64,000 nt of DNA from Rhizophagus irregularis (taxonomy: Eukaryota), in NCBI RefSeq assembly GCF_026210795.1, contig NC_089433.1, forward strand, positions 5,580,001 to 5,644,000. The letters run 5' to 3'. Positions within the stretch are counted from its first letter, which is position 1, and every line of letters begins with the position of its first letter. The notes beneath the pieces are model-generated. The model was not told where the DNA came from. It ran no database searches and was given only the letters and a program-made list of their open reading frames with translations. Positions 1 through 64,000 of this stretch are shown here, in pieces. The translations under genes and the position numbers were made by a program.

Positions 1-1035
1 TATTATTTATTATCCTACTGAGGTTTTCATAACCTCGTTTGAGGGCATTCCATTTTGTTTGGCATTGCCTAGGTGTCGCTGCAAATCCCGTTGTAACGAA
101 TATACTTGTGTCCGAAATTATTTTAGTATTACGGAAATACATAATTACGTAATTCTGTAATTATTAAGTAATTCATTAGAAAAACTCCGTATTCCGTAAT
201 TAATTTCGGACTCCGTAATTAATTTCGTATTACGAAAATATTTGGCCAGAATTAGCCTTAATTTTTGCCGATTTATATATAAAAACTTTAATAAATAATA
301 ACTCGGCACTCAGGCGATCCGTTTTGGATGATCTTACTACCATTTGATTCGTCTCGATAAGGCGATTCTAATGGTAGTAAGATCATTTAAATCCAATCAC
401 TAGATCGCGCTCCGATACCAATAACTTTTAAATATTTATAGCATAATAGCTCCGTCAATTTCAATGCTAGAAAGATGATCTTACCGTACCGCCATTAGAA
501 TCGTCTCGTCATAACGAATCGAATGGTGGTAAATTCATTCAAATCTAATCACTAGATCGTGCTCCGACACCAAAATTCATTAAATGTTTATAGTAAATTA
601 ACTCCATCAATATCGGTGCTATAGAAATGAAACACATATCATTAGATTCGTCTCGATGAGACGAATCGAATGTAGTAAGATCATCGAAATCGGATCACTA
701 GATCCTGAGATATTCGCAATTTCGCACTATTATGCAAATTTCGGAATTTTGGAATACGTAATTAATTTCGTAACACGTAATTAATTACGTAATTACGTAA
801 TTAATTACGATTTCGTAATTTCGGATTTCGGATTTGCCAATTGAATTTCGGAAACAACTATAGTAACGAACACCCTATTTGCTATTATTGTTCATGCATT
901 TACATGATGACAGTTTGCAATTCTTTCGAATTGCTGATGTAAGTTTCTTCATTCCGCGATTGATTGCCTAGCTGCGTTAATCGTCTATTGGAATACTGGT
1001 GGTGGCGGTGGGACAAAAGGTACTAATGCTGCCAT
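1..1035 (-). pseudogene. Myb/SANT-like (trihelix-type) DNA-binding protein pseudogene, split by a MITE and running off the window
   Basis: Manual translation from ATG 1035 after removing 101-862 and one TSD: MAALVPFVPPPPPVFQ*TINAARQSIAE*RNLHQQFERIANCHHVNA*TIIANRVFVTTGFAATPRQCQTKWNALKRGYENL. It carries the W...W..IA...QC..KW..LK pattern with stops at the two upstream W positions. Confidence 0.7.
101..862. mobile_element. hAT-type MITE
   Basis: 8-bp TSD gtaacgaa (93-100, 863-870). TIR tatacttgtgtccgaaatt vs rc tatagttgtttccgaaatt. Subterminal cgtaatt repeats. Confidence 0.9.
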
Positions 1036-1646
1036 TTTTTATTTTTATGATTTTTTCGTAACTTGAAAATTAAATACAATTTGAAAATTAAAATACAATT
1101 TAGTTTTGAATTGCGAAAAAAAATTCAAATTTCATAATATTTATAATAATTTTAAAATTCATTATAATGTTTAAAACATGAACTGATGAACATAATAACA
1201 TTCTACATAATTAAAGTATTTGTAACAAAATAAACACAGTTTTGATTCTAATGTAATAAATTTAATTAACGCAGTTCTAAATTTTTTTTGTAACGCAGTT
1301 CTTAAAATTTATTGATCTAATGTAATAAATTTAATTAACGAAGTCCTTAAAACTTATTGATTCTAATATAATATGCTTATCCTTATTCCTTAATTAAATT
1401 GCACTATTTTTAAAATATAATATGCTTATCCTTATTCCTTAATTAAATTGCAATGTTTTAAAATATAATATAAAATTACAATTGCCTGCATTGCCTGCAT
1501 AATTATATGTTAACTGGACTTTGATCGCGAATATTTTGCCCTGCATAATTACATTATTTATTTCCTAAATAGTATCATTATTTAAATCACATGATATTAG
1601 AATTAATTCTCATTGGATTAACTATTGTAATTATTTCTTATTATTA

Positions 1647-3946
1647 TTATTTCTCATTATCATCATAATTATCGTCATTATTATCACCGTCATCCATACC
1701 TAATACATCATCTATATCATAATCATAGTCACCTTCTCCGGGTCTCTTGTTATTACCACTATCATCAACTTCATCATTTTCCGCATTATTTTCATCTGAA
1801 TCATCCAATATCATATCTCTTGGAATATCGCCGATTTCACTAGTAATTGAATCATGCGATAAATTAACAAATTGATCAATCCATAGACTTTCGATTACTA
1901 CACGGCAATTGTCTTCGGGTATTATTTCGCCGCTTGTAGTTAATCTCTGAGTAGAAGTTTGCTCCTCATTATATTCCTCATCGTCATCTTCTGCAAAAGC
2001 TTCTGCAATACGTATATTGATCTCATCATCACTAAGACGAGTATTCTTTTTTTGATCAATTCCATAAAATCCAAGTTCAGTTTTTGAATTGGATTTCCAA
2101 TACAAAATTAATTTGCACATGGATTCTAGTTTATCCACATTAAGATTTAAGCGATATTTATGAAATAGCCATCCTAAAGTCGAAAATCCATGTTCGCAAG
2201 TTGCTGAGTTAGGACATATTGTAAATAGATAACTTGCAATTCTTGACAGGGCATCTGGTTCTAGTTCGGTATTAATATATTTCTACCAATTTACGGGATT
2301 ATCTTTAGCAAAACTGATATCTAGATCAAATGGCTCTTGCTCATTAATATATTTCTGTATTTGATCACATAAAGTTTCAGCTTCGTAATGGTCAAAACCT
2401 AAATTTTTCCCGATTGAAGCTGCACATTTGATAATTCTCATGAGGGCGCATTTTTTAAGTGGCGCGTTTCTAAATCTGGGATCCATAAAAAAACAAGTAA
2501 TATACTTATCATCATCGAACTCATCAAATCTTTCATTTATTACTTTAATACAATGACTTCGGAATGCAGAATTTAATGATTTGGGTAACTTTTTTAATGT
2601 AGCTGCAAGTTTTGCCAAGCTCAGAAAACAATCTGCAAGTGTAGCTCTTCTCGATTCTAATGAAAGTACCGCTTTTCTTAGAGGATCCAGAACAAATCCA
2701 AGAACTCGTAAATTTGAAAAAAAATTTTTTGATTGAATAATCAGTTTTATTTTATCATTTGTTAGCACTTTATCGTGATCGCTGGCCATTTCTTCTAGTG
2801 CTGATTCCAAATTTATTGCTGAATTTACGGATTCACTAGCAGTAGTCCAGCGTGTCTTGCAATATAATTTTAATCCTCCTCCACTAATTCCTTTTTCTTT
2901 AATTATTTGAGCAAGTTTTGCATTAGCCTGATGAGAACTTCTAAAAAAGGTTGTCAAAATATTAACACGTTTTAATAAAAGTTTCCCAAACTTCTCCTTG
3001 ACGATGTCGCATGCAATTAAATTGATAGAATGTGCAACGCATCGCACATTTTCAATCTTTGGATGATTCTCATGTATAATTTTTCGTGCATTACGAACAT
3101 TGGCCGCATTATTGGAAACTACAGCACATATTTGATCTTCTCCAATACCTTCTATAACCTTTTCAATTACCGTAACTAGATATTCTGCAGTGTGCGAATT
3201 TTCAGACAAATCAGAAAGTTGATAAAGATATTCTTTACGCGACGGAGTCATTACAATGAAGTTCCAAATTGAACGATGTGTACCAGACGTCCAACCATCA
3301 AAGGCTAAATTATAAATTAATATTATATAGTAAGTAAGATTAAATAAAAATGACGTATGATAGCCTATTTAATTTAACAAACCTAACGTTAAATTCGTTT
3401 CCTTTTCAAGCTCAGAATTAACTTTGAAGTTCACTTGAGCTAATTCACGTTCAAGTAGTTGATTTACTAATACTTCCCTTGTTGGTGTATTATACTCGGC
3501 ATTAAGCTCTTTTATAAAATTGATGAAAAAGGGATGTTCCACTACTCTAAACGCAATTCTGCACGCAATAAAAAATTTAACTAATGCATGATTAATTCGT
3601 GTACATCTTTGTTCGTTAAGCTTCATTGAATCATAGTAATCATCCATGTTACTTTGACCTTCAGAGTATTTTCTTTTTTGGATACTTGGACTTATCTTGC
3701 CGTTCCATTACTTTAGTCATATACCTTCTAACAACTGCTGCTGGCGCATCTGGACAATGGTTTGAAAGATGCTTCGAGCTTTGAAACTTTACCGCGTGAC
3801 CATGTATTCTTACAGTACTTGCAGGAGGCGGCAAATTTGCCAGAACCAACAGCTTCTCCTTTATTAATATCTTCCCAAATGCTATTAGGTGGCTGACCTC
3901 TTCTATTTTTCTTTTTAATGGGTGAATCTTCTATGTGATCAGTCAT
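1647..3946 (-). pseudogene. hAT transposase (BED finger, DUF659-type core, C-terminal dimerization region), disrupted
   Basis: IWE...CKYC BED finger; LTL|AFDGWT across intron 3305-3382; SNNAANV, CVAHSINL, TRWTT and DPRF motifs; PNSATCEHGFS near 2180-2215. Contains frameshifts and stops. Confidence 0.9.
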
Positions 3947-4574
3947 TTGAAACAGTTTATTATTAATTTTATTATTAAGAAAACGGAAGAAAGTAAAAGA
4001 AACTTTAGTTCAGTGTTAAAGGAGATGACGGAATTGGGTTTATTAAATGCATGTTACGCATTTTCCTTTAATGAATATAAGCCCCTTATAAAAAAACTGT
4101 AAAAACGTGTAATATCATAATATTAATATGGGAGTTAGAAATGAAAATTCTAACACTAGATAAAGCTTAAAAGAACTAAGACGACGGTAAAATATTGAAG
4201 TTTAATCTTTTATCTGTAGATTATTTGATCATCTAAATTATATTATTAATTGGTGTAACTTGGCGTAACTATATGCAAATCTTATGATCAACTATGTCAA
4301 AACTACAGAGAAACCTATTATAGAGGTTTCGGCATGTTTCGGCAGTTTCACAATTTTGACAGGTTTCACAGTTTCGGCGTTTCGGCGTTTCGGCACTATA
4401 TAAGAGGTTTCACCTTTTGGCATTAGGCCAAACAGGTTTCGGCAAGCAACCTTAGATATCATAATGATATCATTTGCAAATCGATATCGCCATGATATTT
4501 ATTTAACATCATTATTATATCAATTTGGTATTGTTTAAAAATTCAAGGTTTCTGTAAAGCATTTGTCTTCCAGA

Positions 4575-6040
4575 GGAATCGCTCAATGAAAATCAAATCG
4601 TAAGAACGGCTTAATACGTGAATTATGTTCATTCATGCTCAGCCTCAAAGAAGATAATGTCAGCTCTACTGAAATCATCAGCTCTTGCGTTAGTTTAGAG
4701 AATTTGATTTTGGGTTCTGCCCAGCACTTATCTTATTTATTTGAAATAGCAATAAAATCCAGTCAGCAGGAAATATTAGACTGGTACAATTATTCTTTTG
4801 AATTTGAGAGTAAGGTTGATGCTCTTATGGCTGATGGTAGAATTAAGGATAAAACGGTAAGATCAACGATTTACAAGGAAATGAAACCATTTCTCCTTAC
4901 TAAAATCACACAAGCTAACTTGCGCAAGAAAACTCATAGGGCTAGAAAACATCTTATGTTATTTGGGAAAAATGGGATTAGACTAGATAAAATTAAGCTA
5001 GTCTTATATAGCGCAACTGAGATTTTGAAACTGACTAACGTACAAATCCAAAATGTCATAAAAAAATATACTAGTGATCATCAGAGTCATATGACTTTAA
5101 TAAAAACCGTTCTCTCAGGGAACGATCAGATTAAGACTGAAGTAAGTACATCAGCAAATATATTATCTGTATCTTCCTCCAGTCAATCTAAGCCCGATCA
5201 TTCCTATTTTCGCAACAAGATATTGGATCAATATCCTAATCTATATAAAGAATGTAGTAGTGAAAATTTTGATTATTATGGGATTACTGATGAGACAACA
5301 TGCAGAAACTATATCTGCCCATTATGCAAATTAGGTTGTTTTCTCAAATTAAACTTTTTTTGAATAATATTATAAAACAGGATCTTACTTTATTAAATGT
5401 GAACAGCGTGAAATTGAGATAACTGCATAGTCTCATTATTTTATAATACTGCATTTCATTATGTGATATTTTTTTACAGGTCAACTACTGACTAATTAAA
5501 TTTAAATTGATTCATATAAAAAGCAACATGACCAAGTCCAATAAAATATTAACTCCCAAATATCTGGATTAGCATGCCAAATTAAGTGGGTTACCAAGCG
5601 TTTTGACAGATAAGATTCGTTCCAATTTATGCAAAAGATATAAAAAAGAAACTGGAAATGAGCCATGGCAAGCATCAAGAGCTGTGACAAATATGTCAAC
5701 AAAATCTCAAGCCTCTGATTTCAAGCCTATCACTTTCGAAGTCAGACCTGATCCAGAATTAATTATCAAATCCGTCTTAGAGCAATTCCCATACTTGAAA
5801 TTCGGAAATAGTTTCAGAGGGATTGATAATTATAATTTTACATCACCTTAGCCGTGGAGCTCACCATGTCCTATTTGCGATGGAAAACATGGGAATTATG
5901 GATTACATGGCTCATGGTACTGCGAAAATGGGAATCAGCTCCCTTATGATCCTGAATTAGCGAAGTTCTATTCTCAAGATAAGTTGGAATATTGTCTTAC
6001 CTGCAACACTTCAAGTAATAAACTAAAGTTCGCAATTGTA
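4575..6040 (+). pseudogene. Fragmented repeat-associated hypothetical gene with CxxC motifs
   Basis: ORFs 4635-5363 and 5603-5851, intron-like breaks near 5335-5380, and CPLC/CPIC motifs downstream with in-frame stops. Confidence 0.5.
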
Positions 6041-6206
6041 CTGTAGTATAGGACAAAAACAGATCATGTGAAATCAATCACCCGAAAAAATGTACTCATT
6101 GCCATGATAAATGCACTGCCGAAATAATAGGACTGTGCAAATTCCAAAGTAAATGAAATTTTGGTCATATGAGAATTTTTTTTTATTATATTAATATTTA
6201 TATATC

Positions 6207-6431
6207 ATGCCGAATCTCTTAACAAACAATCAGGATAGTACAGCTTATAAAGAGCTGGAAGGCGCTTTGCTAAGGCAGAACTGCTTTGAAAAATGGCATA
6301 TATTTAGGGGATGGAAGCATGGATGTAAGGTTTGTGAGGAATGCGATCATCACTCACATCTGTATTGCAAAAGGTGTAAGAAGGTGGCGGAAGGAATTTA
6401 TAAGCGATGTGAATGTCCTCAAGTAATTTGA
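6207..6431 (+). CDS. Small Cys/His-rich (zinc-binding) ORF or gene fragment
   Basis: CKVCEECDHHSHLYCKRCKK...CEC in a 74-aa ORF with ATG. Confidence 0.4.
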   Translation: MPNLLTNNQDSTAYKELEGALLRQNCFEKWHIFRGWKHGCKVCEECDHHSHLYCKRCKKVAEGIYKRCECPQVI

Positions 6432-7745
6432 TCAATAAAGCAAATGGTGCAAATTTACCAGACATTTTAGGAATTGTGTGAAGCAAATTGTGCTATTATT
6501 TTTTTTTATTATAGCTTGATAAATCAATGCGCAGTAATATTATAGTAATCGTTACATTTATCACGGGAACAAGTAATAATTTATTCTCAAACTTTCTCGA
6601 ACATTCTCAAAAATTATGTATAACCCCTTGATGATCCTTATATATGGATAGCGTTAAATTCTTTATTGTTAAATTAAGGGGATGTCGTTGATCAGGTTTT
6701 TGTGATGCGATCATATTAACGTAATTTTCCCCAAAAGCTTATTCCAAGATCGATCCTGCAAATTATATAAAAAGGTGATGTCCCTGTTAATGAGCCCTTT
6801 TATCCGCCTTGTGCAAGTAAAACAAAACCATTATTAAAATCATTGGTATTAACAATCAAACGAACTCGTATTTTCCGCAAAGTAATAATAAAGTAAGTTG
6901 TTTATTGCTCGGCTAACTTCTTGAAACATGCCATCATGATGTTAATCGATTTTCCACCTTTATAGATGTTCCAAAATAAAACGGACGTATTACCCTTCTT
7001 GTTATATATCGGCATTTTGATCTTCGCCGAGAAAATCTTTGACTATCATCATGTGTATAATAGGCGCAGTGAAATAACGAAAATATTATCTAATCTAATC
7101 GAAGCCACGTGTCTCATCAGCGCAGTAAAATTGCTGTGGCTTTCCTATCATCTGATTTTCAGCATCAACAAAATTTGGCGCAGTATCGTACTGGCGATAA
7201 AAAAATCGACATACCTTTATTATAACGCTCTAAACAACAAATTTCCTAAATATAAGGCGGAATGGAATGTTGTGAAAATGAATCGTAGTGGTAAGTGTGA
7301 ATCGGAATTATTATTTTTTTTTTACATCAGTTGCTAATCTCCCGAATTTATGTGCGGGAAAATTTATTTCGGAAATCTAGTATAATAAAAGAGTGTGGGG
7401 ATGAGAATCTCGTAGATAGCAATAGTGTAGAAATAAATTAGGTGTAGAAGTTTATAAAAAGTCTGAGAGAGCAAAGAAGTAAATTGATGCTGGGCATTAA
7501 ATGGCCTAGGATCCGCGTACTCCCTCCCTCTTTGATAGCATCATACACTTCATTTGCTTCTCTAGCATTTCCGCACCATATCATATATTATCACTTATCT
7601 TTTTCTCATAATAAAGTTTTCACTCGGATCAATCGTGTATGTATACATTTTAAAGTGTATGTTATTAATTAAATATGATCGAGAATGGCTGATAAGAGGC
7701 TGGCGACTATCAAGAGATAACTTGAATACCCACTGACTCATAAGT

Positions 7746-8030
7746 TCACCGCCGATTGACCGGCCGACATGAATTATGGCTTCTCCTACGTATCAAAAGA
7801 TACAAAGGGAAGTTCTCACCGCCGATTGACCGGCCGACACAAGAAACTTCGGCAAAATCAGCGGATCAACTGCTACCGCCGATTGACCGGCCGACGCGAG
7901 TAGTTGTTAGACACCAAGCAACTCAATACTTCACCGCCGATTGACCGGCCGACATGAAGTATGGCTTCTCCTAAGTATCTAAAGATACAAAGGGAAGTTC
8001 TCACCGCCGATTGACCGGCCGTCACGAGAA
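7746..8030 (+). repeat. Five GC-rich ~22-bp direct repeats (caccgccgattgaccggccgac) with 33-48 bp spacers
   Basis: Copies near 7748, 7817, 7875, 7932 and 8002. Spacers 1 and 4 are near-identical. Confidence 0.9.
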
Positions 8031-8249
8031 ACTTCAGCATAGTTGCATCCTCAAGTATAATATCGAAAAAAAAGCGACATGCGACTATTATAAAATTCAG
8101 TGATCGACAAAAGAACGGCCAATCAAAATACGGCATGGAGATATGATTGTTAAAAAATTATCGCGTAACGCGTAACTTGATCATCACTATACATTATAAA
8201 TTTATTTCTCGCGTAACTTGATCCGCTTTACCTTAATTATAAATTCTTA

Positions 8250-9741
8250 ATGACAGCAACTTTAAGAACAACAAAATACATGCACTATACATTGCCCGAC
8301 AGTATTGGCGAAGAAACGATTGTAAATGAATACTTTAAAAAAGTCGAAGCTCAATACTGGCAACTGAAGCATTACCTTAACTATCGTCTTAAAAATGAAA
8401 GAGTAATCATACCCTGGGTACAAATTTATGAAGATTGGTTACAATCGCTTAAAAACATTAGGGGAACAAACCATAAAGGAATGCCGGGCTGTGTATCTTC
8501 ACTATGTATCGAACTACTTAACGTAACTAATAGCTTTGAAGGTGTTTCGGTCCTAGAAAGTTGCATGCAGTGGTATAATAAATTCTATGAGCGTAATTTC
8601 GAATTGCAGTTCGCAGAAAGAGTACGGCAATTAGAAACAGATATATTACATTGTAGCTTTTCATCTCAGAGAATGGCTGGATTAACAAATGAGGTAAGAG
8701 ACAGGAGGAATGAGTCAACCTGAAGATCATAGTGCTCGAGGTTGGGATGATGCTATTAACAATACAATCATTAGTAATACCGATTCAGATATTTTAATGA
8801 ATACAAAAAAATTAATGAAGGAAACATTGCCAAAGTTGTAAGTAGGAAAATTTCATTGTAATTTATCTAAATTCTAACCAATTTATTATTTTATAGTTTA
8901 AAGGCTTTTTCATTAACTACTCTTAACCCATTGAGAGACATAACTATATTAGAGAAACCGCACTTGAACCAGTTTGTACACCCAATTATGGACTCGGCAT
9001 TGTGGATCTTTGCGAAAGTTTATTATATATAGTAAGTGACTTTGAATTTTCATTTATTGCATAGATTGCATTGATGACTAAAAGTGCTTTGCATTGTTCA
9101 GCGGAGAAATACCATTGAAAGGTATGAAAACTAAAGTACGTGCAGACGGTGTAGGATTTCTTAATGATGTCATCAATTATCCCATTGTCTGTGGTGAAGG
9201 AGCGAGGCCTGGAGCATCACAACAAAAAAGTGTTGATGATGATGTAAAAAACGCAAAAAGTATGGTAGAACTTTATAATAATATTGTCATTTCAGAGGCT
9301 GATGCTCATCGACAACTATTTACGGACTTGAAAACATATGGAATTACTGCGTTCAAAACTGAGGTTTCGTTAACTATGATGGATTTTCGCAGTATGTGAT
9401 GTAAACTTGGTTTGAAATATTGCACAAAACCTAGTAATTAACATTATTCAATTTTTCAGGCACACACAGATTGTTCGAAGTCGATAATTTCGGCCTACCA
9501 AGGGATTGGGCTGATATGCCCAACTTTGTGTGGTTATATGAGGCGGTAATAAAATGGGCAGTAAGTACTTTCATACATTTTTTATTTGCACGTGATACGA
9601 CTGATACTAACGAGTTATGCATAAATATAGTTATGCGCTAATGCAACACGTGGTGCGTTAATTGATCATAGAAAGAAAAGAAGGTTAGGTCGGTACTCAG
9701 AAGCAATCAACGCAAAAAAATTATCACGATTAAGAAACTAA
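8250..9741 (+). pseudogene. Multi-exon gene with PD-(D/E)XK restriction-endonuclease-like C-terminus, probably frameshifted
   Basis: GT-AG introns near 8838, 9032, 9392 and 9561 join exons giving GEIPLK..RADGVG..CGEGARP..DDDVKNAKSM..TYGIT..SLTMMDFR..FEVDNFGLP. The frame is discontinuous near 8700-8800. Confidence 0.55.
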
Positions 9742-10338
9742 TATTTTATTGCTGTACTTTTTATATTATCTTAATAAAACAAACATCTGTCATCGATAGA
9801 TATTAAGCTAAGCCTATTAATTTTTTGCTAGTGGTTTTAATAATGGTCGAAATACTATTTAATATCATTGAAAAAATAAAGTTTTTATCAAATTGATCGT
9901 CTGTTTTATAAAACAATAAGTTACAATATTAGTTAAAGAAAAGAAAGATCATGAATAATAACGGTGGCTTTGCTATAATGTCAATAGATCAAGGGAGGTG
10001 AAATCTGATTGGCCAATCATCTTGTGATTTATAGAAACTCGCCAGCGCCTGGAACTCTCCTAGAACTATCGAGGAACTGGCAGGGAGTTAGGGTGATACT
10101 GTGATATGATATACGTTGTACCACAAACCGATTTAGCCAAGGCGTTGTGCATGCATGTAAATATAAAATTAGCATAGTCGAGATATGGCCCTATATAAAT
10201 CCTCAGTATGCTTATAATCGAATAAAAATGAATCTGATATTTATTAGAGTATAGTATTGCTAAATCAGCTAAAATCGCTAAAAACGGTATAAATCAATAA
10301 AATCGTTATATTCTGTTATAATCTACTAAAACGCTAAT

Positions 10339-11202
10339 ATGGATTTAGATAGTAAAGCCTATTCCAAGTTAATTCATGCACACAATAGTGTTGGAGGCTC
10401 TGAAGAATATATAAGAATTATTATTGCAATATTGCCTTTAGCAGAAAGACATGATCATGAAACACCAGAAATGTGGTGCTCTCGTATTCATGATCCATTT
10501 AGGAAAATACTAGAAGAGAACCCAAGAATCCTTTCTAAGAATGGATATATTACAATGTATGGAAAGCTATATATAGATGATAGGATTCATAATCGTCCAA
10601 CCAATTATATATATTGCAGTGTATGTAACTCCTTAGTTTTCACACCTGCAAATAGTCTTTTTGAGGATCGCTATGGAGATAACCACTTGAAGAGATGTAT
10701 TTCTGGAAATACTATTTTGAATGAACATGCAACAAGAAATGAAATTCTCAAATCTATTGATACAAGGGAATTTCAGATCTGGCAATATAAACAATACATA
10801 TTACAAGAAGAGGCTAAAATTAATCGTCTCCGTCTAGAGCTTTTCTCTCAATCTACCTCAGACTCAGAAAACGATAAGTTGGCATCAGTATCATATGATT
10901 ATGATACTCGTTCAGTTAGCTATGAAGCTTACCTTTCAGCCAAAGCAACTATAGCAGAAAATACTATGCCAAGTGCTCCAAAATTCAAGCCAGCTTGTAT
11001 TTCTGTTACCTCTGGTAACCAAGAAATGATTCCACCAACTTCTTATCAGTCATCAAATTGCAAAAGTGATACAGGCGAAATATTTATTTCGTCTCGATAT
11101 GCAAAACAGCCAAAAGGCACTGCGTTGAGATTGAGGGATGGAACACTAATCATCGATTGTCTAACTGACTTGACTGATTCTGAGAAATATTCTACATTAT
11201 AG
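10339..11202 (+). CDS. Hypothetical 287-aa protein with CxxC..H...C motif and coiled coil, upstream of gag
   Basis: Intact intronless ORF containing YCSVC...NHLKRC. Confidence 0.65.
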   Translation: MDLDSKAYSKLIHAHNSVGGSEEYIRIIIAILPLAERHDHETPEMWCSRIHDPFRKILEENPRILSKNGYITMYGKLYIDDRIHNRPTNYIYCSVCNSLVFTPANSLFEDRYGDNHLKRCISGNTILNEHATRNEILKSIDTREFQIWQYKQYILQEEAKINRLRLELFSQSTSDSENDKLASVSYDYDTRSVSYEAYLSAKATIAENTMPSAPKFKPACISVTSGNQEMIPPTSYQSSNCKSDTGEIFISSRYAKQPKGTALRLRDGTLIIDCLTDLTDSEKYSTL

Positions 11203-11455
11203 ACTATTGCTTTTAACTGAAAATTAATATTATTTAGCCAATGTAACTTATTCTTTATTTTTTATGCTAAATAATCTGCATACATGATCGCCTAGTAAAA
11301 TTGGTTGAAGGCGCTATACATTTCATGTATCACCTGCCAAATTTTTCAGATTAGTCCTTAACCCAGATCCCGGTTAAGATCGTACGCTTTACGAAGATTG
11401 ATATAAATTGATCCGAAGGGGTTCTCCCATTATCTTTTATAATCGCAAAAAAAGA

Positions 11456-13897
11456 ATGTCATTTCGCAGATCTCACAGAAGGCAGAGAAGAACATGTGAA
11501 GAACATAAAGCTGAGCTGGAAGAAGAGAACTATCATCTTCATAGTGAATTGCAGATAGAAGTTGATACTAATCGCCAGAATGAGAGACAAATTAATCAAC
11601 TGGAACGGGATTATACCCGATGTGAGCAAGAAATTCAAGATCTCAATAAGGAGATAGAGCGTCTTGAAAATGCTTCGAAAGAAGAAATAGTAGAGTTAAA
11701 ATCTGAAATCTCTACCCTAAAAAGTCAGCTATATTAAGCTAGAAATGATGTGCAAGATAAGGGAAAATATATTTCTAGTTTAGAAGAGTAGTTAGTAAAA
11801 TCTGAGGAACAAATTAAGAAATTGCGATACCGGATCAGAAGCATCTTATCACGAAAAAATTTGCCTGAACGAGAGAATTCTCCAGACTTGTATAATTCGG
11901 ATGATAATATGGCCACAATCACAGAGCTAGCAAATGCTATAGATGGTTATGTGGATAATAGAGCAACAACTAGGGATATTCTTATAGACCAAATAAAAAG
12001 AATTACAAAGCAGATATGCCGAAAAGAAAATAATTTGCATCAGGATTTATCCGTAAGCAACGAAGGCATTATGATGCAGGTTGAGCGATAATGAAATTAT
12101 ACGGCGCAACTTGTCAAGGTAGAATAACTAATGTTATTGCGATCTCCATCAATATCAAACTAATACTCAAAACCAGGTAAATAGAATGATAGGTAATATG
12201 GCAAAAAAACAAGCCTGTATAGGTGTGCTGGTACAAGAAAAATTTGCCTTACAATTATTGTATCGGCGAAATGCACGCCACTTACGGCGAAGTAGAGGGG
12301 ATATAGGTCTGTTAGAATTTAATCGAGACAGGGCTCTATGAACGATACGAGAAATGGAAAATAAAATACAGCCGAGAGCGCCAGAATAATTTAAATTTAC
12401 AGGGACAAATTTTGGCGCTTCAGAATAATCCACCTAATCAAGTAAATATGGCAGGAATACCTCATCCATATTTCGACTGGGATGATAGTATCCCAGACTT
12501 TCTTGCACAACTTAGACTAGACTTGCAGAATCGGGAAATAGATCCAAATGATAATGTAGCAGGTCCCCAACAAGAAGAGATAATGCAATAGGACATTTAA
12601 GCCAGCCCTGTACTGGTGAGGAAGGACTTTAGAATGGTTCGATGATGAGATTACTACAAAGCAGAATTGGAAGCTAACTAACTTACTCAATAATACAGGG
12701 AAGGCTAACTTAGTTGCAGTAAATGGGCGAACTGCAGTACAGATAGGAGCTAATGCATTAAATGAGGCTGTTGGCCAACCAGGAAATGCAATAGTCAAGT
12801 TAAGAGCTGTAGAAGATGCTTGGAATGAAGACTGGCGTATAGCAGGTGGCTGTCCTACTAATGCTCCTGTAAATGCACCAAATGCTAATGCTAAAAATAC
12901 AGTAGTTGTAGCTGGTATTCGATTTGGTCAAGCCGTATGGTGACTAAAAACTCATTTCCCTACAGTAGAAGAGGAACTTTGGGATTTGATGTATGGAACA
13001 ATCAGAAAGGGAGACATGACTATAGATGAATTATATAGAAAAATATTACGAATAGGTAGACGAGCCAACTATAGACCTGAAGAATTACGTAAAAAGTTCT
13101 TAGATGCTTTACCACTTTTATGGCTTGAAAAAGCTGAAGATATTGGTAAACATTTGCCATTAGATGAATTAGCTAAAAAGCTTTATGAGATAGAATTACG
13201 CCAAATAGCTAGATATAAAAGAGATAAAATATCTGATCCGCTAGTATCTAATCGAGCATCTTGGCAAATATATGAACCTTTACCTGTTTCAGCTTCACAA
13301 CAGTATGGAATATCTTTCGAAGATATGCAAAAAGCACTAGCACAGCAAAAAACTGAATACCAGTCTTTATTAGAAAAACAAAAAGCCGATTTCTAATCAC
13401 AAATGGTCCAGCAAACTAAAAAGATACCTCCACCAGTTCCTCCTAAAAATATGGAACAGCTTCTTGATACATATGAAAGCGCTAATCCTTTTCCTAATAC
13501 ACTTACTAAGGAAGAAATAATGAGAGTGATCGCAAAAGCTTATGGGCCACCTCCTAAACCACAAAAACCAGAAAAGTTGCAATCATTTAGAATCGATAGA
13601 TTAGAGTCAAAAATAGATGAAATTGGTCAGATGACATCTAAGTTTGGTAGGATATCACTTAATGATCAATCTCGAAAGCCTTTTTATTGCAGTAATTGCG
13701 GACAGGAAGGGCATAAGAAGAATAATTGCCTAAGGTTAAATCCTGTAGCTAAATCCAATTTTACTCAATGTTACTATCCTCAACTTCCATCTACACAGCC
13801 CCAATATACGCCTCCAGATTCAGATAATGAGGAAGATGGTTATGATAAAGTAGAAAATGGGTGGTATTATGTATCAGCAAAAAAAAACAGTCACTAG
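11456..13897 (+). pseudogene. Retroelement gag-like polyprotein, decayed
   Basis: N-terminal coiled coil, Retrotrans_gag-like segment (TIDELYRKILRIGRRANY..FLDALP) and CCHC knuckle CSNCGQEGHKKNNC. Many stops and frameshifts. Confidence 0.8.
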
Positions 13898-14713
13898 TAA
13901 ATAAAAAGTTGTCTTTAGAATCCAGCCAGCCTGAAACGTATGACGAGCTATTGCCAAAACTTTCACTGGCAATGCGCAAAATATGTCTATCTCGAAAGGC
14001 TCAGGAGGAGAAGTCAAAGAAAGATGAGTAGTTTTCGTCATTACAATATCTGAATGCTAATATAGATGATTTAATGATATCTAATTCTTTTTTAGATGGT
14101 GGGAGTGAGTTCGGGGGTAAATGATGCAACAATTAATGCCCTTGGGTGGAAAGCTGACAAGCCATTAGACTTCACAATAAAAGATAACTCCAAACATATC
14201 ACCGAATCATTGAGATGGTTTACGGATGTGCCAGTCAGTATAAAGTAAGGTTGCGGGCTAAACTGGTTTTTGAATTTGGCAAAACGTCTAAACCTCAATT
14301 TTGTCAATTTTTTTATAAGAGTTTATTATAGTTTTGTCATTTCATATGATTTTTATAGTCAAGTTTCACCAAATTTTTATTAATATTTTAATATAGTTTT
14401 GTCAAGTTTCGCATTTACTATGAGGTTTCGCCTGCAACCTTAGTATAAAGGATAAGGATGGTAAATCGGTTACAGCTACTGGAAATTTTACTCGTATTAA
14501 TAATGGTGAGCCTGAACCAATGCTATGTTTAGGTATGACATGGATTCGAAAAGTTCAAGGTATTTTCAATCCGAATAAAAACCAATTCTGAATGAAGTTA
14601 CATGGGAAGTCTTACACTATTCCAACATATAGCAAGGCCCCGGCGGGTGGGCAAAGATTCGTCAAAAGAGGATCAGGACCAAGTAACTACCAATTCCTCT
14701 AACCTGACTAGTG
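13882..14713 (+). pseudogene. Retropepsin-type aspartic protease in the -1 frame of gag, split by a MITE and truncated by a hAT
   Basis: YLNANIDDLMISNSFLDGGSEF...FTDVPVSIK|DKDGK...PMLCLGMTWIRKV...GKSYTIPT after removing the MITE. Confidence 0.8.
14246..14442. mobile_element. hAT-type MITE (197 bp)
   Basis: 8-bp TSD gtataaag (14238-45, 14443-50). TIR taaggttgcgggctaaac vs rc taaggttgcaggcgaaac. Confidence 0.92.
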
Positions 14714-14859
14714 TAGAGGTAGACTCTGAATCCGGTCAATCCGGATATCTGGTGATCCATCCGAAAATTAACCAGATTCAGATTGATCCGGATGATTCAT
14801 CGGATTGACCGGATGGATCATCAGATATCCAGTGATTTTTTTTTTTTTTTTAACAGTTT

Positions 14860-16735
14860 ATATTTTAGGTTCGGAGGACGGAAGACAGGCCACAGAAAAG
14901 GGTAAGTTTTTTTTTAACCTTTGAGCTTTTTTTATCTTTATTTGATTAGTTTCTTTTATTATAGGATACAATGGCACTACGAACTACAGATCTCAACAAT
15001 GAAAGTTAGGGTAAGTTTTTTTATTACTGTTCTTTTGTCTTTGGAACGTTACTATCATTCCTTTTTCTTTCTTTTCTTTAAGGAATGCTGATCTAGAGCT
15101 AGATTTATAAAGGTACGTTGGAATGAGTGTCATTTTGGCCATTAGAAACGTCATTAATGCTTCTTTTCTTTAGGGGGCATCTTTCTGGACCTAGGTTTCA
15201 GCTTGGGCTATAAATGTGAGTATAAACTTCTTTGTTTTTCGTCTTGAGAACGTCACTAACGTTCCTTTTACTTCATTTCTTTAGGGAACGCTTGTTTGGA
15301 CTTGGATTTCGATAAATGTGAGTATAAATTTCATTGTTTTTCGTCTTGGGAACGTCACTAACGTTCCTTTTATTCCATTTCTTTAGGGGACACGTGTTTA
15401 GACCTGGATTTTGGCTTGGATTATAAATGTGAGTATAAATTTCTTTGTTTTTTGTTTTGGGAACGTTACTGACGTTCCTTTTACTCCATTTCTTTAGGGA
15501 CACATGTTTATATATATATATATATATATATATCCTACAAACGAGATTAGGCAGTCTTACTGACAGTTAAAGTGTTAATAAATATATAGAAACCTCGAAA
15601 GTAACAACTCCCCAACCAGCCATGACGGAAATTAAACAAAGTATAGTAAAACGAGTTAGTTTAAAAGTGTTTGGACCTGGATTTCGGCTTGGGCTATGAA
15701 GGTGAGTTATGGGTGGGTTTTTTTGTGTTTTTTTTTGTCTTTGGAACGTCACTAACGTTCCTTTTACTCCATTTCTTTAGGGGACGCGTGTTTGGACCTG
15801 GATTTCGGCTTGGCTATAAAGGTTCTTCACATGTTCTTATACGATGATTGTTGTTATTTGTATCATTATTAGATGTGGACGTTTGTTGAACTGGTTGAGG
15901 TTGATGTGTGTTTGGAACTTTGGATCAATAACCACAACAATATTGCACAACAATACCCAAAGACAGAAACTATCTAGGTCTCAGAGAATAAGATCAAACA
16001 AATGGAGGAAATGTATAATGCGGTAACTACAAGTGTAAATGTCTTTGTTTTCCGTCTTGGGAATGTCACTAACGTTCCTTTTACTTTATTTTGCTTAGGC
16101 TATGAAGGTAAGTTATGGGTGGGGGTTTTTTTTTTGTTTTTTTTTGTTTTTGGAATGTCACTAACGTTCCTTTTACTTCATTTCTTTAGGGGACGCCTGC
16201 CTGGACCTGGATTTCGGCTTGGGCTATGAAGGTAAATTATGAGTGAGGTTTTTTGTTTTTTGTTTGTCTTTGGAACGTCATTAACGTTTTTTTTACTCCA
16301 TTTCTTTAGGGACGCCTGTCTGGACCTGGTTTTCAGCTTGGGCTATGAAGGTAAATTATGAGTGAGGTTTTTTGTTTTTTGTTTATCTTTGGAACGTCAT
16401 TAACGTTCCTTTTGTTTTTTTTTTCTTTAGGGGACACTTTCTTGAACCCAAATTTCAGCTTGGATTATGAAAGGTATGTTTGGAATAAGTAAATGTCACT
16501 TTTTTTTGTTTTGGGAATTAATAATATTTATTTTACTTTTTTTTTAGGGATGTTTCTTTGAACTTTGTTTTTTGCTTTGACTTTGAATTATAAGTTGAAA
16601 AAGAGGAACTTTATTTTTTGTTTGAGAATATTATTAAGGTTCTTTTTAAATGGTAAGTTGGGATGGGGTGAATTTCATTTTTATTTAAGAACATTACTAT
16701 AAATATTTCTTCTGATTTTTTTTTTATAGGCACCT
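14860..16735 (+). repeat. Micro-exon/intron-like tandem array B-left (mostly 42-nt exon units)
   Basis: Unit: cactaac..tttctttag|GGGACGCCTGCCTGGACCTGGATTTCGGCTTGGGCTATGAAG|gtaa/gtgag, about 14 units. Confidence 0.75.
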
Positions 16736-16972
16736 TAAATTTTACAAGGTCAATTAGAAAAAGGAAAAGATCAGTTTTGTAAAACAATCTTAAATAAAGA
16801 TAATCTATTTAAGTTTTTATTTTATCTAACTTTATTTGTTATTGATAATCAAAAAGTATTTGTAATTCAAATTACATGTAAAATTTTTTATTTTTTTTCT
16901 CACACTTTCTTCTTTTTCTTGTAAAAGAATTTTAATTTTTTACAATAATTTTTTATATATTTTCTTATAAAT

Positions 16973-19014
16973 ATGAGTTCAAGTTCTGTTGAAAATGATC
17001 AGAATAATCAAAATGATCAAGATTCCACTAAAAAAAAAAGAGGTGGATCTCAAAAAAAAAGTTGGGTATGAGAGTAGTTTGTATCTAATGATGGAATTAC
17101 TGCTATATGTCAAGTAGAAGTTATCTCAGGTGAAATATGTGGTAAAAAATATCAGCATAAAGGTTCAACAGGCATTTTGATAGATCATTTAAGTGGTAAA
17201 CATCAAATAACAAAAGAAACAACAAAGCAAAATTATGTGGTAAGAAATAATTGTAATTTAATTTATTTAAATTTAATAATTTACTAATTAATAATTTAAT
17301 AATCTTAGCCTCCAGAATTTCATGGGTTAAAAATTACACCACATAAGGAGTCTCGTCAAATCGAACTTCGTAATCTATTAATTAGTTGGATAATTTTTGA
17401 TACTCAACCTTTAAATATTACACATTCAAAATCTTTTCAAAGATTTATAAAAGAACTTGACCCAGCATTTAACATTCCAAATGTTAAATTAATTAAACAA
17501 ACCATCCAAAGTGCCTATAATTATACACTTCCTTTAATTCAAAAATTTGTTGAAAATAATGCAATTTCAATTAATTTGAGAACTGATATGTGGACTGGTA
17601 GAAACAGACAGGGATTTTTGGGTGTAGTAACTTGTTCTTTTTTAGATAAAAATTTCACCATTCATAAAGTTATCCTTACAATTGATATCCTCATACCGCA
17701 CAAAATATATTTGATGCATTATTTGTTATTCTAGATGAATGGGGTTTAAGAGATAAAACAAATGTAATAGTAACTGACAATGGTGCAAATATGAAAAAAG
17801 CCATAAAAGAAATGAATAATATTACATCTAATATAAAATGGCAGCCATGTACCGCCCATACTTTACAATTAGTGGTGGGAAAAGGTTTAAATTCAGTCAA
17901 ATTATTAGTATTAAGAGCAAAAAAACTAATTGATTTTTTTTTAAGACCAAAACAAAGTCAAAGATTAGAGGAAATTCAAAAAAAATCACAAAATCAAATT
18001 GATGTGGTAAGGATTTTAATTTTATAATTTATATTTATTAATTATTTAAATTATTTTTATTTATATAATAATTTTTATAATAATTAGAATGCTGGCAAAA
18101 CTAGCGAATATTTCCTTCAAATGGTTGCAGATATTTCCACTAGGTGGAATTCAACATACTATGCTTGGGATAGGTTAATTAAAATCAAAGGTTATATTCA
18201 AATTCTAATTGTAGAATTAGTAAATAATGAAAGTGATATTGATGCAAAAAAAGATGGAAAACAACTTGAAAAAATTATGTTAAGTTCTGATGAATGGGAA
18301 CTTTTACAACAATTAGTTATAACTCTTGGACCATTTGAAGAGGCAACTAATTATCTTGGTGGAGAAAAATATATTACACATAGCATTATGAATCCAGTAA
18401 TTGAACAAATTAAAACTTTATTACTTTTACCATTATCTAATTCACCTAGTTCATCTACACCTACGTCACCTACATTATCTACATTACCTGTAACAGCCTT
18501 TAATACATTAGAAATATATCAGGAAATTGAAAATGCAGCTGACATTTTTGTTTTAATAGAAGAAGTGGAAATTTTAGAAAATAATGTTGAAAATAATAAT
18601 AATCAAGCAAAAGAAGACAAAATTAATTTGGATAAACCGTTAGAAACTAAAGATCTTCTAGATCAAGTAAAAAAAGATCTTTATAATGCAATGTGTTTTT
18701 ATTGGAATGTTTTATCCGAAGATTATATAGTATCAACAATACTTGATCCCAGAATTAAGTCTATAAATAATAAAGTAAAAGGAGAGGAAATTTTACGTAA
18801 AAAATATGAAGAATATAAAGAAAATTATTTACCAACTCCCAATGAACTATTCCTGTATGTAACATCCACTCCTTCAGAAAGGTTATTTTCTGATGCAGGA
18901 AATCTACTTACAGCAAAGCGATCCAAAATGAATTCAGAACTTTTTAAGCATGTAATGTTTTTAAAAAGAAATGCAATTAAAGTTAATAATAATATTTATA
19001 ATATTTATGGATAA
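16973..19014 (+). pseudogene. hAT transposase (BED finger, RNase H-like core), disrupted
   Basis: SWV*E*F...C...C...GSTGHLIDHL; TDMWT; TDNGANM; CTAHTLQL; TRWNSTY; LDPR; TSTPSERLFS. Introns near 17240-17308 and 18007-18087. Confidence 0.92.
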
Positions 19015-19099
19015 TTATTTATAGTTTAAATTAATCAGTTATATAATTTATTATAATAAATATACTATTATTTTATTAAAATTATAAAACTTATTGTAG

Positions 19100-20790
19100 A
19101 ATCCTAAAACTAATAATTTTAAAGATTCCCATTCCTTAAAAAAGAAGCAAAGAGTTCCCAAATAAAGAAAAATAAAATAAAAATTCTTCTTTTCCATCTT
19201 ACAATTTAAAATCCAAACTAAAATTCAGGTCCAGGAAAGCATCTAAAGAAAAAAGAAAAAGAATGTTAATAACACCCCCAATGACAAAAATAAACAAAAA
19301 CATCCTTCTCCTAACTTACCTTCATAGCCCAAGCCAAAATCCAAGTCTCCTCTAAGATAAAAAAAAAGGAATGTTTATGACATTCATAATGACAAAAAAC
19401 AACAAAAGTCCCTCTTAAGTTAAGATCTAAGTCCGGGAAGACGTCTCCTAAAGAAAGAAGAAGGAACGTTAATGACGTTTCCAATGACTAAAAAAAAATG
19501 AAACCCTTACTCCTAACTTACAATTACAGCCCAAAGCCAAAAACCAGGCGTTCCCTAAAGAAAAAAAGAAGAAGGAACGTTAACGACGTTCCTAATGGCA
19601 AAAACAAATAAAAACCCCACTTACAAAGGTCCAGGCAGGCATCCCCTAAAGAAATGGAGTAAAAGGAACGTTAGTGACATTCCCAAGACGGAAAAACAAA
19701 GAAATTTACACTTGTAGTTAACGCATTATACATTGCCTCCATTTGTTTGATCTTATTCTCTGAGATCTAGCTAGTTTCTGTCTTTAGGTATTGACTGATT
19801 AGAGGAGAGTAGTTGTGACCATACGTATACTGTTGGGTTTTTTATATGATTTTGTGACAGGATCAGAAATTTGTTGTGCGATATTGTTGTGGTTATTGAT
19901 CCAAACACACATCAACCTCAACCAGTTCAACAAACGTTCACATCTAATAATGATACAAATAACAATAATCATCATGTAAGAACACGTGGAGAACCTTTAT
20001 AGCCCAAGCTGAAATCCAGGTTCAGGCAGACGTCCCCTAAAGAAATTGAGTAAAAGGAACGTTAGTGATGTTCTAAAGACAAAAAAAAACAAAAAACCCC
20101 CACCCATAACTTACCTTCATAGCCCAAGCCGAAATCCAGGGTCCAGGCGGGCGTCCCCTAAAGAAATGGAGTAATAGGAAGTTAGTGACGTTCCAAAGAC
20201 AAAAAAAAAACCCCCCACTCATAATTTACCTTTATAGTCAAGCCGAAATCCAGGTCCAAATACGCGTCCCCTAAAGAAATGGAGTAAAAGGAACGTTAGT
20301 GACGTTCCCAAGACAAAAAAAAACACAAAAAAACCTACCCATAACTCACTTTCATAGCCAAAGCTGAAATCCAGGTCCAAACATTAAACTAACTCGTTTT
20401 ACTATACTTTGTTTACTTTCCGTCATGGCTGGTTGGGGAGTTGTTACTTTCGAAGTTTCCATATATTTATTAATACTTTAACCGTCAGTAAGACTGCCTA
20501 ATCTCATTTGTGGGATATATATATATATATATATATATAAACACACGTCTTCTAAAGAAATGGAGTAAAAGGACAACGCTGCGACGTTCCCAAAACAAAA
20601 AACAAAGAAATTTATATTTACATTTATAATCCAAGCCGAAATCCAGGTCCAAACACGCGTCCCCTAAAGAAATGGAGTAAAAGGAATGTTAGTGACATTC
20701 CCAAGATGAAAAACAGAGAAAATTACACTTACCTTTTGAAATCCAAGTCGTCCAAGTTTAATTCCGAAGTCCAAGTTATAAGTTCAAACC
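19100..20790 (-). repeat. Micro-exon/intron-like array B-right, inverted copy of B-left
   Basis: Reverse complement of B-left units, with mirrored (TA)n at 15509-15533 and 20515-20539 and mirrored unique inserts. Confidence 0.75.
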
Positions 20791-21040
20791 CGTCCTTAAA
20801 GAAAAAAGTTTTTTTTTTTTTAAAAAAAAAAGCATAATATTAAAAAAAAATAGACCAGATTGGACCAGATTATCTGATCAATCCGGTCAATCCGGTCATC
20901 TATGTAACATCTGATCAATCCGATGTTATCCAATGGATCCATCCAGATTATTCACAATCCGTTCATTCCTAATCTGGATGATCCGTTTTTTGATCGAATC
21001 GGATGATGGATTGAACAGATTTTACCGGAGCACACCTCTA

Positions 21041-21836
21041 CTTCATAATCAGTTTCTTCATAATTTTTTATCAGTTTTATGTATAAATTCCAGCTTTGCT
21101 TTAAATTAAACTGACTTAGTATTTTTTCCCAACCTTCATTATTAACTTCTTCCCAATAAGAAGGAGGTACCGAACAGTTTCTCCAATCCGAGCCATCGCA
21201 GTTGTTGGCAATAAAGTAAAATCTTAGTGCTCGTTTTAATATTGTGGATAGCCTTTTTTTCCTTTGAAGATTTGTACTCCAGACATGCTTTATATCATTT
21301 TTGTAAGGAATTCCCTTAGTGGCGCAATTTATTGCATAAATAGCAAGTTTGGCTAAATTTTCATAAGTAACTGACGAACGTACTCCCGTGCAATTTTTTA
21401 AAATACTTTGTAACACCTTCTTTCGATATTCAACATATGGTATTAAGACTTCTAAATTAAATAAACATAATTAAATTCATTTAATCTTTATTAACTTTAT
21501 TAAAGAATCGATAAATTAGATATAATACCAATATGCAAAATTTCCAAATCTTTGTTGTAAGATTTATTATTTTTAAAAAATTCTTTAATTTCTTCAATTT
21601 TTTCTTCAGGATGTTTTTTTTTTACATCTATAATTCTCTTTATCTTGTTCTTCTTCATTATCACTAATATTATATGTAAATTCTTGACAAATATTTGCCC
21701 GTTTTATTACTTGAAAAGGTGTTAAATTTTTGACTCTACCAACTCTATCATCATTATTTTTTTTAAAATAAACATTATTATTTAAAATAAACAAATTAGT
21801 ATTTTTATCAAAAAAAAAAATAAGAATTTTCATCCA
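21041..21836 (-). pseudogene. Hypothetical gene remnant truncated at the hAT end
   Basis: ORF pieces 21606-21833 and 21041-21450 (...VPPSYWEEVNNEGWEKIL...), an intron near 21453-21528, and in-frame stops. Confidence 0.5.
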
Positions 21837-22024
21837 TGACAGAATTCAGTGCATTAATACAATCGTTAAGTGTTAATTTTGGAGATTCCATAATTATTTT
21901 TAAAATTCGTGAATTTCAAATATTATGTGAAAGAGAAAACAGGCGAGAAGGAGAGTATTTATATAGCTGAGTACTTGTAACGCGCAATTTAAAACAGCTC
22001 GTAACCACGTGCATTTAATCTGAA

Positions 22025-22395
22025 GAAACTGGGTTACGCACCATCAAAGCAGCGCGTCACCAAAACCGGGTTATGTGCCATCAAAACAGCGCATCACTGA
22101 AACTGGGTTACGCACCATTAAAATAGCGCATTACCAAAATCGGGTTATGCGCCATCAAAGCAGCACGTCACTGAAACTGGGTTACGCACCATCAAAGCAG
22201 CGCGTCACTGAAACTGGGTTATGCGTCATCAAAGTAGCGCATCACCGAAATCAGGTTACGCACCATCAAAGCAGTGTGTCACCAAAACTGAATTACGCGC
22301 CATCAAAGTAGCGCATCACCAAAACCAGATTACACACCATCAAAGCAGCACATCACCGAAACCAGATTACACACCATCAAAGCAGCGCGTCACCG
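22025..22395. repeat. 37-bp minisatellite, about 10 copies
   Basis: Unit gaaactgggttacgcaccatcaaagcagcgcgtcacc. Confidence 0.92.
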
Positions 22396-23305
22396 ATATA
22401 AATACTATAAAATAATTATTAAATATATATGTAAAGCCTAAATTGATTTACTTCGTAAAAAATAAAATTATATGGAATATATACTTTTATTAAAGCAATT
22501 ATAAATTACAATTTATATAATAATAATAAAACAAATATATAATTACTAGTTATTATTATTCATTTTACACCTATTTTACATTTTAATAATTTTTTATTTG
22601 CATGTATTTTTGACAAAGAAAATACAATAATATTAAGTTTTTTTTTTTACTTATAACTTAAAAATAACTGTTATATTTGCTTATAAATTTTTTCATTATA
22701 TTTAATAAAAGTGAATAGAAAAATAATAAAAAAATGATGGGCAGCTGAAAATCACCATGCGTTTAATTTTGATTATGTATCTCTCTTGACACAAGAAATA
22801 ATCTTTTTAATGGCATATATTATTGAAACAGATTCTTCAAAGCTGATAGTCTTCAGAGATCTTGAGGATCATAATGGATTTTCCTGTAATCAAATAATAC
22901 ATTGACGTTAAAAAATAATCTAATCTCAGAAGAGATACTAGACCAGAAACATTCAAAAATGTTGCTGACATAACTTATGCGAAAATAAGGTTTTTTCTAG
23001 TTGCTATGAAGAGAACTGGATTAAATTTCAACCAAGGCAATTAGTAATAGATTTCACTCTTGTCTAATTACTAATATTTTTCAATTTTATATAGATAAAA
23101 TCCTTATGAAAAGAGTTTGATCTATTAGGAAGTTTATTAAAATCAGTGAAGTATCCTTCCAAACAGAAAAAATCTTGAGATCTTGAGAATTCCATAAAAA
23201 TAAAATCGATTCCGCATCAATCATATGACTTGGTCAGAGAAACAGGAAGGGTTTGAAGGAAAATGAATGTAGAATTCAGCATGATCCCATTTTTTCCAGT
23301 GTTAA

Positions 23306-23491
23306 CCCTATAAAAAATTTTATCCGTTATTTCTGTAAAAACTCCGTAAAAATGAGCCTTTCACAGATTCATTCACGGAAAATGAAAATAATTCGATAAA
23401 TTCCGCGATATAAGGTTATTAATTCCGGAAATATGAGCCTTTTACGGAAAAAAGACAGAATATAAAAAACAGATTAACTTTTTTTACAGGG
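23306..23491. mobile_element. Short MITE with CCCT(A/G)TAAAAAA termini and TAA flanks
   Basis: taa|ccctataaaaaa ... ttttttacaggg|taa, with internal tccgt/acgga repeats. Confidence 0.7.
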
Positions 23492-23845
23492 TAAATATGG
23501 CGATTATAAGTCAATTAGATTAGCAAATAGTAAATTTGACTTTTACTTTTTGTATACTGATTTTTATTTTATACAGATGAGTGTTCGTGTTGTAGTGATG
23601 AAAAGATTATTAATATAGGTCTCTTTCCAGAATCTTTTAATATAAACAAACGGATTTTGGCGGACTTAAAGGGATACTAGAATGTGAATTTTAATAGCAA
23701 AGCTTGAATTTAAAATAAAGAATTTTCGTATTGTTTACAATCCTTAGATAAAGCAATTACGATTATTGTCATGTAGTAAATTATCTATAAAAATGTAAGA
23801 AATAAGCGTCAACTATTAAACATTAAAATAAAAAGATTTGGTTAC

Positions 23846-24818
23846 TTGCCTTTTCCGCTTTTACAACTATTTCCAAGGTTCACGAATGCCGAATGATCTA
23901 AAAAATGTAAAACAAAATAGATCAGCCCTAAAATCACTAAGTGGCTCATTGCAGATAGGAGATTTCTCCTATTAGCATACACTTCGCTAAACTATCTATC
24001 AAAATACAAATCTAAAACCTATGAGTGGCTCATTGCAGACAGGAGATTTCTCCTATTAGCACGCACTTGCTAAACAATCTTTCAATATATAAATCTAAAA
24101 TCTATGAGTGACTCATTGCAGACAAGAGATTTCTCCCTTTAGCATGCACTTCGCTAAACTATCTATCAAAATATGAATCTAAAACCTATGAGTGGCTCAT
24201 TGCAGACAGGAGATTTCTCCCATTAGTATGCACTTCACTATACTATTTATCAAATATAAATCTAAAATTATGAGTGACTCATTGCAGACAGGAGATTTCT
24301 CCTATTAGCACGTACTATCTACACTCTATCCTACCCATATTATAACGATAAACTATCAAGCATATTATAAGCTAAATTTAATTTACTATAAACTTCTTTA
24401 ACGGGCTGAGTAAACGACTTATAACAGATAGGAGAATGTCACCCTGTTAGCTCGCACTTACTATTTTCGTCATCTTTATTTACTTCCTGCGCGGATTTAT
24501 CTATATAATTATTAAAGGTTACTAAATAACAAATGAACTTTATCTTGAAAAACAAAATTAAAAGTACATGCCATTTATAAAAGTTTCCTCGTACTGCTTA
24601 GTTAACTTATTTACCATTAGTTTGCTTTGCATATATTTATTGTAATTTTTAAGTCTATTAATATCTTTCTGATGTTTAAGTTTAGATCTCTTTTTTTTCT
24701 TTTTTTTAATTTTCGAAACTGTTCCATTTTTTTCTCTTCTTAATATATTCTGTTTTCTGTCTAACGCCCGTTGTGCACTATTTCTCTGTTTTTTTGGCGA
24801 GTTATTTACCGTTACCAT
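23846..24818 (-). CDS. Lys/Arg-rich multi-exon hypothetical gene (3' end unresolved)
   Basis: ORF MVTVNNSPKKQR...FING followed by phase-compatible exons near 24500-24462 (DKSAQEVNKDDEN) and 23897-23846 (HSAFVNLGNSCKSGKG). The first donor would be GC. Confidence 0.4.
23930..24315. repeat. ~84-bp tandem repeat, 5 copies, with aggaga-tt-tctcct hairpin
   Basis: Unit agtggctcattgcagacaggagatttctcctattagcacgcacttcgctaaactatc...; degenerate copy near 24425-24460. Confidence 0.9.
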
Positions 24819-24899
24819 TTTTAAGATTTAAAGTGAACAGTAGAAGAAAAAAATGTTTTTTTGAGATGCGAAAAGAAAAAATTTTTTTGTGAGGGAATA

Positions 24900-26108
24900 G
24901 GACCCCGCTTACTTCTAATAGAGGTCTCCGAAAATAATAAGGTAAAATTGTATATAAAATTTAATATTTACCTTATATATACTAATTTGAAATATTGTAC
25001 AACAATTATTACAATATTTGGTAATATACGTTTTATAATTTTTTCTCAAAATAAAAAATTTATTCTCTTCTTTATACTTGTAAAAACCATTTTATATTTT
25101 TAATTTTATTTGCATTAGCACTATCTTTTTGAAAATTATTACAAAAATTAGCTTTTAAAATATAAAAATTCGTACAGCAATTAGCAACTTCAGAATTTAA
25201 TTTCAGTACTTTGGTTAAATCAAATCATATTTTACTATCTAAGAAAGTTGTTTAGTAAGGTCGAACTACTTATATTTGAATTTTTATAGCAGTTGGAGTA
25301 ATATTTATTGCATACGAGCATTTTTTTATTTTAATATTAACTTAAAATTTACGTTTTTTGTTTATTAAATTCGGAGCGTAATTTGGGCATTTTAGTCAAA
25401 TGAAATCACCTTTTTAAGCTTAAGTAATATTGTTCGGCGAGATCGAAACTACCTGAATATTAATTTTCATAAGAATCAGTTTAATATTTACGGAATACGA
25501 GCAATTTTCGCACTTTTAATTTTTTTTTATTTTCCCGATCAGTGATTATAGGGCGTAATTTGGGCACTTTGGTCAAATGAAATCACTTTTTCATGCTTAA
25601 GTAAAGTTGTTCGGCAAGGTCGAAAATATTTAGATAAATATTTTCATAGCAGTTGGATTAATACTTATGGGGTACGAGCATTTTTTCATAATAATACCAA
25701 TTACGAATTTATTTTTTTTAAAAAAAATTAATTAGATTTTTTTAAAGAAAGTAAGTGAATAATAGTTTCGAAGTAAAGTTAAAGATGTGTGTCTTTAAGA
25801 TTTTTTTTATAGTATTTTTGTAATTCAAAGTACTTTTTTTACTAATAAAAGTTATTTATCTTTAAAGAATAAGAATTAAACTTAGTAAAAATAAAAAATT
25901 TTTAAAATTTATTGTAATGATTATAAAATATTTTGTTTATTTAATATTTAAAAAAATTTAGGTCTCTGAAAATCTAAGGTAAAATTTAATATAATTTTAA
26001 AAGGTCACTATATATATATGGTAAAATTATGAGATAAGAAAGGTTGGTAAAATTACTAGTAAATCTGAAATTTTGCCCGGAGACCTTTATTAGAAGTAAG
26101 CGGGGTCC
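24900..26108. mobile_element. Non-autonomous TIR element, 31-bp TIRs, TA flanks
   Basis: ta|ggaccccgcttacttctaatagaggtctccg ... cggagacctttattagaagtaagcggggtcc|ta, with three ~180-bp internal direct repeats (25210-25690). Confidence 0.88.
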
Positions 26109-26832
26109 TACGATTATTCCGATTCAGACGAGAATGATCCAAATTTGATATCTAGTTTAAAGTCTTTAAAACTGCAATCATGCAATCGATCAAGTTTATT
26201 TTCTGCTGACTGAGTTATCAATTAAGTTTGTGGCTGATTGGGTGGGTCACTGGTTTGAGAATTTTTATATTAAAAGCCATCAAAAAGCACATGATAACCT
26301 TGACATTTTAAATATGCTCATAGTAATTACGTAAAAGTTCTACAAAAGGCCTACTTCTCTTATTAGCGTTAGACATATGTAATAAACTTCACGTGATTTC
26401 TTATCAATTTGTTGAATTTCTTTTTTTAGTATCATTATATCATAAATAATTTCGATGTAACTATAATATCTTATATAATAACAATTAACGATAAAGTTAT
26501 ATTTCTTTCTAATTATTCCAATTTCTAATGCAGTAGATTGAAGATTCAATTAACAATGACTTACTCAAACTGTACAAATATGAAGAATTTAAAAATGTTA
26601 TTAAGATATACGAAGGTCATTGCTTAGAAGTATACAGCGTGGTTTACAAAACTCATCATTTTGCGATAAAATCACTACTTTATGATAATGATAAATGCAT
26701 GAATGAAATGTTCTGTGAGGTTGTTATTGCATATTTTGCTGTTTATTTTAAGATAAATTAAAAAATTTTTTCGGCATTTATTTAGATTCAACTTTATTGT
26801 CAAGTGAATTACTGTTCTGTCTCAACAATATA

Positions 26833-29800
26833 CACTGGTCGAAATCATTTCTTTCGGCATTAATACCTTTTGTCAAAAGTTCATTATCGTCATCACGTGA
26901 TTTGTCACACATTCGGCTAATCACAAAAATCAGAAAAAGTTTGGCATAAAGATTTTTGGTCGATTTATGGTTGAGTTGTAATATAAAAAAAACCATAAAT
27001 CGACCAATACTTTTTTTTATCGATTTTTTATTAACAATGACAATCGACTTAAAACTTTTTTGACGATTTTTAACCAAATTTTTAATTAATTAATATCAAT
27101 AATATTTGACAATCAATTGTGCAATTCCGCAATTAGTCTGCAAATGTGGAACTGTAGCATTATTATAAACACATTTTACTGACAGTTTCTATCATATTTT
27201 TCAAAAAATGCATTTGAATTGGTAAAAAAATGCATTTTCGCAAATAAAGAAATCCAAATTCGGCCGGATAATTTGACAGATTATCCAATATCCATCAAAT
27301 TTTCTGGCCAAATCGCCTTTTTTTATCTTTTTTATCTTTTTAATTTAATTAATATAAAAATATTAATATTTAATATATATATTGTTTTTAAATTAATTAA
27401 TACATAAAAAAAAACACCAAAAAAAGGCATTTCGGCTGGATAATTTGACGGATTATCCAATATTTGTTGAATTATCCGGTTTATGACTGAATATTAAAAA
27501 AATCAAATCAGCCGGAACATCAATAACCGTCAAATTGACCGGCTGATCCATTTTTTTAAAAAAAATCGTTCTTTTTTAAAAATTATTAATGAAAAATGAT
27601 TTTTTTCTTTTACTTTAATGATAAGAAATAATCGTTTTCGATTAATAAGTTTAAAATTATATATTTTTTTGCAATTCCGCAATTTATCCGCAATTACGGA
27701 TTATTTGCCGCAATTACCTATTTGCAGCACCATCTTTAACGTGAGATTATCCAGATCAAGTTAAAAAAAAAGCATGTTTTTTTAATGTGGCTCCTTCACC
27801 TCTATCTATTTCTTTCTCCCTTTTTTCCTCTCTCTTATTTCGTTATTTCCCCTCCCTTATTTCGTTCTTTTCCTTTCTTTTGCCCTTATTCTTCTATTGG
27901 CGTTGATAGGAAAAAAATTTTTTTATTTGTATTTTTTTATTTTGTAGGTTTCGGCTTTTAGTTCTTGAGCTTTGGATATATGAAGTTTCGAAGTGAAAAC
28001 TTTGAAACTTTTTTTAAAAAAATTGTTGGATATATAGGTGAGTTTTGGAGTGAAAAATTTAAAACTCTAAAAAAAACTATTTTTTGTAATTTTTTCTTTC
28101 TTATATTTTGTAGGTTCTTTCGGTTATAGGGCTTTAGATATATGAGTGAGTTTCGGAGTGAAAACTTTGAAACTTTTTTTAAAAAAAATTATTAAATGTT
28201 TTTAATTTTTTTTTCTTCTATTTTGTAGGTTTCGACTTTCGGTTCTTGGGCTTTGGATATATGGGTAAGTTTCGAAGTGAAACTTCGAAACTTATTTTAA
28301 AAAAAAATTACTTTTTTAATTTTATTTTAATTTTCTTTTTCTATTTATAGGTTTCGACTTTCGGTTGGGCTTTAGATAAATAGGTGAGTTTCGAAGTGAA
28401 AGAATCGAAACTCTTTAAAGAATAATTTTTTTAATTTTTTTTTTTATTTTGTAGGTTTCGACTTTTGGTTCTTGGACTTTAGATATAAGGGTAAGTTTTG
28501 AAGTTAAAACTTCGAAACTTTCTTTTAAAAAGTATTTTTTTAATATTTTTATCTTCAATTTTGTAGATTTTAGCTTTCGATTATTGGACGTTGGATATAT
28601 GGGTAAGTTTCGAAGTAAAACTTCGAAACTTTTTTTTTAAAAAAATATTTTTTTTAATATTTTAAATTTTTTATCTTCAATTTTGTAGATTTCAGCTTTC
28701 GATTATTGGCGTTGAATATATGGGTAAGTTTCGAAGTTAAAACTTTGAAACTTTTTTTTAAAAGTAATTTTTTTTAATTGTTTCTTTTTCTATTTTGTAG
28801 ATTTCTTTCAGTTCTTGGGCGTTGGATATATAGGTGAGTTTTGAAGTGAAACTTCAAAACTTTTTTTTAAAAAAATATTTTTTTTAATATTTTAAATTTT
28901 TTATCTTCAATTTTGTAGATTTCAGCTTTTGATTATTGGGCGTTGGATATATGGGTAAGTTTTGAAGTTAAAACTTCGAAACTTTTTTTTAAAAGTAATT
29001 TTTTTTAATTGTTTCTTTTTCTATTTTGTAGATTTCTTTCAGTTCTTGGGCATTGGATATATAGGTGAGTTTCGAAGTGAAAGAATCGAAACTCTTTAAA
29101 GAATAATTTTTTTAATTTTTTTTTCTATTTTGTAGGTTTCGACTTTCAATTATTGGGCATTGGATATATGGGTAAGTTTTGAAGTGAAACTTCGAAACTT
29201 TCTTTTAAAAAAATATTTTTTTTAATATTTTAAATTTTTTATCTTCAATTTTGTAGATTTTGGCTTTCGATTATTGGGCGTTGGATATATGGATAAGTTT
29301 CGAAGTTAAAACTTTGAAACTTTTTTTTAAAAGTAATTTTTTTTAATTGTTTCTTTTTTCTATTTTGTAGATTTCTTTCGGTTCTTGGGCATTGGATATA
29401 TAGGTGAGTTTCGAAGTGAAAGAATCGAAACTCTTTAAAGAATAATTTTTTTAATTTTTTTTTCTTCTATTTTGTAGGTTTCGGCTTTTGGTTATTGGAC
29501 GTTGAATATATTATATGTAAGTTTCGATCAGAATGAAAGAATCGAAACTTTTAAAAAAAAATATTTTTTAATTGTTTCTTTATTCTATTTTGTAGATTTC
29601 GGCTTTCGGTTCTTGGGCGTTGGATATATAGGATAGGTGAGTTTTGAAGTGAAAACTTCAAAACTTTTTTTAAATAGAATTATTTTTTTTAGTTATTTTT
29701 TAATTTTTTTCTTCTATTTTGTAGGTATCGGTTTTCGGTTCTTGGGCATTAGATATACGGATGAGTTTCGGAGTGAAAACTTCGAAACTTTTTTTTTTAA

Positions 29801-30841
29801 AAAAATATTTTTTTTTTTAATTTATTTTAATTTTTTTTTTCTTTTTTGTAGGTTTTGACTTTCAGTTCTTGGGCTTTGGATATGTGGGTAAGTTTCGAAG
29901 AAACTTTGAAACTTCAAAACTTATTTTAAAAAAAAGATATTTTTTTAATTTTATTTTGATTATTTTTCTATTTTGTAGGTTTCGACTTTCGGTTGGGTTT
30001 TGGATATATAGGTAAGTTTCCACTTCGGATTTTTGGTTGGGTAAGTTTCGAAATATTTCGAAACTTAAATTTTTTTTATTAAAGAATTGGTTTACTAACC
30101 GTTTCTTTATTTTTTTTTGTAGATTTTCCTTTGGACTTCTATTGAATGGGTAGGTTTTGAATCTTCAAAACTTTGACCTTTTATTATTGTAATAATAACG
30201 GTTTACTAACCATTTCTTTATTTTTTTTTTGTAGGTTTCTCTTTCTTCATCTTTTTTGTCAGATAGAGTAAGTGATAGATAATTTTGGATGAGTGGATGA
30301 TGGTGGACGATGGTGGACGATGGATGGTGGATGATGGGTAGTAGACGATGGATGTGGAGGATGGTTGACAATGGTTGACAATGGATGGTGAATGGTAAAT
30401 GGTGAATGGTGGATGGTGGATGGTAGGTGTAAATAGACAGATACTGTAGAATGTATATATTAGATATTTAATATGATAATTTTTAATATGTAATTTTAAT
30501 AAAGCGAAATAATAAAATTTAATCAATTGATTGTTATTACAAAATTAAAAATAAGCTAAATACATAAAATTATTAACAATTAGACAAAATTAGACTTAAT
30601 TTCATCCAACATTCGGCAATTTGAAATTTGGACGAATGTCTAGTAAAAGTTGACGAATAGTTTATTTCCGATTTTTTAATGAATTTTGCCGATTTGTGAT
30701 TGCCAAGTGGCAGGCGAAGTGTGCAAATCGTCCATAATAACTTTGACGATTTTTTTGGCAATGATCAGCTGAATTTAAACCAACTTTCGTCCAACATTCA
30801 TCAATTTGAAATTTGGATGAAATGGACTATTCTGACCAGTG
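26833..30841 (+). mobile_element. Non-autonomous CACTA/CMC-like element (CACTG ends, 3-bp TSD)
   Basis: ata|cactggtcgaaat ... attctgaccagtg|ata. The paralogous kinase near 52080-52098 shows the empty site. Confidence 0.9.
27940..30240 (+). repeat. Micro-exon/intron-like tandem array A (~20 units, ~115-bp period)
   Basis: ttttgtag|GTTTCGACTTTCGGTTCTTGGGCTTTGGATATATGG|gtaagtttcgaagtgaaacttcgaaactt. CT-rich leader at 27790-27900, (tgga/tgg)n tail at 30287-30425, aataaa near 30500. Confidence 0.85.
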
Positions 30842-32055
30842 ATATGGAGTGACTAGAAAAGGTATATTAAATTAATTTTAAAAAAATAAAAAATTTCATT
30901 AAATTAACATTTAAATTATAAGGAAAGGATAAGCCATTTTCCTTAGTATTGGAATTTGCAGAAAATGGGGAAATGATTGAGTATTTTCAAAATAGTCGTC
31001 AAACTATTTATATGGACGATTTTGTAAATATAATTGTACAAATTACGAGATTAATATTATATTTGCATGAAGAAGATATTTTTGGCATCAATATTGTATG
31101 ATAATTTCTTATAAAAATTTGCATATTATTTTAAATCAATTATTATTAAATTATTCTGATTTTCAGAGTTCCAATATTTTACTTGATAAAAAGGGAAGAG
31201 TTAAACTGTTAAGTTTGGAGCTATCAAATAGAATTTTAAAAAGTTTTCAAAGCAAAAATCAAGATATTATTGATTTTGGATCCATTTTTAAAGTTATTAA
31301 GTTTAAGGATAGAGAATATAACAAATTACTTAAAGGTAATGAATTTACTTATTATTAATTTTTATAATTATTGTACTAATCATACCAACATTATTGTGAC
31401 AGATTGTATAAATACTAGAAGGCTAGAAGATTGTATTAATAGGTTGGAATCTATGGGTCGATCTACTAAAGGTAAATGATGTAATTTATGACTATTATTA
31501 GTTCAAAAGCTAATTAATTTATGAATAGGACAGAAAGTCGAAATTGTCGTAGTGAAAAAATGAAAAAAAACATCTAGTATATTTTATAATGTATTAAGTC
31601 ATAAAAATCTAAAGTATAATAATAAGAATAGTATCGCATTTAAAGTTAAATTGAAATGAACGGAAAGCATTAGCAAAAGAGTAAAAAACCAACATATTGA
31701 AATGAAATGAAAAAAATAATACAAATGTAATTATTTGATTTAGTTAATATATGATGACAACGATTATAAGTTTGAAATTAGGCAAATATTAAATTTAAAG
31801 CACAATGCAATACAATGCAATCAACACAGTAGATTCAAAATAATACTTTGATTAATAATACAATCAGTAATGTAAAAACACTTGTTTTTAAGTATAGTAC
31901 ATAAATAAGATATATTACTTAAAGGAAAAATAAGTTGCGGAAATTACCCAGTTATTATGACAATTTTTTAATAAACGTAATTATCAAGCAATATAATTGC
32001 ATTGTTCATTATGTATATAAACTTAGTTATTTTCAGAAATGTAAAAATACATCAA

Positions 32056-32316
32056 ATGAATCATAAATATAAAAAGAAGGAAAAAAAGAAAATTTCTGAT
32101 TATAGATGCCATAGATGTTGGAAAATAAGTGAGCGTTTAATTCCATGGCACGATGATGACTTTAACAACGAATTAAAAGAATGCTTTGCCAAATGTGGAA
32201 TTAAAGTAAATCATAATCATAAGTTATGCAGCAAATGCATTGAAAAAATAAATTTAGAGAAAACCAAACTCAGTGAATTAACTAGAATAATAAAAAAATT
32301 TAAATTTATTATATGA
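32056..32316 (+). CDS. Small C2-C2 zinc-binding protein
   Basis: CHRC...PW...C..C...KLCSKC in an ATG-initiated ORF. Confidence 0.5.
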   Translation: MNHKYKKKEKKKISDYRCHRCWKISERLIPWHDDDFNNELKECFAKCGIKVNHNHKLCSKCIEKINLEKTKLSELTRIIKKFKFII

Positions 32317-32695
32317 TAAATAACAAAGAAAATTTTGTTTAGCAGAAAAATTTATTGTATAGAATTTTTTTAATTATAAATATTATGTTTGGGGAAAAAA
32401 ACGGATTCGTTTATATTATAATTTATGTAATTGTTAGAAAACTATCACTATAAAGAAACGATTATAATATTTTGATGCTTTGATACTACCGATCAAATAT
32501 GGAAATATTTAGTTTATCACTTAGAAATAGGTGTAAATGTATCAAATTTGGTTGTAACTGCGTGTGATTTAAAACTAAAAAGTAAAGAAGTCATATTTCA
32601 ACTGACCGCAGCATTGATCTTTGCTGCGCAATGAAATAAAATATAAATATACTAATCGTGATACATTATTTTTTTTCTTTTTAGTTTAAAAGAAG

Positions 32696-33613
32696 ATGTC
32701 TTCACTTGGTGTTTGCAATATTAACAATAAATTTTGTGGTTGCCAAACTTATATGGAAAACGATAATAATCCAGGAAAATGTTTTTATTGCAATCATTTT
32801 AACGCGTTTCATACCGGGTTTTCCATTTTGTTTCGAAATTCTTCAACGCCATTTTTGGGAGCTTGCCAAAAAGAGGGAGCTTCATGTGGATGTCAAGCTT
32901 TTTTCGCTGTTCCTAATGACCGATTGAAATGCAAATATTGTGATCATTTTTCTGCACTTCATAAGATGACTTTTCCAAATAGTGTTTCTAGTTTGTCCGA
33001 ATCTATCAACAAAAAGTCTGTGGGCATTATTAGAAGGGAGGGAAATAAAATTTTAACTACAGGTCATCCCAAAAGCCAATCACTTACTCTTAACAATATA
33101 TTATTGTTTTTTAAAGATAGTTGGAAAAATAAATCAGCTCCAAGAAAAAATACTTCGACTTGGAAAAAAATGAAGAAAAGAGGTTTAATTATTGAACGAG
33201 TAACATTTAATAAGGATGATATTAAAAATTTTAATACTAAAATTGTTAGTTTATTTCAAATTGATATTGTTGCGAATAATATCATTATATTAAAAGGTAC
33301 TAAAGGTGAATTTAAATCTTCAATTTGTCAGGTAAAAATTATTTAATATTGGGTTCTAAATTAACAGTTTATTTTTTATATTTTAATTCTTATTTTGTGT
33401 TGTGTTTTAGAATAAAACATTAAAGAATTTGAGATCAAATATATCAAAAAGCAACAGAAAATTGTATCTTGGTAATTACATTTTTAGTTAGCATTTCTTT
33501 TTAATAATGTATTGATATTTATTAATCATGTTGCTTTAACAACAATTTTAGCATTGGTAGATAATTCCAATGACGAGTCTTCTGTGATGAATATCAAAAA
33601 CTTGATTAGTTGA
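32696..33613 (+). CDS. Cys/His-rich tandem zinc-module protein, paralog A (exons 32696-33331, 33411-33471, 33552-33613)
   Basis: Two C-x6-C-x-C-x12-C-x2-C-x-H-x4-H modules. Intron positions and exon 2 (NLRSNISKSNRKLYL) are shared with paralog B. Confidence 0.85.
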
Positions 33614-34448
33614 GATTTTATAGACTAAATTTACATAGTTATTCTAATGATTATTGGCAATTTTATTCACATAAAAGATTAACTAAAAACGGATAAATAA
33701 AATAAGAATCACGTAAATTACGACAACATTAAAAAAATTATTTATTAGTAATTAATAGAAGTGGTATAAAGAGTACATAAGCTATATAAAATAATATCAC
33801 TCTTTTCATTTTTTGATTTTAGATGAATTTTTATTAATGTTATCTATATCAAATCAAAAGTATCGAACTTGATATTGTAATAACCAGTCTTCTTGATAGA
33901 CTTATATGTTTGTACCTATACCTCTGCCTAAGAGGTTACATTCTAAAATTCATTTTTTAAAATTTTTTTCATTCTCGCGAACCTTTTAGTAGTTTTCTCA
34001 GTAAGAAATTATGAGATTTTTTAATTTCAGAAATTTTTTTATTAGCGAGAAAATCGATGCTCTCAAATTGATCTGACATGTTGCATTCTTCAACAAATAC
34101 AAAAATTAGTTGATGAATCAACAAAACTTATAAGCCTCTCAAAGAACACCAATACAAAAAATATAAGACCTTCTGTTGATTAAGAACAATTTTCCATTTT
34201 TTTATGACTGAATAATTATACAAAATATTAAAAAGAAATCTATACAACTTTTTTTTGGTTAAAGCACATTGTAATAAATATAATTATTATAGTAAATATG
34301 TATTAACTTTATGTAGTACTACAACTTAATTATGTCATAATTGCATTGCATTATTGAATTATGATTTTTAGACTCTAAGTATTATGTATTATTGCATTAT
34401 GAAATTAATTTATATATAACAACTATTTTTCCTTGAAAAGTATCAAAG

Positions 34449-34760
34449 ATGTTGCGAAACATATGCGATCATCAATGTCAATTATCTTCAATAACAATTA
34501 AATGGCCAAGCAATTCGATCGTTTACCAAGCTTGTTTAGTAAAAAATTGCGATTATAATTGGTATTATGACTATAAATTATGTGAAAAATGCAAAATTTT
34601 TTTAGATCGATTAAAAAAAAATACAACGACTCTGTTATTAAAAAAAAATAGATCGCGTAATAAGAGTTTAAATTCAAGTCAACATTTGTGTAGTAACAGC
34701 GTTATAAAAAAAAACATTTTTCAAATTAAGGATAGAATCAACATTAACTTGATGTATTAG
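34449..34760 (+). CDS. Small Cys-rich protein resembling 32056-32316
   Basis: CDHQC...KW...C...C...KLCEKC. Confidence 0.45.
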   Translation: MLRNICDHQCQLSSITIKWPSNSIVYQACLVKNCDYNWYYDYKLCEKCKIFLDRLKKNTTTLLLKKNRSRNKSLNSSQHLCSNSVIKKNIFQIKDRININLMY

Positions 34761-37700
34761 TTCATCTTCAAACATTACGGTATTTATCACAAAAATTAAA
34801 CTTAAACGATAATACAAAAAATAGTGATAAAATAAAATAGAAATTTGAGTTTCTTTAATATTGTGTTCAAACTGCTAAATAAATAAAAAAAATTTTTTTT
34901 TTAATTTTACCTTATGTTAAGACAAAAAAAACTTAATATAAAACCCGTTTTAACCCATTTAACATAGTCAACAACACATCTAACTTGTGGTAGGTCATTT
35001 TATAAGTTGTATGAATAGTTATAGTAAAAAGTTTTACTTATTTTTAAGCTTGTTTTTCTATTCTATTTCTTTCTTTTTTGTTATTTTTTTCTGAATAAAA
35101 TCTTGTTCTAACTTCTTTTTTTTCTTCTGTAGTTTCTTATTTACAAAGATGTTTTTGAAGATAAACATTGAAAGAAACTAAAATTGGCTTCTTTAATTAC
35201 TTATCGTTATCTATAGTAGAGGATTGTTTAAATAATTTTTAATTAGGATGGCAAAGCCTTAGCACGTAATATTACGGATGAAACAAAATCTGCCGATATG
35301 ATAGAGCTTTATAGTTAATAGTTAATAGTAAAGTAATGGCATTTTAAAAAATTTACTTGCAAGTTGCAAATGCAATAGTATCTATACAAATTTTGATGAC
35401 AGTAAACTATAAAGTATACTAATTGCAATTATAGATTTAGTGGAAGTTTAGTATTTGTCGAATTTGTTAAATGCAACTTTACAAATGTGAATTGTTGGTA
35501 TTGTTTTTTAATATAGTATACAAAATTATTTTAGATAATTATTCATTGCGATAAGAACCGTTTCAGAAATATAGATGTCTATTTTATTAATAAATAATTT
35601 GATTACATTACGATTCAAAAAAAATAAATAGATATTTAAACATTATAAACAATTATTTTTAAACGTCTGAGATGAAGCGATCAATATAATTTGAATATAA
35701 TAAATCTGGATGAACCAGATATAATTGAATTTACATCCAAATCGGGAGAATTCAGATTTAAATCTGAGAAGGTCAGATTCAAACCCTAGTAAAAATATGT
35801 TTTTCAGATTCGTTAAACGACATGATTAAAAGGATAAAAACTGATCGGTATTTATTTATATAAATAAAGTATGTGGTTACGATTTAAAATTATATGCCCG
35901 CTAATAGCAATTAACTTTATGACTACAATAATTGCAAAAGTAAGAAAAGTCATTAAATTATATTTTATATATTATCATATTTATTATATTAAATATGTTT
36001 ATTACAATGCTTTTAATAAATATCAATTAATTTTGTCATTATAACTAAAATAATTGCAATGACGAAAAAGTTATTAAATTATGCATTATGTATAATCATA
36101 ATTATATTCAATATAATTATTACAATGCCAGATGTAACTTTAATAAATATCATTTATTTTTGTGACTACAATAATTGCAAAGACAAGAAAAGTAGGATCC
36201 GAATAATACATAAAAGGTAACAATACGTAGTTTGCGTAAAATGAGCCTAAAATCGTGTAGATCATTGCTTTTTTTAGATACTTCTGACCAGCATTACATA
36301 GTGCTGGCCCTGAAGAGATGCGTACAGCTATTAGTAAATTTGTTATTACCTATATATATTGCTCGGGGTCCTAGAAAAGTAATGAAATTATGTATAATCG
36401 TTATCGTAATTAAATTATTACAATGCAATTGTAACTTCAATAAATAGTAATTAACTTTATCGTTATGACTACAATAATTGCAAAGACAAGTAAGGTTGTT
36501 AATTATGTAATCATTAATATATACTATGTGTTTATTGTTAAATAATTTTATCACGCATCACTAGTTTATTAACAAATCAATGCTTACTATTTCAGATTAA
36601 ATATTATATTTTTTATTTGAGTTGGATCATTTTGAATTGCAAGAAGTTTATAATGTGGCTACAATTTCTTTACTGATTAGAATCGCTTGTATTCATCAGA
36701 ATACATACACAATTTTTATTACACATTAGTATCGTGCAAAACAAATATTTATTAAAATTAAACAAATACCGTGTGCTTGCAATAACTAATTATCGTATAA
36801 TAAAACTCAAATTTGTATTAAGTTATTAAAAATTGCAAAAATGTTTGTATTAAAGACTTAAAGTACCACATTGGCGCATTAAATTTTGTTGATGCTTAAT
36901 TTAAATAATAAATAATTAATTTTTTGAAATAAAAGTATGTACTTAACTTTTGATTTACTCATTCCATTTGAAACTTAACTTTGTCTTTTGCGATCCAAAT
37001 TATATAAAATATTTTTGTAATCAATTTCAATCATAACAAGGAATTTGCATTCTAAGTAATGAATGTAGTCTGATAATAATACTCAAAAAATGTCTAAAAA
37101 AAATTTTATAATTTGACAATTATGCTAAAAAATTAAAGATATAGTGAAAAAAAATATAATAATACCATTTTCGAATTTAAATTTTAATTTAGTTTATTAG
37201 TTTTTGTTAATTCATTAATATAAATAATAATCAATCGGACATTCGGAAAGTGTATTATATAAATAAATAAAAAACAATAAACAGCAAAAATAACAATTAC
37301 TTATTATTTGTTACTCATTCTTTTCAATTACTTTTGTTCATTATGTATTTAAACTTATTTAATTTCAAAAATGCAGACATACATTAAATAAACAATAACA
37401 ATAAAAAAAAAATAAAAATGCCATAAATGTTGAAAAGTAATCAATAATTTAATTTAATGCTTAATAAAGTAAAGTGTTAAGTATCTGAGACAAGCGGTTG
37501 TGCTGTCTACAAAGAGAAGGAAAAAAAGCTAGCAAAATTTATTTACAAATAACAAAAATAGCTGTTTCATGATCATAATAAAGATATTAAATTTTTATAT
37601 TAATTCAACTCTTTTTTTTTTAATTTGAAAAAGTTGCATACGAGATTTTTTTAGCAATTAAATTTATGAGTTGTACAAAAGGTGTGTCAATTCGCACTAT

Positions 37701-38080
37701 TGCCAATTGACGCTTAAAATCAACTTTAAAATCTTAGTTGCATTTATTTTAAAGTTTTGAATTTGTATACTTTCTTTAATTAATTGTTGCCAATCTGTTG
37801 GCCAAAATATTTATTTATTTAAATAAAGTAAATCATAAACCTCTAAAATTTTATTTTAGTAATTATATGACTTATTTATTATGATAATTACTAATAAAAA
37901 AGAATTGGCTACGTTCAATTCCAAATTACATTTAGCGTTGTACTATTACCTGAAAGATTTAAAAAGTACCATATTATACAAAAGAAAATACATTAACTAA
38001 TGTATTATTATTCAGTTAATATTGATAATACAGTATTATAAAAAATTCTTTATATATCAGTTAATTAAGGCTATTAATCC

Positions 38081-38479
38081 ATGATAAAATTTTTCATTAA
38101 AATGGAAAAAGTATCGAATCTGAATGAACAATTATTAAGTGATAAATCAAATGTAATCAAAGGTCTATATATCTCAACAGATGGAACAAAAAAATCCCGT
38201 TATATTATCGGAACATTTAATGATCTTAGTACACTTTTAGCAGGAAATAAAATTCGCAAATGTACTATAGAATATCTAAACGGAAGTTATAAACTTTTAT
38301 ATGATTCGCAATCAAAAGAATCACAAAACGAATATTTAGCTCGCTATGTTGATAACACAAATGTTAATGGGCCTGTCATTATAATAAACGAAGAAAGAGA
38401 TTTGAAAGATACAGAGCATAAAACGTTGGGAAAAACTGCATTAAAAAATGTAGATTGGATTGGCTTTACATTAGATTAA
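38081..38479 (+). CDS. Intronless hypothetical protein, possibly DUF3846-like
   Basis: Intact 132-aa ORF with a degenerate tandem paralog immediately downstream. Confidence 0.65.
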   Translation: MIKFFIKMEKVSNLNEQLLSDKSNVIKGLYISTDGTKKSRYIIGTFNDLSTLLAGNKIRKCTIEYLNGSYKLLYDSQSKESQNEYLARYVDNTNVNGPVIIINEERDLKDTEHKTLGKTALKNVDWIGFTLD

Positions 38480-38839
38480 TTACAAAAAGTTAAATACTTT
38501 TAATGTATAATCATTTTCATTATTATATTAAGAAAGCGGTTAATAGGTCAAATCGTGTATCAAAATTTTTTTGCTCATTAAAATATTGAGATTGTTTTAT
38601 ATTCGATTGAAAATTTAGAATATTTTAGTAGTTATTTCATTTTGTGATTGGGTTTTCATGCAATATATTGGTTTTTAATAATACATAGAAATAATAATTA
38701 ATAAAATAAATTAATATGCATATATATAATAAACTGAATTTGTGATATTTTAAAGATGCTATCAACGTTGATTCATCATTAAAACTTGGCTTGTTTAATA
38801 TTTGATATCAATTCAAGCGGTTTATCACATAGTTCTGTA

Positions 38840-39116
38840 TCCGTATCGAACATAGGTGACTACTCAACAAACCGTCATCATTATTATACGATACTTTATA
38901 CCTTTTAAAAAAAATTCTGAAAAGATTCCGATAAATGATCATTTTTCTAGTTTTCATTCCAAAAAAACTCAGACATGAAATATGTTGATAACACGCTCAT
39001 TGATGGGTTCATAATTATTATAAATGATAAAAAAGATTTGAAAATTACTGATCACAAAACGTTAGGCGAAAAAGCATTCAAGAATGTGAAGTGGATTGGC
39101 TTTACAAAAGATTAAT
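38840..39116 (+). pseudogene. Degenerate paralog of 38081-38479
   Basis: KYVDNTLIDGFIIIINDKKDLKITDHKTLGEKAFKNVKWIGFTKD* vs RYVDNTNVNGPVIIINEERDLKDTEHKTLGKTALKNVDWIGFTLD*. Confidence 0.75.
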
Positions 39117-39985
39117 AGGCTATCCCAGATTTCCAGTAACATTAAACGAATTGTGTAACTATGTAAATATCACCATAGTTATAAAGAAAATTTTAAATTG
39201 ACAGTAAAAACAATTTTTTTCTTTAAACTAACCTTTGTTTTAAATATGGAATTAATAATTATCAAACGTAATTTGTATAATTTTTATAAGAATAAAATTG
39301 GAATTGTTATGTGTTGAACACATCATGATGAATGTTGTAGCATAGCTTCATTAAACATATCCAACTGAATCGTTCGTAAATTTAGAAAAATTGTCAGTTA
39401 ATTTATTTGTCCTACTTTTCAAAAATTATTGAAAGAAAAATATATTGTATGAATCGCTAGTGCAATTATTTTCAATTTATTATCTAATAAACAATTTGTC
39501 ACGCTTTATAAGGATGGATGTTCAGGACTGTTGGCGCAAAACTCATGAAATTATGAAGAATTTAATTGGTTTCTTCGTTATAACAAGAGTTGTGAATAGT
39601 TAAATGTCACGTGAGAGTAAAAATTCGTTATTTTGCGAGTTCGTTATATCGAAAGCTGACTGTATGGTTTATTTTCAGATTATATATATAATTTTTTACA
39701 TCAAAAACAGACCATAACTTATTGATCACAATCGTTGCATAATCGATAATTTATTATTATTATTTTTTTTTTGATGCATCGCATAATATATTAGCAAAAT
39801 ATAAAAGCTCGAGATAAAGACATAACATTTTCTCTTTATATTGATATAAAGCTAAAACAAATCCCATCTCGTAAGAGTAACAGAATTATATCAATGGTGA
39901 TACTGGATATGTTAACTTTCTATATATACAGTATATCTATCATAAATCCTTTAAATTTGAAAATTATATTTCAAGAAACTCTGAA

Positions 39986-41027
39986 TCAATCAGTGTTTTC
40001 GCTTTTAATTTCAGAATATTTATCTTGATTATTATCCGCTTCTGCTTCACTAGATTTATCTGAGGTCAGAGCTAAAATTGATAAAAGTAAATTATTAAAT
40101 ATGTTATTTAAACAAAAAGCAATATTATTATAATTGTGATTACCAAGGTATAATCTTTTGTTGCTTTTTGACATATTTTCTCTAAAATTCTTTAAAGATT
40201 TTTCCTAAATCACAACATCAAATTACGAATTATAAAAATATTTAAATATATTTTAAGCTAGTAAAAATTTATATAATTACCTGACAGGTAGCAATTTTTA
40301 ATTTACTTGCAGAATCAGCGTTTAATAAAATCCAATTATCTTCATTAACGGAAGGAAAAGAACGGGTAATTAAATCATTAATAGCTTCAGAAGTATTTTC
40401 ATTAAATAATACATTTTCTATAATGAATCCATTATCTCTCATTTCAATCCAAGCTGAAGTATTTTCTCTTGGAGCTGAATTATTTTCCCAACTTCTTTGT
40501 GTAAACAATATTATGTGATTAAGATAAAGTGAAACGTTAGCAGGTCGACCTCTAGAAGCAACTATACTAGGTGAATTGTGATTCTGAAATTTTGACTGAT
40601 TTCTTTTCCTCTTTTTAGTAATCGGCATATGTCTATTTTTAATGGCTTCTTCTCTTAACCTAGAATCTCCAGAATTATTAATACTTGATGTTAATAAGTA
40701 TGATGGCAAATTACTTTCAATATTAATTGAGCCAGGAACGATACTTGGTGAGGTATTCTTGTGAAATGCAGTAAAATGATCACAATATTTGCATTTCAAT
40801 TCGTTATTAGGATTAGCTAAAAAAGCTTGACATCCACAGAAAACTCCATCTTTTTGACAAGCTCCTAATAATGGCGTTGAAGTATTGTGAAGTGCAGGAG
40901 AAAAACCGGTATGAAACGCATTATAATGATGGCAATAATAACATTTCTCTGGATTATTCTCATCTTCTTTATAAGTTTGACAACCACAATATTTATTGTT
41001 AAAATTACAAACACCAAGTAGGAACAT
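39986..41027 (-). CDS. Cys/His-rich tandem zinc-module protein, paralog B (exons 41027-40281, 40204-40144, 40071-39986)
   Basis: Same two Cys/His modules, the SAPR.NTS.W..M...G.IIE.V.FN motif and the same two introns as paralog A. Confidence 0.85.
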
Positions 41028-41854
41028 TTTTCCTTAAACAAAAGAAAAAAAGAAAGAAATTCTTTGTACAATCGTTTGTTAAAGATATATTTATACTTTT
41101 AAGTAATAAATACGCATTCAGCAGATTGCAAAACTGTTAATAATGGTGGCATGGTCCGAAATATGGATTGGCGCAGTGGAAATCTGAATTGCAAATGCAT
41201 ACTGAATTGCCTTAATTGCAAACATTCCTTGTGAAAATGGAAAAACTTGTTTATTTAAAACCATATAAATTAGCTTTCATATGTTTTAGAAAAAGATGGT
41301 ACATTTAAGACAATAATGATGAGGGCAAAAGACTTAGAAAACGTCTGATTAGTGCTTCACTTACTGAATTGACGCGTCTCTTAATCAACTACTAAAAAGC
41401 AATTATGAAGCTAATCTTCTATTGACCTCAAATTAGAAACATTTGGTGATTAGAGCTCTGAACGGGTCAGGTAGGGTCAGGTAATTGACTTAACCCGACC
41501 TGTCTCATTTTTTTCAGATCGGATTAAGTGTCAACCCAAATATAAAAATAACTTGACCTGACCCGATCCAACCTGACCTGATTTTTATTAAAAAAATTTT
41601 TTTTTTTTGACCTTGCTGTTATTATATTTTATGTTGTATTTTATTACTAAATAAAAAAACCATAGAAATCATTTATGATATATAAAATGATATCAATAAC
41701 AATGCTAATTAGTTAAATTTTATACAACTGGAAAAATTTTATTATTAATAACTGTAAATTTTAATTCCCCCCTCACACACATACTACGGCCTGTTCAGCT
41801 TTCTGAGTTATCCCAAGGCCATTTTCTAAAAATTAAAAAGAAAGAAAACGTTAA

Positions 41855-44800
41855 CACAGGTCGAACAGATGTCATTGTCGCAAAATTTGCCTGGAATTTT
41901 TCTGGCAAATTGAGAATTATCCCAGTAAATTAGGGTAAATTGTGTTACAATTTTGGGATAATGTAGGTCTTACAATTTGGCAAATTTTGTCAAAATGGCG
42001 GAATTCCTACAAATGTTCCAATTCAAATGTTGAGAAATTTTTCAGTAAATTATCATTAAATTGTGGGAAATTTTAGGCAAATCTTTAGTAATGATATGCA
42101 AACGAAGTGCAAATTGTGGTGAATTTAGTTAAATTTTTAGTAATTTTATGCAAACGTAATGTAAATTGTGGTGAATTTTAGGCAAATTTTTAGTAATGCT
42201 ATGCAAACGAAGTGCAAATTGTGGTGAATTTTGTTAAATTTTTAGTAATTTTATGTAAACGTAATGCAAATTGTGGTGAATTTAGTTAAATTTTTAGTAA
42301 TTTTATGTAAACGTAATGCAAATTGTGGTAAATTATAGTGAATTTTTAGTAATTTCATGCAAAAGTAATGCAAATTGTGGTAAATTGTAGTGTATTTTTA
42401 GTAATGTTATATAAATTGTTGAAAATTTAGGTGAATTTTTCAGCAATGTTGTGCAAACGTAATACAAATTGTGGTAAATTTTGCATTTTTTCGGTAAATG
42501 TTAGCTAAACTTTTGATAATTTAGTGAAATTTAGGATAATTTCGGACAATTGAGTGAAAATGTTTTACTGATTTTGGACAATTGAGTGTAAACGGTATAA
42601 ATGCAACATTTTCGGAGATAATTTAGTGAAATTTTGGACAATTGAGTGAAATTTAGTAATAATTTTAAACAATTTAGTGTAAACGCCATGACAATTTAAA
42701 ACACTGTTTTAATAATTTCATATAATTTATTATAATTTTATTTATTAATAAATGTACAATTATTATTATTTAACGATAATCTATGGATAATCTGCACCTC
42801 TAATTCATTCATGTATCAAATGTCCAGTGCCAAAGTAGAAGCCGGTGTAAACCTAAAAAAAAAAGAAAAAAACGAAGCGTTAATAAACATTTCGTTGAAA
42901 AAATCAAAATAAAGAAACATTTCGAAGTATATACCTTCGAACTGTTAAATTCCATATGTTCAAGGACCATTGAACCTAAAAAATAAAAAAATGAAACATT
43001 AATATACGTTTCGTTGAAAAAATAAAAAAAATAAAAAAATGAAACATTAATATACGTTTCGTTGAAAAAATCAAAATAAAGAAACATTTCGAAGTATATA
43101 CCTTCGAAATGTTAAATTCCATACGTTCAAGGACCGTTGAACCTAAAAAATAAAAAAATGAAACATTAATATACGTTTCGTTGAAAAAATCAAATTAAAG
43201 AAACATTTCGAAATATATACCTTTCGAAATGTTAAATTCCATATGTACAAAGACCGCTGAACCTAAAAAATAAAAAAAAAATGAAACGTTAATATACGTT
43301 TCGTTAAAAAAAATCAAAATAAAAAAAATATTTCGAAGTATACCTTCAAAATATTGAATTCCGGTTTGTCCAATGAGCCGCTGAACCTAAAAAAATATAA
43401 AAAAAAATGAAACATTAATATACGTTTCGTTGAAAAATAAAAAAAATATTTTGAAGTATACCTTCGAAATGTTTCCCTTTTCCCTTTCGTTTCACCCTTC
43501 CCTTTCATCTTCTCCTTCACCTTTCGTTTTCGTTCTCAACTTTCTCTTTCGTTTTCTCCTTTCCCTTAAAGAAACAAAGAAAAAAGAAAAAAATTTTAAT
43601 AAATATAAACAAAATAACGAAATTTCTCTAATTCCCTTTACCTTATTACCTTCCACCCAAAGCCTGGTTCGTGAATTCGTTCCGGCGTTCCTACAATAAA
43701 AGAAAAAAAAATAACGTTTAAAACGTTACTAAAAAAAGCACTAAACTCCCCTCTACCCTATTACCTTTCACACAAACAAAGTCCGGTTCGTAATTTCGTC
43801 CGGAGTTCCTACAAAAAGAAGAAAGAAATGTTAGAAACGTTTCCTTACAAAAAATAATTAAAAAAAAAATTTTTTTTTTTAAAGTTTTGAAGCGAAACGC
43901 TTCGAAACTTACCACATTTTACCGATTCGGAATATTGGAGCACGGACCTATAAAAAAAAAAGAAAAAGAAATGTTAAAACGTTTCTAAAAAATTAAAAAA
44001 GAAAGAACTCTTCAAACTTTTTCTCCCAAATACCTTCAAGTCCGGTTCGTAAAAATTCATCTGGCAATTCCTACAAAAAAAACAAAAAATAAAAAAAAGA
44101 AACGTTAAGAACGTTTCTAAAATGCAAAAAAAATTGAATTATCTCTCTTTCTTTCTTTAATTATCCAAAGACCTTTCGTCCGGCGTTCCTATAAAAGAAA
44201 AAAGAAACGTTAGAACGTTTCTTAGTAAAAAATAAAATAAAATCAAGTTTCGCAGCGAGACGCTGCGAAACTTACCATATTTTATCGATTTAGAATATTG
44301 GAGCACAGAACCTACAAAAAAAGAACATTAGAAAGTTCCTTTAAAAATCAAAAAAAATAAAAATAAAGTTTCGTAACGAAATATTCGTTACGAAACTTAC
44401 CATTTCGCCGTTTCGGATCCTTGGAATACCAAAACCTACAAAAAAGAATAAAGAACGTTAGTATTTAGTAACGTTCCTTTTAAAAATAAAAAAAAAGAAT
44501 CGAAGTTTCAAAACGAAACTTTGAAACCTAACCGAAATCCAAGATCGGAAGGAATCCAGAGTGTATCTACAAAAAAAGAAGAAACATTAGCTAACGTTTC
44601 TTAAAAAAATTTAATAAAATTAAGTTTCGCAACGCAACGTTGCAAAACTTACCGGTTCGTTTCGATTCCATCATCCAAACGTCTGGCGTTTCTACATAAA
44701 GAAAAAGGAAACTTAGAAACGTTTCTTTACAAAAATTAAAAAAAAAAAATTAAAAAGTTTCAAAGCGAAACGCTTCAAAACTTACCATTTTCGTTTCCTC

Positions 44801-46789
44801 GTTTCCTAAGTCAAAAATACTGAAAGACTTAAAAAAAAAATAAAGGATCATTAAAAAAAATGATCCTTATAAAAGTAAAAAAAAAAAATTTATTTTAAAG
44901 TTTCGAAGCGAAACGCTTCAAAACTTACCATAATTTCAGTTCGTTTCCCAAAGTAAAAACATCGAAAATCCTACAAAAAAGAAAGAAAGGAAACGTTAGA
45001 AACGTTTTCTTGCAACAAAGATTAAAAAAAAAAAAAAATTAAAAAAGTTTCGAAGCGTTTCGCTTCGAAACTTACCATAGTTTTTCTGAAAGACGGTTCC
45101 GGGAAAGAGAAAGGGAAAGGGGGAAGGAGTGGGGATCGAAAAGAGAAGGGAAAGGGCGGAGGGGAGAAGGGGAGAAAAGAGGGAAGGTGAAGGTGAGAGA
45201 AAGAGGGAAGGAGAAAAAAGAGGGAAGGGGAAGGTGAGAGAAAGTAGAAAGGTGAAGGTGAAAGAAAGAGGGAACGGGAAGGTGAGAGAAAGAGGAAAGG
45301 GGAAGGTGAAAGAAAGAGGGAAGGGGAAGGTGAGAGAAAGAGGGGAAGGAGAAGGGCGAAAGAAAAGAGAGGTAAAGGTGAGAAAAAAAAAATTAAGCTT
45401 TTGCTAAAAAAGCTTAATTTTTTTTTCGTTATACTGCAGCCGAAGCTGCGGTAATTATTAAGTAATATCACGTGACGCACGTGATATATAATTTTATATA
45501 AATAGGGGCTTTCCCCCGCCCCAGAAATTTTTTTTTTTTATTTTAATAATTTTAAATAGATGTATATATATGCTTATATATACATATATATATATCTATT
45601 AACTAATACTTTACGAAAAGCCCTCCTCTGTAAACAGGTAGAGGCCATAAAGTACCTATAGGGGGAGAGCCATTGCTGCTCCCTCCGCCTGTTTATAGTG
45701 ACAAAAAGAGGGAGTCTTCAGTAGTAAGGTTTAGTACTAAATTAAACATCACAACACATCGTGTTGATACATTGTTTATATTAACAATGTGATTTAATGT
45801 TAAATAATTCATTTAGAATATAAATATTATAAATTTAATAATGTTCGTAATTTACAAATAAATAAAAATAAAAATTAACAATTTTAATGTAATTAAGTGT
45901 AATGCTACGTTATCCAGTGTAATTGTAGTATTTTTTTTGTGTTTTTTAGCGCAATTCCGTGTTTTTTAGTGCAATTCCGCATTTTTTAGTGCAATTTCAC
46001 ATTTTCCAGTATAACGCAAAATTTTCTAAAAAATATAATAATTGTGGTACTTTTTAGTGTAATGCTACATTGTCTAGTGTAATTGTGGTATTTTTTAGTG
46101 CAATGCCGCATAATTTAGTATAGTGCTACATTTTTTAGTATAATTTAATGTAATGTGGAATTTTCCAAAAAATGTGATAATTGTAATGCTTTTTAGTGTA
46201 ATTTGGTGAAATGCTACATTTTCCAGTGTAATGCCATATTATTGAGCATTTTCAAAAAAAAATGTAACATTTTAATATTCTGACAAAAGTGAAACATTTG
46301 ACCAAAAAAACATAAAATTTGCTGAAAATATGCAACATTTGACAGAAAATATAGAATTTTCATAAAAAATATACCATTTGCCAGAAAATTGGAATATTTG
46401 ACAAAATTTGATTTTAATTGACAATGTTACAACAATTTTATGAAATGTTGTTACAATGATGTCACATTGGAGATAAAATGCAGCATTTTCATAAAAATGC
46501 ACCATTTGCAAGAAAATTGGAACATTTGACAGAAAAAAAGCAAAATTTGATTTTAATGACAATGTTATAACAATGTCATAACAATGTTACGAAATGTTAC
46601 ATTTGAGGTGTAATGTAGCATTTTCCCAAAATTTCATAAGATTTGCTAAATCGGACAATGTTGTAACAATGCTATTCCAAAAAATTGCTCAGCGTAATGT
46701 AGCATTTTCCACAATTTCCCACCATTTTCCAGGAAAATGGGGAATTTGCATTTTTTGAATTTTGGACAATGGTGCCCCTTCGACCTGTG
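41855..46789 (-). mobile_element. Non-autonomous CACTA/CMC-like element (CACAG ends, TAA TSD) nested in hAT 3
   Basis: taa|cacaggtcgaacagatgtcattgtc ... gacaatggtgccccttcgacctgtg|taa. Degenerate subterminal repeats at 41880-42700 and 45890-46760. Confidence 0.88.
42845..45390 (-). repeat. Micro-exon/intron-like array C (~18 units, variable exons)
   Basis: On +: cttac[34-42 nt]ctacaaaa recurs with gttag (branch point, rc ctaac). CT-rich leader on the minus strand at 45100-45390. Confidence 0.85.
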
Positions 46790-46932
46790 TAATAAATGTT
46801 CCTTAAAAAAAATTATCAAATCTCTCTTTCTAATACACATACCGTGGCCTGTTCATTATCTAAAGGCCGTTCCTAAAAAAAAATTATCAAACCCCCTTCT
46901 CTAATGCACATACTGTCATCTAAAGGCCGTTC

Positions 46933-47180
46933 CTATACTTCATCTGATAACAAATCTAATGATAGTGACGATAGCGAACTGAAAGTGATAAAGAAAAAGG
47001 GGAGATAAAGGCACGCTATCCTATCATATGAATCACGATGAAGAACACATAATATCCAACAAAGTGACGAATAACAATTCAAATTATCAAACCGCTGACA
47101 TCCCACATGAAGAATCTATAGGCAAAACTGGTCGTTTATTTGTTAGGAATTTACCTTACATTTGTACAGAATACGATTTA
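46933..47180 (+). pseudogene. MRD1: Captured fragment of an MRD1/RBM19-like RNA-binding gene (linker plus start of an RRM)
   Basis: HEESIGKTGRLFVRNLPYICTEYDL matches from memory the Mrd1/RBM19 RRM3 start (GRLFVRNLPY..TEEDL). It ends abruptly at the array repeat. Confidence 0.7.
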
Positions 47181-47885
47181 CTAAAAAAAAAAATAAAGAA
47201 AATGTTAATAACGTTCAGTTTATTAACATTTCTAAACGCAAAAATCCCCTATTACAACTTACCTAAGGTCTTCAAGGCCGTTCTATACAAATAAATAAAA
47301 GGAAACATTAAGAATGTTCAGTTTATTTACATTTCTTTAAATAATAACACAAAAATCCCTTTATTACAACTTACCCAAGCTCCAAAGCTGTTCCCTATAA
47401 AAATAAAACAAAAAAGAAACGTTAATAATGTTTATTAACATTTCTTTAAGTAAATGGTGTAAAACTTCCTCCATTACAACTTACCCAAGGTATAACTTGC
47501 CATTAAAAAAAAATTAGCAGTTAATCATACGACTGATACTGAAACTGCAGTTATTACCGAAACTGATCAGAGTCTGATTTTTTTTGGTCGGGTCAGATCA
47601 GGTACCCGACTCGACCTGAATATTTTTGTATAATTTCAAAGTGGCTTATGAGAATTTTAATAATAATAACGAAGTTTTTTTGCAAGTTGCAACTGATAAA
47701 AATAAAGATTATATATTTTTATTTAATTACTTAAAAGAGCTGTTTATTTATATAAACGGTAATGTGCTAGGTTTCAAAATTAACAATACAGTTATTTATA
47801 AAATCTGCCGGGATATGTAGTAATTACAATATTAATGCAATATGACAATTTATTAGTAAGTTTTGGCGTACTGCGTACATATATA

Positions 47886-50800
47886 TTATTCTACTCTATC
47901 ATTTTTTATCCAGTTTTTTAGACACATACATGCTTGAATAGTTTCTCGTCCTAAACTAGAACGTCTCTTTGTAATTAGGTCGGTTCCTCCAGAAAATATT
48001 CTTTCTACAGGTACACTCGTACCTAAAAAGTTCAAAAATTATATTAAATAAAATAAAAAAATTATAAGTTATAAAATCAAACAAATTCACACCTGGAATC
48101 GCTAAAAAATCTCTTGCCATATTCGCAAGATGTGGATAAGTTGCTTCATGTGTCTATAATGCAAATATAATTAGATGTCAGTATAATATTTATTGGAATT
48201 ATTAGAATTTTTTTATAACTTACTTTCCACCACTGTAGTGGATCAGTTTTAAATGCCACTGCAGGTTTTCGGAGATATTCTTCCAGCTCATCTTCATCCC
48301 TATCATTGTTATCCAATTCAAATATACAGAAAAAATCATTCCTGACAGATTCAACTAAACTATCGGTATTTTGAAAAGTATTTTTGTAATTATTGTTGTA
48401 TGTTTCTTTAATAATTTTTAAAGAAGCATCAATATATTCTTGTTCCCATTTTTGTTGGGTATAATATTTTAATTTTATTCGCGGATCAAGGACTAAAAAA
48501 TTACAGATGCATAAAATTTAAATAATTTAAATTTTATACAATATTATAAAGATAGTAAAATACAAAAATTTATAAATTACTCATTGCTATTGGATAAATG
48601 TATGAATCATTTGTTCTGGCATAATATTCCTTGAGTTTTTCGTACCCCATTCTTATTGCACTACGAACTTCCAGAATTGGAAGGTCGTCTAAAGCGGGGA
48701 CAAATCACGTGATTCGGTGTAATTTTAATTAGATTAATTTTTTTTAAAGAAAGATTAATAGAAACTTTAAAATCATAACATAAGCGTATTTTTATCTGCT
48801 TTGCAAGTTTACTTAAGGAAAAAAAGTGGATTATGAATATTGTTTTTGACTTTACATATGAATGAACGAAACTTTGCCGATCATATTCAAAAATGGATAA
48901 CGAAATTGAAAAAGTCAAATAAATCAAAAACAGCATTCAAAACCCTACTCTGCACTCTAAGTAAACTTGCAGAGCAGGCAAAATGCATTTAGGATGTGTG
49001 TTTAGAATGGTTGAATATATGGTAAAAAGTTTTATTTTATGAAAACAATTTTTTTTGAAGTCACGTGATTTGCTCCTGCTTTAGACGACCTCAGAATTGG
49101 GCAGTAATTTGTATTTTGTTCATCTAAAAGATTTTCTATATGTTCTAATAAGGCATTATACACAGGAATTGATGCCGAAAGCGTAATGAATTTTGATTGA
49201 GACATATATTCAGTAGCATCTTGGAAAATCTAAATTATAAAATTATACTTAATTTAATTGAATAAGTGATGATAAATTTAATAATTAATAAATATTACTT
49301 TAAGTACTCGGCATAATTCTTCTATAATTTTCCATTCATCCGATAAGATGGAAAAATCATTTAGCTCTCGGTCAATAGCTGCAATATTATCAAGAGGCTG
49401 TATAAATGTAATACTAGATAAATAAATTAATACATTATATCTAGTATATACTGTATTTATATATGTTTATTTAAATAGTTTTACCACTTGAAGTTCAAGA
49501 GCGCATTTTAACATTAGGTACGTTGAATTCCATCTCATCTTAACATCTAAAATAAGGTTTAATTCTTTAATATTTTGACTATTGCATTGGCAAAAAAATC
49601 TTTCACGGCGCTATGGTGAAACTCGGATTTTTACAATAAGCTTTCTTAGCTAAATAAAAATTAATAATAAATATTTTTATTTTAGAATAATATTAAAAAA
49701 TATTAGTGTTTTATTCTTACCTTAGGTATTATTTTATTTGTAAAAAGATTTGTATTATTCAAAATATCATCTAAAATTATATCTTCATCTTGTGGTTCTC
49801 CCGCTTTGATATATTTTAGTATCTCTTGAACTGCAAGGTTCATCATATGAGCGATACATCTGACATGATTTCATGGCGATGGAATTCAATGTGATTTTTG
49901 ATGCACATCTTTTCAAATTCCTTAAGAAAGGTATTGTTATTAGCGGCATTGTCCGTTGTTATTCCAAGGGTCTAAATTAAGTGTATTATAGTATTATCAT
50001 TAGTATTTTTATTTTGTCTTTATAATACATTATATATATTAATATATACTTAACCTTTGTGAATATTTTTTTCTTTTCAAGGCATTTTAAAAATGCATTT
50101 GCCAGATTTTCGCCTGAATGAGAACCCTCTAAATAAATAAAATCAAGAAGAATATCTCTAAGTTTCCAGTTAGCATCAATATAATGGCATGTTATGCCGA
50201 GAAATCCAAGAATATTAGGAGAGGTCCAAGCATCCAACGCAAAACTTATTTTTCCTGAAACGTTCTTCAATTTTAAGAGGTAAGTAAATTAATTTAATTA
50301 TATAATAATAATAAATTAAAATTTATAAATTCTTTACTAACCTGTAATAAATTTTGAATTTTTGTTTGATAATTTTTAAAAATTTTTAAAATATCATTTT
50401 TAACCGTATCTGCAGTCGGAATACGTGTTAATGGATTACAAATATTAATCAAATAACCAAACTCGGGAGATTCAACAGTGGTAAATGGCAGATCATCTGC
50501 AGTGATCCATATAGCAAGTTTTTTCCCGAAAAATCTCATTTGTAAATATCTATAAATAGGTTTAATTAATGAATAAATTATTACTTTAAAAATAAAATAA
50601 ATAAATTATACTTACTAATCGTTGATTATCTTCACGTAGAAAATTATTCATCAATTCTACTTGCTTCATAGTAGGAGGATCAATTTTGTTTGGATGTAAC
50701 TTAAGATGGCGATTTAAATTACCTGTTGAGCTCCCTTTGCCCATATTATATTTACCGCCACTGTTAAATAATATATTATATAAATTATAAAGGAATTTTT

Positions 50801-51315
50801 TAACTGTATTGAAATATAAAAATTCTTTACCTGCAATATCAGCATTTTGCCCATATTACGCCCTTTTCATCTTTAAACTTATCAAAATGATTTTACACAT
50901 TACTTCCTTTTTTATTTTCGTCCAATGTGCTTAAAACTGATTCATCAGCTTTATTTTCGTCTTGAATATTTTGTTCTTCTTCATTTCTACGCAGTTCTTC
51001 ATTTATACGCAGTTCTTCTTCATTTATATGTGGTTCTTCTTCATTTATATGTGGTTCTTCTTCATTTATATGTGGTTCTTCTTCATTTATACGTAATTCT
51101 TCTTCATTTATACATGATTCTTCTTCATTTATATGTGGTACTTCATTTATATCTTTTTCACTTAATATTTCTTCTTGAAGTAATATCTCATCTTCTTGAA
51201 ATAACACTTCATCCTCTTCTTGATCAAATAACATTTTTTCTTTACAAGAATGCTTTGATTTATGAATATTATTATTTTTAAACTTTTTATTGTTTTTACG
51301 TTTTTCTTTAAACAT
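47886..51315 (-). pseudogene. Intron-rich hAT transposase, disrupted
   Basis: BED finger (SSTGNLNRHL), SFALDAWTS, TTDNAANN, HVRCIAHMMNL, VLDPR, YPHLANMARDFLAIP|GTSVPVERIFS. More than 10 introns, stops, a nested MITE and a 21-bp repeat encoding (INEEEPH)n. Confidence 0.92.
48681..49091. mobile_element. MITE with 9-bp TSD (Mutator- or Merlin-like)
   Basis: TSD cagaattgg (48672-80, 49092-100). TIR aggtcgtctaaagc...caaatcacgtga. Removal restores the transposase frame NYCPILEVRS. Confidence 0.88.
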
Positions 51316-51790
51316 TTTATATTTTATGAAGTAAAAAAAGAAAAATTTTTTTTACAAAAAAAAGGATTTTCATAGATTTATAACAAACAATTGATAATCA
51401 ATTTACTAATTTGGTTCAATTATTCTGATCAACAGGTTTATTTATTTAATAAATATTTTACATTTAAACGTAATAATAATTTAATATATGTGACCTGAAT
51501 CTGACCCAGATAGACTCGGTTAGATTAAAAAATTTACCTGATCCGATATCAGGTTAATAATTTGTCAACCTGACCTGAAAATTTCGGGTCAACCTGACGA
51601 GTCACCTGGGTTGACCTGACCTGTTCGGAGCTCTATTGGTGATCGTGTAAAAGTGATGACCATAGTAAATTTCGCTAACTTTGTAAAGTTAGAATATTTT
51701 GTGTAACATTACATGGTATGAATATAGTTGGCGATGCTTGCAATTCTTTATGATTCATTGTCAGTTGAATTCTATTAAAATTCATTTAAA

Positions 51791-54610
51791 ATGCAGTGGA
51801 TTGAAGATTCAATTAATAAAAAATTTCTCAAATTATACGAATTTGAAGAATTTAAAAATGTTAATAAAATTTATGATGGTCAATGTTTAGAAGTATACAG
51901 CGCGGTCTACAAAGTTATCATGTAGCGATAAAATCACTACTTTATAATAATAATGAATGCATGAATGAGATTGTTCGTGAGGTTGGTATTGTATGTTTTA
52001 CTGTATATGACAATTAATTTAAAATATTTTTCAGCATTAATTTAGATTCAACTTTATCACCAGTTGAATTACTGCTCTATCTCCAAAATTTATGGAGTTA
52101 CTAGAAAAGGTTTGTTAAATTAAAATTAAAAAAATGAAAAGTTTATTATATTAACATTTAAATTTTAAGGGAAAGATAAATCGTTTTCCTTAGTATTGGA
52201 ATTTGCAGATAATGGAGAAATGATTGATTATTTTCGAAATAGGTGTCAAACTATTTATATGGACGATTTTATTAATATAATTGTTCAAATTGCGAGATTA
52301 TTATTAATTTTGCACGAAGATGATATTTTTGGCATTAATATCATATAACAATTTCTCATAATAATTTGCAAATCACTTTTATTCTATTATTAAATTATTC
52401 TGATTTTAGAGTTCCAATATTTTACTTGATAAAAAGAGAAGAGTTAAACTGTCAAGTTTGGGGCTATCAAAAAGAATTATAAAAGGTTTTCAAAGCAAAA
52501 ATCAAGATATTATCGATTTTAAATCTATTTTTGAATATATAAAGTTTAAGCATGGAAGATACAACAAATTATTTAAAGATAATGAATTTACTTTATTTTA
52601 ATATTTATAATAATTGTATTAATTATGGCAACATTATTGTGACTATACTTGCCACCCATATTAAATGGGATGGGAGAATCCCCTATCCCATCCCATCCCA
52701 TATCCCATCCCTTTTGCCAAAATCCCCTCCTATTTGCCAAAATCCCATTCCAATCCCAAATCCCAATCCCACCCATATCCCATATCCCATATCCCATCCC
52801 TTATCCCAAATAATCTCATTGGTCAATTATCACGTGACGTTACACAAATTTCCAAAAAAGGAAATTTTGCTTCCCGCAAAAATTGAAAGATTTTGGTTTC
52901 ACAAGTATTCCAAAAAAGGAAATTTCTACGCCGATCATATAATTCTGGCCAGCATTGCATCCATTACCAGAATATGAGCAAAATTAAGATCCCGAACAGA
53001 TTTACGAAGTTTATATTTTAACTCCGGCCGGAATTACAAATTATAAAGGTTTAAATCCTTATCCTACAAACCCAATTTTTAAGAGATTTACTGATCAGAT
53101 TTTAATGAAATTTATATCTTTGGATTCGTCTTGATGCAAGGAATTAAATGGTAGTGAAATCATATTTCTAAAATTAATATTGACTGATTTATTATAAAAA
53201 ATGTATTTTTATACTATATATTATTTGAAAGTAACATGTTTATAGCAGTTAGTATTCAGTAATATATTGATTATTTTATTTGAATTAATAATTTTGATGA
53301 TATCTGTTGATATTGTTTTTTTAGATTAACAGTAAATTAATTCCTGGTTTGTAAATATTATTTTATGAAAAAATGTATTTGTAACGCCTGATTACGTATC
53401 TTTATTTGCAACATCCTTTTTTTATTTTTTTTAATAATAAATTTAATATGTGTTTCACAAATAAATTTTTTATATGCAAAATTTAATTTGGAAAACTTTT
53501 ACTTAATGTACTTAAGACAGTTTCATAGATAAAATTTAAGTTATAAGCAGTTTCTTGAAATTTTTTAAAAAATTCTTTTATCTTAGTTACACGACTGATC
53601 TTTTGTTTTTGTTTACATTACGCCTGATTTTAAATTTTAATTGGATAAAATTGGGGGTTGTTACAAATAAGACGCATAACAGGCTGTTACAATTAGATTT
53701 ATCCTTATTTTATTAAATATTTATGCAATAATAATAATATCTATCAAATTATATATATTAGAAATAAATAATCAAACTTTTTTTGATGAATTAATAGATA
53801 GGTTTAAGTTAATTCAAAGTTAAATTGTAATAAAAAATATAAAATAATAAATTGAATAAATATATTTTAAAAACTTTTTATATTAAAAGTAACCAATTAT
53901 TGCTTGCTTTATACATGTTATTTAATAATATATATTATAAAATACATTTTTTATAATAACTTAGTCAATATTAATGTTGGAAATATAATTTCACTGCCAT
54001 TAAATTCCTTGCATCGAGACAAATCCAATGATATAAATTTCATTAAAATCTGATCGGTAAATTTCTTAAAAATTGGGGTATGTAGGATAAGGATTTAAAC
54101 TAAATTCTGACCTGAATTAACATTAGACTTCGAAAACTAAAATATTACGGCCGGAATTATGTGATCGGCATAGAAATTTCCTTTTTTGGAATACTTGTGA
54201 AACCAAATCCGCCCATTTTTTGCGGGAGGCAAAATTTCCTTTTTTTGGAAGTTTGTGTAACGTCACGTGATAATTGGCCAATGGTAGAAATGTTACACAA
54301 GTATTTTGGGATTTGGGATGGGATGGGATTTGGGATTGGGATTTGGGATGGGATGGGATATGGGATGGGAGGGGAGGGGATGGGAGGGGATTTTAAATGG
54401 GCGGCAAGTATAATTGTGACAGATTGTATAAACTCTAGAGTCTAGAAGTTTAGAAGAATGTATTAATAAGTTGGAATCTATAGGTCGCTCTAATAAAGGT
54501 AAATGTAATTTATGTTTATTCATTATTGTAAGTACAAAAGCTAATTAATTTTTTTGATAGGACGGGAAGTCAAAATTGTCGTATTTAAAAACGAAAAAAA
54601 AACATTTAGT
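51791..54610 (+). pseudogene. Degenerate TKL-type kinase-like gene, copy 2
   Basis: MQWIEDSINKKFLKLYEFEEFKN..; 1-bp deletion near 51913 relative to copy 1; same exon structure and 3' flank as copy 1. Confidence 0.8.
52644..54412. mobile_element. hAT-type foldback MITE with ~600-bp inverted arms
   Basis: 8-bp TSD attgtgac (52636-43, 54413-20). TIR tatacttgcc(a/g)cccat. (atccc)n and (gggat)n subterminal tracts. Empty site in kinase copy 1 near 31393-31405. Confidence 0.93.
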
Positions 54611-57600
54611 AAACTTTTGAATTATAACAATAAAAATAGTATCGCATCAAGAGTTAAATTGAAACATGGGGAAAGCATTGGTCAAAGAGTAAAAAACTGA
54701 CATATTGAAATGAAACGTAAAAAATAATACAAATGTGATCGTCTGGAGTATAATTACAAATACTTCTTTTTCATTTTCACAGTATCTGTGTATCAATAGA
54801 ATGTAAGTTTATTACTACGGGAATTAAACTAGTTTTTAGTCATAGAGTTTCTTCGCCATTATCACGGTAAATTAAATTGTTTGCTAATTCTACATACCGG
54901 AATTAATATATCTAGTTTGTATACAATCATTTACTTCGACAATGTAATTCAACGACGTATTAAACAATAAATATTCCAAGTTAAAATAATACATTTTAGG
55001 TTGAATTGATTTGAGATTTTGAGTAAACTATAATAAGTATTGTGTATTTTAAGTAACTTATAAATTAAGGCAATTCTGTGACAACTAAATTTTGAGCTTT
55101 AAATGTAATTAGATACTCGATTAAATGACAAGACAAAAATTTAATTCGAGTCAGAAAATGTCAATTGAATTGTCATTCATTAATAATCTGACTAATTGCA
55201 TCAAAAATAAATAAATCCCTTTCATAAAACTGCAATTTGATTAATAGCTTTGATAATTTGAAACAGTTATAACGAACTTTACAGAATTCAAAAAAATTTA
55301 ATCAGAAGTTATTCAGTAAATAAATATAAACCACCTGAATCTCGAATGAATTATGCAAATAATCGCTCAATAATTAGCGTTAGCTGAAATATAAATAATA
55401 AGTATCAGAATGAGGATTAGGGCGTTGAATTAAACGAATCAATTAAATAAACTAAATTAAACATTTTACAAATATAGAAACCAGACAATTCAATAAGACA
55501 TTGAAATATAGATGATAATTTTAAACATATCTTTTCAGATGCTTGTAAAAATTCACGATAGTTTTTTATTTTATTAGACGTATAAATCTACAAATTTGGT
55601 AGAAATCATCATCTTTTAGCTAACACTTTTATGGAAACATTAGAATTTACTTTTTTATAAACATGATATTTTATTACAGTCATCACTGACGTATAAATCT
55701 ACAAATTTGGATCATCATCTTTTAAAAGCTAACACTTTTATGGAAACATTAGATTTACTTTTTTATAAACATGATTATTTTATTCACAACCATTTAGTAC
55801 TAGTCTTGCGTCAATTTATTAATACTAAAAAAATATAAATACTGATTTAAAAAGTTTTACTTAGATAGAGCCTAATCTTCTGAAATGCTGGTATACTGTA
55901 TATATAATTTATGTTTATTTAGTTGAAATTTTTCAATTTACATAGATTGAAAATCCTTTTACGAATACGTATTAAGAGGATATGTTTATTTTTCTTTAAT
56001 TTTATGTATTGGGGACAAAGAACAAGGGATAGATAAGGGGGAATGGTATAATAAATATGAAAGTAAATATTTTTGGTTTATTTATAATGAAAGAAAATGA
56101 TATTGAAATTTTTTTTAGAAATTAACGAAGAAAATAAAGAAACGGAAAAGAATCGGAGAACAATAAGAACAATAAACCATGTGTATGGTGTGTATTAAGG
56201 GGGAAGGTTTGTTGCATTATGTAGAAAGAAAAAATCGGAGGATAATTTAAATCGTGGATATGAAACAAGATTCTATTAAGGTAGCTTTTAAAGAGTTTTC
56301 CACAATTAAAAATTTTTAATGATTTAATAACAAACATTAAAAATATTTCTCTTTTCGCAATGATTTTAGTATTTATTGCACATTTAGGTCCATTTATTGA
56401 TATGTCGTATTGCCAAACGCAGATGAATGTACACGTTAGTAAAGTTTACGCTTCGTAAGATAAATGGAATCTAAATGTTATATAAATCTTCATTGATTTA
56501 TTATTTAAATAAAAAAGAAACCAACAGTTAAAAAGGTTTGTAGGCTAAACTTTAATCTGTATCATGTGACTCATACTTTCCATCACGTCATACAATTACT
56601 AAATAAGTCTATGATCGACTAATAATTAACCAATTGGCTAGTACCTCGTGCAGGGTTTGTCTTATTCATTTCAAACTTCAGTCATAGCAGAAGTAGTGAG
56701 GCAAATGTTCATAGCTAAAATCCTATGTTATAAATAGGTTAAAAATTTACAGTTTGATAAATTAAAAAGTAATATTTATTATGTACGATTTTTTTGAAAT
56801 TTAATTTTTGTTATTTCTAGCACATTTATCAAATGTCACTCTAATTTATGATTTATAAAAGTTTGAAGACACCATATTTTTGTCGTTTATAGATGATAGC
56901 CACCATATAATGATAGATTTTCAAATGCTTTAGTCATTTCTTCAACCAAATTTTGATTTCTTACAACAAATTTTAATTTTCACGTTTAAAATTAAACGAT
57001 TTGACGTGTGATGTGAAAATTATACCACGTGACTTAGGATTGTGTAACTTTGTAATTTATAAAAAACGTTTTTTTAATATTATGGAGGTAATTGAATTTC
57101 TGCGAATACTTATATAATTACACCTTCAACAATTGTTTTCCGCATCATTCAGTCCCTTCAAGGAGAATTTCCAAGTTTTGATTTTATAATTTATGAAGCA
57201 AAGAAAGCAGTAGACTGGCCTTATTAAAGATAAAAGACCATGACCGCGAGTGTAAAGTGTATAAAGCGTTTATACTTCATGAAAATATATTGTAACCATG
57301 ATTAGTTTGTATTCGATGATGATTTGAATGATGGCTTTTGACGACCAAATAGTATATTAATTTTGTATTTGAGGTCTGAATAGAGTATCATTGATAAAAT
57401 GTATTTTGAATAAAACTTGATAATTGATATTTTGATGATAGCTTTGACGAGCATTGAATATTTTTTGTGTATTTGAGGTCTGAATAGAGTTTCATTGAAA
57501 AAGTTTATTTTGAATTTTAATAATTATTAAAAGAATGTTATGAATATTTACAATTGAGAATAATTAATTAGTTGATATAGATCTTTAAATTAAATTTCAT

Positions 57601-57650
57601 AAAATTTTAAAGAAATTAACAGTATTGTTATTTTAAGTTAAAACAAGTAT

Positions 57651-58745
57651 ATGATTCTGTACAAAGCTTAAATGAAATCGGTGCTTTTGAACATTATAAG
57701 GTATTTATCTATTTATTGCAGTTGTTTAACTTTGTAAATTTATATAATAATGAGATTTCAAACGTTTTTAGAGTTCCAGTAGTGATGACGAAAGTCCAAT
57801 TGCTATCTATAAAAACATTGTTAATTTATTTAATTTAACGTAAGTAATTGATTGTTGATTGAAGTCACCTGAATCAGACGAAGATGTAGAATTATGCGAC
57901 GCTATTTTAGATAAATTATCTCTTATTAATATTGAGGAACTTAGTTGGAAGGACCCTGTAGCCAGCCTTGTGCTTGATGAGAATTCGAATCTAATAAAAC
58001 CCTTAGACAAGATATCACTGCAGCAATTATCTGTATATTTTTTTTAGTATTGTCTTATCATTTGCGATCTTTCACTGTACATAATGAATGAATTAATTTT
58101 ATTATTGCACTACAATTAGGAGCCAAAAGGCTTTATCTTCCCGAAATTAGAGATGAAATAAATACAAAATGTATTATGCTTCAAACGAGTTCTTTCATAG
58201 TATTAATTTTTCACCAGTTCCTGTGAAATTTTTGCATGATTCAAAATGGAAGGAGGTTCCTTCTAAACAGAAACAAGTCGTTGATAATATTTTGCTAGTG
58301 CTGTAAGTGAATTTTTTTATTAATTTACTATAATTTGAGTAATTTAATTTAGCGCTAATTATTTTTAGTAAAGAAGTATGGAACAACCGTACTTATTCAG
58401 ATCATAAATTTACCAAAAAATTGAACGAAGGTTCATATTTCTCGGATGTAATAAATCCCTTGCTTCGTGCTTCTTTAAGTGGAATTGATCGTGACAACAC
58501 ATATTTACCGTGTAAGTATTTATTAACAATTAACATTTATTGGCAATTATAACCATTTTTTTAATTGTATTAATAGGAACTTATGTACTTAGAAACTACT
58601 CGTATTTGTTGTGCGTCACAAAAAAAGAAAGATGATTACGTGAAACTTTGGCGTCAGTGCAATGATGGAATTACATGGGTTTATAATTCTTGTTCACCTG
58701 CAAGGAATCAATTTTGCTTATTGGGATTACAGACTTTTGGTACAA
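57651..58745 (+). pseudogene. Multi-exon PD-(D/E)XK-like hypothetical gene remnant
   Basis: Exons give KKLNEGSYFSDVINPLLRASL and ELMYLETTR..QKKKDDYVKLWRQCNDG...LGLQTFG; disrupted. Confidence 0.5.
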
Positions 58746-58869
58746 ATTTAATTAATTTAATTTATCAATTGTATAATTACTTGTGTAAGGTATTTAAATA
58801 CATTTTGGCTATTGTACGTGATTTATATTTGAATGCAATCCATAGCGAATCAATTTTTTTTAAAAAATA

Positions 58870-59210
58870 TTCTATACATATTCCGGACATTTTCCGTATT
58901 AGAAGAAAATTATTAATTTTTTTTTAAAAAAAAATTCCATACATATTCCGGACATTTTCCGCATTAGAAAATTATTAATTTTTTTTTTTAAAAAAAATTC
59001 CATACATATTCCGGACATTTTCCGCATTAGAAAATTATTAATTTTTTTTAAAAAAAAATTCCATACATATTCCGGACATTTTCCGCATTAGAAAATTATT
59101 AATTTTTTTTTAAAAAAAATTCCATACATATTCCGGACATTTTCCGCATTAGAAAATTATTAATTTTTTTTTTAAAAAATAATTCTATGCATATTCCGGA
59201 CAATTAGTAA
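58870..59210. repeat. ~62-bp tandem repeat, ~5 copies, probably subterminal repeats of an element ending near 59368
   Basis: Unit ttccatacatattccggacattttccgcattagaaaattattaatttttttttaaaaaaaa. ccggaca motifs continue to tttttataggggtg. Confidence 0.85.
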
Positions 59211-59859
59211 TTTTCTGTACGTATTCTGGACATTTAAAAAATTATGAACAGATGATGTGATTATTTTTTAGGACGAAAAATGGTTATTTCCTGGACACGC
59301 TCAAATATACCAGGACATTTTCCGGACATTTTGTAGATATTTCCGGACAATTCTTTTTTATAGGGGTGTTTATTTTCAAAAAATTCATAATTTAGATTGG
59401 AATAAAGTTCATACCAATGTAAAAAGATTAGTAAAATACCATCATGTACAATTTATAGAGCAGTTGTAATTAAAGATTGAACAATTGGAGTGGTTAATTT
59501 AGAGGAAATAAAAGATTATGAGAGCATTTTAATAAAATATAAAAAATTTTTGATTATTAATATTATAATATTTACAGGAATAAATTCTTAAGTATGATTT
59601 AAGATACGTGGAAAAGTTCTTCCGAGTCAGCAATTTCAAAAAATGAGTATGATTAGTTAAAGGGTGCTCTCTCAATGTTATTTACTAGCGCAAAAACTAA
59701 TACTGTAATGTTCATAATATTAACTCATAGTGGAATTATTTGTCTCACTGGTAAAAAAACACAAAAGCAATAATTTTTTAATAATTTAATCTCTTTAATT
59801 TTTACAAATTTAAGAATTACATGACACATGTATTGTTTAAGAAAACCTACAAAATCTAC

Positions 59860-61259
59860 TTAAGAAATTTGAAAAAACTCTTTAAATTCAGGATCTTGCT
59901 CTAATTTTTGCATGTGTTCAATAATTAAGCTTGTATAAGCTTGTATTCCATCATCATATTTAGTTCCAAGTAGGATAACTATTCCATCCAAATTTCTTCC
60001 TCTTCTCAAGCTAAATCTTAATGGAGTTCCATAACCAAAATCTAAATCATATAATGAAGATTTAGACCAATTGGTCAAGACAAGATCTTTACCACAATAG
60101 TAATTACAATTTAATTTAATTTCACTTTTATTTGGTTGTTGCTCAATCCAATCAATTGAGGATCTTATTTTTGAGTCATTTACTTTATCAATTGCTTTTC
60201 GTATTTGAAGTGCAAGATTTGGTTGAGATCCATTTATCAACTCAGAAACAAGCATTTTTGGAACCGTATTTCTAGGAAATATCAGGAATATAAATATCAA
60301 AATTTATCAGCGATTTAAGATAAGACATATCAGTTAACTTACAAGATACAATTACCAAAATAATTTGGTGGAAAGAATGGTTTGAGTCTTTTTCTTCCAT
60401 CACAAGGAAATGCACAAATAACTTCTGCATCTAAAGGAATTCCACGTGCTCTAGTTACCAATCTCCAAAGGTGAGCTACAAGTGCATCATTAGCTGAAAC
60501 CAAATTATGTTCACCAGAATAAACATTGCATAATTTTTTTAAATTATCTCTATTAATATGAAATAATTTTGTTATCATCGGTGGCATCGGTGGCATCGCT
60601 TGAGAAGCCTCAGTCGGAAGTTTAAACAGCTTGAATTCAGGATGCTCATGAGTTGGTGGGTTACCACTAGCCTTTAGTAAAGAACGGTCATGTACAGGAG
60701 GAATGATTGGTTCTTGACGAGCCTTACGTCCCCAATTATCTAAAAAACAAAATAATGAGATACCATCTGCAATTGTATGATGCATGACCGTTCCTAAAAC
60801 AACAGATCCATCAGCTAATGTGGTATGTTGTACCATAAGTAATGGCACATCCAAAGGAAGTGATATTAATCCATGAGTTACAGGTAAATCAGGTACAAGA
60901 TGATCTGGAATTGAAGAAGGCTGCCAATTTTTTTCTTCAAGTTGTTGAATTGTAATATCTGGGCTTTCGGCTATGATAAATGGAATACCTTGATCACAAC
61001 ATGCAATGCTTAATTTACCATCAATTTCTTTTTTTAAACGACCAGCCAATGGATAATAATCAGATAAAATATCTCCCAATGAATCACGTAGTTTACTAGG
61101 ATCCATAAAATCATTTTTGTTATCAACATTCTTGTAAAAATGATGAGCAAACATGTAAACCATTGGAAGTACTAAATCATGATTAGATAGAATTATTGGT
61201 GAATGTTGTGTTGGTTGAGTTGGCCTGACATTATAAGTTTCTTTAATACTAACAGTCAT
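59860..61259 (-). CDS. BAHD/transferase-family CoA-dependent acyltransferase (exons 61259-60343, 60271-59860)
   Basis: YYPLAGRL, HxxxDG (HTIADG), YFGNC and DFGYG motifs. One GT-AG intron keeps the frame. Confidence 0.93.
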
Positions 61260-61439
61260 TTTGAACAAAAATTTGCGGTAAAAAGAAACTATAATTTAGA
61301 ATAATTTTGTGAATTTATAAAGTTTACGCAGATTTTTCCCAAGCCAAATTAGGTATCGCTATCCACTGATTTTACCCAACTTGGATTTTCCCGAAATTAT
61401 TATTATGATCGGACATTTATCAATCTATAGTATAGTGGT

Positions 61440-63399
61440 GATCCGCTTTTCTTTTCGCAACCAACTCTTATCCTTTTTTATTTCTTTTCCCCTTACTTTT
61501 CATACCGAATTAGTTAAATTTTACTTGTGTGATATATCCCGATTTCAATCTCTATTTGCGAATAAGAGGAAGAAAAGGAGTTGCGTAAAAACGTGAAGCG
61601 GGTAATGGACGTTATTGTTGAATTATTAAAGGATAGGATAGATGTTGAGAAGGAACCAGCGATGAAAAGGCAACGGGTTCAGGGTACAGTATTTCGAAAA
61701 ACAGGAGGATTAATCGTGTATACAGTCCCCGATTGATACTGATGTGATCATTTCCATTTTAATGTTAAAAATAAGCTATCCGAATTTAAGCTTTTTTTAA
61801 CTTTCACTAAAAAAAACTTTTTTTTTATCTTTTTTATTCCGAAAGTTTCTGAAGTTTCCTTTACTTCGGAAACATTTTTTTTTATCTTTTTTATTAGGGA
61901 ATCGGCTCCAAAGTGGATAGCCGAATTCCAAGGTAAGTTTCGAAAATAATCTTCGAAACCTTTAAAAAAAACGTTTCTAACTTTTTTTTATTTCTTTTTT
62001 GTAGGAATCGGCTCCAAAGTGGATGGCCAAATTCCAAGGTAAGTTTCAAAAATAATCTTCAAAACCTTTAAAAAAAAACGTTTCTAATGTTTTTTTTTAT
62101 TTTTTTTTGTAGGAATCGCTCCGATGTGGATAGCCGAATTCCAAGGTAAGTTTCGAAACTAATTTTTGAAGCTTAAAGAAAAAACGGTTTTAACGTTTTT
62201 TTATTATGATTTTGTAGAAATCGGCCCAATAAGGAAGGAATCCGGTGAGTTTTCGAAGTTGGACTTCGAAAACTTTTAATAAAAACGTATACTAACATTT
62301 TTTATAATTGTTTTTGTCGGAAACCGGCTATAACGTAGATACCGGAAGTCTACTGAAGATAAGGAAACTGGCCCATCTTGGATACCAGAATTCCAGGTAA
62401 GTTTCCGAAGTTATTTTTTCGAAAACTTTAAAAAACGTATCTTAACTTTTTTTATGACTTTTGTAGGAAATCGGCTCCTAATATACCGAATTCCGTGGTA
62501 AGTTTCGAGATTTAATTCAGAAAACTTTAAACTAACGTTTCTAACGTTTTTTTTTATTTCACTTTTGTAGGAAATCGGCTCCGGCGTGGAATCCAGAATC
62601 CAAAGTGAGTTTCAAAAATAATTTCGAAACTTTTTTTTTTAAAAAAAAAACGGTTTTAACGTTTCTTTCATTTCTTTTTTATAGGAAACTGCTTCGGCAT
62701 GGATAATCAGCAGGTAAGTGTTAGGGGGTTTTTAAATTATTTTTAAGAAACGTTCTAACCATGATCACGTTATGTTGTAGTACAAATTAAGAAAAGTTCG
62801 AGCGAACTTTTCTTAACCATGATCACGTTAAGTTTCTTTCTTTAATTTTATAGGTTTCGGCTTCTTTAGGCGTGAGTAATCAGTAGATGAATGTTTATAG
62901 GGAAGTTTCGAAATTATCTATAAGAGACATTCTAACATTTCTTTCTTTAATTTTGTAGGTTTCGGCTTTTATGGGTGGATATGAGGTGGATCGGTGCAAA
63001 AAAAACTGCATAGGGATTTTTGGTGGATTTTGGCAGGGTTTTTTGTAGATTTTTAATAGGTTTTTTTTGGAGGGTTTTGGATGAGTTTTTTGGTAGGTTT
63101 TTGGGTTTTGGTGGGTTTAATTTGCTAATTTGTATCATTTTTTACAAAATATGATTTTAATAAAAATATTTCAAAATATTTCAAAATCTGTAATATCAAT
63201 TTGCTAAATCGTAATGTTGATTTTGTTAAATCGGAATTAATTCAGAATGTTGATTTGTAATGATTTAGTTCCGAATTTATATTCCGATTTGCTGCCAATC
63301 GGAACTTTTTAAATTCGGAACTTTTAACCCAAAATCGACCCAAAATCGACCTAAAATCGGACATCCGATTTCCAGCCGATTGCACCATTTTGACCGGTG
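61440..63399 (+). mobile_element. Probable third CACTA/CMC-like element; right TIR only
   Basis: Ends attttgaccggtg (rc caccggtcaaaat, compare cactggtcgaaat) after tcgga/aatcg subterminal repeats. Left TIR not found. Confidence 0.55.
61890..62990 (+). repeat. Micro-exon/intron-like array D (~10 units)
   Basis: ttttgtag|GAATCGGCTCCAAAGTGGATGGCCAAATTCCAAG|gtaagttt..., with introns of the type gtaagtttcgaaaataatcttcgaaac..aaaacgtttctaac. Exons 27-35 nt. Confidence 0.85.
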
Positions 63400-64000
63400 A
63401 AAACTATTTTTTTATTTTATTTTTTATTTTATTTAATTTTTGCTATCAAAGAAATGTTTTCACAACATTCTTATTAATATGGTTTCTAAAAAAGCAAAGT
63501 TTTTGTTAACATAACGTCATGAAATGCATTTATTATCAGCTAATTAGAATCTAACTGCAAGTTATCGATGTGAATTCGAAATCACATGCTGTGCTCTCAG
63601 ATACCAGTTCCAAAACTTTCGCAAAATCTGATTCAACAAAGTGTTACGTTATAAATACATACCAGTCAGCGGAAATGTCAGGTTTTTTTGGCTGACTTGT
63701 TTTTTGCTAATTAAAACATATTATAATCAATAAATAGTTCTAATATAACATGATTTTTTTTCTAGATAATATACTATGAACCTTAATAAACTTTTATTTT
63801 TTGAACTTTTCTCTATCTATTTTAATAATTTTTTTAATAATATAATAATTGTATAAAAAATTTCCATTACGCCAACTTTTTTCATTTTTTTTAGTTTCAA
63901 CCTCCAGATGCAACTTATTAATGGAGAATAAATATTATTTTAATTGCTCGAATATATGTAAAATTTTATGGAGAATCGAATTACTTAATACGACAAAGGC

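Follow-up and report, generated by a model that had tools for sequence, protein, structure and literature searches.

Exon–intron arrays carried by transposons

The window, the 64-kb stretch of Rhizophagus irregularis DNA analysed here, contains six arrays of exon-like and intron-like units. Array A lies within a compact transposon, and the features of this element are as follows.

26833..30841, plus strand: element A, a non-autonomous DNA transposon of 4,009 bp with CACTGGTC terminal repeats at both ends, a 3-bp target duplication (ATA on each flank) and EnSpm/CMC-type ends
27790..27900, plus strand: pyrimidine-rich leader and predicted first exon, 87% C+T
27948..30267, plus strand: array A, 20 exon-like units with intron-like units between them; 17 of 20 GT donors intact and a donor hairpin in most introns
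28229..28264, plus strand: exon with junction reads, at which 19 poly(A) reads of run X21 show the 3′ end of another exon type in place of the intron
28265..28350, plus strand: type intron, with a hairpin over the donor, a worn second hairpin, a T tract and TAG; −19.9 kcal/mol, z −4.9, matched by 0 of 200 shuffles
30268..30520, plus strand: G-rich tail, with AATAAA occurring at 30498 and at 30511

The earlier note had described an element of about 4 kb with a CT-rich leader, some 20 units, a G-rich end and AATAAA, and this layout was borne out, with 20 acceptors spaced about 120 nt apart. The exons measure 27–41 nt and the introns 71–111 nt, except for the first, of 133 nt; the first unit has lost its donor through a deletion. 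As a repeat, array A is duplicated internally and shows higher-order periods. Element A contains no long open reading frame, and its joined flanks form no long frame either. A search of Rfam returned no family at the gathering score and three weak matches that fall far below threshold. When a blind parser was applied to the whole window, it returned 10 chains of at least three exon–intron units, the longest of them with 10; the control, 40 shuffled strands, gave a single chain of three, once.

The remaining five arrays (B-left, B-right, C, D and E) and their carriers are arranged as follows.

14714..21040, no strand assigned: element B, with TAGAGGT ends, no matching target duplication, long inverted arms and a hAT transposase near 16973–19014
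14870..16800, plus strand: array B-left, pointing inwards, with a branch-site hairpin and AATAAA ahead of the transposase start
19150..20800, minus strand: array B-right, the inverted counterpart of B-left, likewise pointing inwards
41855..46789, minus strand: element C/D, with CACAGGTCGAA ends and a TAA duplication, which houses arrays C and D
45111..45385, minus strand: leader of element C/D, 94% C+T
About 43600–45110, minus strand: array D, within element C/D
About 42850–43470, minus strand: array C, with the donor in the hairpin loop and AATAAA after the array
61898..63200, plus strand: array E, with a G-rich tail and AATAAA; a single CACCGGTC end lies at 63399, and a second terminus of its element was not found

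Matches to the hAT transposase (18088–19011) are 91–94% identical and named R. irregularis. Element A has CAC..GTG terminal inverted repeats, and 3-bp target-site duplications flank both element A (ATA/ATA) and element C/D (TAA/TAA); CAC..GTG ends and a 3-bp duplication are the marks by which EnSpm elements are called in PMC12730594. The arrays thus occur in both CACTA-like elements (the CAC-ended A and C/D) and an element with a hAT transposase (B), as the earlier note had proposed. Its further proposal, that the layout of array A recurs in the other five, held in part: the arrays exist, each with splice-like signals confined to one strand, but a G-rich tail is visible in arrays A and E only, and the CT-rich leader was measured in arrays A and D only. 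AATAAA follows the last unit at all 11 of the 11 array ends examined, a motif that is frequent by chance in AT-rich DNA.

Intron signals recur among unrelated exons

Donors and acceptors had been described as almost always retained. In array A, 17 of the 20 donors are indeed intact, but across 18 aligned units the donor G is variant in three and many adjacent columns are variant in none, so that the comparison proposed in the earlier note, of GT with neighbouring repeat bases, shows no better conservation of the donor within this array; acceptors served as the alignment anchor and are therefore uninformative on acceptor conservation there. With three donors lost, CpG decay and the branch hairpin worn in most units, array A looks like a decaying copy, and taken alone it cannot separate function from recent duplication.

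We therefore looked to relatives of the array. A search with the donor-hairpin motif yielded 30 metagenome loci, which form 16 groups at 90% identity, and gave no hits in viral and prokaryote contigs; the array-A exon motif had no match in the metagenome contigs. One of the 30 loci (L008) was set aside as a bacterial-looking chance match. At least two sense-strand intron candidates are present in 29 of the 30 loci, and at least two units under the strict branch-plus-YAG pattern in 22; unit counts were taken from strict patterns, a looser parser being prone to over-call units. Among the loci listed, the exons are mostly unlike those of array A and the intron design is kept. The best named matches of a kinase encoded at locus L011 are to Rhizophagus (75–79%), so at least this locus comes from a related fungus. 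Three others point to mobile carriers: L005 has the same CACTGGTC end as element A, L028 has two convergent arrays, as in element B, and L025 has two tandem arrays upstream of a gene whose protein was confirmed as TET/JBP through the ESM Atlas. Most metagenome contigs are too short to include element ends, and the link to transposons outside the window therefore rests on these three loci.

Intron identity was assessed in 16 representative metagenome loci and the window arrays, using anchors chosen to be free of the signal under test. Anchored on branch palindromes without reference to AG or GT, 90 of 105 had as their first AG a YAG 14–32 nt further on (mode 25 nt), compared with 3 of 16 in antisense, a control that excluded L028 because its arrays occupy both strands; the remaining 53 kb of the window contained two branch-plus-YAG units on both strands together. 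A donor-like site lay 12–62 nt beyond 71 of those 90 acceptors, and in 108 of 727 antisense segments. Conversely, when donor-type hairpins were anchored without GT and seed matches were excluded, 53 of 76 carried a donor in the loop or immediately ahead of the stem, as against 2 of 76 read in antisense. Units in one locus are related and these counts are not independent draws; the pattern holds across unrelated exon families. Donor letters agree with the U1 consensus, and the signals in general are near consensus. The order expected of U2-type introns (donor, branch site, pyrimidine tract and YAG on one strand) is thus present, although the branch hairpin is worn in most array-A units. Exonic AG and +5G seemed to trade off against each other at donors, but this pattern was discarded as an artefact of the score threshold. 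As it is the intron that is kept and the exon that is free to vary, the most likely target of selection is splicing or the intron itself.

Palindromes cover the donor and the branch site

The splice signals of these introns are covered by palindromes, with one hairpin over the donor and usually a second over the branch site. The donor stem starts just inside the intron or, in array C, holds GT in its loop; in the branch-site hairpin, the branch A sits at the base of the 3′ arm. This pairing of two hairpins per intron is a feature absent from the earlier note. The stems are local, of about 8–15 bp, with an inner length of 7–18 nt. On folding nine window introns, five surpassed all 200 of their shuffles, and a B intron, without a donor hairpin, did not. 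Array-A introns had a median z of −2.0 relative to shuffles (n = 18), and five predicted ordinary introns of the window ranged from −0.3 to 1.8 and contained no CpG. The z of −3.0 obtained for 40 metagenome introns is biased, as these were selected for a branch palindrome.

The donor stem co-varies. Among 38 distinct non-seed donor hairpins, the inner three stem positions are paired in 0.78 of cells, whereas shuffling the partners gives 0.51 ± 0.04 (0 of 5,000 shuffles), and with one row per left triplet (n = 14) the values are 0.67 and 0.37 (0 of 5,000). The paired triplets are of six kinds, and four kinds recur in more than one locus. Where CpGs of the stems have decayed, changes that would keep a G–U pair on the transcribed strand are not preferred over changes that would break pairing (11 versus 8 and 20 versus 22), and the hairpins are accordingly predicted rather than demonstrated as RNA folds. 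Palindromes can also be perfected by template switching in DNA.

RNA reads include a candidate exon junction

Three RNA raw-read runs labelled as the same species and one DNA run were mapped on 27600–30700 at 90% likeness. Each poly(A) run gave about 630 reads, mostly 90–95% alike and only partly overlapping the stretch, so the majority stem from copies elsewhere or from other genes with T-rich introns. Over the leader (27790–27900), RNA depth is just 1–3.5 and the read letters differ from the locus. At the exon 28229..28264, the 19 reads of run X21 start at the acceptor G (28228), and the consensus of the 12 letters preceding it is the 3′ end of the other exon type, represented by the exons at 28567, 28919 and 29257. 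This exon-to-exon join is the one predicted by splicing, at a point where the genome has an intron; the strand of the reads could not be read. The junction appeared in X21 only, among the 24 of 454 loose-end rows listed, and none of the 15 of 58 joints listed was an RNA-supported GT..AG joint. As 44 of 47 reads at this exon differ from the locus, the junction reads probably come from family copies, not necessarily from array A, and an intron-less DNA copy could be an alternative source. Many RNA reads also cover intron positions. Exon-like loose ends also lie behind 28259, with 22, 23 and 16 reads in the three runs; they were unplaced and left out of the count. The two strongest RNA joints among those listed, 29720 to 30212 and 29709 to 28009, join T-rich intron ends and were read as cross-matches from other genes.

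The X21 reads are the sole direct evidence of splicing, which is thinly shown. We nevertheless consider real splicing in some copies to be highly probable. The earlier note's general claim, of a spliced, non-coding and transposon-borne module, is supported by the four signals that lie in order on a single strand in families with unrelated exons, by the absence of a shared frame, by protein searches that found no spliced repeat protein (see below) and, thinly, by the 19 exon-to-exon reads.

A possible role in escape from silencing

We tentatively favour a reading in which these transposon-borne runs of exon-like and intron-like units are transcribed and spliced into non-coding RNA, with repeated splicing marking the element as gene-like and so allowing it to escape silencing. 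They would then represent an undescribed cargo shared by DNA transposons of several superfamilies in arbuscular mycorrhizal fungi, a splicing cassette of 10–25 micro-exons and two-hairpin introns whose sole job may be to load spliceosomes on the element's transcript and to steer the host's choice between a gene and a target of RNAi or methylation; we put this somewhat short of an even chance. An anti-silencing purpose is less than half as probable as splicing itself. Under this proposal, arrays would grow by tandem duplication of one exon–intron unit, selection would act on the intron and the act of splicing and not on the text of the exons, and the two hairpins would tune spliceosome assembly at the donor and branch site; splicing might in turn, we conjecture, protect the element from RNAi and CpG methylation.

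This anti-silencing proposal draws on the near-consensus signals, the gain to a selfish element from escape, the CpG richness of arrays A, C, D and E, the position of an L025 array upstream of a TET/JBP gene, and a precedent in human cells, in which introns counter the silencing of mobile DNA (PMC8770142); R. irregularis has both RNAi and CpG methylation of transposons (PMC8647823). The observed/expected CpG ratio is 1.7–2.4 in these four arrays, 0.32 in the hAT gene and 1.04 in the window. Counter to the CpG argument, the ratio is 0.77 in the B arrays and 1.81 in the left arm of element A, which is free of arrays.

The selected feature could instead be DNA: CpG palindromes in dense arrays would be bound by a protein that the transposon encodes (a transposase, a VANC-like factor or an anti-silencing factor that recruits TET), and the splice signals would merely remove them from transcripts. 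Every arm core is a CpG palindrome, the stems decay without strand bias and a TET/JBP gene lies beside the L025 array; in addition, VANC targets arrays of motifs that share one orientation and lie in tandem repeats within transposon introns (PMC5735166). A folded single strand nevertheless fits better than a fixed duplex site, given that the inner stem letters change together with pairing held (the six triplets above) and that the inner length varies over 7–18 nt; moreover, both hairpins lie exactly on splice signals. We judge this explanation unlikely.

A role in stalling would also be compatible with hairpins that hide the splice signals. By slowing splicing, they would leave the RNA on spliceosomes to feed small-RNA production, as a self-limiting or host-co-opted trigger comparable to Cryptococcus SCANR. 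Pairing is predicted at both the donor and the branch site, and intron positions are covered by many RNA reads; in Cryptococcus, transposon RNAs that splice poorly serve as templates for siRNA (PMC5851062), and unannotated DNA holds 41% of the small-RNA loci of Rhizophagus (PMC8647823). Yet the signals are near consensus and not weak, the arrays are CpG-rich, and an element profits little from its own silencing; we rate stalling as a more doubtful account than that of a DNA motif.

That the excised introns are the product, as two-hairpin RNAs of about 80 nt (stable lariats or small RNAs) released 10–25 per host transcript in the manner of snoRNA host genes, appears more doubtful again. The intron design is kept while exons diverge, and array introns fold better than shuffles (the median z of −2.0 in array A), but no Rfam family was found at threshold, the short local stems form no whole-intron hairpin, and conservation falls on the splice signals themselves.

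The arrays might also be a neutral minisatellite, an ordinary exon–intron unit captured and amplified by slippage, with palindromes perfected by template switching and no current function. The internal duplication, higher-order periods and donor loss of array A, and CpG decay without strand bias, would all be expected of such a repeat. We nonetheless find it improbable, because 15 groups of metagenome loci and two superfamilies show the same design around unrelated exons, and because five predicted ordinary introns of the window lack both the folding excess and CpG.

The exons share no reading frame

Exons of the arrays had been said to carry stops and to have non-triplet lengths. Stops are present in 7–9 of the 20 array-A exons in every offset, and the lengths of 66 pooled exons modulo 3 are frame-random (23/18/25, p = 0.55); array A departs from the second part of the claim, as 16 of the 19 exons there whose donor position is clear have lengths divisible by three. 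More than one separate 3-nt insertion or deletion distinguishes its exons. In the pooled exons, offset 2 has the fewest stops (9, versus 17 and 20, of 66). Protein searches for a spliced repeat protein matched a single model, P0001, which is an unspliced read-through. The features of a micro-exon protein gene, symmetric exons and one open frame, are thus absent from the pooled exons, with array A alone triplet-biased. A micro-exon gene for a repeat peptide of 11–12 residues, varied by the skipping of symmetric exons, would account for the triplet lengths and indels of array A and for the scarcity of stops in offset 2, but not for frame-random pooled lengths, stops in every offset or the lone unspliced protein match, and is the least credible of these explanations.

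Relation to known systems

Short exons in large number are known from snoRNA host genes and the micro-exon genes of Schistosoma, and in host genes the introns outweigh the exons. The present module differs from both in that it is mobile, has no shared frame and contains no detected snoRNA family; nor do its introns hold a known small-RNA family of the kind that defines snoRNA and miRNA host genes, there being no Rfam match at the gathering score.

In its carriers, the module resembles non-autonomous EnSpm/CMC elements and hAT elements with internal tandem repeats, as the ends and duplications of A and C/D and the transposase of B attest. The difference lies in the repeat, which here is a full exon–intron unit (donor, branch site, pyrimidine tract and AG) common to superfamilies. 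Spliced non-coding RNAs from fungal transposons, proposed to regulate them, are described in Blumeria hordei as transposon-derived antisense lncRNAs (PMC10648671). These have a mean of 2.3 exons, with more than five in under 1.9%, and run antisense to transposon genes (PMC10648671), whereas 10–25 micro-exons and stereotyped hairpin introns here form a cargo of their own.

The VANDAL elements of Arabidopsis and their VANC proteins offer another parallel, in same-orientation motif arrays and tandem duplication in non-coding transposon DNA (PMC5735166), and dense same-orientation motif arrays are present in the non-coding DNA of the transposons studied here. VANC motifs are fixed 8–9-bp duplex sites of one family (PMC5735166); the stems described here co-vary and sit on splice signals. 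Introners, introner-like elements and symmetrical sister introns ((stw)introns) are likewise families of similar, structured spliceosomal introns, but those insert singly in unrelated host genes (PMC9860276, PMC8469720), and here the introns are tandem in transposons and duplicated with their exons. An intron that is itself the mobile unit would have unrelated exons on either side, and adjacent exons in an array are duplicates of one another. Every copy seen lies in a tandem array, and the design is absent from the five predicted gene introns of the window.

The literature searched held no description of such modules; consensus sequences of these elements may exist in Repbase or in published Rhizophagus repeat libraries. 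A keyword search of work on Rhizophagus and fungal transposons found no mention in the available excerpts (PMC11075540, PMC10234402, PMC8647823, PMC12730594). The cargo departs from introners, micro-exon protein genes and small-RNA host genes, and the earlier note had likewise not recognised it as a described element class. The carriers of the module are of known kinds, and its splicing is probable.

Implications

Unclassified repeats account for about 30% of Rhizophagus irregularis genomes (PMC11075540). Given that a single 64-kb window contains six arrays, the module may be a sizeable part of this fraction, and it supplies a motif by which such repeats can be classified. Human cells and Cryptococcus give opposite answers to the question of whether splicing labels an RNA as self or as something to be silenced. 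A cargo that consists almost wholly of splice signals, overlain by co-varying hairpins, would provide a natural experiment on the relation between splicing and silencing.

A further exon–intron chain in the window

Using a blind parser for chains of exon–intron units, we found one short chain in the window in addition to the transposon-borne arrays of the earlier note, and none in four tandem repeats:

47160–47394, minus strand: short exon–intron chain
22025–22396: tandem repeat, 37-nt period
23928–24310: tandem repeat, 84-nt period
42058–42410: tandem repeat, 52-nt period
58854–59202: tandem repeat, 61-nt period

The chain, with exons of about 20 nt, GTAAG donors and introns of 82–92 nt, lies immediately outside element C/D, the transposon carrying arrays C and D, with hAT-like fragments nearby (48146–50605). 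One metagenome locus (L018) contains a match to it.

The fragments at 26300–26832 and 30845–31530, which flank element A, the CAC-ended non-autonomous transposon, look kinase-like, judged by eye from family resemblance; joined, they gave no long frame, and a Pfam search of 31071–31355 in the right flank returned no matches. Pfam also returned none for the small protein of a gene pair:

32669–33486 and 40129–41054: inverted gene pair, about 80% alike, small cysteine/histidine-rich protein

Array layouts in metagenome loci

Two of the loci matched by the donor-hairpin motif held these features:

L028, 588–5790: two convergent arrays, arms 77–90% complementary
L025, ORF 711–2189, minus strand: TET/JBP dioxygenase gene, 3′ of two tandem arrays

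Both L025 arrays lie upstream of the TET/JBP gene and on its strand. The main text of a paper on TET-bearing fungal transposons (PMC12730594) names neither Rhizophagus nor any Glomeromyc- taxon. Four other loci (L005, L007, L014 and L017) contain stretches of 40–55-nt units with an acceptor and exon-like text and no donor, which look like stacked alternative last exons. In L028, a small inverted-repeat core separates the array arms, giving a foldback-like layout; element B, in which two arrays point inward around a hAT transposase, is arranged likewise.

The two arms of element B

Both arms of element B are broken by the same non-array segments (15505–15990 and 19740–20543), which include a TA microsatellite. 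Because these segments are 94–96% complementary, their sequence suggests recent copying or conversion from arm to arm. Past the AATAAA of the left array (B-left), a further possible intron within 16800–16975 could run into the hAT start codon, and B-left may therefore have a second role in the transposase mRNA, that of a 5′ leader containing many introns.

What the first reader, a model, noticed from the sequence alone, without database searches (positions are those of the whole stretch)
43880..45080. Intron 5' hairpin shows compensatory base changes while exons are mostly unrelated (repeat-spacer logic)
Seen on +: aagtttcgaagcg-ttt-cgcttcgaaactt (~45045), aagtttcgcagcg-aga-cgctgcgaaactt (~44245), aagtttcgtaacgaa-ata-ttcgttacgaaactt (~44367) and aagtttcgcaacg-caa-cgttgcaaaactt (~44622). 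Both arms change together (gaag/cttc, gcag/ctgc, gtaa/ttac, gcaa/ttgc). The exons between them are 42, 42, 39, 34, 35 and 36 nt and mostly dissimilar. A second quasi-palindrome (aaacgtttctaacgttt) contains the branch point. Inference: the structured intron is the selected unit, as in snoRNA-host or mirtron-like transcripts. The stem would mask donor positions +3 to +6.
Basis: partly seen in the sequence, partly recalled or inferred. Interest (0 to 1): 0.8.

Follow-up and report, generated by a model that had tools for sequence, protein, structure and literature searches.

The report
Transposon-borne micro-exon arrays in mycorrhizal fungi
In the mycorrhizal fungus Rhizophagus irregularis, a 4.9-kb stretch with the ends of a DNA transposon carries a run of tiny exons between palindrome-bearing introns, one of which is spliced in sister copies; it likely makes no protein, and the dense introns may help the transposon's RNA pass as a host gene.

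Summary
The hairpins are real and covary, but this is neither a repeat-spacer system nor a snoRNA or mirtron host. The window is Rhizophagus irregularis. The array reads on the minus strand as about 18 exons. It lies inside a 4,935-bp element with inverted ends (CACAGGTCGAA) and a 3-bp target duplication, itself nested in a hAT transposon. Other arrays of this kind lie elsewhere in the window and in 44 soil-metagenome loci.

Exons are paralogues, duplicated together with their introns. Intron I4, which has a 14-bp donor stem, is spliced in poly(A) RNA (10 reads, mostly from sister copies; none in two contig sets), so the stem does not block splicing.

Covariation is Watson-Crick only. G·U is not preferred over A·C (25 vs 25), and four loop pairs are exact inversions. 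This points to DNA template switching rather than proven selection on RNA structure.

Best reading: non-coding, intron-dense transposon cargo whose selected property is likely splicing itself. The anatomy is well supported; the function is inferred (about 30%). My searches found no description of it.

The parts
41855..46789 (.). Non-autonomous TIR element (4,935 bp) that carries the whole array; CAC termini, 3-bp target duplication
   Evidence: TIRs match 11/11 and 22/30; TSD TAA/TAA; longest stop-free frame 171 codons, over the pyrimidine-rich first exon
41855..41884 (+). Left terminal inverted repeat (CACAGGTCGAA...)
46760..46789 (-). Right terminal inverted repeat
41852..41854 (+). Target-site duplication TAA (second copy 46790-46792); the insertion splits the branch-point dyad of an intron of an outer array
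   Evidence: (flanks)
42058..42700 (.). Left subterminal AT-rich tandem repeats (52-bp unit)
45870..46720 (.). Right subterminal AT-rich repeats (19-20-bp units)
45076..45420 (-). Predicted first exon E1, pyrimidine-rich (24-bp repeats); its start is a guess, downstream of a TATA-like motif near 45495
   Evidence: sequence; not tested with reads
44971..45075 (-). Intron I1 (105 nt): 13-bp donor hairpin, branch-point dyad, U tract
44929..44970 (-). Exon E2 (42 nt), paralogue of E3
44828..44928 (-). Intron I2 (101 nt), donor hairpin with its loop inverted relative to I1
44786..44827 (-). Exon E3 (42 nt)
44692..44785 (-). Intron I3 (94 nt), donor hairpin with two G·U pairs
44653..44691 (-). Exon E4 (39 nt); 37/39 identical in L037
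   Evidence: spliced joint
44567..44652 (-). Intron I4 (86 nt), 14-bp donor hairpin; spliced in RNA reads
   Evidence: joint 44566-44653, skips 86, ends CT..AC; 9 reads in X24, 1 in X23, 0 in contigs X1 and X15
44533..44566 (-). Exon E5 (34 nt)
44436..44532 (-). Intron I5 (97 nt), donor GTTAGG, degenerate hairpin
44401..44435 (-). Exon E6 (35 nt), family E6/E7/E10
44312..44400 (-). Intron I6 (89 nt), 15-bp donor hairpin
44276..44311 (-). Exon E7 (36 nt), 83% identical to E10
44189..44275 (-). Intron I7 (87 nt), 14-bp donor hairpin
43913..44188 (-). E8 (16 nt), I8, E9 (37 nt), I9, E10 (35 nt); I8 and I9 lack the donor hairpin and their donors are hand-called
43809..43912 (-). Intron I10 (104 nt), donor hairpin with one A·C mismatch
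43462..43808 (-). E11 (44 nt), I11, E12 (41 nt), I12 and purine-rich E13 (103 nt), all predicted
42853..43461 (-). 3' block of five introns and four 41-43-nt exons in which the donor sits in the loop of a TTCGAAG...CTTCGAA palindrome, not in its arm (predicted)
42735..42852 (-). Predicted last exon with AATAAA near 42740
   Evidence: sequence; not tested with reads
41451..51635 (-). Host hAT transposon (10,185 bp; TIR TAGAGCTC; 8-bp TSD TTGGTGAT; transposase-like gene about 47900-51330) into which the element inserted
   Evidence: weak Pfam Dimer_Tnp_hAT match, below cutoff
46790..47510 (-). Outer micro-exon array of the hAT element (continues 41800-41851); branch-point dyads but no donor hairpin

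Best explanation
The array is a run of micro-exons and palindrome-bearing GT-AG introns inside a 4.9-kb element with transposon ends, one intron is spliced in RNA from sister copies, and the transcript is likely non-coding cargo that grew by tandem duplication of exon-plus-intron units. Shown: inverted ends, target duplication, nesting, exon paralogy, covarying stems, and splicing of I4. Inferred step 1: the compensatory changes are likely written at the DNA level by replication template switching, which copies one arm onto the other and inverts loops, so covariation alone does not prove selection on RNA structure. Inferred step 2: what the active parent elements likely conserve is splicing competence (GTAAGT donor, YTAAY branch point, long U tract, AG) while exon sequence drifts. 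Inferred step 3, about 30% on its own: dense, well-signalled introns would make transposon transcripts look like host mRNA and so lower their routing into siRNA and CpG-methylation silencing. The hairpins would at most tune splicing. Copies such as this one are now nearly silent and decaying.
For: Element ends and TSDs. A sister element at 26833-30841 is absent from a paralogous gene at 51784-52643. The same TIR type lies beside arrays in 4 of 44 metagenome loci.

Splicing: one search shows the I4 joint in 9 + 1 reads and 0 in two contig sets. Nine X24 reads leave E5 directly into an E6/E7-like exon (compared by eye).

Paralogy.

Non-coding: the 1,134-nt predicted product has 8, 12 and 16 stops in its three frames. 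Its longest ATG frame (115 aa) is borderline against shuffles (P 0.054 and 0.124), and paralogues E7/E10 and E11/E12 enter it in different phases. One-base insertions occur in E4 among sister copies (table 4).

DNA-level signature: G·U vs A·C is 14 vs 11 in donor stems and 11 vs 14 in branch dyads. Among 70 distinct inner sequences there are 4 exact reverse-complement pairs, against 1 reversed-only pair. This is the pattern described in PMC8794818 (passages).

Splice-signal coupling: 103 of 114 dyads found without asking for AG end in YAG, against 34 of 108 controls. U fraction is 0.77 vs 0.53 in coding introns.

Precedent linking splicing to transposon silencing in a fungus: PMC5851062 (passages).
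Against: No test here addresses silencing, methylation or small RNA.

Most laid RNA reads come from sister copies (99+% alike: 7 of 125 and 1 of 134). Many are unspliced (12 and 14 reads run from an E4-like exon into intron), which may be retention or DNA carry-over. Only one joint passed the tool's threshold, marked 'between: not known'.

Donor GT is no better kept than its neighbours: 33 of 43 unselected hairpins keep GT. L019 holds acceptor-only repeats. Both fit neutral decay.

Within this locus the changes favour G·U (6 vs 1, P 0.125; 5 vs 1).

Exon lengths show a mild 3n excess (91 of 212, non-independent), and some arrays translate as short repeats.

No autonomous partner was found.
Confidence: 0.5

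Rival explanations
1. Neutral passenger. A captured intron-exon unit was amplified by slippage inside transposons, template switching keeps the palindromes alive, and occasional splicing is a by-product.
For: No G·U preference; GT lost in 10 of 43 hairpins; acceptor-only repeats in L019; very low expression.
Against: Splice signals stay stronger than in coding introns across exon families that have lost most similarity (median 0.43). AG is coupled to the dyad in 109 of 114 cases. Arrays of different subtypes occur in CAC-type and hAT elements.
Confidence: 0.2
2. The hairpins would slow donor and branch-point recognition and stall spliceosomes, feeding the RNA into an RdRP/Dicer pathway as in Cryptococcus SCANR. 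The array would then be a brake on the element, not a disguise.
For: Predicted stems cover donor +3 to +6 and the branch A. Many unspliced reads. One array runs antisense into a hAT transposase 3' end. 41% of R. irregularis small-RNA loci are unannotated (10.1101/2021.03.30.436303, passages).
Against: I4 is spliced despite its 14-bp stem. Splice signals are strong, not weak. The 15/20-kb and 47-kb arrays lack the donor hairpin.
Confidence: 0.12
3. One reading: the structured intron is itself the product (a tailed mirtron, agotron or stable intronic RNA), and exons are only carriers.
For: Real covarying stem at the intron 5' end. Introns are 74-105 nt and outlast exons. RNA read depth peaks over the hairpins.
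Against: Stems are 13-15 bp, too short for Dicer (recalled). No C/D boxes and no end pairing. Rfam 0. No G·U preference. The depth peak is mirrored in the contig sets, so it reflects copy sharing. In the 3' block the palindrome straddles the exon-intron border and cannot survive in the lariat.
Confidence: 0.08
4. A micro-exon gene for a short repeat peptide (one repeat per exon), now partly pseudogenised.
For: 115-aa ATG frame across E4-E13 (P about 0.05). 91 of 212 exons are 3n. The 15-kb and 28-kb arrays translate as phase-1 repeats rich in F, G, D and L.
Against: Paralogous exons are read in different phases. About a third of 212 exons have a stop in each frame, near the shuffle level. Frameshifting insertions among sister copies. 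A second exon set gave 44/31/38 by length mod 3, P 0.33.
Confidence: 0.08
5. CRISPR-like memory: exons are captured foreign spacers between intron repeats.
For: Uniform exon size (median 35 nt, IQR 30-42, n = 137) between conserved repeats.
Against: Exons are paralogues and are inherited with their introns. No match in phage genomes, and no exact match of E5 in prokaryote genomes; both are weak tests.
Confidence: 0.02

Closest known systems
Non-autonomous CMC (CACTA/Mirage/Chapaev) DNA transposons
   Same: Short TIRs beginning CAC, 3-bp TSD (CMC range 2-4 bp per 10.64898/2026.08.26.747230, passages), subterminal repeats and internal cargo (the last two recalled). CMC elements are reported as recently active in R. 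irregularis.
   Different: Termini are CACAG/CACTG-GTC, not CACTA. No transposase is present to fix the family, and some Transib elements also make 3-bp TSDs. The cargo is a tandem intron array, not a recognisable host gene fragment, and similar arrays ride in hAT elements too.
Introners / introner-like elements
   Same: Many related spliceosomal introns, transposon-linked, with secondary structure (structure recalled for fungal ILEs).
   Different: Here exon and intron duplicate together in tandem inside a larger element; introns are not inserted singly into unrelated genes. The introner survey 10.1101/2024.06.04.597373 has 0 main-text mentions of Rhizophagus or Glomer-.
snoRNA host genes and 3'-tailed mirtrons (recalled)
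   Same: Non-coding short exons, conserved introns, and a hairpin at the intron 5' end.
   Different: No C/D boxes, no Rfam match, stems of 13-15 bp, no G·U preference, and a transposon context.
Cryptococcus SCANR pathway (PMC5851062, passages)
   Same: Links splicing of transposon transcripts to siRNA silencing in a fungus.
   Different: There, poor splicing triggers silencing. Here the signals are unusually strong, and whether such a pathway exists in Glomeromycota was not tested.
Schistosome micro-exon genes (recalled)
   Same: Runs of very short exons.
   Different: Those exons are symmetric and coding, with a signal peptide. Here phases are mixed and stops frequent.

Membership tests
CMC/CACTA non-autonomous transposon | Terminal inverted repeats beginning CAC | tested here: met
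   11/11 terminal match
CMC/CACTA non-autonomous transposon | 2-4-bp target-site duplication | tested here: met
   TAA/TAA here and ATA/ATA for the sister element; range
CMC/CACTA non-autonomous transposon | Strict CACTA/CACTG terminus of EnSpm (recalled) | tested here: inconclusive
   CACAG here, CACTG in the sister element
CMC/CACTA non-autonomous transposon | Subterminal repeats shared by both ends (recalled) | tested here: inconclusive
   Both ends have AT-rich repeats, but only one 28-bp inverted match joins them
CMC/CACTA non-autonomous transposon | Autonomous partner with a CMC transposase and the same ends | not testable with these tools
   No genome held; no transposase-sized frame in the element or in the four TIR-bearing loci
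Spliceosomal introns | GT donor, branch point, pyrimidine tract and AG | tested here: met
   11 of 11 GT-AG and 9 of 11 YTAAY (hand-called); 103 of 114 dyads end in YAG
Spliceosomal introns | Removed from RNA but not from DNA | tested here: met
snoRNA host gene | C/D or H/ACA snoRNA in the introns | tested here: not met
   0 of 11 with box C or D, ACA in 2 of 11; Rfam 0
Mirtron | Intron (or trimmed intron) folds into a Dicer-length stem | tested here: not met
   Stems 13-15 bp; intron ends do not pair
Mirtron / agotron | Discrete small RNA loaded on Argonaute | not testable with these tools
   No small-RNA run was listed
Introner | The intron alone is the mobile unit, inserted at unrelated exonic sites | tested here: not met
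   Flanking exons are paralogous and co-duplicated
CRISPR-like array | Unique spacers acquired from foreign DNA | tested here: not met
   Paralogous, inherited exons; no foreign match
RNA structure under selection | Covariation beyond chance | tested here: met
   (relatedness of copies not corrected)
RNA structure under selection | G·U tolerated more than A·C on the transcribed strand | tested here: not met
   14 vs 11 and 11 vs 14; small numbers, and decaying copies would hide the signal
Coding micro-exon gene | Frame-preserving exons and one open frame | tested here: inconclusive
   Mixed phases; longest frame P 0.054; mild 3n excess family-wide

The most novel reading that the evidence does not exclude
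DNA transposons of several unrelated superfamilies in arbuscular mycorrhizal fungi share a 'splicing passport': non-coding arrays of micro-exons and self-repairing palindromic introns that mark transposon RNA and chromatin as host-like and so escape RNAi and CpG methylation. These arrays could make up a sizeable part of the fungi's unclassified repeats and orphan gene models.
Probability: 0.2. Interest if true: 0.8.

Novelty: new variant of a known kind. Interest (0 to 1): 0.55.

Why it matters
Arrays of this kind cover about 9.9 of the 64 kb of this window (16%, my hand-drawn spans). A third of the R. irregularis genome was reported as unclassified repeat, and 41% of its small-RNA loci as unannotated (10.1101/2021.03.30.436303, passages). 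A recognisable class of intron-array cargo would explain part of that dark matter and warn against multi-exon 'orphan' gene models built on it.

It also gives a testable natural system for two open questions. One is whether introns act as a self/non-self mark against transposon silencing. The other is how far template switching alone can mimic RNA covariation.

Tried and rejected
No whole genome is held, so there was no genome-wide alignment or copy count. Rfam at gathering thresholds: 0. No RNA holder listed; this is no evidence either way. Hairpin pattern in viral contigs: 0. Exact look-up of the transferase ORF: not in the collection. Protein search with the unspliced E1-I1 frame: 0 of 4,894 candidates. 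Phage blastn of 43880-45080: none. Exact E5 in prokaryote genomes: none. Earlier findings: none in 3 look-ups.

Long-range pairing of pyrimidine-rich E1 with purine-rich E13: -86 kcal/mol against shuffles at -77 ± 4.5 (minimum -90), so mostly composition.

Rejected: snoRNA, mirtron, introner, CRISPR-like and coding readings (see membership tests). Looser TIR-like hits in L037 and L051 were rejected as unlike the aligned ends. 43 of the 88 metagenome loci were dropped by eye as prokaryote-like chance matches (no U tract or acceptor), and L065 was left out of counts as overlapping L064 and L066. The 'opposite strands' joint was not interpreted, because the palindrome can cause it.
Full report
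ORGANISM AND SETTING. No genome is held for this window. An ORF 1.7 kb from the array is 99% identical to a Rhizophagus irregularis protein, and the window is AT-rich and full of transposon fragments. Read on the minus strand, 42735-45420 is a chain of about 18 predicted exons and 17 GT-AG introns.

THE OBSERVATION. In 7 of 7 GTAAGT-type introns the first 40 nt fold more stably than all of their 200 shuffles. Folding reaches -10 kcal/mol or lower in 7 of 11 array introns and in 0 of 15 coding introns that I called by hand in the window. In ten aligned hairpins 99% of cells pair, three pairs change on both sides, and 0/500 shuffles reach the covariation score (relatedness is not corrected).

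A metagenome scan gave 92 matches held as 88 loci. I kept 44 by eye as fungal arrays, dropped 43 as prokaryote-like, and left out L065 as an overlap. Several kept loci resample the same organism. The scan fixed only the outer stem. The free inner positions pair Watson-Crick in 62/79, 65/76, 56/70 and 41/68 hairpins, against shuffle means of 32, 58, 31 and 26. Sister copies show the same in the read tables: 44633 C>T and 44639 G>A have near-equal depth (3128 and 3023 of 8815 in X15), as do 44634 G>A and 44638 C>T (5031 and 5439). These depths are unphased.

EXONS ARE NOT SPACERS. Median exon identity is 0.43, but seven pairs reach 0.61-0.83 in three families: E6/E7/E10, E9/E11/E12 (with E8) and E2/E3. 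Locus L037 shares E4 at 37/39 together with its intron and then goes straight to an E11-like exon, so whole units are gained or lost. The 16 exons parsed from the 28-kb array average 75% identity. Phage blastn and an exact E5 scan of prokaryote genomes found nothing, but both are weak tests and mycoviruses were not covered.

THE ARRAY IS TRANSPOSON CARGO. It lies inside 41855-46789, which is bounded by inverted repeats starting CACAGGTCGAA and by a TAA duplication. Removing the element restores the branch-point dyad of an outer intron. That outer array lies in a hAT element, 41451-51635, with a perfect 8-bp duplication. A sister element at 26833-30841 has the same end type, an ATA duplication and an empty paralogous site. 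Four of the 44 loci show such ends; most contigs are too short to reach an end. CAC ends with a 3-bp duplication fit CMC elements, though some Transib elements also give 3 bp (10.64898/2026.08.26.747230, passages). With no transposase, I call it CMC-like, not a member.

RNA. Reads were laid only on 44180-44725, so I1-I3 and I8-I17 are untested. Two poly(A) runs with the same species label gave 125 and 134 laid reads out of 11,053,536 records each. Only 7 and 1 were 99+% alike, so this copy is nearly silent and most signal comes from sister copies. One splice-type joint was listed: 44566 to 44653, skipping 86 bases with CT..AC ends, which is exactly I4. It appears in 9 reads (7 starts) of X24 and 1 of X23, and in neither contig set; the tool marks 'between: not known'. 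Nine more X24 reads leave E5 straight into a sequence that by eye resembles E6/E7. Against this, 12 and 14 reads run from an E4-like exon into intron, and no joint was listed for I5, I6 or I7. Retention and DNA carry-over cannot be told apart. A 14-bp donor stem therefore does not prevent splicing.

IS THE RNA STRUCTURE SELECTED? Not shown. CpG decay can give G·U (tolerated in RNA) or A·C. The counts are 14 vs 11 in donor stems and 11 vs 14 in branch dyads. Within the window alone the donor count is 6 vs 1 (P 0.125). Four pairs of hairpins among 70 are exact reverse complements, meaning inverted loops, against one reversed-only pair. Multiple compensations and loop inversions are the marks of template switching described in PMC8794818 (passages), which also notes that the mechanism maintains functional hairpins; the two readings are not exclusive. 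In the 3' block the same palindrome holds the donor in its loop, and other arrays lack it, so masking +3 to +6 is not the shared feature. The branch dyad, U tract and AG are: 103 of 114 dyads found without asking for AG end in YAG, against 34 of 108 controls. GT is kept in only 33 of 43 unselected hairpins, no better than its neighbours, so present copies are decaying.

CODING? The predicted 1,134-nt product has stops in all frames. Its 115-aa frame is borderline (P 0.054 and 0.124) and reads paralogous exons in different phases. Family-wide, 65-75 of 212 exons have a stop per frame, against about 79 ± 7 in shuffles, with a mild 3n excess of 91 of 212 and fewer stops (54) in one 3'-anchored frame (40 of the 44 loci plus the window arrays). 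A coding origin for some arrays is not excluded.

MECHANISM. Shown: transposon ends, tandem paralogy, covarying palindromes, and splicing of I4 in the family. Inferred: DNA-level compensation; selection for splicing competence in parent elements; and, least secure (about 30%), that dense introns let transposon RNA pass as host mRNA and lower silencing. In Cryptococcus, introns are needed for expression and poorly spliced transposon RNA is sent to siRNA (PMC5851062, passages). Rivals are neutral amplification (0.2), spliceosome stalling (0.12), intron-derived RNA (0.08), peptide coding (0.08) and spacer memory (0.02).

WHAT IS KNOWN. Searches aimed at this feature (listings and abstract starts) showed no description. 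I read term-matched passages, not whole texts, of PMC9757828, PMC11952901, PMC10234402, PMC13465315, 10.1101/2021.03.30.436303 ('intron' occurs 0 times), 10.1101/2024.06.04.597373 (0 hits) and PMC5751038. None of the passages describes such arrays. I did not see any supplements; the curated repeat libraries of these papers may hold the elements as consensus sequences, and subscription journals are not covered. Features of mirtrons, agotrons, snoRNA hosts, ILEs and schistosome micro-exon genes are recalled.

VERDICT. A real feature: a new variant of non-autonomous DNA-transposon cargo, apparently undescribed, widespread, and with an open function. Interest 0.55.

Noticed in passing
window 26833-30841: A second CAC-terminus element (TIR CACTGGTC, TSD ATA, 4,009 bp) holds a plus-strand array of about 20 units with the same donor hairpin. 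Its flanks match a paralogous gene at 51784-52643 that lacks it (empty site).
   Followed up: yes
window 14870-16730 and 19100-20800: Two related arrays face each other across a hAT-like transposase gene (about 16970-19014): one upstream on the sense strand, one antisense into its 3' end. They have branch-point dyads but no donor hairpin, and 42-nt exons that translate as phase-1 repeats.
   Followed up: partly
window 61870-62960, TIR-like end at 63399: A further plus-strand array with donor hairpins and a CACCGGTC end; no matching left end was found in the window.
   Followed up: partly
window 41451-51635: A complete hAT element with a perfect 8-bp TSD and a transposase gene with about ten introns; the frame appears interrupted.
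   Followed up: partly
L064 711-2189 (-), arrays at about 3300-7800: Arrays beside a TET/JBP oxygenase gene (PF12851; 57% to the closest R. irregularis protein, so likely another species or a distant paralogue). Each array block ends in a conserved GC-containing hairpin that may be a Helitron-like end.
   Followed up: partly
L019 and L044: Arrays reduced to exon + U tract + AG repeats of about 45 nt with no donors (tandem acceptors); seen in L019, and suggested for L044 by its repeat ORFs only.
   Followed up: no
window 40269-41033 (-) and 32690-33346 (+): Paralogous Cys/His-rich genes with no Pfam match; the 17 homologues found are from Rhizophagus, Glomus and unnamed metagenome records.
   Followed up: partly
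window 45435-45490: Upstream of E1: paired CACGTG palindromes and a small GC hairpin; L065 has a similar motif before its array, so it may be a shared promoter element.
   Followed up: no
window 59860-61295 (-): BAHD-like transferase gene (PF02458) with one intron, divergent from the 62-kb array.
   Followed up: no
window 43691-45075: CpG is enriched in the array (observed/expected 2.6 in introns, 1.8 in exons, 1.0 for the window); both palindromes are centred on CpG.
   Followed up: partly

What the first reader, a model, noticed from the sequence alone, without database searches (positions are those of the whole stretch)
46933..47180. Antisense MRD1/RBM19-like host fragment inserted exactly at a splice acceptor of array E
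Seen: on the minus strand the unit reads tttttttag|[~248 nt ending ..gtatag]|GAACGGCCTTTAGATG. The foreign piece sits between the acceptor AG and the normal exon start. On + it encodes an acidic linker plus GRLFVRNLPYICTEYDL. Knowledge: Mrd1/RBM19 is a conserved ribosome-biogenesis factor, and Pack-type DNA elements capture gene fragments. Inference: the spliced array RNA would carry antisense sequence to a host gene, resembling spacer acquisition.
Basis: partly seen in the sequence, partly recalled or inferred. Interest (0 to 1): 0.72.

Follow-up and report, generated by a model that had tools for sequence, protein, structure and literature searches.

The report
Transposon splices in antisense host-gene piece
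In a root-symbiotic fungus, a cut-and-paste transposon carries a 248-base piece of the housekeeping gene MRD1, inserted backwards right behind one of its own splice signals, and public RNA-type contigs show the piece spliced into a likely non-coding RNA; it is likely an old, one-off repair accident that is now decaying, not a CRISPR-like memory.

Summary
Observation confirmed and extended; the spacer reading is not supported. The piece (47180-46933, minus strand) matches one exon of Rhizophagus irregularis MRD1 over 247 nt with 30 substitutions and 8 gap letters. It lies directly behind the AG of intron 3 in a mini-exon array inside a complete 10.2-kb hAT element (8-bp target duplication). One contig of run X19 joins the array exons to the insert at that AG, and another splices the end of this exon to the next exon 5 kb away; so an antisense MRD1 exon is made. 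Against a spacer system: the same single insert stands in 7 of 7 runs laid, no empty site was listed, the piece is frameshifted and decays as neutral DNA would, and its longest listed perfect run to MRD1 is 20 nt. Junctions show a 2-3-nt duplication with 1-nt microhomology, as in Pack-type capture. Two more foreign pieces sit in other arrays of the window, one sense and inside an exon, one 2 nt into a donor: a splice-site bias is possible but unproven. The scan noted gene-capturing hATs on other DNA before, none at a splice site among the notes shown.

The parts
41451..51635 (-). complete hAT-type element, 10,185 bp; termini are inverted repeats beginning TAGAGCTC
   Evidence: ends align, 0 of 200 shuffles reach the score
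41443..41450 (.). 8-bp target-site duplication TTGGTGAT (second copy 51636-51643)
47891..51315 (-). broken, intron-containing hAT transposase gene (bounds read by eye); interrupted by a ~0.41-kb element at about 49092-48681
   Evidence: Dimer_Tnp_hAT E 0.008, below Pfam cut-off, on a partial frame; introns 48153-48224 and 48020-48091 spliced in X18/X20 contigs
47564..47627 (-). weak inner copy of the element's right end, just upstream of the array
   Evidence: 2 of 200 shuffles reach the score; weak
47395..47484 (-). array intron 1 (90 nt, GT..AG)
   Evidence: removed in X19 record 20
47375..47394 (-). mini-exon U1 (20 nt)
   Evidence: present in X19 record 20 with 1 mismatch at 47389
47283..47374 (-). 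array intron 2 (92 nt); in X19 spliced to an AG 13 nt further on (47270)
   Evidence: the AG at 47284-47283 is changed in X12 and X17
47263..47282 (-). mini-exon U2 (20 nt; last 7 nt seen in X19)
47181..47262 (-). array intron 3 (82 nt); its AG has 17 T in the 20 nt before it and is the acceptor used
46933..47180 (-). captured MRD1 exon piece, antisense to the array RNA (sense on +), 248 nt including the duplicated AG; host match 46935-47181
46843..46932 (-). original array exon sequence, now the tail of a 338-nt exon; donor GTATGT at 46842
   Evidence: X19 record 17
41855..46789 (.). nested 4.9-kb element (CACAGG..CCTGTG ends, TTA duplicated) inside array intron 4, carrying its own mini-exon array
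41785..41825 (-). next array exon, joined to 46843 in RNA
   Evidence: loose end of X19 record 17 equals window 41796-41825

Best explanation
A 248-nt piece of one MRD1 exon sits in reverse behind the third splice acceptor of a mini-exon array inside a hAT transposon and is spliced into the array's RNA; it was likely copied in once, long ago, by template switching during repair or replication of the transposon DNA, and it is likely a neutral passenger. Steps. (1) Shown: complete hAT with a GT-AG mini-exon array behind the transposase gene. (2) Shown: the piece matches genomic MRD1 within a single exon, starting 4 nt after that exon's acceptor. (3) Inferred: a break or stalled fork at the T-run/AG was filled from MRD1 using 1-nt microhomology, and synthesis returned 2-3 nt upstream, duplicating AG or TAG. 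(4) Shown in contigs, strand inferred from GT-AG: the upstream AG keeps its T-run and is used, so the piece became the front of a 338-nt exon; the duplicated AG has no pyrimidine tract. (5) Shown: frameshift and substitutions since; inferred: no selection to keep the match. (6) Inferred from two variants per run: the loaded element was copied again in some strains. Any silencing of MRD1 would be a weak side effect and is untested.
For: Host match 46935-47181 with normal MRD1 flanks in X10, X12, X14, X17, X20. Genomic flank is an intron end, mRNA flank is the upstream exon, so the piece is inside one exon. Junction: G shared at 47181, AG/TAG doubled; Tan et al. report microhomology of median 2 bp at 67.6% of Pack-TIRs (PMC8277862, passages). 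Splicing: X19 record 20 fits the predicted 27 joined letters with 1 mismatch; X19 record 17 joins 46843 to 41825; X18 record 9 stops at 47184 with 5 letters unlaid. T count before AG 17/20 against 8/20. Decay: 11 non-synonymous and 6 synonymous differences in the gap-free listed part, pN 0.094, pS 0.20, the 0.5 ratio expected if the piece is neutral and MRD1 changes only silently. Longest ATG frame in the spliced RNA 27 codons. A second capture in arrays A/B is sense, mid-exon, with TGTTT repeated on both sides.
Against: No empty site was listed in 7 of 7 runs, so the pre-insertion state is inferred from neighbouring units. An exact hit on an acceptor has about 1% prior chance, and a second insert sits 2 nt into a donor (2 of 3 within 2 nt, P about 0.02; 2 of 5 with two intronic element-like inserts, P about 0.07, after the fact). 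The upstream splice joint rests on one contig at depth 3.5 with 30 letters on the short side, one under the tool's 31; unspliced contigs also exist (X19 record 19, X20 record 24, X18 record 11). The pN/pS count rests on 17 changes. In X18 the exon contig has depth 29.7 against about 3 for its neighbours, which could mean a real transcript with a role (contig depth is a poor measure).
Confidence: 0.72

Rival explanations
1. Splice-junction-biased capture: mini-exon arrays of these transposons take up host pieces preferentially at splice sites (breaks or R-loops at the T-run/AG, or survival only of inserts that leave introns intact), and turn them into exons of chimeric RNAs. Mechanism is still DNA repair, but the position is not chance.
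For: MRD1 piece at 0 nt from an acceptor; A/B insert 2 at +2 of a donor; a contig in X10 and X14 leaves the array at the donor 46841/46842. A public gene model of a sister A/B array uses both A/B inserts as exons (P0134).
Against: Three host-like inserts only; one is 12 nt inside an exon; origin of insert 2 not found; test made after looking.
Confidence: 0.15
2. RNA-level capture: an antisense MRD1 RNA piece was joined to the array RNA by faulty or reverse splicing and written back as cDNA.
For: On the RNA strand the host-matching piece begins with GTAAAT, a donor-like word, and the site reads AG|G. The piece lies within one exon, so RNA origin is not excluded.
Against: The closing AG is not host sequence (match ends at 46935), so the piece is not an intron of an antisense transcript; flanking array introns are all kept; ends miss the host exon ends (4 nt at one side, over 30 nt at the other).
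Confidence: 0.05
3. Functional antisense or spacer-like system: the piece is kept to make small RNAs against MRD1, or to make the host soften silencing of the element (as for TART-nxf2 or maize donor genes).
For: Antisense orientation, spliced in; the fungus makes Argonaute-loaded small RNAs, 49% of loci from transposons (PMC8647823, passages); captured pieces of about 90% identity still trigger piRNAs in Drosophila (PMC13534243, passages).
Against: One insert, fixed in 7 of 7 runs; identity 85-88%, near the 79-82% at which that paper saw almost no targeting; longest perfect run 20 nt in the listed part; neutral pattern; MRD1 is a ribosome-assembly gene (recalled), not a silencing gene; MRD1 contig depth in X20 is 252 against 5 for the element (poor measure).
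Confidence: 0.07
4. Assembly artefact.
For: None.
Against: The junction at 46932/46933 is bridged by 31 or more letters on both sides in 7 of 7 runs; X20 record 24 spans both junctions; the piece differs from MRD1 at 38 places.
Confidence: 0.01

Closest known systems
Pack-TIRs of animals, gap-filling and FoSTeST models (Tan et al. 2021, PMC8277862; passages seen)
   Same: Host piece inside a TIR element, short microhomology, low copy number, often transcribed as chimera.
   Different: Fungal host; piece lands at an acceptor of the element's own mini-exon array and is exonised in antisense; distance to the donor gene untested.
hAT transduplication of histone H3 in Dothideomycetes (Dhillon et al. 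2019, PMC6710886; abstract and section list seen)
   Same: Fungal hAT carrying part of a housekeeping gene.
   Different: There hundreds of copies hit by RIP; here a 248-nt antisense piece, few copies, spliced into RNA.
Pack-TYPE elements of plants incl. Pack-hAT (Gisby and Catoni 2022, PMC8903248; passages seen)
   Same: Coding DNA between TIRs; capture between nearby element ends may also explain the weak inner end at 47564-47627.
   Different: Defined as lacking transposase matches; this element keeps a broken transposase gene.
TART-nxf2 and piwi/aub capture by Drosophila telomeric elements (PMC13534243; passages seen); maize donor-gene cross-talk (10.1101/777037; abstract seen)
   Same: Captured pieces of similar size (140-235 bp) and identity (76-95%) that can give antisense small RNAs.
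   Different: Retroelements capturing silencing genes repeatedly, with small RNAs shown; here one housekeeping piece and no small-RNA data.

Membership tests
hAT DNA transposon | short terminal inverted repeats | tested here: met
hAT DNA transposon | 8-bp target-site duplication | tested here: met
   TTGGTGAT on both sides
hAT DNA transposon | hAT transposase | tested here: inconclusive
   Dimer_Tnp_hAT E 0.008, 16.3 bits against cut-off 21.4, on one partial frame; exons were not joined
Pack-TIR (Tan et al. 2021) | non-TE sequence with a parental host copy inside a TIR element | tested here: met
Pack-TIR (Tan et al. 2021) | microhomology at a breakpoint | tested here: met
   1 nt (G at 47181; T at 46935 under the TAG reading); so short that chance is not excluded
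Pack-TIR (Tan et al. 2021) | empty element at the same locus in relatives (gap-filling model) | tested here: inconclusive
   no 46932-47181 joint listed in 7 runs; short contigs, cut tables
Pack-TIR (Tan et al. 2021) | donor gene on the same chromosome | not testable with these tools
   no genome held
Pack-TYPE (Gisby and Catoni 2022) | no transposase match within the element | tested here: not met
   3.4 kb of broken transposase gene; works like one, not filed as one
CRISPR-like spacer array (features recalled) | repeat unit duplicated at each uptake | tested here: not met
   only AG or TAG doubled
CRISPR-like spacer array (features recalled) | several spacers, varying between strains | tested here: not met
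   one insert, same in 7 of 7 runs
CRISPR-like spacer array (features recalled) | guide RNAs acting on the matching target | not testable with these tools
   no small-RNA reads available
TART-nxf2 type anti-silencing capture | captured gene belongs to the silencing pathway | tested here: not met
   donor is Mrd1p; its role in ribosome assembly is recalled
TART-nxf2 type anti-silencing capture | antisense small RNAs from the captured piece | not testable with these tools
   only contigs were served

The most novel reading that the evidence does not exclude
The mini-exon arrays in Rhizophagus DNA transposons are exon traps: they take up host gene pieces at their splice junctions and splice them at once into chimeric non-coding RNAs, antisense ones included, giving the fungus a heritable, transposon-borne library of RNAs that match host genes and feed its small-RNA pathway.
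Probability: 0.1. Interest if true: 0.8.

Novelty: new variant of a known kind. Interest (0 to 1): 0.42.

Why it matters
Gene capture by hAT elements is known, also in fungi. What this case adds is a captured piece that is wired into a transposon's own splice array and appears in spliced antisense RNA against a conserved housekeeping gene, in a fungus with working small-RNA silencing. That makes it a ready test of whether transposon RNAs cross-silence host genes in mycorrhizal fungi. If captures do cluster at splice junctions across the genome, the arrays would be an undescribed route to chimeric RNAs; on present evidence this one insert is an old passenger.

Tried and rejected
No whole genome was held, so sister copies could not be listed. 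Pattern scans for empty array units gave 2 loci in metagenome contigs and 5 in viral contigs; none of the 7 matched the window by blastn: chance hits. The run search listed no holder on record as RNA; X18-X20 are RNA by guess, supported only by spliced joints; X17 behaves as DNA. Pfam found nothing on the 60-aa piece. Rfam on 41400-51700 gave 1 match far below its gathering score. Protein comparison could not tell whether the donor was R. irregularis or an ancestor: 55 of 82 residues match R. irregularis, 52 of 82 R. clarus, 53 of 79 G. cerebriforme (16 of 17 proteins picked were aligned, P0015 lacked the motif). The search for the donor of A/B insert 2 found only a gene model of a sister array. 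P0136 is a repeat-protein chance hit. A cryptic intron inside the insert (47159-46979) and the 41-nt intron-like piece at 46913-46873 are read through in X18 and X19 contigs. The X14 loose end at 46841 has no match in the window. Binding or fold predictions were not relevant and not run.

Full report
Setting. The window is 29% G+C and comes from a Rhizophagus-type fungus: the insert's best protein hit is R. irregularis MRD1. No whole genome was held. The finding lies in a complete hAT-type element on the minus strand, 51635 to 41451, with inverted ends and the 8-bp duplication TTGGTGAT. Behind a broken transposase gene (about 51315-47891) runs an array of 20-nt exons between 82-92-nt GT-AG introns. 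A 4.9-kb element with CACAGG ends and a TTA duplication sits in the fourth intron.

The insert. The 248 nt at 47180-46933 lie between the AG of intron 3 and the usual exon start GAACGG. On + they encode 22 + 60 residues of the MRD1 linker and the start of an RRM, split by a frameshift. The 60-aa part gave 3 hits among 5 candidates, all MRD1-type, best 79%, E 1.8e-20. I laid 7 of the 24 runs listed. In 5 of 7 a host contig matches 46935-47181 with 30 substitutions and 8 gap letters and goes on as normal MRD1; X19 has a partial one, X18 only a more distant one. In DNA-type runs the host flank is an intron end, in X20 it is the upstream exon, so the piece starts 4 nt inside a host exon and holds no intron: DNA or RNA template cannot be told apart. 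The host match takes in the G of the upstream AG and ends two letters before GAACGG. So AG (or TAG) is doubled, with one letter of microhomology.

Is it spliced in? Yes, on contig evidence. X19 record 20 skips 47185-47483 with 22 other letters; these, with the shared flanks, equal exon U1 plus the last 7 nt of U2 at 26 of 27 letters, and the one mismatch (47389) is a variant also seen in X12 and X17. X19 record 17 covers the whole insert to 46843 and continues with 30 of 30 letters of the exon at 41825, cutting at a GT and an AG. X18 record 9 ends at 47184 with 5 letters unlaid, where spliced and unspliced forms part. Limits: the upstream joint is one contig, depth 3.5, 30 letters on the short side; unspliced contigs occur in X18, X19 and X20; the runs are RNA by guess; strand is inferred from GT-AG. 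The choice of acceptor makes sense: 17 T in the 20 nt before the upstream AG, 8 before the doubled one. The joined RNA has no ATG frame over 27 codons.

Age and function. The lower junction is bridged in 7 of 7 runs and no empty-site joint was listed. Copies in other runs differ from the window at 0-7 letters per 300-450, against 38 places between insert and host, so capture came before the copies diverged. X10, X12 and X14 each hold two variants of the insert; in X12 each has about the depth of MRD1, which suggests two loci, though depth is no copy number. In the gap-free listed part there are 11 non-synonymous and 6 synonymous differences, pN 0.094 and pS 0.20: the ratio expected for a neutral piece beside a gene that changes silently. 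The longest perfect run to MRD1 among listed differences is 20 nt (5 of the 30 substitutions, near the ends, were not listed).

Other inserts. I parsed seven array regions of the window. Arrays A (+) and B (-) share two foreign pieces. Insert 1 lies 12 nt inside an exon with TGTTT on both sides; it shares a run of residues with the unnamed protein P0135, which then continues as a different protein: likely a sense capture of a gene start. Insert 2 begins 2 nt into a donor; its donor gene was not found, but a public R. irregularis model, P0134, strings both inserts and array exons together. Two element-like inserts sit in introns (nested element, array G). So 2 of 3 host-like inserts, or 2 of 5 inserts, lie within 2 nt of a splice site: P about 0.02 and 0.07, after the fact. 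A contig in X10 and X14 also leaves the array at the donor 46842. This is a lead, not a result.

Mechanism. Most likely (0.72) one template-switch or gap-filling event at the T-run/AG, then exonisation because the acceptor stayed whole, then decay. A junction bias of such captures is the main rival (0.15); RNA-level capture (0.05) fails because the closing AG is not host DNA; a working antisense system (0.07) has orientation and splicing for it but fixation, drift and gene choice against it.

Known kinds. Pack-TIRs (PMC8277862, passages), Pack-hAT (PMC8903248, passages) and fungal hAT capture of histone H3 (PMC6710886, abstract) cover the capture; cross-talk small RNAs are described for maize (10.1101/777037, abstract) and Drosophila (PMC13534243, passages). 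For R. irregularis I saw passages of PMC8647823 (Pack-MULE-like link to gene expansion; the words 'antisense' and 'intron' do not occur in its main text) and of 10.1101/2022.10.19.511543; neither set of passages describes these arrays or this capture. Eight paper searches (listings only, apart from the papers named) showed no report of capture at a transposon's splice sites; the library lacks most subscription journals. Earlier notes of this scan had nothing on this DNA but several gene-capturing hATs elsewhere.

Verdict. Real, expressed by contig evidence, and a new variant of Pack-type capture; not a spacer system on what could be tested. Interest 0.42.

Noticed in passing
window 14800-16760 (+), 19100-20800 (-), 28000-30300 (+), 42840-45083 (-), 61850-62960 (+): Five more arrays of 20-45-nt exons between ~80-nt GT-AG introns, several inside or beside DNA transposons. 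The arrays themselves look like the larger unexplained feature; array E is shown spliced.
   Followed up: partly
window 15510-15666 (+) and about 20380-20538 (-): Insert 1 of arrays A/B: (AT)n plus a likely captured gene start in sense, matching unnamed protein P0135; TGTTT repeated on both sides.
   Followed up: partly
window 15824-16030 (+) and about 19715-19993 (-): Insert 2 of arrays A/B starts 2 nt into a donor and supplies a new acceptor and exons in public gene model P0134; donor gene unknown; may be two pieces.
   Followed up: partly
window 14720-21000: Arrays A and B are sister copies reading inward from both sides of a second hAT transposase remnant (17309-19014, +); a matching right end for the TAGACTCT terminus at 14720 was not found.
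   Followed up: partly
window 46841-46842; runs X10 (record 2), X14 (record 18): Another locus shares intron 4 from 46841 down but has unrelated DNA upstream: a second breakpoint at a donor site.
   Followed up: partly
window about 48681-49092: ~0.41-kb element with AGGTCGTCTAAAGC-type inverted ends and CCAATTCT repeated on both sides, inside the transposase gene.
   Followed up: no
window 62753-62830: Short insert with an 18-nt duplication in an intron of array G.
   Followed up: no
window 47475 and 47391; runs X12, X10: Loose ends show sister arrays with other exon variants of the same unit, one with an extra unit.
   Followed up: no
window 32690-33346 (+) and 40269-41033 (-): Two paralogous frames with repeated Cys/His motifs; the second had no Pfam hit.
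   Followed up: no
window 59860-61295 (-): Transferase-family (PF02458) gene, E 3e-55; ordinary host gene.
   Followed up: no
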